From NCBI GenBank assembly GCA_030141605.1, contig JAQGDQ010000218.1, positions 306,706 to 370,705 of the forward strand: a stretch of DNA of 64,000 nt, given 5' to 3'. Positions 1 to 64,000 of the stretch are shown here, in pieces (positions within the stretch are counted from its first letter, which is position 1; each line of letters starts with the position of its first letter). The position numbers and the translations under genes were made by a program. Under the pieces are notes generated by a model. That model did not search any database. It was not told the origin of the DNA and saw nothing but the letters and a program-made list of their open reading frames with translations. The stretch comes from Tubiluchus corallicola (lineage: Eukaryota > Animalia > Priapulida).

Positions 1-2489
1 TGGAGTCACGTTTGCCATTTTACATACCGTTGGAAATTCGCCTCTCATAATTATCTGATTAGCAATGTAAGTCATATGCGGGGCTATTACAGATGCGCTA
101 TCTTTTAGAATTTTGATAGGAATATCTGATGGTCCACTCCCTTTGTTGGAACTTAGGTTATTTAATATGTCGTTAATTTCTCCTACTGTGACGCTTTTGA
201 ATGAGAATACTGTGTTAGACGATTTGTTTTTTAATTTATTAATTATATTATTGTTAATATGAGAAGCCACTCCCTTAAAATTTCCAAGATTCAGGAATAT
301 TGCATTTAGCGCATTGGCAATATCTTTGGGTTTTGTAATAACAGTGTTGTTGATCTTAATTTCGTCAACACGCGTTAGTTTGTTACGGCATTTATTTATT
401 ACATTGTTAATAATTTTCCATTTTTCTTTGGTATTTGTTGCGTTTTTACATTGTTGTTGTATATGTTTATTTTTCAAGCATTTATTAAGATTATTAAATT
501 GATTTCTCTTTTTTTATAATTGTTATGATTGTTTTTAGTTTTGTTCTTTTCCCATATATTATACATTCTGTTTTTCGCTATTCTTAGTTTGTCAAGTTCA
601 GGTGTTGTCCAGGTACTTTCGTTATTGAGTTTGCTTTGTTGTGGGATTTGCTTTACGTTTTTATATGGTGCATGTACATTAAGGCAATATTCGACATTAT
701 ATGTCAGAATATTAACTTGTGTATCTATTTTATCAGTCATATATATGGAGGTCCAGTTCATTTTTGCTAAGTCGATTAAGTATGAATGTTTGTTGTATTG
801 GGCGTAGTCTCTCATTAAATGCCAGACTGAATTTTGGTTATTATTATGCTGTGGGGTCATTTTATCTACTAATATTATGAAATGATGATCTGAATAATCA
901 CACGGGAAAGTATCATATGCTACGAAATTATTGTTACTATTCGAAATGAAATGGTCGATTACTGTGGCTGATGTTTTAGAAATTCGAGTAGGTTTATTGT
1001 TGTTAAGTATGTGGACATTATATTGTTTTAAAAGCTCTGTGTATGTTTTGTATGCCAGTGTGTTTGTAGCTAAAATATCAAGGTTGAAATCGCCCATTAT
1101 AAGTACTTTTTTATTTTCGAAAACACTGCGTTCTAGTTCTTCACTAAAGTATTTGAAAAATGTTTTGTGTTTGAGATTGGGTGGTCTATATATGGTTCCT
1201 ATTACATAGTTCTCAATGCTGCACCAAACAGATTCAATTTTGCCAGTTCTGATGCCTTTCATTTCTTGTGGTCTCAGGTGTGAAGGTATATACATCGCAA
1301 CCCCTCCACCTTTCTTATTTTTACATCTATCTCTTCTTATTAATGTGTGATTAGGTAATTCTATAGTGTTGCTAAGTATTTGTTTATGTAGCCAAGTTTC
1401 TGTTATGCCTACAATCAGATTTTCGGTGGCGTGAATTGTATCTTTCAGCAGCCAGTGTTTTTTGACGAGACTTTGAATATTTATATTTAGAAATTTGATG
1501 TTCTTTTTATAAGTAATCATGAATTTTTTTAGCTTATCACTGGTATTATTATTGTTGGTGTTATTATTATTATTATTTGGCAAAATGGGTCCAGGGTTAG
1601 TTTCGATACCACCAAGTATAAGTAGTAAACGAATTATGGTTAAAATGTAAGCCAGTTCAGAACATGAGTATAGAGTGCTTTCAAATTTAGATGAAATCTG
1701 TAATTTTTCCAATTTTTTTAGAGCTACGTATTTTAGATTGACATGACGCATTTGTCTTATAGCACTGAGGTACACAACTTTTAAGATGGATACAAATCTT
1801 TTTAAAATAAATTGCATAGAGTGTCTTATTCTATCGCTATTTACAGGAAAAGCAATGAAAAAGTTGTTTAAATTACCTTTAGTCATTACATTACAAATTA
1901 CTGTTACGTAGATCATTTTCAGTTTTAGTATGGAGAGTAATGTACGTAGTATAACTAAGACGTAAGCATAGTTACAATAAAAGAACTTAACTGTTTGATA
2001 TTTGGCGTTAAATATACAAAGGCTCCCATGATCACAAATAAATTTGGTAATTTTATGATAAGATACGTTAGAAATATCAACTATGATACAAGAAGTAAAT
2101 TCGTATGGTTTCCAAAATGTACCTATTAACACAAATAAAATAACTTTAACTTGCAGTTTTTTTGCAGTAATACAGCAGCATAGTATCAAGCTTACACAGT
2201 AAAACGTTACACATGCGTGGTAAATTAATTTTAGAACGATCATAAGGATACTAATATCGATTGTGAGTAAAAGGGCTTGTATAGAATACAGTACTATAAG
2301 AAGTAAATATTTCCTATTATGTAATAACGTGGGTGAGATAATTGTTATTATAATACTAGTATACACAATTGTTACGTTATAATCTTTACACGAGTTAGGA
2401 TGGATTGGCCTATTTTGCCATATTATGTAAAAATTCACTAGCAGCAGTGCTAAAAATTTTCTGTTATTCAGTGTCATCATTAAAATCAT
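1..2489 (-). CDS. LINE ORF2 (hydrophobic leader, 2A-like motif, APE endonuclease, start of RT) with one frameshift at T7 run 509-515
   Basis: APE motifs NINIQS, GITETWL, GGGVAMY, IYRPP, MGDFN, PTRI..TVIDHF, SDH. Adding one A at 509-515 continues the frame open to base 1 (YKKKRNQFN...WKIIN...NKGSGPSDIPIKILK...FPTVCKMANVTP). Confidence 0.88.
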
Positions 2490-2585
2490 AATAGAATAGT
2501 AAAAAAAGGAGTTTTATAACAGGTTTACGCAGACTAGCTTTAAAGTTCAGAGTAATGTCTAAAACCAAGCTAAACGATACTAGGC

Positions 2586-4139
2586 CTATATGAACTTGGA
2601 GATAAGCTCTTTAAAGGCTTTGGTTAGTATGTTTTCAATCTCGGATTTTACAACTGGTTCCTGAGTTAACAGCAGCGGTTCATTTTGGCTTGGCAGTGTT
2701 GTAGAACATTTATTAGGATAATGAGCTTTAGCCGATTCTGTGTAGTACAAACTGCTTCGTTCAGATGGCTCTCTCCGGTTCGAAACGGAGTAGGCTCGCT
2801 GTGGGTCGTTAATTACTGGCGTTGGGAGAAGACCAGGTTTCTTAACTGCGTCTGAATAGCTGGTATTGTGAGATGAACCAATACGTAAATTAAACGAGTT
2901 ATTTAGGCGCGAAATTGCAGAATTGTGTTGGTATGGGTTTGTATGGGACATTGGCTTGCGTCTTGTTTTCACGTACCAACGCTTAGGATCATTGTGTAAA
3001 CATAAGTTCAGTCGTTCTGCTAATTTTGATACACCAGCACGACTTAAATGTAAACCGTCTCTTGCCATTAACCCTTCAGCTAAAAAATGACTTTGAATGT
3101 TGCACAATAAATAGCCCTCTTTGTTAGCTAAATAGACTAGATCATCATTGAAAGAGCGTATAAGCTCGTTTGTCAGAAAGATATTACATGGTTTTGCATT
3201 AAAATGCTTACTTTTTGAAGTCAGCGGTATATTACAAATAAAAATGTTTGCAGCTTTAAACTTACTTGCAATGTTTTTTGCACAGTTGTCTGCAATTGTA
3301 ATGATGTCTCTAACTGATGATTCTTTGTCGATTTGCTGTCCAACCTCGTCGCATTTTTGCGCTAGCCGTCTTATGTCATTTACACCACAAGCGATGATCA
3401 CATTTTCAAGCTTCATAGCTGGATAATGGTTTAACACTTTTGTGCTTAACTCTTCTAATGTTAAGCCTCTGTATGAGTGTACCTGGACGTTTTGCCCGAT
3501 GTCCTTTGGATTTAAGTATACGGTCCGTGAGTCTCCCAGGACTAGCGTTTGAGTGGTTGCATGTATGGTCTTATGATTTTTCCTTCTTTGATTCACAGTT
3601 ATTGTGGCATTGCAAGTTTCCTTTTCCTGCAAGGTTTCGCCCTGCGATGGAAGGTCATTATTGCCGTGTTTCGATGAGGAGGTGTCTCCATTCACAAGCA
3701 AAGTTTGACTTGCTTCATCTGTGTGACTGGGATCTTTGGAGGAATTATCACTTGTTTGGTTGCTTACATTTCGTTTTCTTTTTTGTAGTTCAGAGAGTTC
3801 CGTTGATAATTTATGAACCTTTTCGATGAGAGTTGACTGCTCTTTATAGCTGGCAGCTAGTTTTGACTCCAAGCATTGAATTGTCTTTTTACTCTCTTTT
3901 TCCTCATTTTTGGTTTTTATTTGTAAGGCAATTAGCATTTGTTTATATCGTTCGCCCTCTGGATCACCAACAAGTACGAAGTCGGGAAACACAATTTCTG
4001 CCGCCTCGTGTCCATCATTTCCCATATTCGTCGTTTGCCTATGTTTTTTGAAGCACCTTTCGCACGTTGCAAGAAATAGCTGATTTTTATTTATTGGATT
4101 TTTTGCACTTTTGCAAAGCGTGCAACTTTTCCTTGCCAT
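2586..4139 (-). CDS. LINE ORF1: N-terminal CxxC..CxxC finger, coiled coil, SGNH/GDSL esterase domain
   Basis: 517-aa ORF with CTLC...CERC, a heptad-rich segment, and SGNH blocks LVLGDS, YRG, CGVND and DGLHL, as in CR1/L2 ORF1 esterases. Confidence 0.88.
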   Translation of the reverse strand: MARKSCTLCKSAKNPINKNQLFLATCERCFKKHRQTTNMGNDGHEAAEIVFPDFVLVGDPEGERYKQMLIALQIKTKNEEKESKKTIQCLESKLAASYKEQSTLIEKVHKLSTELSELQKRKRNVSNQTSDNSSKDPSHTDEASQTLLVNGDTSSSKHGNNDLPSQGETLQEKETCNATITVNQRRKNHKTIHATTQTLVLGDSRTVYLNPKDIGQNVQVHSYRGLTLEELSTKVLNHYPAMKLENVIIACGVNDIRRLAQKCDEVGQQIDKESSVRDIITIADNCAKNIASKFKAANIFICNIPLTSKSKHFNAKPCNIFLTNELIRSFNDDLVYLANKEGYLLCNIQSHFLAEGLMARDGLHLSRAGVSKLAERLNLCLHNDPKRWYVKTRRKPMSHTNPYQHNSAISRLNNSFNLRIGSSHNTSYSDAVKKPGLLPTPVINDPQRAYSVSNRREPSERSSLYYTESAKAHYPNKCSTTLPSQNEPLLLTQEPVVKSEIENILTKAFKELISKFI

Positions 4140-4680
4140 TCATGTATGTCTTTTAACATATACTTTGTTCGACGTAGTATCTTTTAACTATAAGTAAATT
4201 TGTACAGCCTTGGCCTCACGGCCTAATCACAATCTATTCAACACTAACTGGTATAATTAGCAACCGGAGCACGAGACAAACGATGTGCACCGGACAACTG
4301 ACAACTGACCATCTTGACTCTTAAATCTTGAAAATCGTACATAAGTTTTTTCCCTCTTTAGAATTTTTCAGCAAGCTCACAAAATGTCTTCCAGAAGCTC
4401 CGTTATTGGGGATCAATTTCTCCGGAAGTGTTTAATAGGGTTGATAAAACAATAAACTCCTGACAAAGTTTTTCACCCGGCCAAAACTTGTAGAGTAATC
4501 TGAATATATTAGCTCAAAGTTCATAGTTCTCTAATATCGAATTTGACAATTCATAAATATGATATTATATTGTTTGTATTTTTCCCTGCAAGTTTATGTA
4601 AAAAAAAGCTCCCTTGAAACTCTGTAATCCAGCCGTACTTAGTTTCCAATAATTCAGACCCGCAAATGTGTAGACGTTAC

Positions 4681-4779
4681 CTGGTGTTTTCCATGCTCAT
4701 CCATGCGGATTCCTTCCGCGGCGATTTGTTTCGCTCTGACGAAGATCGCATCCGTGACTGTCTGTTTGCTCATTATCAT
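4681..4779 (-). CDS. Probable first coding exon of a divergently oriented gene with an MIT-like N-terminal helix (VPS9D1-like is one possibility)
   Basis: ATG at 4779; 33 codons MIMSKQTVTDAIFVRAKQIAAEGIRMDEHGKHQ ending in CAG|gtaac; CpG-rich. The A..A..I..D..G pattern resembles MIT helix 1. No further exons seen in the window. Confidence 0.45.
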
Positions 4780-5160
4780 CTAACGACAGCAGCTGAACGA
4801 ATAAAAACATTTTTTGATGAAATGGTGACACTTTTATAAGTTTTTTACTGTTAAATTACATTCTTACCTAATGCAGTACCAAAATGAATAAAAACATTTT
4901 TTTCAAGAAATGATTCAACATGTCCAACATTAGTACGTTTGTTACAATAAAATTAACGCAGGTTAGTTCTCAGTTAAACAATGCTAAAATTAGCTTCACC
5001 TTGTCTGAATTTTTTATTTGCATTAACTTTGCTTATTTTTTCAAAATTGACCTTTTCCGGTTGCAAGCTGGACCTTCGGCATCCGGCGCTGCTAAAGAGA
5101 CAGATTGTCCAAATGTACCCAAAAAGCAATAAATCTAGCCTTTTTCAGACAATCTTAGTC

Positions 5161-5575
5161 TATTGAGTAGGTTAGTCTGGTGTACACTTGCGTGATCGTA
5201 CACACTATTTTATTGATCGCCTGGTTGCTACAGCCCGAGAGAAGTGTCTGCTGTGAAGAACTCGAGGAAAACTAACAGATCAGCCAAGGACAAACTAAGG
5301 TTGTCTTGTCTTTTAAGAGGAATTTCTCCTTAAAAATAGAGTAGACTTGAAGCCAAAGTGTATAGACTGTTGCATTAGCTTTGCTATAATTTTCTGCATT
5401 AGCCAATTTCACACAAGTGGCACTGTACATTGTTATAGTGCAAACACTGCAGTTACTGAAAGCTTTTTTTATTTTTCTTCATTAACAATTGGTTTTTAAT
5501 TTGTTTAAGGTGAGCAAATGCATTTCATAAATAACTTTGCATGAAAATCCATTGTCTGAGGAGTAGAAACCTACA
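5161..5575 (+). repeat. Dispersed unclassified repeat (second copy 40208-40620)
   Basis: tattgagtag.ttagtctg.tgtacacttgc.tgatc.tacacact... aligns over about 400 bp with 40208-40620. Confidence 0.75.
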
Positions 5576-6556
5576 AAAAAGGCTTAAGGTCCTGAAGGAG
5601 TTAATATTGTGATCTTATATATTACTAGTAATATAAACATATGGGGGGCAGGCCTGCAAGTAGCGGAAGTTGTGAAAGTGCCGGAATTCCGTCTCTTCGA
5701 TCAGCTTGCACAGTCAGTCAGCTATCAATAAGCAGTGTAGCGATGAGGAAATGTGACAGAAATCTATCTCTTCTGTCTGTTCTAGCTGTCAAGCAGCAAA
5801 AGTGAAGAAACTTCAGCTTTTCGTGTGGGGTAGCGCCTGTGGAACAGGCCAGCAAGTAACTGAGAAAGCAGAAACCCCTCAATTCTATCTATTCTATCTG
5901 TATCCTGCTCTTGAGCTAACAGAATTGAATGAAGTTGAGTCCGAGTTGAATGTCTAGCTCCCATGCCCAGTGCTGCCATCTACAGCAGCTTTTTTTCAAC
6001 CACTTGCTGGTGAGCAAATAAACAGTGAACCACCTAAACTGCCAGTGTGCCGATACTTCCAATGACATGACCCTTGTCCTGATATCACTTTACACCACAC
6101 AGCCCTGTCACCCGTAATCGCCCATGTCTCTGTATTTTTGATATTTAATGGTGTATTGATAAGATCTTTTTGGATGAAATTGATGTAAGTCAGCAGCTGT
6201 CTTCTTAGCGGTTTCTTTTCTTTCTGCAGTGCTTCTCTGAAAGCTAATTTTAGAGCCATCATCTGGTAGTTTTATAACATGTTGTAACCATCTTAATCTT
6301 CTCCTTTTGATTTTAACTATCCATTCCTCTGCCTTGACTTTATTATACCCGATCCTGCTTTAATATTTTCCTGAGATTTTATTCCTAGGCTAGAGTTTCT
6401 TCTGTGGAATGCATCAATTTCAGATTTGTGTTGTGCTTTGAATATCCATAATTCTGAGTTGTGGAGAAACTAAATTCCCACAATTGCAGCAAAGATTCTT
6501 AATTTGTTTCTACACTGACCCTTTTACTTTCAAAAATTTTGGAATATGCAGCTAAT

Positions 6557-8398
6557 TTGATTTCAAGCCTGTTTCACAGGATCAGGTAAATAAGTACCTC
6601 AGTGCCATTGGTAACAAAAAGGCGACTGGCCTTGACAATATTCCTGTAAAAATTCTGAAACTAGTCAAAGAGGCCTTTCTGCCTCAATTAACTGGTCTCA
6701 TAAATCAGATGTTTGACTGTTCAGTTTTTCCAGATGAATTTAAGCATGCTCGCGTCACCCCAGTGTTCAAAAAAGATGATGCGCTGAACAAGAAAAACTA
6801 CCGTCCAGTCAGTGTTCTTCCTATAGCTTCAAAGGTGTTTGAGAGAGCCATGGTGGACCAGCTTGGCGACCATATGTCCCGACACTTTCACCCACTCTTG
6901 TCAGCCTACCGTAGTGGATACAGCTGCCAGTCAGCACTGTTAGGGTTAACCGAAGAGTGGAGGAAGGGACTGGAGGCCGGTAACTATGTTGGTGCCATCC
7001 TGATGGATCTTTCAAAGGCGTTTGACAGCCTTCCACACAATTTATTGTTGGAAAAGTTAAGGTGCTATAATTTATCAGAAAATGCTGTAAATTTGATCAA
7101 AAGCTACCTTACTGACAGAAAACAACTTGTTCAGATCGGGAACGTCAAGAGCTCACCCCTTCCTATGGATAAAGGCGTTCCTCAGGGATCCTTAACTGGA
7201 CCTGTACTTTTTAATTGTTTTATTAATGATATCTTCCATTTTGTCAGTAAATCCACCTTGTACAACTATGCTGATGATAATACTGTTTCCTACTCCAGTA
7301 AATCATTTAATGATATGAAACAAACCTTAGAAGTTGAAAGTAACGCACTGGTCGACTGGTTTGCTTCCAACCAGTTTCAGGGGATTGCTGTGGGCAAAAT
7401 TACACACGACCTGAAACCTACTTTCAACATCAAAGGAGCGGATATTGAATGTACAGATGAGGTGAAACTTCTTGGTGTAAATATAGACTATCGCCTGAAT
7501 TTTGACTCGCACATTTCAGCCCTGTGCAAAAAAGCAGCTAAACAGATTAATGTTCTACGCCGTATTGGGCGAAACCTGTCGGTAAAATGTCGAAAACTCA
7601 TCTACCTTTCGTTTGTCAAGTCGAATTTTAATTTCTGCCCCGTAATCTGGCATTTCTGTAGTACATCAAATAGCCAGAAGTTAGAGCGTTTGAATTTCAG
7701 AGCGCTCCGTCTAGATTATAATTATTTCGAAAGTACCTACGAAAATCTATTGTTTAAAGACAATTTTGTGTCTCTTCAACTTCAGAGACAACGTCTCATT
7801 GCTATCGAAGTATTCAAGATTTTGTCCAAAAACTGCCCGTCCTATCTCTATGGACTGATAGAGGAACGAAAGCAAAACCGCTACTTCCTCAGAAAAATGA
7901 ACACTGCAGAACACCCTACATATGATGGTGTTACATACGGAAAGAAAAGTTTCTCTTATTATGGAGCCACATTGTGGAATGAATTACCAAACTGTCTCCG
8001 AATGGCCGAAAATCTTGGGGAATTTAAACGTCTAATTAACTCATGGACTGGTGCATCATGTAAATGTGCCATTTGTAAATTCAGCGAACTTCCCAATTTT
8101 ATTAAGTCTTAATTAAATGCTGAATGTGTTGGCAGGAAAATTTTTTATTGACCATAGCTTTTTGTGTAAATTTTAGAAAATGTCACTGCCTAAATTTTTA
8201 CTGTCTCAAATTTTTACTGTCTTTCATGTAGGTGGCATCTAAAAGTTTTTAAGAAGTACATATTATTACCATGTTATCGCTCATATACATTATGTTTGAT
8301 ATCGGTTTACGAGCTTTAAGCTCATGTTTTACAAATATGTACTGTTTTATATCATACCGATGAAAATAAATATTATCTTATCTAATAATAAATATTAT
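6557..8398 (+). mobile_element. 5'-truncated CR1/L2-group (Crack-like) LINE: RT domain and 3'UTR
   Basis: RT ORF to 8112, AATAAA/TTATC tail near 8365-8400, ctaat repeated at both junctions (6552-6556 and 8399-8403). Confidence 0.9.
6709..8112 (+). CDS. Reverse transcriptase (LINE ORF2 C-terminal half), probably inactive
   Basis: NYRPVS, DLSKAFD, GVPQGS, YADD, LLGV, C-terminal W.G..CKC..C. 5'-truncated and apparently lacking about 7 aa at WFASN-QFQ, where MxANPxK is usual. Confidence 0.9.
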   Translation: MFDCSVFPDEFKHARVTPVFKKDDALNKKNYRPVSVLPIASKVFERAMVDQLGDHMSRHFHPLLSAYRSGYSCQSALLGLTEEWRKGLEAGNYVGAILMDLSKAFDSLPHNLLLEKLRCYNLSENAVNLIKSYLTDRKQLVQIGNVKSSPLPMDKGVPQGSLTGPVLFNCFINDIFHFVSKSTLYNYADDNTVSYSSKSFNDMKQTLEVESNALVDWFASNQFQGIAVGKITHDLKPTFNIKGADIECTDEVKLLGVNIDYRLNFDSHISALCKKAAKQINVLRRIGRNLSVKCRKLIYLSFVKSNFNFCPVIWHFCSTSNSQKLERLNFRALRLDYNYFESTYENLLFKDNFVSLQLQRQRLIAIEVFKILSKNCPSYLYGLIEERKQNRYFLRKMNTAEHPTYDGVTYGKKSFSYYGATLWNELPNCLRMAENLGEFKRLINSWTGASCKCAICKFSELPNFIKS

Positions 8399-8999
8399 CT
8401 AATGCTAACGTTTTTCTTCTTGGCGTAACTTCTTAAAACTCACTTCCCAGCAGCGTGAAATGTCACTATGCAAGATCTTAGACAAGTTTGTTTGTCGTGC
8501 CTTTCCGTATTTTTTCACGACTTATTTCTATGTTCATAGTTTTGCACTTGGTCAATTAATTAATTTATTAATAATTAGTCATTCAATTAATCATCTTTAC
8601 CTACCTTATGATGCTTAGGTTCTTTTTGCAAAGTACAAATTCTGCCTGGGTTCTAATCCTGGGTTATAAATGTCAGATATTAGGTCTTCAAGTGAAGTTT
8701 TATAATTGCAGACCAGATCTTTTGTTACACAATAGCTATCCAGCCACATTGTTTAAACAAAAGTGCTTAGGTCTCTGTCAGAGACATGTGTCATTATTAT
8801 ATGCATGGATAAAAAAATTTGCTCGCCTGATCCACTCTTTTATTAGCCTGTACCAGATGGCGAGTGCCATCTGGTAGTGAATGTTAGCCGACTGATCAGT
8901 ATTTTTGGATTCCAGTTAGTTCATCTTTTGTCTACTGAGCACAGTTTGTCTGCTTCCTTGTGCACCAGCTTGCGTGATATTATAAGAGATTTCTAGTAC

Positions 9000-10480
9000 A
9001 TGCAAATTTGTCCAAGTAGATTTGAAGGTGCTGTTACAGTAGTGCTATTGATAATATATCTTCAAGCATTGAATTCCATAATTCCATAGGTTTACCTCCG
9101 CATTTGAGAAACTAAACTTGTATACATCCAACCTGAACTGTCTTTTATATATTTTATACCTGTGTCCTCTTGTTACTGAGGGGCAGCAATCAAAGAACAT
9201 TGCAGGATATAATGAAGTCCGAAACACCTGTGAACATTTTACACATTTCGATTAGATGTCCTCTAGTAGGCTACGTCTATGTTCAGGGCTGTGTAGTTTG
9301 AGTTCCTGTAGTTTGTCCTCGTATGCACTGTTGTTTAACCCAGAGAAATTTTCACTGTTCTCCCTTGGATTTTCGATAGAGCTGAAAATAATATCTTTGA
9401 CATAACGTGGGTTCCCCAAACTTGGCTTGATATTCAATGTGTGGCCTGACTAAGGTTTTATATATTGGTACGTTTCTATTCATACTAAGAATAGTTTTAA
9501 AGGTGGCTCCAAGTATCTGATTTTCCTTGGCAACTTTAACATCATTGACAGGTATTCGAAATTTGAGTTGGTTGTCCACAACAACACCCAAGCCTTTCTC
9601 AGAAGTAACCAATGGCAGGAATCTCCCATGAAATTGATAACCTAAATCACCTTGCAAGTCAGATTGTAACAGATTGTAACTAGGATACACACCATGTAAG
9701 CTTAACATGCAAATTTGCTCAGTTTCGAGATGATACTGCTATCAATGTTGTCAATAGTCCTAGTACACTGCCTTGGGGTACTCCAGAAATAATTAACTGG
9801 AAGTGTCAATGATTGTTAGTTTTGTACTGTCTGTTAGCTTTCTATTTGTCAACCATTCTTTGGTCCAACTAAAAAGTTTACCAAGGACACCATGGGCTTG
9901 TAGTTCGACAAGTACACATTGATGAGGTGCCCTATCAAAAGTCCAAGGTCCAAATATCCCAAGTCCAAATATGTAATACCAACTGAAGACCCAGTGTCAA
10001 TATAACTCAAAGAAGTCTAACAGATTGGTCACAATTGAACGTCATTTGAATAGTAAATTATTGCTAAATAACTTAGTGAAAATGTTCTGCATCTGCACTA
10101 CAAGTATTTTACAGGCTATCTTGTCAAGGAGATTGGTCTATATAGTTGCTGCTACACTTCTGGAACCTTATGTATTGGCGTAATAGTAGAGAGCTTCTTT
10201 CTAGTGTGTTTGCATCTATCAATGATTTACGGTAGACAATAGTTGATGGTTCAGTAATTATACAGTGCAGTTTTAAGTACATAGTTTAATGCAATAGATC
10301 AAGTCCTGGTGCAGAGTTGACATTAGTGTTTTGGTAATAATCCTCCTTAATATCAATGTCTTAACTGTAGTGGTATATCGGTTGTAGAATCAATTGAAGG
10401 TAACGTTGACACATTCTCACTAGTAAACAAGGTGTTGAAAACCTCATTCAGAATTTTCAGCCAGATAATGAGGGTCTGTC
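9000..10480 (-). mobile_element. Heavily degenerate CR1-type LINE (RT and C-terminus)
   Basis: Fragments EKGLGVVVDNQLKF, YKTLVRPHIEY, TRGHRYKIYK and a GVPQG remnant near 9775, with many stops and frameshifts. Confidence 0.75.
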
Positions 10481-11734
10481 ACTTGTTCACCATTTAAAAA
10501 TTGAAAAATCTTTATAATAATGATTACTAAATTATCGTAATGATAATAATCATATCGTTAACCATTTTTAATCATTACTAGGTCAATTAAGACCTAGCAA
10601 AATGTAATTAAAATTCACAGATGGACACGTTTAAATAGTAGCCGAGCATAGTCGATATTGCCAATTTACCATTCTCATCTTCATCATCATCATCTTTTTC
10701 TTGTTCATCATCATCATAATTTTCACAATCATCATCATTATTCTCGAGAAATTTTTTTTAAAAAAATATCAAAGGTTTTGTCTCCTTGCATTACATTTTA
10801 ATGATGATCTTTTCTTTTATGTTGATTTAAGCATCTGAACATTTTGTTGACAGACTTTGATGCACGGATGTGCAGATACAAACATAGTTTTTATACTGAC
10901 TCTATGGTAATTGTAAGCATCTAGAAAAAAGATGATGCAGCCTGGAATACTTTGTTTTTTTCTAGAAACAGTCGAACCCGATCGCTTTCTGAACAGTGAA
11001 TATACAGTTTTCGTTTGTAGAATAACGTATGAATAAGGTATGAAAACATTTTTTTATTTATTTTTGTTTTCTTTGTTTATTTTTTATCTTCCGTTTTCTT
11101 TCTTTAATCTCTTCCATCCCTTTTACTGGTGACTTCTGTGATGTTCCTTTGCTTTTTGTGTTAGTATTCCATGTAAATAAATTCGAATTAAACCAACTAA
11201 AGTTACGTTGCTCGATGGTTTGATGTAAAGGTGATACTTATTGCCGAAGACTGCAATTCAAGGCAGTAATTTTGAGTTCAAGAAATGGGAATATTAATTT
11301 TGCTCTTATTTGCCTAAGTATTTTACCCTTTTTTCCAAGTTATAATAATAGTATTAGTTTGTATTTTAATGAATAAGACATTCTTGAACGACAGTATTAT
11401 TTGCTTTATTTTGGTAGGGAGATTTTAGACAGACATTTTATTTATCTTCTCATTTACACCAGAACACAAATAGACTATTATTGCTATAGTTATTAATTAA
11501 ACAGGATGAATGATGTATGAAGGAAAGAGTTTGTGGGGTGCAGGAGAAAGGGTAGCGAAAGACCAATTGGTCATCAAGTCAGCTACCCAAGTAAACATTT
11601 AAATAAAATGTTTACGTGTCTGATTATTTCATCTCAGTATCTGACTAGGCTTGTTCTGATATCGATCGTAGATTGGATTATTTTACAGTTTCGTTCATCT
11701 TCAATTGTTTCAATACAAAATGTCGTGATATATT

Positions 11735-12240
11735 GTGCACATTGAGAAAGTCGCTAACCAAAGGATTGGTCTAATCAAAAGTGCCACAGTATGCTGCAAA
11801 GCCAAAGTCTTCATTCTTTTGTACAAATCACTAGTTAGGCCTGTCTTAGAGTGCGCGGCTTCTGTTTGGTCTTCTCAGTTTTCTACTATCATCTATGCTT
11901 ACGGTTTTCCCAAGGATTTCGACTGGGACAGTGTTTCTACTTTAGAACAGCAAAGGGCAACAATTGACTTAGTTAATGCATATGAAGTAATAAATGAGAA
12001 CTGGCACATCAATCCAAATTCTTTTTTCTATCGCCCATACAGACAACTTGAAGGTCATGGTCATAAACTCTTTGTTCCATCTGTCATGTAAAATATTCAT
12101 TAACATTTCTTTATTAACAGAGTCGTTCTTCGTTGGAACAAACTGTATGACAATGTTGAAAGATCAGATTCCATAAACAAATTTAAATCAGCGGAGGTGT
12201 GCACCCTGTGCCATAATACTAGCTCACCTAATCTGTTTGA
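11735..12240 (+). mobile_element. Degenerate CR1-type LINE 3' fragment
   Basis: LYKSLVRPVLECAASVWS and L.GHGHKLF motifs. Confidence 0.7.
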
Positions 12241-12267
12241 AGGTAAGTGTAACACTCTACTATAAGA

Positions 12268-12718
12268 CAGTCAACCTCGGGTTTAAGGTACTCGCTTATA
12301 AGGGACCACCAACTCCGGTCCCGATTTTTTGTAACGTTTTTTCTATGTAAAAGTCTTCGTATATAAGCTACTCGGATATAAGGGACAATATCTTCAGGTC
12401 AGGCGTAATAGAAACCCAGGTAAATCACCTCGCATATAAGGGACCCTATGATCAAAGCGAAATTGATCGATTTTTAACCTCAATTTTTCGCAAACTCGGC
12501 CTTTAAAAAGCTCGGTTTCTGCGGTCACATAATCTCGCATCACTGAAGTAGCTTCCTACATACCGTTTGCACTGAATGTGTAGTAACAATCCATAAAAAT
12601 ATGGGTAAAAGTACAGAAATGTACAGGTCTAGATACACCCTCGGGCTATAAGGGACATCGGATATAAGGGATGGTTTTTTCCGGTCCCGAGGCTATCCCT
12701 TATATCCGGGGTTGACTG
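12268..12718. mobile_element. Tc1/pogo (Tigger-like) MITE
   Basis: Termini CAGTCAACCTCGG / CCGGGGTTGACTG followed by TA; repeated internal ATAAGGGAC motifs. Confidence 0.8.
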
Positions 12719-12766
12719 TACATGACATTGTAATTGCTGTTTAACGTTTAGGCTTCAAGGAACATC

Positions 12767-12856
12767 ATGAAGATTGCTGTAGAAGGATGTTGCCATGGAG
12801 AATTAGACAAAATTTACGAGACGGTGAAATACATAGAACAGCAAGATCAAATAAAG
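12767..12856 (+). CDS. DBR1: DBR1 coding exon 1
   Basis: [30 protein letters not shown], then gtga. Confidence 0.95.
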
Positions 12857-15800
12857 GTGAAATGATTTTGTGACTTAAACTTTATTTATTTCATGTTTTG
12901 GTGGTTATACTTTTTGAATAGTTCTTTACTTTAGTTGTTTTTGATTTGACTTTATTTAAGCTGGAACAATGTTAAAATGCATGAAAGTCCCACATAGAAT
13001 CGGGCCCCACTGGGACGAACGGGGGGTGAAAAACTTCCAAAAATTGCCATTTTTCAGCCGTTTTTGCAAAACGTTACCTCTTATTTCTGAAGAACGGGGG
13101 TGGTGCTGGGTATGGATAGATAGCCCGTTCAGCGGTGGGTGTAGTATGCATATTTAGAATATGCGAGAGGACCACGGCGTCCCGCAACGGGCATTTTCCC
13201 CGGACCCAACTCGCGATTTTTTCGAAATTTTGACCAAACAGCCTGCAGAAAAAACGTTCTAACGGCGCCTGGTGGGACTTTCGTAAGGAGATATATAGGT
13301 CTTTAGAAAGAGCAAGAACAGGGCTACACGATGGTGTGGGCTGCATTTTAGGACACGTCCACCAAAAGGAGTACCGACGAGTTAATTAGATGTTCTATTT
13401 TTGGCAATTTTCGCTTAGAAAACTGCTGATGCAATGCCATTGTTCTGACGTCATCCATTGTACTCTGTCTATAACCTTATCACTTTAATTCAGTAAAAGC
13501 TGCTGCTGCTGGCTTTGCATTAGATAAACAAACGGACACTAGGTAGAATGTTTGCGCAATTTTGATTATAAGTGTATTTATACGCAATTTTTTTGCAGGG
13601 CCTTTGCTATCAATTAATTAATTTATAATACGTTTACATATATCACTTGCTGACAGTAAACTTGATACCTGCGCCTGAAATCAAATAGGCCTCTCATTTT
13701 TGGGCTTTATGTAGAGTTACGCCTGTATAATTTATAACGTTGTAACATGTTATTTCTCTTTCTCTCATTCACTAACTCTTTCAATCAGCAAGCTATTGAT
13801 AGACATTTTTCCAAATTTATATAACAGTCGTTAGAATAATGTAGATATCTGTTTTCAGAAAAAAAGGCCAAAGACGTAATGACAAGTGAATCTCCAAAAT
13901 ATATGCAGAGCATTTCTTACAGTGGCCACTAATTCATTTACAGATCAGACTCATTGACACTTATTTACCTATAGACAAGCGCATACAGTGACCACTGAGC
14001 TATTCGTCTTCTCTAACGTGTTACAAATCTGTTTCTTATCTTACTAACTTTCCATAGTGCTAAATGTAGCAAAAAGTGCTATTCAGGCTATGTTTATATA
14101 TGATCAATTGCAATGCTTTGACCCTATAATAAACTACTGTACAGTGCCGTAAGACTTACCTGTCTTTGTCATAAAATAAATGTTCATTTCTCATTCTGGC
14201 TAACTCTTATCTTTGATAAACATTACGATGAAAAACATGCCATAAACACATTGACCCTTGCACCTTGCTATGGTATAGAATAGTTATTTCGTCAACATGT
14301 TATCACAGATAGCTTAGGGTGAATACACGTCTTCAAGAATTTGATCTGTTACCAAGCAGAACACATTTTCTAACATATAGTTGAATAAGCAAATAATATT
14401 ACTCTTAGCAAAACAGTGTCATCATGTATAATCGTGACCAAAGACTACAAGACAGAACTCGCGGTGAAACAGAGCTTACAAAAGCCATTGCAGCTGGTGA
14501 TTATAATAAAGCAATGAAGGAAATTAGCGCTCACAGAAATGAGGAATACTTGAACGAAGGACCAGACCACTACTCCCCACTTTACATGATTCTTGGAAGT
14601 GGTCGTGAAAAGATAATTCATCTTCCTTTGGCAAAGAGTTTAGTTGAACATGGAGCAAACTTAAACCTGCAACTTGACATGATATCTGGTGATACTCCAT
14701 TCAACGCGCTGCTTTTCTTATATCTAAGATGGGAATTGTACCATGTTCGTTATTCAGTTCCCATTATTGGATTAGACTGGCAACAAATTCATCAAGAAGA
14801 AATATATAAAGAACAAATAGAAACGCTCATTCGGCTCTTCATCAGCTATGGGGCCGATGTTAATGCAACTTATAGAGGTGCCCCTATTATTCACGCTCTT
14901 GTATATGAAATTCCATGTGAGACAAAGCTGTTGCGGTTACTATGTGAAGCGGGTGCAGACGTCAATGTAAAAGGCCATGTTTATTTACTTTTACCGTGTT
15001 TACCTCTTGTTGTAAGCTATTGTGTTCCTCTGCATTTAAGCATGTGTCACGCAGATTTTACAACAGCAAGAGAATTGATCCACTATGGTGCAAAGACAGG
15101 AATTAGAGCAACTTTAGAATTATCAATTTAGCGGGAGAAGGATGGAATTTTCTCCTCTCATGTTCTTCCTCATCAGGCAAGGACTTCTCTCATATTATGA
15201 TCAAAATCAGAAATACAAAGAGAAATATAATCACTTATCTTCACTAGTAGACAATGGTTTCTTTGACGATTCAAGCATTGAAAATGAACTTAAGGAACAA
15301 TTAAAGTACTTTCCAGAGTTTAGAATCTGTGCGGATATCCAAAATCTAGTTGGAAAACTGTATGGTTGTGCTACTAGTGACTTGAAGCAACTGTGTGTTA
15401 GAGAACTGGCAAAGAAAATTAGCTTTGATGATACATCTGCCTCTAAACTACAGCAACTAGTTGTAGACTTACATTTGCCTACTATTCTTTTAGATAGGCT
15501 TTATTTGGAAGCTTTCAAGTATCAAATGCCCTCTAATCTTGTTAAAAAGTTGTAAAAATGTTTGATATAGCAATTTCAAAAAAAGACGTTCATAAACGAA
15601 TTTGTCTCGACAATGAGTAAAATTCTCAAAACTCATGAACCATGTATAGTAATTTCTGTAGGATTCGTGAATGATTTAATTTGCCGCAGGTAGAATTTTG
15701 CGTAGATTGTAAGTTGTGGAGAGTGTGAATTTAAAAAATAAAATGGGTTGTGTATCCATTGCGTAGTACATAATTATGACAACAAATATTATTTAATTTT

Positions 15801-18800
15801 ATATAATTATATAGCACAACTCTTGCGTAATATTAGAATGGCGAGCATAACCATTAGCCTGTGTTTATTCCAGAATACCATTTTCTAGTATGTCAGTTAA
15901 CACATTGTTACCAGATATAACATATATCTTCACTATACCAGACGATTTTGTAGAATAATATATACACTGTACCTGGATTTTTATAATAAGTTGCATGGAT
16001 GCTGAAATAAAAAATTATTTTATGCACTACTACATGGATTCAGATTATAAACTACTTATTTGGTAATTTATGCTTTAATTGTACAGTAAAATAATAATGA
16101 AAAAACTCTGCTGATAATGTTCGTGTGGAGACATAAATTACATACTTTTACTTTGTTACAATAACTGTAGTCATGGTATGGCCTGCATGTTGAGTCAAAT
16201 ATATCTGAATAAGCACTGATTTTATTTTTTTTTGTGATAATAAATCTTTATTCATAAAATAAATAACATATGTACAAAAGAGTGCTTCTTTTCGTTTACC
16301 ATTGCATCATAAACTATATCGTCAAACAAGGAAAGTTGTTTTACCTAACCATGCAATAACACCATACAGTGTAATCGGCAAAATGGCAGTTTTATAAAAA
16401 AAAATTTGCAGTCGCAGTAATCATCATATCTCTGCATTTACTAAAGAAATTTTATTTTAATTTCAGCCATCTGCTCAAACTTTTTATGTACATTAACAAG
16501 AACTGAAAACAAAAAATAATAAAGTTGGATACCAAAATCTAAACAAAACAATACAATTATTCAGTAATTAGGATTATTATATGTAGTAGTTTCGAATGGG
16601 GTCTTATTAACAGGGAATTTGACCAAGGTTAGTGAGTAAAGTTAAAAACTGAGAGTATGGAAAGAAAAAAATAAGCATCAAAAAAGTGTAATATAGAAAA
16701 ATTTATGAGAAAAAGTAAGTATGAGAAAGAGCAACAGTTACTTAAGAGATGAGGAGAAAAAAGAAAAGAAAGAAAAACTTGCTAGCTTGTTTAATAGTCT
16801 TACAAATTATGTTCTACAGGTATGTTCATTTAGTAAGATTTTTGTGTATTTTTTGTAAGCATTTTTGAATCTGAATTCAAATTCAGTTTTAAGGCTTTTT
16901 TGGTGACTTTTGAATCATGAACAAAAGGCATTCACGATATGATGGTGCACATACTTTCACTTTGTTCCATAGTAAAACACTAACAATTTGTTTAAAAATT
17001 GTGCACAGACAGAAATGGCAGGTAAATTGTGCTAATTGCATGCTGATTCTAACATTTTAATGATAAAAAATGCATGTAGTTGAAGTACTGAATTACTAAA
17101 ATCCATAATTCTAGGTTCTTCGAACTAAAAAAACTCATTCGAACAGTTGACACTAATTTGAATGGTGCTCACCCTTGATAGTGGCCATTGGTGTGTCACT
17201 ATTATTGATCGTTCTTTTAATACACTGAATTCAGCGTCCATTACTACCGCTGGCATCCTTCTGTCTCGGAAGACAAATGGAATGTGCGCCAAGAGAGTCC
17301 GATCCTTGAACGTCTCCAGGGCGCATGCCTGGGCAAGGTGTATGGAGATTCTGAGTTGCCCAGACAACATGAACCCCCTCTCTTCCTCCCTGGTGTAGTC
17401 CAAAGGAACATGGAGCGATACGTTTGGCACCAGGTTGGCTGCAGGAGCTGCCGGAGTCAGTGAGCATGCTGCGCTGGTCCACCTTCGGGGCTCCACTCCT
17501 GATTTGGAAGGTTTACTCCTCTACACATGGCCATTGGGTCACTTGACCTCTTCCACCCTCTAGCCGTTGACTGTTTGTACAGCTCCTCCGCCTAGTGTCG
17601 AGATACAGTGTAGGCATCCCGCATGCCTACAGCACCTGGTATTCCTAGGCGGTCCCCCATCCAAGCAGTAACCAGGCTCTACGTTGCTTAACTTCGGTGA
17701 TCAGACGACAACCGGTGTTTTCAACGTGATTTGGCCGTAGTTATATAATACATACTAGTCTTTTATAGTCATTAATGTTTTAAATAATATGAATGCCCTT
17801 AAAAATGCTTCAGAATTTGTTAAGTCTATTTGATGCCGACAGGTGTCAGTATGAGTCGAGGGCGTTTGCCATGATTTTGTGAATCAATAAAGTGTCATTG
17901 TCTGTTCAATAAGCTTTTTCTATGCTGTGTCCTTAGCAGTTTCCATGGTAACAGAGAGTAGTTTCCCGCGATCTTAAAAATTTACCAGTTATCAATTATT
18001 TCAGGCGGCACTTATGTTGTCGGCCAAACTACTCTCTGTTACCATGGAAACTGCTAAGAACACAAAGCTTATTGAGGAGACAATGATAACACTTTGATAC
18101 ATAAACTCATAAAATCATGAGTTTTCATTATAATGTTAGATTGACTTGTTGTTGTGCTGCGGTGACTTCCAAGCTGTGAGAAATCGTTCAGATTTGACAA
18201 GTTTAGCTGCTCCTGCAAAGTACCAACTATTAAACACGTTTTACAAGTAAGTAGTATTCTGTTTAATATTTCACTATGTACAGTATGTGAACGGCAGCCG
18301 TGATTTGAAAATTCATCTTATAAGTACACTTTATTTTTTCAAAAGTTTTAAGCAGGGGTGTGCAAATTATCTGACTAGCCGGGCCACATTAAACTCTTCC
18401 GCAATTCCTGTGGGCCAGAGGCAGTTTGGTCAAGGAGCCAAGTACAGAACGGCCTAATAACGATTTTTTTGCATCCAACCTGCGTACATCATTACTACTA
18501 CACTCAAGAAACTATTTTAGAAGTTATTAAAATTTATATTACAAACCATATATTTCTACTTTCAGGACAGATAGTGGTAATTTCATTACAATGCATATTA
18601 GTAATGTGTATCACACAGTCTGTGTAGCTGTGACATTAAGCTACAACCGTCTTGTAAGTGTTAATGGCATCCGATCTAGTAGAAAAAACTACCCGCTCTA
18701 TCTTTGGGATCGTGGCACGGACTTCACCTGGATACACTCAATTAATCGCCCGGGCCGCACTTTCATTAGGTTGACAAATCTCTTCGCGGGCCGCACAAAT

Positions 18801-21800
18801 TCCCTTGGCGGGCCGCAAGTGGCCCGTGGGCAGCTGTTAAACTTTCAAAGCTACTCGCGGCTCAGCGAATCCATTAAGACTGGCACAGGTGCCTTTTTGT
18901 CACATTTTTGTGGCCGAGAAATAGGCGTAGTACCGTGATAAGCATAATCATGGACTACACTGTTCATCTGTGACATCAGTGTGAAGTAGTACTCATTTTC
19001 GTGACATCACGTCAGCGTGTTATAGAAACCTTTGCTTACGCAGACATGCAGGGAAGATATCTACCATTTTACAAACTGTGGTTAGTTTGTGATGTAAGCA
19101 ATAGCTGTGTTCGGTTGCCATTAATTACTTTCCTAGGTAATTATGCAAATATTAGTAACAATTGCCAACTTTTATAGGCAAGATAATGTATATTTTGGAC
19201 AGTAAACTAAAATGAGATTGAGTCTAAACAATCGTTCAGTTTTCCTTTAAGATTTGGACAATTTTCTCAAGAGGCTTTGCATTTGTGAAGCAAAGAGTCT
19301 CATCTTTTCTTTGTGATTTTAATTATTATTTTGATGGGCCTTTTCAACTTTTTGAAATTCATTAATTAACTTACTTAACAGGTTATCCTGCTTGCACGTG
19401 TTTAATAATCAAAATGAAACATTTACAGGTATTACTCAGGTGAGAAGACCGCACCTGTACTGACAATATTTGTAGGAGGAAATCACGAGGCATCGAATTA
19501 CTTAGCGGAACTACCTTATGGAGGTTGGGTCGCCCCGAACATCTACTACATGGGTACAAATATCTAAAAATATTTGAATTTTTAAATAAATACGTGGCCA
19601 AACTGGCCATATATATTAATTTTGTGCCACATGTTATTTAGTACCAAATATATTATGTTTCTTACAAAGAGTTAATATTTTTATTCTAGTCGACACCTCA
19701 AAACTAAGTGTATGGTTAGACATGCTTTCATGGAATAATTGTATTTTGCACTGCACATATCTAGTAGCTACAGTTTGTTTTTATTAGCTAAATTATAGAG
19801 CGCAGCCTGATAAACTTTAGTTTCTAAACTCAGTAATGTCAACCAGCTTTTATGCTAAACTTAAATTTTGTAAAAAATTGTTTAGTTATTAATTTCTTAA
19901 GCCGATACTAAGATAGTTATAATAATAGTAGTACTATTATTACTTAATAGTACTACTATTACTTAATAGTACTATTATTACTTAATAGTACTATTATTAC
20001 TTAATAGTACTATTATTACTTAATAGTACTATTATTATTATTATCTTTATTTAAAGTTGGCTTTTTGGATGAACAATTAACACGTGGAAGTTGGAATTGT
20101 ACATTGTAGTTAGGTGCTGCCATCTATGTGCTAATCTTGTTACATTCTACCAGCTGATTTACCTTCAGTATAATTGTATGGTCCAGTGAGTACATACACA
20201 CTGGTCCTCTCCCTATCTAACATTAATGGTTGTTGTGAAGCCTGTGCAACTCTGCATATGTCAAGTTTATTGTACATTGTAGTTAGGTGCTGCCATCTAT
20301 GTGCTAATCTTGTTACATTCTACCAGCTGACTTACCTTCAGTATAATTGTATGGTCCAGTGAGTACATACACGCTGGTCCTCTCCCTATTTAAAATTAAT
20401 GGTTCTTGTGAAGCCTGTGCAACTCTGCATAGTTCAAGTTCTACACCTGAATACCTGGCTGTGAAACAGGTTTTACTGACTGTTTTTGCTTTCTAGTTTT
20501 TGCTCAATGTTCAGTGCAGCAGTTTTCTATAGTTTAATAAACACTTTTCTGTTGTGTGCAGTGCAAATATTATTATAGATTTTAGGTTCCTATCCATACT
20601 TCTCTGTGTCTAAACTCAATCATAACAAAGTGACTGAACAACAATTTCAAAAATGACTTTCACAACACAAGCTCCAAAGAGGTTTTGTCCCGACTGTAAA
20701 TAACAATCTACAACTACATAACAGTAGGGGTGAACATCGAATGTTCGAATTCGATTCGAACGAGTTTTTTTATTCGAATTCGTTTCGAACCTAAAATTAT
20801 AGATTCGAAAAATTCAGCACTATACGCACATGCGTTTTTTATCATTAAAATGTTTGAAGCAGCGTGCAATTAGCGCAGTTTAGCTGCAGTTTCTGTGCAA
20901 AATTTTTAACAGACTAATAATGGCTTTACTGCTGAACAAAGTCAAGCAATATGCACGATCTTTGTAAGAGTTAGTTTTTATTAATGGTTCGAAAACTTGT
21001 TCCCAAACCTTTCAGACGTAATTCGAATTCGATTTGCATTCGAAATACCAAAATTCGGTTCAATTCGAATTCGAAAGTCACAAATTCGATGCGAATTCGC
21101 TTTTTGGTCACCCCTACATAACAGAGACTATTATTACCCCACTTTTGCCCTAAATACCACGTGCCAGGCAGGGCAATAGGTGGTATCCTTTAAAATGTTA
21201 AATTTTCTGGTATTACCCAGCTGCTGTATCGAACTCACGACCTCTCAGATGGAAAATGGACTACTATAAACCGTCTGGCATAACTGTTCAATTATTCATT
21301 GTTCAATGTTCATATTCGGATATTCATTCTGTTGCCTTTGTTTTGTTTAAGACACTGGTTATCAAATTCGTTTCATTTCCTAGTAATGAATTTTTTTCAA
21401 AATTGTCTAGCTATGTGTGAAGAATATGAAAGAATATATAAGCATATTTTTATGCTATCTTCTTGCAACAATATCTTTCTAAATCACATATTTTTTCATA
21501 ATTTCGCGTAATAAGCCCTTTTGCAGTTTCGATATGCGCATGCGCCGTTGCTGTAGGTCAAAGGTCAAGTGTACCGTAGCAATGCGTCTAACTACAACTG
21601 TCACGTGACGTGTGTAAAGCAAAGCTGTCTACCGCATCAGTTCAGTAACTTTATTTGTTTTACTTGGGCTTTACTTAATTATACATTAGTGTGTGCATAG
21701 GATGATTTACTAGTATGTTCTTGCTTGGGAACAAGAAATAATGAAGGTTTTAGCTAGCTGTTAAAACTGTTGCCATTACAATAGCATGGGCTGCGAAGCG

Positions 21801-24800
21801 TTGTCAAGTGTACGCAAATGCGTTGTCTGGCACACTTAATCTTTGACCTTTTCACGATCATCATCAATCGCTGGAACTGCGAAAAGGCTTATTTAGTAAG
21901 TGTTAATTGTTTTGTTTAGGATATGCGGGAGTAATTAACTATGGTGGACTTCGCATAGCCGGCTTGTCGGGTATTTATAAAGGTCCAGATTACTTGAAAG
22001 GTCATTTTGAGAAACCTCCATATTCGGAAGACACAAAAAGAAGTGTGTATCATATCCGTAACCTTGAAGTGTTTCGACTCAAACAGGTAAAACTCAAACA
22101 GTATAACATAAAAGCCACTTCTCTACAAAGTGACTTAAAATAAAAGCCTTAAAGGAAGGAACAAGTTATTCAGTATGTTGGGTTTATTTTACTGTTATCA
22201 CTTAAACTGTTTGTGGTGTGCTAAAGGAAAGAACAAGTCATTCAGTATGTTGGGTTTATTTTACTGTTATCACTTAAACTGTTTGTGGTGTGCTAAAGGA
22301 AAGGACAAGTCACTCAGTATGTTGGGTTTATTTTACTGTTATCACTTAAACTGTTTGTGGTGTGCTAAAGGAAAGAACAAGTCATTCAGTATGTTGGGTT
22401 AGTCTACTGTTATCACTTAAACTGTTTGTGGTGTGCTAAAGGAAAGAACAAGTCACTCAGTATGTTGGGTTTATTTTACTGTTATCACTTAAACTGTTTG
22501 TGGTGTGCTAAAGGAAAGAACAAGTCACTCAGCATGTTGGGTTTATTTTACTGTTATCACTTAAACTGTTTCTGGTGTGCTAAAGGAAGGAACAAGTCAT
22601 TCTGTATGGTGGGTTTATTTTACTGTTATCACTTAAACTGTTTATGGTGTGCTAAAGGAAAGAACAAGTCACTCAGCATGTTGGGTTTATTTTACTGTTA
22701 TCACTTAAACTGTTTCTGGTGTGCTAAAGGAAGGAACAAGTCATTCTGTATGGTGGGTTTATTTTACTGTTATCACTTAAACTGTTTGTGGTGTGCTAAA
22801 GGAAAGGACAAGTCACTCAGCATGTTGGGTTTATTTTACTGTTATCACTTAAACTGTTTGTGGTGTGCTAAAGGAAAGGACAAGTCATTCAGTATGTTGG
22901 GTTTATTTTACTGTTTTCACTTAAACTGTTTGTGGTGTGCTAAAGGAAAGGACAAGTCATTCAGTATGTTGGGTTTATTTTGCTGTTATCACTCAAACTT
23001 AGAAAAATAGAACGAAGAAATTTGTAAAAAACCATGTATAGAACCATGTATATTCTACCTCTGAATAGAAATTTTTAAGCCTCGTGGTTGCCGCCATTCA
23101 CTTGAAAATCATGACATAACTGGGAGACTTCGTGAGTTTTCCCGAGCGCATCCTGGCTTTCCGTAAATGCGCCCTGCTTAAACTAATTCAAACTTCTACA
23201 GCCTACCTAATGTTCATGCAAAAATATTACAAAATTATCTATCTATTTTTAGTAAAAACTTATTATACTTTTGACAAAGATTGACAGTGCACTACTTTTC
23301 TTCAAGACGAATGACGTCACTGGAAGAAGAATGGGTATTGAAAATGGGAGCGTCCAAGCATGAAATGATCGAGACTTTAAAGTGATTTTACTAATTACAC
23401 GAGACGCTTATTGCAGTTTTATTACTAAATCCTTCTAAAATTTTTTGTGAACATTGAAATAAGCCTTACCTCCTAGAATGCTTGACTTCTCCTTTAAAAG
23501 TTTCCAAGTTGCGAAGTATAATATTAGTTTTTGGCATTCTTTGCATTTTGCTCACTGCTTATGGATATTTTCTCGCTTTAGTTAAAAAAATAAAACGTCT
23601 TTAAATCTTCATATTTTTGATGAAAATTGTGCAATTAGTAAGTTAATGATATCCAGAATTAAGATCTCTGTTGGCTTGTTGTATCGTATATAATTAGTGC
23701 CACCTGCTGGAAAATAGTTATAAGTTTATTTATTTCCACTCTGCATCTAACAGTTATAATAAAAATACAGATAATTTCACTGAAGTAAATATAAATATAA
23801 ATGCAATATAATCCAGAAATTACAAAAGAATTACAGAATAATTTTGATGCATACAGTTTGAGCCTAAAAGCATAGCTTGACAGGCCAAACTGTACGTGGA
23901 AATCTTAAATAAGTGATTAATAATTGAAATAATGATAATATATACATAAAAAGTTGGGGGGGGGAGTAGTGAATGAAAAATGAAATGGAGCGAGAACTAA
24001 GAAAAACTGTGTCTCCTCTATTCCTCTCACAATAAGCGGCTCTTGGCATTTTATACTGTGTAGATATTTTCAAGGTCGCCAGCAGGCGGAAGCACTGAAG
24101 CACGTACAGCCAGAGAATTTCTTAAATTATAAATTTTTTTTGTAGGTAAATAAAAAATTTTTAGCAATAAACCAAGAAACGCATCAATCCTTGTTTCTCT
24201 GGGCAATGATGAGTTTTAAACTAGTGAACTTGCCTTAAGAAACAGCTTCTAGCAACCGCATAATGGTCTAAAATGCAGTAAAATACACGTGTGGCCGAGA
24301 CGTTCTGTCGTTTAGCTGTGTCTGGTGGGAAAAATTAGCACGCATGCAACTTTTGTATGGACAGTGGTCAGTGGGTGGACTGTAAACTGAACAGTCTCAA
24401 ATCAGTTTTACGTTTGACTGTCCACATTTTGCTGGATAGATAATCTTGACACTAAATAAATTAAGCTTAACTAATGGGTCATCCGCATTGCAGTATATTA
24501 CGAACTTGCTTTTAACATATATGAATACTACAATAGAATACAATGAATATTACCTGGGTAAATGTAGGTAAAATGTATTTATTAAAGCAGAATTTTTCAT
24601 GTTTAAGGAAGTCTGTGTACCAGAATTTAGATCTCATTTGAGGCCTCCAAATTGTGCTTAAATACAGGAAAATTCCTTGTTGGCCGGGGTTCCTCCCTGG
24701 TGCCCGCTGGGGGAGTTTACAGACCCCCCAGACCTCCTAGCTGCTTGTGTGTCAGGTTTTTTAAACTCTGCCGGCGCCCTTGGATATTTTATTTTGTATG

Positions 24801-27800
24801 AACTTTAATGTGGTCTGTGACTTCTGCATCAATGTTTGGTGATACTTAAGTGTTTAAGTGAGTTCTAAGTTTCGGTGATGTGTAATATGTAATTTTTTTT
24901 TGTATGTTGGGTACAGTTTACAATATTATCTGTTGAATAATATGCCCTTTCACAGTTCCAGCGATTGATGATGATCATGAAGCGATCAAAGGTTAGGTGT
25001 GCCAGACAAAACATTTGTGTACACTTGACAACGCCTCGCAGCTCATGCTGTTGTAATAGTAACAGTTTTAACACCTACCTAGAACTTTACCTAGTTCATT
25101 TTTTCTTGTTCCCAAGCAAGATCACATTAGCAAATCACTCTACATACAGATTAATGCAAAATAAGTAAAGTCCATGTAAAACAACTGAAGTTTCTGAACT
25201 GATGCTGCAGACAGTTTTGCTTTATTCACATGTCACGTGACAGTTGTAGTCAAGATGCATTGCTGCGGCACACTTGACCTTTGACCTACAGCAAATGCGC
25301 TTTTAGTTAACAAACTTTTATTTGACTAGCTATCAGGAAACATTGACATAATGTTTTCTCACGATTGGCCGAGAGGAATCTATCACCATGGCAACGTGAA
25401 ACAGCTCTTGCGTGCCAAGCCATTTTTTCGAGAAGATGTGGAAAACAACAAGCTGGGTTGTCGCCCCGCGGAGGAACTTATGCACAGATTACAACCTACG
25501 TATTGGTTTGCCGCTCACTTACATGTAAAATTTGCAGCTCTAGTGGAATTTGAGGTAAACACTAGTTTGCAACTGACCTTAGCTTCTCACAAATGTGACA
25601 GTGATAGAAAAAGTTTATCCTTTTTAGTAATTCGTGCTACTTTAAGCTAGTTGCGTGTCTTTAAACGTTGTTGCACTCATATCTCGGTTTCTCAGACGTC
25701 ACTTTTATGGATATCAGAAGAATCGGACAAAATCTGGACTGTAAAAAAAACTCCTGCATACGACATACACAATTTGTTCTTTCGCAAGCTGACAGATAGT
25801 TGGCAAGCCATCACTTTGTTTACATCATTACATCAGTGTAACCAAGCAGCATGTCACTTTGTTTACATCATTACATCAGTGTAACCAAGCAGCGTGTAGC
25901 GACACGTGTGTAGCTTGTATGTCAGCTTGTTCAAGTGGTTTTAATTAGCAGAGTTATTTCAGTCAATTGCTGACAGTTTTATACACTTTTGCATAATTGC
26001 ATGTGGGAGACCCGAACTAGACGTTTTTGAGACAATTAGGCGATTGATTCTACATTATCGTGAGTCTAAGACACGGCACCTACTGTATTAGTTCAGTATC
26101 GGTAAATACGGACAATCGGCAAATTTGGACCAACGTCTCTGACAAACCGAGCGATGAGTCTATTATGCACAGTGTTTTATGTGTGTCATGCTGTCTTATG
26201 CTGTGTCATGCTGTTTTATGTGTGTCATGCTGTCTTATGTTGTGTCATGCTGTCTTATGTGTGTCATGCTGTCTTATGTTGTGTCATGCTGTCTTATGTT
26301 GTTTGTGTCATGCTATCTTATGTTGTGTCATGCTGTCTTATGCTGTGTCATGCTGTCTTATGTTGTGTCATGCTGTCTTCTTATGTGTGTCATGCTGTCT
26401 TATGTGTGTCATGCTGTCTTATGTTGTGTCATGCTGTCTTATGCTGTGTCATGCTGTTTTATGTGTGTCATGCTGTCTTATGCTGTGTCATGCTGTCTTA
26501 TGTGTGTCATGCTGTCTTATGTTGTGTCATGCTGTCTTATGTGTGTCATGCTGTCTTATGTTGTGTCATGCTGTCTTATGTGTGTCATGCTGTCTTATGT
26601 TGTTTGTGTCATGCTGTCTTATGTTGTGTCATGCTGTCTTAAGTTTTTTATAAATTCAATTCATTGTGGAATAGTGTATAAAACTCAGGCTAAAGTTTAC
26701 AATTCCCCACACACAAGAAATTAGTTCTTGAATCGAATTACGATTAGGGTTGGGATTAGTGTTTGGATTAGGGTTAGGTTTAGGATTAAGGTTAGAAGTA
26801 GTGTTTGTGTTAGGGTTGGGTTAGCATTAGTGTTTGGATTAGGGTTGGGATTAGTGTTTGGATTAGGGTTAGGTTTAGGATTAAGGTTAGAAGTAGTGTT
26901 TGGGTTAGGGGTGGGATAGCATTAGTGTTTGGATTAGGGTTAGGGTTAGGATTAGTGTTTGGGTTAGGGTTAGGGTTGGGTTAGCATTAGTGTTAGGGTT
27001 AGGATTGAGGTTAGGATTAGTGTTAGGGTTAGGATTGAGGTTAGCATTAGTGTTTGGGTTAGGGTTAGGATTGAGGTTAGCATTAGTGTTAGGGTTAGGG
27101 TTAGGATTGAGGTTAGGATTAGTGTTTGGGTTAGGGTTAGGATTGAGGTTAGGATTAGTGTTTGGGTTAGGGTTGGGTTAGCATTAGTGTTTGGATTAGG
27201 GTTAGGGTTAGGATTGAGGTTAGGATTACTGTTTGGGTTAGGGTTGGGTTAGGATTAGGGTTGGGTTAGGGTTAGGGTTAGGGTTAGGGTTAGGGTTAGG
27301 GTTAGGGTTAGGATTAGGGTTTGGGTTAGGGTTAGGGTTAGGATTAGTGGTTAGGATTAGGGTTAGGATTGAGGTTAGGATTAGTGTTTGGGTTAGGGTT
27401 GGGTTAGCATTAGTGTTTGGGTTAGGGTTAGGGTTAGGGTTAAGGTTAGGGTTAGGGTTGGGTTAGGATTAGGGTTAGGGTTAGGGTTGGGTTAGCATTA
27501 GTGTTTGGATTAGGGTTAGGGTTAGGATTGAGGTTAGGATTACTGTTTGGGTTAGGGTTGGGTTAGCATTAGTGTTTGGATTAGGGTTAGGGTTAGGATT
27601 AGTGTTTGGGTTAGGGTTGGGTTAGGATTACTGTTTGGGTTAGGGTTGGGTTAGCATTAGTGTTTGGATTAGGGTTAGGGTTAGGATTAGGGTTAGGATT
27701 AGGGTTTGGGTTAGGGTTGGGTTAGGGTTAGTGTTTGGATTAGGGTTAGGGTTAGGATTAGGATTAGGCTATTTAAATTGTGTGGGGAATTGTAAACTCC

Positions 27801-30800
27801 AATATTTGAATGTCGTATGTTTTTAAGAGCATATAATTCTTATATTTCATATTTTTTCTATACCAACAAAGTCATATTTTTATATACAAACAAATTGTAT
27901 ACATAAAATTGTTTTATTTGTATGTATAATAACTCTTTCACTTTTATCATCATCAAACAGAATGAGGGTGAAGAGAGAGAAAGAAAAAAGACGCATTTTC
28001 TCGCGCTGGACAAATGTTTACCTAAACGAAAGTTTTTGCAGGTACGCATTCCATGTTTCATACCAAAACAGACCAGTTTTGAAAAAAAGTTTATTTAAAA
28101 TGAGTTTGATTTCAGTTATTAATGGTTGAAGATACTTTTTATTTAATCTTGATTTTATGGTGCAGAAAACCTTGACGAAGTCGATTTTCGTAGTTAATGA
28201 GCCTTTTTCCAGTTTCGTTGAGAGCACGCGCAATTGGTGTAGGTCAAAGGTCAAGTGTACCACAGCAACGCGTCTTAACTACAACCCTTACATGACATGT
28301 GGGTAAAGCAAAACCGTCTGCTGCATCAGTTTAGTAACTTCAATTCTTTTACGTGGACTTTGCTTAATTATGCATTAGTCTGTGCATAGAGTGATTTACT
28401 AGCAGGATCTTGCTTGGCAACAAGAAAAAATGAACTAGGTAAGATTCTAGCTAGCAGTTAAAACTGTTAGTATTACAAAAGCATGGGCTGCAAAGCATCG
28501 TCAAATGTACACAAATGCGATGTCTGTTACACTTAACCTTTGACCTTTCCACGATCATCATCAATCACTGAAACTGTGAAAAGGCTTGTTTATTGTTAAT
28601 CTGATACGCACAGTTCTCCATTTTTTTGGTGTTAAAGCGTGTTTTTAGTAAAAATGAATGAATTGCCATTAAATTTTAGTTTACTGGTTGGTGCTGCACA
28701 AAACTTGCTTTCTCACAAGAAGCAACTCAAACCTCATTCAATTTAAATAAAAAAAACTTAATTGGTTATAAAATTACTTATCGATTAAAGTTGATCACAC
28801 TGAAGTTTCTGAATAAATGCAGTATTAATAGTTGTAATATATGTTTAAAGGCGTGTTCACACTATTGCATGTTCACATGATTATGTGTGTAGGTTGTAGA
28901 CATCCCGTATGAAGACACGAGTCCTTTTAGTTTAAAGTATGATGTTGAATGGTTGTCAATTTTACGAAACACGAATCACTTGTTGAGCTTGAAGAAGAGT
29001 ACCGTTTACATGCCCGGGCCGGGCTGTGCGGAGAGGTGAGTGGATAGATTACAGTAATTCCTCGTTTAACGACGCTAATACGTTCCGGCAAAATGTGACG
29101 TTAAGCGAAACGTCGTTAAACGAAGTCGAGACTTCCATAGAAAATAACGTGAAATAATTAAAATATGTTTCCGAGTCAAAATCAGTGCTGCTTAAATCAC
29201 ATAAATAAAACACTTTATGAATTTTATTCGTATTTTTGCTGATTAATTTCTTTCTGTTTGCTTGAACCACCTGTCTTTATTACTAATATCTAGTTAGACC
29301 TGGGGGTTAAAAGGGGGATCGTTAAAAGGAGGGTTAAAAGGGGGATCGTTAACCACCGTGGCTATTTGTAGTTTTGAGGTCGAAAGCTGACATTCGTATG
29401 TGAAATAAAAACACGTGTAATATAACTTGCTATTAGATGTTCCTAATTTATATATAATTAGTTTTTATTTCCTGTTATTTTCTTTTGTATTCAAAGGGGA
29501 GGGTGTTATGACGCTAAAGTTGTCGCTGGGGTGTTTTGGGGAGAGCCAACAACCGACATTGGCAGGTTTATCAGACTGTTTTTGTGGTTGCGATGTTTGT
29601 GTTAAACAGATGAAATCATTGGATGAAAACATGGTTTAACTTTGCAATCCGTATTTTACTCAAAATCATAGTCTCATAGTCAATCCACATTGGTTTAACT
29701 TTGCAATCCGTATTTTACTCAAAATCATAGTCTCATAGTCAATCCACATTGGTTTAACTTTGCAATCCGTATTTTACTCAAAATCATAGTCTCATAGTCA
29801 ATCCACATTGGTTTAACTTTGCAATCTGTATTTTACTCAAAATCATAGTCTCATAGTCAATCCACATTGGTTTAACTTTGCAATCTGTATTTTACTCAAA
29901 ATCATAGTCTCATAGTCAATCCACATTGGTTTAACTTTGCAATCTGTATTTTACTCAAAATCATAGTCTCATAGTCAATCCACATTGGTTTAACTGTGCA
30001 ATCCGTATTTTACTCAAAATCATAGTCTCATAGTCAATCCACATTGGTTTAACTTTGCAATCTGTATTTTACTCAAAATCATAGTCTCATAGTCAATCCA
30101 CATTGGTTTAACTTTGCAATCTGTATTTTACTCAAAATCATAGTCTCATAGTCAATCTACATATACAGGAAAATGGTAAACATAATCAACAGTAGTAAAC
30201 AAAAGTTAAAGTAAATCCATCAGCCAATATATCATGGCACCTGAGTGAAAACGTTATTATAACCACACAACTGTTTAAGCCTATTGCTTGTCCTCTCATC
30301 TTGCTACCAAGTCAAGAGTAGTAGTTATTCACAGAGAAGCCCAGTAACTCAGTTCTATACAAACATATAGCAGTAGCAAGCACATACATATATTGGAAAC
30401 TTCAAAGTGTACAGACAGATGTCAGCACTGACTTAGTGGTAGTGAAAAACAAAAATTTAAAACTACAAATCAAAATTATTAATAAACTGTAAATTAAATG
30501 CTCGCATCTGCGACAGAGGGGGTACAGAATAACAGTTTCTCGGGGTTTAATGTGCAACTTCCCTTACTAATTATATGTATCTAGTTTATTATTAATGTTG
30601 ATTTTTTTGTGCATTTACGCAGGGGCGGTGAGAAATCAAGGATTCCATGAGGGGGTCAATGATGTAAAACGTTTGGGGAACCCCTGATCTCAGATTGGGG
30701 AGCCCCTGATCTCAGATTGGGGAACCCCTGATCTCAGATTGGGGAGCCCCTGATCTCAGATTGGGGAACCCCTGATCTCAGATTGGGGAACTCAGATTGG

Positions 30801-31439
30801 GAGCCCCTGCCTCAGATGATTAAATTTGTTTCAAATTTTTGCAGGTGGAATTTCACACCAACCGAAGAGGAGTTGAAAGTGGTAATTAGATTATTTTCCA
30901 GTGGACTGGAAATTCCCAGTAACTTTCAACAGACTGTCCCCCCGTTTTCTAACTACGATCCGAAAAAAGCGCCCCCTGCCGCGTGTTTGGTGAATCCGCA
31001 GACTACGGCATTGTGTGTAAGACTTGGTTTGACTGATCCTCATAGTGTTTTTACTGGCGTTCAGACTGAAGGTAGTGTGAACAGAGCCGCAAACGAGCCG
31101 AGAAATCCTGACGAAATCGATGTGACCCTGGTCAGTGCGACGGACGATACGTTCGCTTCGACCAGTCAAGATGAGAGCTTTGTCGATTTCTCTCATGCGA
31201 CCTCGGACAGTTCCGTATTCGAACCGCTCAACAGCTCTAGTGATTTTGTACCGCCGCAGTTCTTGCCGCGCGAACACGGAAGCTCGCTGGAGTCGAGCTA
31301 CGAACAGGAATCGAAGGGCGGCGACTGCACGTCGGAATCCGAGAAACGGTTGAGCGGAGACGCGGAATACGTGGAATCTCCGGCGAGGAAATTTAAGAGA
31401 AGGAATGCTGCTGTTTATCAAAACGAGGACAGTTCTTAG
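12767..31439 (+). CDS. DBR1: Lariat debranching enzyme, 8 coding exons, about 510 aa
   Basis: Exons 12767-12856, 18140-18246, 19429-19553, 21920-22086, 25330-25554, 27961-28041, 28893-29035, 30845-31439 (1533 nt, phases consistent). Motifs [61 protein letters not shown]. Confidence 0.97.
12981..13450. mobile_element. CpG-rich segment resembling a DNA transposon subterminal region (unclassified)
   Basis: Abrupt GC/CpG rise; inverted pair atgaaagtcccac (12981) / gtgggactttcgt (13272). No partner terminus found. Confidence 0.4.
14424..15555 (+). pseudogene. Intronless ankyrin-repeat + SOCS-box (ASB-like) gene, split by a frameshift at 15118-15131, nested in DBR1 intron 1
   Basis: Ankyrin motifs [48 protein letters not shown]. 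The second ORF ends in a BC-box/cullin-box pattern [15 protein letters not shown]...[11 protein letters not shown]. Confidence 0.8.
16865..17177 (-). mobile_element. Older, diverged copy of the hAT-like MITE at 20725-21116
   Basis: Reverse complement aligns with 20725-21060 (ttttatcattaaaatgtt, tgcaattagc.ca, tcaccc end). Confidence 0.6.
17252..17741 (-). mobile_element. 5S-rRNA-headed SINE (SINE3) with RTE-related tail, copy 1
   Basis: About 117-nt 5S-like head at 17625-17741 with no oligo-T terminator, then a body shared with the copies at 48429 and 53004; internal deletion relative to them. Confidence 0.88.
17870..18119. repeat. Foldback element with about 90-bp inverted arms
   Basis: catgatttt...cttagcagtttccatggtaacagagagtagttt versus aaactactctctgttaccatggaaactgctaag...aaaatcatg. 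Confidence 0.85.
18140..18246 (+). CDS. DBR1: DBR1 exon 2
   Basis: ttag|[15 protein letters not shown]...TFY|gtaagt. Confidence 0.95.
18353..18834. mobile_element. hAT-like MITE, right end interrupted
   Basis: CAGGGGTGTGCAAA start with repeated GCGGGCCGCA/GGCCCG subterminal motifs. Confidence 0.6.
18835..19220 (+). repeat. Dispersed unclassified repeat (second copy 51960-52345)
   Basis: tgttaaactttcaaa..gaatcca..aagactgg...taccgtgataagcat... shared over about 380 bp. Confidence 0.75.
19429..19553 (+). CDS. DBR1: DBR1 exon 3
   Basis: cag|[41 protein letters not shown]|gt. Confidence 0.95.
19925..20042. repeat. 19-bp minisatellite
   Basis: (ttacttaatagtactatta)n, about 5-6 copies. Confidence 0.85.
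20097..20432. repeat. About 173-bp direct tandem duplication
   Basis: ttgtacattgtagttaggtgctgcc... starts at 20097 and 20270. Confidence 0.85.
20691..21278 (-). mobile_element. tRNA-headed SINE interrupted by a hAT-like MITE
   Basis: Reverse complement of the family at 57682-57873, with its tail split at 20724/21117. Confidence 0.75.
20725..21116. mobile_element. hAT-like MITE with 8-bp TSD
   Basis: TAGGGGTGA...TCACCCCTA termini, cataacag on both sides, many TTCGAA subterminal motifs. Confidence 0.9.
21509..21893 (+). mobile_element. About 385-bp MITE family with AATAAGCCTTTTCACAGTT-type TIRs, copy A
   Basis: Other copies at 24939-25300, 28195-28590, 33968-34354, 47557-48101 and 55005-55705. 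Confidence 0.85.
21920..22086 (+). CDS. DBR1: DBR1 exon 4
   Basis: ttag|[20 protein letters not shown]...[15 protein letters not shown]|gtaa. Confidence 0.95.
22153..22998. repeat. 72-bp tandem array, about 11.7 copies
   Basis: Unit aaggaaagaacaagtcattcagtatgttgggtttattttactgttatcacttaaactgtttgtggtgtgcta. Confidence 0.95.
22153..23493. mobile_element. Kolobok-like non-autonomous element, TTAA-flanked, with its left end tandemly amplified
   Basis: TTAA|AGGAAGGAACAAG...CTTGACTTCTCCT|TTAA; imperfect inverted similarity over about 60 bp between the ends. Confidence 0.6.
24939..25300 (-). mobile_element. 385-bp MITE family, copy B (one end truncated)
   Basis: Reverse complement of 21509-21893. 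Confidence 0.85.
25330..25554 (+). CDS. DBR1: DBR1 exon 5
   Basis: ctag|[16 protein letters not shown]...[18 protein letters not shown]|gtaa. Confidence 0.95.
26170..26640. repeat. About 19-21-bp minisatellite
   Basis: (tgtgtcatgctgtcttatg[t/ct])n. Confidence 0.95.
26694..27798 (+). mobile_element. Element carrying a 1-kb degenerate TTAGGG array between perfect 20-bp inverted repeats
   Basis: agtttacaattccccacaca (26694-26713) and tgtgtggggaattgtaaact (27779-27798). A related shorter copy is at 46640-46770 (-). Confidence 0.75.
27961..28041 (+). CDS. DBR1: DBR1 exon 6
   Basis: cag|[27 protein letters not shown]|gtac. Confidence 0.95.
28195..28590 (+). mobile_element. 385-bp MITE family, copy C
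   Basis: Aligns to 21509-21893. Confidence 0.85.
28893..29035 (+). CDS. DBR1: DBR1 exon 7
   Basis: tag|[31 protein letters not shown]...MPGPGCAE|gtgag. Confidence 0.95.
29632..30160. repeat. 59-bp tandem array, about 9 copies
   Basis: Unit tggtttaactttgcaatc(c/t)gtattttactcaaaatcatagtctcatagtcaatccacat. Confidence 0.95.
30674..30815. repeat. 22-bp tandem array built on a hAT-like right end
   Basis: (ttggggaacccctgatctcaga)n, about 6 copies. Confidence 0.85.
30845..31439 (+). CDS. DBR1: DBR1 exon 8 (last coding exon)
   Basis: cag|[10 protein letters not shown]...NPQT..LC..LGLTDP...NPDEI...[16 protein letters not shown]. Confidence 0.95.
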
Positions 31440-31824
31440 CCTTTAGACAAACGACTTTGTAATTTTGGCTCGATTGTTTTTAGCTCTTTCAGTTTTTAAA
31501 CAAAGTTCACACTGTGCTTCATTTAGTTACCTATATAACTGTTTATCGATATACTACGTGAGAATAGGTATGTTTGTGTAAGTAGTATAGGTATGTTACC
31601 ATGCTATGTTCCGCTTTTTAACTTAAACTTGGTATTTTTTATTGTAAACGAATTTTAATCGAGAAAAAGGTGCACAGATTTGCAGAATTTAATTTAAGAG
31701 TATTCAAGTATAAGCCTCATGATAATCTATCATGTTTAATTGTTTTAAAGCTTGTGGTTCTCTTGTGTGTGTTGGCCTGGTTCTATGGTAGTAGCTGTTA
31801 ATGACATGTAAGGAACATTAATAT

Positions 31825-32930
31825 GGTAAACTAGGTGTGACTCGAACACCTCGGGACCAGAAAATTTGTTTGAGTTCTGCGAGGGTACGAGTTAGACAAT
31901 GTTCGTAAGAAAACAAGATTGAGTCACTCATCAATGTCAGACAATGCACTAGTAACACTACAGACTATGAAAATGACAAACTGAGCCTTTAATTTAGTAT
32001 ATTTGAATATAGTACACATACAAAACAAACTGAACTGCATACTGGGCGCAAATATGTCTGGAAAAGTTGCGTTTGGCAAAACGGGTGTAAAAATTGAAAA
32101 TTACGAACCATTTATTAAATTTGGGCAAATTTGACAATTGTCACATTTTGTGTTTGATTCTTGGCGTACAGTATCTTATAATTATAATAATTATTATTAT
32201 GTCAGGTAGTAAATGTATTAAAGGTGATAGTTGTAGTCGAATTATTTCAATATAAAAGAAAAAATGTTCACAAAAAACTCTTAAATTAAAGAAAAAAATG
32301 CGACATTTCAACCAAGTTTTTCGTGTTTTTCTGTTTTTCCATTGTGGGATTTTTTTATTAATACAGTATACTACGTTTGACTCGAACACCTCGGAACTGA
32401 AAAAATTTGTTTGAATTATGCGAGGGTACGAGTTAGACAATGTTCGTAAGAAAACAAGATTGAGTCGCTCATCAACGTTGAACAATGCACTAGTAACACT
32501 ACAGCCTGTGAAAATGTCTTACTGATCCTTTAATCAAATATCAATTTTTATGAATAATGAAAAATAAAATGACTGGTCCACCTCTATTGTAGTCTGAGTA
32601 GCATGGTTAATAGAATTCAGCAGTAATAACACTGTGATCTACATTAAACCACGTTTGTTAAGCCATGCTGTGTTCAGCATTCTGCTAAGGTAATACAAGA
32701 AATCTTAGCATGGTTAATAGAATTTAACAATAATAATATTGTGATCTACATTAAACTACGTTTGTTAAGCCACGTTGAGTGCAGCGTTCAGAATTGTACC
32801 ACGAATTCGGTTCAAGATATGCAATAATTTGAGTTACACGATATTTGTTAAAGGGGAAATCCCATTCCACGAGAACTGTTCGAGATACGCAAGAATTTGA
32901 GTTATACCAGTCCGAGTTATACGTGGTAGG
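31825..32930 (+). mobile_element. Two tandem Tigger-like MITE pieces downstream of DBR1
   Basis: Repeated ..TGACTCGAACACCTCGG..CGAGTTAGAC left ends near 31825 and 32364; CGAGTTATAC right-end motifs near 32900-32925. Confidence 0.65.
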
Positions 32931-33967
32931 TTTCAAGGTTTCAAGAGTTTATTCATGGGTTAAACATATCTATTCTTGTTAATTATCTCCATGTTGATTC
33001 CTTTTTAGTAACTAGGTTGTTTAAAAGTAATGCACGGGTGAGTTTAACGTCGTACAAATGATTCTTGTGATTTTCTAATGCACTATGGAAGCCTTTTTAT
33101 GAGTGTATATGTGAAAACACTTTATATTTTTGTACCTGATAACAAACTACCTTTGAAAATACCTGAAATGTTATTACTATATTCATGTATATTTGTTAAA
33201 ACCTTAAAGATTTTATGCACAAACTACTTGTGGTGGGCAAGATAATGGATAAATTGTTAGATTGGATAATGGTTTAATCACTACAGCTGCTTATCAGTGA
33301 TGCAGACCAGACATAGTTTTGTACGACAGCATTGCTGTTAAGCCTAACGTTTAGCTGTTTCAATGCTGTCTGTCTTGTTGCTATGCATAAATTAATGATG
33401 GTTGCTATTGGTAGCTTATGCACTTGCTATAATAATCTATAAGTGCTGTTGAAGAAACAGGCAGTTTTTGGCTATTGCAATTATGTATGTTTGACACTGT
33501 AGTTTTACAGAAGATTGAAAGGGCTATTTTCATTTACAAGTGAGTATATTTAGACATACTAGCAAACAGTTTAAGTAATTTCTGGTAGCCAATTAGCACT
33601 TCAATCTTAAATACGGGTTATTGAATCGATAAACGTTCATGAAGCTCAAAGAGACTATGTGGCATTTAGAGATGAAATACCGGTCTTAAGTTAGTAATAG
33701 CTTTGTACTCAAAAATTTGTCGTATTTCAATGTAAATACAATAGAGAATTCAGTGCTATGCAAAATTTTTCTTAGTTTAATGTGTAAATTTCGTGTTGCA
33801 TTAAATATATTTGACCGGTTTGCACTTTAGGTATAATTGAACAACGGTTGCAATACCTGTAGGCTGGTATCTTTGCTTTAACTTTTACGTAGTAATAAAG
33901 CTCATAGTACAATAGGTTAAATTTGTAAGTAATTTTACCCAGTACACTGCTGTTGTGTTTATTAGTT

Positions 33968-34354
33968 AATAAGCCTTTTCACAGTTTCGTTGTGCACAGG
34001 CGCATTTGTTGTAGGTGAAATGTTAAGTGTACCACAGCAGCGCATCTTAACTACAACCTACTGACATGTTGCTAGAGCAAAGCCATCTGCTGCATCAGTT
34101 CAGTCTCTTCAATTGTTTTACGTGGACTTTACTTAATTAGCATTAGCCAGTGCATAGAGGGATTTACTAGCAGGATCTTGCTTGGGAACAAGACAAAATG
34201 CACTAGGGAAGGTTCTAGCTGTTAAAACTGTTACTATTACAATAGCTTGGGGTCCGAGGTGTTGTCAAGTGTACACAAATGCGTTGTCTGGTACACTTAA
34301 CCTTTGACCCTTTCACGATCATCATCAATCGCTGGAACTGTGAAAAGGCTTATT
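33968..34354 (+). mobile_element. 385-bp MITE family, copy D
   Basis: Both TIRs intact; ttagttaa flanks both sides if the ends are taken as TAAGCC...GGCTTA. Confidence 0.85.
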
Positions 34355-34639
34355 AGTTAAAAACCCTAAACATGAAATTCAGTTTCTGATTTCTTTGTCA
34401 TAAATTTTGTTTTTACGTTTATTCAACGAGACTCGAAAGTTCCCTCTTCAACTAAAGTATATTCTTGGCAATAATCACAATAACATTTTGATAATTTAAT
34501 GACGTTTTTTACTTAAAGACCATTTTAGATAAACGAAATAAACCAGAACTTTTAGATAGCATTAAGTTTTAGGATAACTACTAAAAATCATAAGACAGTG
34601 GTACTTTCAAACTGGTGAATTAATGTCGTTGCTAAACAA

Positions 34640-35152
34640 GGTCCTTGTTAATGTCTGCTAGTTTTTAATGTTCAAGTGTCTAAATCACTCAAAACTAGTT
34701 GTTAATGTCTGCTAGTTTTTTTATGTTAAAGTGTCTAAATCACTCAAAACTAACTGTTAATGTCCTTGTTAATGTCTGCTAGTTTTTATGTTCAAGTGTC
34801 TAAATCACTCAAAACTAACTGTTAAATGTCCTTGTTAATGTCTGCTAGTTTTTTATGTTCAAGTGTCTAAATCACTCAAAACTAACTGTTAAATGTTCTT
34901 GTTAATGTCTACTAGTTTTTATGTTCAAGTGTCTAAATCACTCAAAAATACCTGTTAATGTCCTTGTTAATGTCTGCTAGTTTTTTTTATGTTCAAGCGT
35001 ATAAATCACTCAAAACTAGTTCTTAATGTCCTTGTTAATGTCTACTAGTTTTTTGTGTTCAAGTGTCTAAATCACTCAAAACTAACTGTTAAATGTCCTT
35101 GTTAATGTCTGCTAGTTTTTTGTGTTCAAGTGTCTAAATCACTCAAAACTAA
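34640..35152. repeat. About 60-67-bp tandem array, about 8 copies
   Basis: Unit gtccttgttaatgtctgctagtttttatgttcaagtgtctaaatcactcaaaactaactgttaa(a)t. Confidence 0.9.
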
Positions 35153-36451
35153 TCGTTGGAAATGTGTGGAATAATGAAAAATGACTAACACGAGCAAGCG
35201 ATATATAAACAATAACAGAGAAGCATGCTTTGGTTGCAACATTGGCAACAAAGTACCCCACGACAACTTTCCAAGGATAAACAATAATGTTGACGTTTGT
35301 GTAACAATACCATAGATATGGTTTGTGTAGATCAAAGATCTTGGTGATTGCTTAGGAGTGTTCTGCATCCTAGACTGTCATGCTGTCCTGATCTTTGTTT
35401 AAGTTCCTAATTAGTTTAATAAATACTACTTTATTATGCACGCATTTGTCCAATTGCTGATATAATTCTAGCATGTAACAGTTTGTATCTCATGCAACAT
35501 TTAGGAATTTAGAAAATATGTAACTTGCAAATTGCTACAAAAAGCATCGTAGCACGAATAAGTACTAAAAACGGTTTTTTACCTAGAATTGACCTTAGCC
35601 TGGTAATTTAGCTAAATTTAAGCAACATATTTTATCAGTATACATTTAGATAATCTGTTAATTATCATAAGATTGGTTAGTTTTTCTAATATTTTCCAGG
35701 TAAAAAGTGACATGCTTAGATTTGCATCTGTAAAGTGGCTTCAACTTACTGTGCTTTTAGATCATTCTAATTATCATTAACTTTAAACTTTGCTCATTAC
35801 TTTTAAGAAACTTTGCTGGCCATAATTACAAACTTATGAAAGTAAGCAAGTTTATTAGTTTATCACCATTTTTATTATATCATAATACATTACTATCTGA
35901 TTTATAATTCGGTATTGTATGCAATAATATTACAAAGTGCAAAAGTAATTATTGATTAGTGGTGAAAGGTGGCGAAAGAACTATGAGTTATTGAGGTCAG
36001 CCACCCTTTCAGAATTGTTACTAATATAATTAATTAATGCCCATGTACCAGGTAATTAAAAATGATCAGATTTTGCATTTAAGACGATTGTTGATTGAAT
36101 TACGATACAGAAGTGTTAGTGTCTAATAGAATCATATCATCATACGCCCATCACGTCTATTGTAGACATTGGGCAGGCAGAATTCTAAAATAAAAGAAAT
36201 CTGCTTTCAGACAGGTAAACGCAGCAGTAATCCAGCAAGAAACTAGACACTGCTACGCCAGTGGCTCAAAAGTAGAAGAGACAAACGCGACTATCTTTAA
36301 ATATTAAGTTAAACTTGAATTATTTTATTTATTAAGATTAGGACTTAGCACCAAAGAAAAAATAATAAATTTGTCGCTTGTAACAAGCATTAATTACAAA
36401 ATTGAGTATGTTACAAACTTCTTGTTTTCTTTGATATAGATTTAATTGAAA

Positions 36452-58775
<22,324 letters not shown>

Positions 58776-59094
58776 GTAATGTATGAATTCGTTGTCAATT
58801 ATGTCATTAGTACCTGTGCATTCGTTAATATTTATTTGTCAAAATAAGGTAACAAATTACATTAATTATATAATGAATTACAGTCAAACCTCGTTATACC
58901 ACCAAACTCGTTTATCGCCTGCAAAAAGGCAAGAAACAAAACGGCTGTATTAAACTGTATATAAAAATGACCCGTTGTACCGCCACCTGTTACCTGTCAT
59001 TGGTCAGGAAAATGATATATGTTCAATGGGGAAATACCGGCAACCACGCCAGTTGGACAGTGACCTTGACAATATGTCAGCTGTAGGCGGTGCT

Positions 59095-61725
59095 ATATGC
59101 TACGCTGGGTCGTAGACCCTGACTAGACATCAGGTGTTTGAATGTTCGATACTCACCCCTACTATATGCTACACTGGGTCGTAGACCCTGACTAGACGTC
59201 ACGTGTTTGAACGTTCGATTCTCACCCCTACTATACGCTCCGCTGGGTCGTAGACACTGACTAGACGTCAGGTGTTTGAATGTTCAATGCTCACCCCTAC
59301 TATATGCTCCGCTGGGTCGTAGATTCTGACTAGACGTCAGGTGTTGGAACATTCGATGCTCACCCCTACTATACACTCCGCTGGGTCGTAGACCCTGACT
59401 AGACGTCAGGTGTTGGAACATTCGATGCTCACCCCTACTATACACTCCGCTGGGTCGTAGACCCTGACTAGACGTCAGGTGTTTGAACATTCGATGCTCA
59501 CCCCTACTATACACTCCGCTGGGTCGTAGACCCTGACTAGACGTCACGTGTTGGAACATTCGATGCTCACCCCTACTATACACTCCGCTGGGTCGTAGAC
59601 CCTGACTAGACGTCACGTGTTTGAACATTCGATGCTCATCCCTACTATATGCTCCACTGCGTCGTAGACACTGACTAGACGTCAGGTGTTGGAACATTCG
59701 ATGCTCACCCCTACTATATGCTCCGCTGGGTCGTAGATTCTGACTAGACGTCAGGTGTTGGTACATTCGATGCTCACCCCTACTATATGCTCCGCTGGGT
59801 CGTAGACACTGACTAGACGTCAGGTGTTGGAACGTTCGATGCTCACTCCTACTATACGCTCTGCTGGGTCGTAGACACTGACTAGACGTCAGGTGTTGGA
59901 ACATTCGATGCTCACCCCTACTATACACTCCGCTGCGTCGTAGACCCTGACTAGACGTCAGGTGTTTGAACATTCGATGCTCATCCCTACTATATGCTCC
60001 GCTGGGTCGTAGACCCTGACTAGACGTCACGTGTTGGAACATTCGATGCTCACCCCTACTATATGCTCCGCTGGGTCGTAGATTCTGACTAGACGTCAGG
60101 TGTTGGTACATTCGATGCTCACCCCTACTATATGCTCCGCTGGGTCGTAGATTCTGACTAGACGTCAGGTGTTGGAACATTCGATGCTCACTCCTACTAT
60201 ACGCTCTGCTGGGTCGTAGACACTGACTAGACGTCAGGTGTTGGAACGTTCGATGCTCACCCCTACTATATGCTCCGCTGGGTCGTAGACACTGACTAGA
60301 CGTCAGGTGTTGGGTTGTGTTTTTGTGTGGGTGTGTGTGGTGGTGTTGGGTTCGATGCTCACCCCTACTATATGCTCCGCTGGGTCGTAGATTCTGACTA
60401 GACGTCAGGTGTTGGTACATTCGATGCTCACCCCTACTATATGCTCCGCTGGGTCGTAGATTCTGACTAGACGTCAGGTGTTGGAACATTCGATGCTCAC
60501 TCCTACTATATGCTCCGCTGGGTCGTAGATTCTGACTAGACGTCAGGTGTTGGAACATTCGATGCTCACTCCTACTATACGCTCCGCTGGGTCGTAGACA
60601 CTGACTAGACGTCACGTGTTGGAACATTCGATGCTCACCCCTACTATATGCTCCGCTGGGTCGTAGATTCTGACTAGACGTCAGGTGTTGGAACATTCGA
60701 TGCTCACTCCTACTATATGCTCCGCTGGGTCGTAGATTCTGACTAGACGCCAGGTGTTGGAACATTCGATGCTCACTCCTACTATATGCTCCGCTGGGTC
60801 GTAGACACTGACTAGACGTCAGGTGTTTGAACATTCGATGCTCACCCCTACTATATGCTCCGCTGGGTCGTAGACCCTGACTAGGCGTAAGGTGTTTGAA
60901 CATTCGATGCTCACCCCTACTATACACTCCCCTGGGTCGCTAACACTGACTAGACGTCAGGTGTTGGAACATTCGATGCTCACCCCTACTATATGCTCCG
61001 CTGCGTCGTAGACCCTGACTAGACGTCAGGTGTTTGAACATTCGATGCTCACCCCTACTATATGCTCCGCTGGGTCGTAGATTCTGACTAGACGTCAGGT
61101 GTTGGAATGTTCGATGCTCACCCCTACTATATGCTCCGCTGGGTCGTAGATTCTGACTAGACGTCACGTGTTTGAACATTCGATGCTCATCCCTACTATA
61201 CGCTCTGCTGGGTCGTAGACTCTGACTAGACATCAGGTGTTTGAACATTCGATGCTCACCCCTACTATATGCTCCCCTGGGTCGCTAACACTGACTAGAC
61301 GTCAGGTGTTTGAACGTTCGATGCTCATCCCTACTGTACGCTCCCCTGGGTTGTAGACTCTGACTAGACGTCAGGTGTTTGAATGTTCGATACTCATCCC
61401 TACTATACGCTCTGCTGGGTCGTAGACACTGACTAGACGTCACGTGTTTGAACATTCGATGCTCACTCCTACTATACGCTCCGCTGGGTCGTAGACACTG
61501 ACTAGACGTCACGTGTTTGAACATTCGATGCTCACTCCTACTATACGCTCCGCTGGGTCGTAGACACTGACTAGACGTCACGTGTTCGAACGTTCGATGC
61601 TCACCCCTACTATACACTCCGCTGGCTCGTAGACACTGACTAGACGTCACGTGTTCGAACGTTCGATGCTCACCCCTACTATACGCTCCGCTGGCTCGTA
61701 GACACTGACTAGACGTCACGTGTTG
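59095..61725. repeat. 69-bp satellite, about 38 copies, each containing a hAT-MITE terminus
   Basis: Unit gaacattcgatgctcacccctactatatgctccgctgggtcgtagacactgactagacgtcaggtgttg. Confidence 0.95.
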
Positions 61726-63551
61726 TATAAAATAATGCACGTTATCATGTTTTGATTGTTTGCAGGCTGTACTGTACATCGTACATTCGCAATAATAAAG
61801 GATTGATAGCTATGGTATTATTTACACACAGTCTTAATAGCAAATGACAAAAAAATGGTTCCTTTTTGCCACGAGAAATATATTATTTGCTTGTTTTCTA
61901 AGAATCATGTAAGCAAATTCTAGCAAGAAATTTGTAGTTATGATTTAACTTTTTTTTACATACAAATGATTAGTAGAGAAGTAGGCCTACAGTCTATTGC
62001 ATAGTTGAGTGCAACACACGTTAATGTAAACAAAACAAAACATTCTTCATTTTGAGTGAATCATTACTTCACAAATGATTAATTTAATAATTTTCTTTTA
62101 ATTAGTTAACCTTGATGATAATTGTGAACTATAATCTGTGCACACTTGTCTAATTTTTTTGTGATTAGCCATCAGTTTTTAATGCGAAACTCATTCTAAC
62201 ATCTATTCTTTCCCGCCCTAAAGTGGGACGGTACAAAGATGCTCGACTGCATTTGTAACAAATTGATTTGATGCTCGACATTGTCCCGACGTTGCCATGG
62301 CAACAGCCGCCTCACTTCTCTTGTTTTCAAGAAAATGTTATATGATGTAAAGGAACAGATGAATGCAAAGATGCATTATCAGCATCACTTCCAGTATTAT
62401 CACCAATGAAATTCATAGTTGGTGCATCTGGCCACTAGAACAAAATTGAGAAACACACCTTCAAAAAATCATATAACGGAAAAGTAAAAAAACAAAAACA
62501 GTCTGCACTGCGGGGCTCATTAAAATAAATTAATGGTAAAAGTACAGCCAGCTGCCCTAGCAGCATAGTTCTAAGTACTGTTACACATTCTTATAGGTAC
62601 AAACTACTTCATCCAAATATGATTTTTCAATCAATATTTATGGCCGTCACCCGGTGACAGGCTGGTTAACGTTATAACTGATTTAGCACAAAATCTACAT
62701 GCCATTTCAAATTGACTACATAATGCTAATTAAAAATAGTATTCTTTTTGTTAAATTACCGAATGTGTAGTTTGAACTAATGAATAAAAGTAAATTCTAC
62801 AGTTTTAACGAATGTGCAGGATATAGCACATTGATAATAACCTCGACAGTAAATCAATAAATCACACTACAGCGATAAAGAGAACAAATGTTAAAAACAA
62901 ACACAATACTCGAAGAACATTACAAGAATTTCGAAAAAACATAATTCAAATAACATTTCACGTGCTATAACCAAAAATGTTACAATACATATTTGTCAGG
63001 CATAAGTGATTAAATTTAAAAGGCTCAATTTTTTGCATCTGCAAGGAAGAAAATGCTAACAAAGAGAAATAAGATATATCAAGGTGTTGCATAATCATCA
63101 AGTATGTTATACACTGCAATTACAGCAATGCAGTGAAAAACCGCTGTAATTAATGCTGGTTCAACTGCATTGTTTTCATGATTTATTAACAATACCATGT
63201 CTAATAAAGTAAAAGTGTGCAAAGATTCATAAAAAGTAAAAAGTTTACTGATATATTGTTTAGAGAGCAAAATAAATTTTCTTATAGTAGTCACAGCACA
63301 CAACACGTTTTACTTACACAATGCTTGTGGTTACTACATTTAAAGAACAAATCTGCATAAGATTATGGTTTATGCAAGCAAAAGTAGGCTGAACACATTT
63401 TAACCTCTGTTACTAAATCAAAACTATTGTTCAAAACAAACCAAATCGATCAATCAAATAAGCAGCCACTGAGAAGAATTTGATATTACAAAAAATCACA
63501 TTTAACCAAATAAAGCAAATAGTACAGTACCTGATCTGTGAAATGCTTATA

Positions 63552-63918
63552 CTACAATCTTTTTCGTATCATTTTATGACTCTTCTGTTGGACACAAGAA
63601 ATGGTTATATTTACTTACGAATATATTATTCATCACATGTGTTAATGATTAGTAGCCATTATTCTTTCAAAGTTAACGAGAATTAGGCATTTCTTTACTG
63701 TACATTGTTAATGCATGGCATGTAGAACAACAAGCAAGAATGTGCAATGCTATTTTATATCAACCAACATACCTGATTTAACTTCTTAAACTCAACAAGC
63801 TGTGACATCACAAACTCTAAAATGTGTTTAGCTGTTCGCTTGTCTTGCGGTAAGCTGCTCATAATGTCCAATATTTCTCCGCATTCTCTGGCATAGTATT
63901 CAATATCATTATCAGAAC
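63552..63918 (-). CDS. Last two probable coding exons of an unidentified antisense gene (63773-63918 and 63552-63584)
   Basis: ttttatatag|GT SDNDIEYYARECGEILDIMSSLPQDKRTAKHILEFVMSQLVEFKKLNQ|gtatgt ... ccaacag|KSHKMIRKRL*. Phases are compatible. Confidence 0.5.
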
Positions 63919-64000
63919 CTATATAAAAATAGATTAGTTTGACAATCAGTTGATGCAATTTTAGCACAATCTAAAATAATGATAAATATAATGGTAAAAA

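What the first reader, a model, noticed from the sequence alone, without database searches (positions are those of the whole stretch)
1587..2489. LINE ORF2 begins with a 293-codon membrane-like leader followed by a 2A-like StopGo motif
Seen: ORF2 has about 880 bp of stop-free, very AT-rich sequence ahead of the endonuclease. It encodes five or more long hydrophobic stretches (e.g. YLLLIVLYSIQALLLTIDISILMIVL, VILFVLIGTFW, YAYVLVILRTLLSIL) and ends in LTIIRLLLILGGIETNPGP (GIETNPGP at 1610-1587). Known: 2A-like (D/G)xExNPGP motifs occur just upstream of the APE domain in L2/CR1/Crack LINEs, and LINE ORF1 SGNH esterases can bind membranes. Inference: ribosomal skipping would release a separate multipass-membrane polypeptide from the EN-RT, effectively a third LINE product. 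Together with the esterase ORF1 it could target the RNP to membranes or vesicles. G in place of the canonical D may lower skipping efficiency.
Basis: partly seen in the sequence, partly recalled or inferred. Interest (0 to 1): 0.75.

Follow-up and report, generated by a model that had tools for sequence, protein, structure and literature searches.

The report
Extra-long greasy leader before LINE 2A
A young, multi-copy jumping gene (LINE) keeps an unusually long, greasy stretch of 293 codons open ahead of a known ribosome-skipping motif; this likely docks the translating ribosome on internal membranes and rations the copying enzyme, but skipping and membrane insertion are untested.

Summary
On the minus strand, ORF2 runs stop-free from ATG 2489 through 293 codons to GIETNPGP (1610-1587), then the endonuclease; chance is about 3e-11. 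That ATG is the first after an SGNH-esterase-type ORF1. The family is young and multi-copy. Its main contigs keep the leader intact, and 35 listed variants give 15 synonymous, 20 missense and 0 stops (dN/dS about 0.5, weak). The leader has no detectable homologue or fold. Its five hydrophobic segments only marginally exceed what its own T-rich composition gives (P 0.04-0.10). G for D is a published functional variant: 9 of 15 tested GGIE peptides skip, but the two closest fall off or do not skip. 2A motifs before LINE endonucleases are known, and this scan found hydrophobic leader plus 2A on other DNA before (7 notes). Related elements carry conserved leaders of about 110 aa, at most 227. This one is longer, richer in hydrophobic segments, and sits behind an esterase ORF1. 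It is most likely an ER-docking and throttling leader; a stable third protein is not shown. Verdict: new variant of a known kind.

The parts
4140..4310 (-). 5' untranslated region; the element's 5' end is near 4280-4310 (approximate)
   Evidence: Contig depth drops to flank level beyond about 4300, and a contig has a loose end at 4309
2586..4139 (-). ORF1, 517 aa: N-terminal CxxC...CxxC, a likely coiled coil, SGNH/GDSL esterase-like domain (GDS at 202, GxNDI at 252, DGLH at 361), low-complexity tail
   Evidence: Pfam Lipase_GDSL_2 E 5e-4, below the curated cut-off. No PDB sequence match
2490..2585 (-). 96-nt inter-ORF spacer with no ATG; tolerates 1-2 nt indels among copies near 2507-2511
   Evidence: 0 ATG; table 4
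1611..2489 (-). 293-codon open hydrophobic leader of ORF2, starting at the first ATG after the ORF1 stop (A at -3)
2166..2378 (-). Cluster of three predicted hydrophobic segments (aa 38-58, 62-82, 88-108)
   Evidence: simple scales only
1920..1982 (-). Fourth predicted hydrophobic segment (aa 170-190); resembles the 2A helix 105 residues downstream
   Evidence: mixed significance
1587..1646 (-). 2A-like peptide: L-rich helix (4 Leu at positions -19 to -10), then G-GIETNPG|P; core octapeptide 1610-1587; predicted skip between the Gly (1592) and Pro (1589) codons
   Evidence: compared with published motifs
1541..1581 (-). Asn-rich repeat linker between the 2A motif and the endonuclease; next Met at 1520
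885..1481 (-). APE endonuclease domain of ORF2
   Evidence: Pfam PF03372 and PF14529 above cut-off
1..513 (-). Continuation of ORF2 (linker up to the start of RT) after a 1-nt frameshift near 508 that the main Illumina-type contigs lack; RT lies off-window

Best explanation
The 293-codon leader is the open, in-frame start of this LINE's ORF2 and likely acts as a membrane anchor and throttle: its greasy segments would dock the ribosome and the element's own RNA on the endoplasmic reticulum, and the 2A-like motif would then stall the ribosome so that only part of the time a free endonuclease-reverse transcriptase is released. Shown: the frame, its position as first AUG after ORF1, its persistence among young copies, a weak synonymous excess, and the fit to the StopGo motif. 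Inferred: re-initiation at AUG 2489 after ORF1, capture by the signal recognition particle, and a mix of skipping, fall-off and read-through. Also inferred: the released enzyme (starting Pro-Ile-Leu-Pro-Asn) binds its own RNA at the ER surface, where the esterase ORF1p could assemble the particle. The leader itself needs to be open and hydrophobic rather than to have a precise sequence, and is probably short-lived.
For: Stop-free P about 3e-11. No ATG in the 96-nt spacer. Indels are common among copies just upstream of the ATG but absent from the high-depth Illumina-type leader contigs. Listed variants: 15 synonymous, 20 missense, 0 stops, against a neutral synonymous share of 0.22-0.30 (P 0.004-0.07, dN/dS about 0.5). 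ORF1 is similar (7 synonymous, 13 missense) and the endonuclease region is far more constrained (8 and 2). Second codon positions are 45% T against 26% expected from the rest of the element. Of 231 related proteins, 122 have a 2A-like motif before APE; leaders have median 108 aa, and 34 of 98 leaders of 60 aa or more have a hydrophobic segment besides the 2A helix. These leaders are a conserved family (38 of 39 held-out leaders beat all shuffled and reversed controls) under purifying selection (pN 0.18-0.40 against pS 0.52-0.84 in 10 pairs). Published passages: 2A-like peptides that double as ER signal sequences (PMC4981915); reduced protein output for 59% of tested ORF2p 2A-like peptides and with 3 or more Leu; SRP-dependent ER translation of Ty1 RNA (abstract of PMC3945221); membrane binding by the ZfL2-1 esterase (PMC3905857).
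Against: No skipping, localisation or expression data exist for this element. Hydropathy (P 0.036), T at position 2 (P 0.026) and segment count (P 0.10) only marginally exceed a frame-blind null built from the leader's own bases. The variant list is the tool's best-supported subset (35 in the leader; 32 further rows not shown), and 0 stops among 35 is not significant on its own (about 1-2 expected). The conserved leaders of relatives are not detectably homologous to this one (-4 bits), so their conservation is analogy. One of the two closest tested peptides did not skip. Broken leaders exist in low-depth copies: a 4-nt deletion at 1725 and a 404-nt skip.
Confidence: 0.45

Rival explanations
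1. The leader is only a passage that the ribosome must cross from the first AUG to the endonuclease. It stays open because any stop would kill ORF2, its hydrophobicity is a by-product of a U-rich RNA or DNA element, and the 2A motif discards it.
For: Hydrophobicity barely exceeds the frame-blind composition null. Third positions are also T-rich (0.37 against 0.33 in APE and 0.27 in ORF1). No homologue among 1.84 billion representatives except one repetitive low-complexity hit at E 9.5e-4. Constraint is weak.
Against: There is a synonymous excess (P 0.004-0.07). T enrichment is strongest at codon position 2. Leaders of related 2A-LINEs are conserved proteins with a hydrophobic segment. Keeping 879 nt of 70% AT sequence open is costly if it is useless.
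Confidence: 0.25
2. One reading: skipping releases a stable multipass membrane protein, a third LINE product, that works with the esterase ORF1p to load the particle on membranes or into vesicles.
For: Five predicted segments, three closely spaced with short basic loops; the longest and most hydrophobic leader of 123 compared; found together with an esterase ORF1; 9 of 15 tested GGIE peptides skip.
Against: No family, homologue or confident fold (pLDDT 43.8). dN/dS is about 0.5. Relatives manage with leaders of 50-120 aa. The closest tested peptides fall off or do not skip.
Confidence: 0.2
3. The motif is an inactive relic, as many LINE 2A-like sequences are. ORF2p is made either as a membrane-tethered fusion or by internal initiation at Met 1520.
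For: Odon et al. found several CR1 2A-like sequences inactive despite a largely conserved motif. A tested peptide ending in the same nine residues was scored non-skipping. An in-frame Met sits just before the endonuclease.
Against: All key residues (E, N, PGP, L-rich helix) are intact and no variant among those listed falls in the motif. Twelve of 15 GGIE peptides had some effect. Starting at 1520 means bypassing 16 upstream AUGs in the leader and would not explain its open frame.
Confidence: 0.1

Closest known systems
[quoted passage not shown] 2013, PMC3708506; Luke et al. 2013, PMC3894237), especially the few that keep ORF1 (CR1-26_BF, CR1-53_BF, CR1-1_LG)
   Same: L-rich 2A-like motif in frame just upstream of the APE domain; ORF1 kept in a minority; throttling of ORF2p already proposed.
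   Different: The published motifs lie about 40-80 aa from the ORF2 start; here the leader is 293 aa with several hydrophobic segments. The parts read describe no hydrophobic or membrane leader. The core is G(I)ExNPGP, and ORF1 is esterase-type.
2A-bearing LINE ORF2p set of Snell and Matreyek 2026 (bioRxiv 10.64898/2026.06.17.732966 = PMC13405545)
   Same: 2A-like peptide before the endonuclease with variable N-terminal sequence; GGIExNPGP peptides tested; reduction of output proposed as the main role.
   Different: The long N-terminal extensions they name are folded soluble domains (Josephin or OTU deubiquitinases, repeats, ORF1p); 2A start positions reach 589 and 673 in the rows seen. 'Transmembrane' occurs only in a reference title.
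Sea-urchin NLR 2A-like signal sequences (Roulston et al. 2016, PMC4981915)
   Same: Hydrophobic N-terminal stretch plus 2A splits the product between the ER route and the cytosol.
   Different: About 26 aa, in host immune genes; here 301 aa in a retrotransposon, and untested.
ZfL2-1-type esterase ORF1p (Schneider et al. 2013, PMC3905857)
   Same: SGNH esterase-like ORF1 preceded by a likely coiled coil; membrane binding shown for the zebrafish protein.
   Different: No sequence match to that structure was found. It concerns ORF1 only, with no ORF2 leader in the passages read.

Membership tests
APE-type non-LTR retrotransposon | ORF2 with an APE endonuclease | tested here: met
   Pfam PF03372 and PF14529 above cut-off
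APE-type non-LTR retrotransposon | RT domain downstream in the same ORF, and a 3' tail | not testable with these tools
   RT lies beyond window position 1 and no genome is held. The closest APE homologues mostly carry PF00078
APE-type non-LTR retrotransposon | Dispersed multi-copy family with 5' truncation | tested here: met
   Main leader contigs at 12-21 times the flank depth in run X1, with depth rising toward the 3' part. Depth is only a rough guide to copy number
CR1 group (CR1, L2, Crack, Daphne, Rex1, Kiri) | Placement by RT phylogeny | tested here: inconclusive
   No RT in the window. An APE tree of 81 unlabelled rows puts the element on a long branch (2.24) in no starred set
StopGo/2A class A | Core (D/G/C/N)(V/I)ExNPGP | tested here: met
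   GIETNPGP; definition from PMC12846837
StopGo/2A class A | Strict older core GD(V/I)ExNPGP | tested here: not met
   G in place of D; this is the 'non-canonical' GxExNPGP core
StopGo/2A class A | L-rich helix upstream of the core | tested here: met
   4 Leu at -19 to -10, Leu at -13 to -11
StopGo/2A class A | Measured peptide-bond skipping | not testable with these tools
   Proxy only: 9 of 15 GGIE peptides skip; the two closest (13 of 20 identical, counted by hand) were scored fall-off and non-skipping
Polytopic membrane protein | Several membrane-spanning helices beyond what composition gives | tested here: inconclusive
   4 segments outside the 2A region; P 0.10 against the leader's own composition, 0 of 3000 against the rest of the element. 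The AlphaFold model is unusable
SGNH esterase ORF1 (type IV) | SGNH blocks GDS, GxND and DxxH | tested here: met
   Pfam Lipase_GDSL_2 E 5e-4, below cut-off. Block names are recalled
Conserved 110-aa leader family of related 2A-LINEs | Sequence homology of the leader | tested here: not met
   -4.2 bits against a family profile that recovers 38 of 39 held-out members

The most novel reading that the evidence does not exclude
This LINE makes a third, virus-like product. StopGo releases a 300-residue multipass membrane protein, built by triplication of a ~104-residue leader unit of which only the last kept its skip site. With the lipid-binding esterase ORF1p it builds an ER-anchored or vesicular compartment for retrotransposon particle assembly, like the membrane replication factories of RNA viruses.
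Probability: 0.15. Interest if true: 0.8.

Novelty: new variant of a known kind. Interest (0 to 1): 0.42.

Why it matters
How LINE ORF2 is translated and rationed, and whether membranes take part in non-LTR retrotransposition, are open questions (PMC3894237, PMC3905857). Hydrophobic leaders before LINE 2A motifs turn out to be common and conserved in related elements, and the papers searched do not describe them. This element is an extreme case that joins a long hydrophobic leader, a 2A-like motif and an esterase ORF1 in a young family, so it is a good test object. If the leader is only a throttle, the finding extends a known theme.

Tried and rejected
No whole genome is held, so full-length copies could not be aligned; variants come from short contigs of four runs from at most two samples, one possibly the source. 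No RNA holder was listed. Leader homologue searches were blank: word-index search of residues 1-340 (0 of 6682 candidates, lengths 369-1175 only); HMMER over 1.84 billion representatives (one repetitive hit, rejected); ESM Atlas; Pfam, NCBIfam and PDB sequences. The single-sequence AlphaFold model (pLDDT 43.8) and its Foldseek search (no E at or below 0.001) are uninformative. Close relatives at DNA level were not found: the viral scan gave 0 and the metagenome scan 1 unrelated-layout locus from 2 of 64 parts scanned. One-to-two-base deletions in the leader at 1708, 1713, 1979, 2157 and 2398 were set aside as likely homopolymer errors. They occur only in runs X2 and X4, the same kind of deletion appears in ORF2, and run X1 shows none; that these two are long-read runs is my recall from an adapter-like loose end. 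A ~104-residue triplication of the leader gave mixed tests: the three-way ungapped score 89 beat all 150 shuffles in each of three nulls (test designed after seeing the match), but pairwise tests gave P 0.08-0.16 and P 0.22. It is kept as a lead only. The APE tree did not place the element. The Atlas gave no named cluster for a relative's leader. Rao et al. supplements held no matching peptide. Three supplementary files of PMC13405545 were too large to read and may list closer peptides or longer leaders.

Full report
Observation. The minus strand of window 1-4300 holds the 5' half of a LINE. ORF1 is 4139-2586. After a 96-nt spacer, ORF2 starts at ATG 2489 and runs 293 codons to GIETNPGP (1610-1587), an Asn-rich linker and an APE endonuclease. 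The 301 codons carry no stop at 29.6% GC, where 23 are expected (P about 3e-11); the other frames have 14-41. The motif is the only ExNPG in the window. This copy has a 1-nt frameshift near 508, and RT lies off-window. No genome is held.

Is the leader kept by selection? Four runs from at most two samples hold the element; one may be the window's source. In run X1 the flank contigs have depth about 166 and the main leader contigs 2050-3500 with 0-1 differences from the window, so the family is young and multi-copy. Depth is only a rough guide. Those contigs show no indel in the leader, while 1-2 nt indels are common at 2507-2511, just upstream of the ATG. A copy about 8% diverged aligns without gaps over 335 nt (record 25). 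Of the 40 variant rows shown (32 more were not shown), 35 lie in the leader: 15 synonymous, 20 missense, 0 stops. The neutral synonymous share is 0.22-0.30, giving P 0.004-0.07 and dN/dS about 0.5. Listed ORF1 variants are 7 synonymous and 13 missense; endonuclease and linker variants are 8 and 2. So constraint is real but weak, like ORF1. Against this, low-depth copies carry a 4-nt deletion at 1725 and a 404-nt skip, as dead copies would, and zero stops among 35 is not significant alone.

Is it a membrane protein? GRAVY is 0.76. Five segments pass Kyte-Doolittle 1.6, one of them the 2A helix. An approximate insertion scale with recalled values gives 5 favourable and 2 marginal segments. Against the composition of the rest of the element this is extreme (0 of 3000 simulations). 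Against a frame-blind null built from the leader's own bases it is marginal: P 0.036 for GRAVY, 0.026 for T at codon position 2, and 0.10 for four segments. No homologue, family or fold was found. A ~104-residue periodicity links residues 58-84, 161-187 and 266-292. It beat all 150 shuffles in each of three nulls in a three-way test designed after I saw it, but pairwise tests gave P 0.08-0.22. It is a lead for how the leader grew, not a result.

Relatives. Two searches with the 2A-plus-APE region returned 231 distinct listed proteins (the best 120 of 390 and of 971). Of these, 122 have an NPGP-like motif before the endonuclease. Their leaders have median 108 and maximum 227 residues; of 98 leaders of 60 aa or more, 34 have a further hydrophobic segment and 2 have two. 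The sample is dominated by one family and depends on gene-caller starts. With the 2A region removed, a profile from half of the 79 leaders of 95 aa or more recovers 38 of 39 held-out ones above all controls, but not the window's leader. DNA from 38 loci (mostly animal LINEs inside symbiont genome bins, my inference from their content) gave 23 with 2A plus APE, with leaders of 50-212 aa where complete. Five have exactly 112 aa, with pN 0.18-0.40 against pS 0.52-0.84 over 10 pairs. Hydrophobic pre-2A leaders are therefore real, conserved coding sequence in relatives; this one is a separate and much longer case. An APE tree did not place the element.

The 2A motif. Li et al. 2026 (PMC12846837; passages and one section) expand the core to (D/G/C/N)(V/I)ExNPGP, with G in 1,096 and D in 688 of 1,900 representatives; their G-ending L-type motif 5 was not among those assayed. 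In the reporter table of Snell and Matreyek (PMC13405545 supplement file 3), 15 peptides contain GGIE: 9 skipping, 2 fall-off with reduced protein, 1 non-skipping with reduced protein, and 3 non-skipping. The two closest to this one (13 of 20 identical, counted by hand) were scored fall-off with reduced protein, and non-skipping. The window's peptide has 4 Leu at -19 to -10, the range linked to reduced output (section read). Some stalling effect is likely; clean two-product skipping is uncertain.

Mechanism. The spacer has no ATG, so 2489 is the first start after ORF1. Re-initiation across a short spacer is proposed for mammalian LINE-1 (PMC5972666, passage). I infer that ribosomes start at 2489, are taken to the ER by the hydrophobic segments, and stall at the motif. 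Part release a free endonuclease-RT beside its own RNA; the rest fall off or make a tethered fusion. Precedents are 2A-like signal sequences in sea-urchin NLRs (PMC4981915, passages), ER-localised translation of Ty1 (PMC3945221, abstract) and lipid binding by the ZfL2-1 esterase (PMC3905857, passages). The ER-docking and rationing reading also appears in earlier scan notes, which I read before settling on it. Confidence is 0.45. Rivals: passive open passage 0.25, stable third protein 0.2, inactive motif 0.1.

Known and new. Odon et al. 2013 (PMC3708506; parts 1-4 of 6 read) and Luke et al. 2013 (PMC3894237; parts 1-2 of 3) describe 2A-like motifs about 40-80 aa from the ORF2 start, mostly in elements without ORF1, and propose throttling. 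Snell and Matreyek list longer N-terminal extensions made of soluble domains. Searches listed no paper on multi-segment hydrophobic leaders of LINE ORF2; the library lacks most subscription papers and Repbase reports. Other papers were seen as passages only: PMC12338488, bioRxiv 2026.09.24.754024, PMC13343379 and PMC4120745. This scan has noted the same layout in other genomes seven times, with leaders of 112-151 aa where stated; none matched this sequence.

Verdict. A real feature and a new variant of a known kind. It is the longest and most hydrophobic leader among those compared here, paired with an esterase ORF1 in a young family. A separate functional membrane protein is possible but not shown. 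Interest 0.42.

Noticed in passing
window 4281-4594: Contigs covering the flank next to the element's 5' end have half the depth of the flank further out (83.5 against 166 in X1; 5.0 against 10.4 in X2). This fits a heterozygous insertion or a heterozygous flank.
   Followed up: no
L006:1481-1753: A related LINE has two tandem 2A-like motifs 38 residues apart, the first with a D core and the second with a G core. This shows that leader units can duplicate.
   Followed up: no
L012, L015, L016, L019, L022 leaders: A conserved 112-aa pre-2A leader family under purifying selection, with no named Atlas cluster.
   Followed up: partly
L002-L035: Several bacterial symbiont genome bins (labelled Thiodiazotropha, Sedimenticola) contain many contigs of animal-type LINEs, likely host contamination, and NCBI names such proteins as bacterial.
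   Followed up: no
window 6556-8112 (+): A second LINE fragment with an open RT domain (Pfam RVT_1 E 3e-30) and no 5' part; RT-like remnants also lie near 5996-6359 (-).
   Followed up: no
window 14409-15555 (+): Two overlapping frames that look like an intronless ankyrin-repeat protein with a SOCS-box-like end, split by a frameshift (by eye).
   Followed up: no
window 30732-31439 (+): Frame that resembles the C-terminal exon of a lariat debranching enzyme (recalled resemblance).
   Followed up: no
window 59284-61809 (-) and 22369-23010 (+): Long minisatellite arrays with open frames.
   Followed up: no
window 17125-17520 and 52939-53436 (-): Two similar frames, probably copies of one interspersed repeat.
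   Followed up: no
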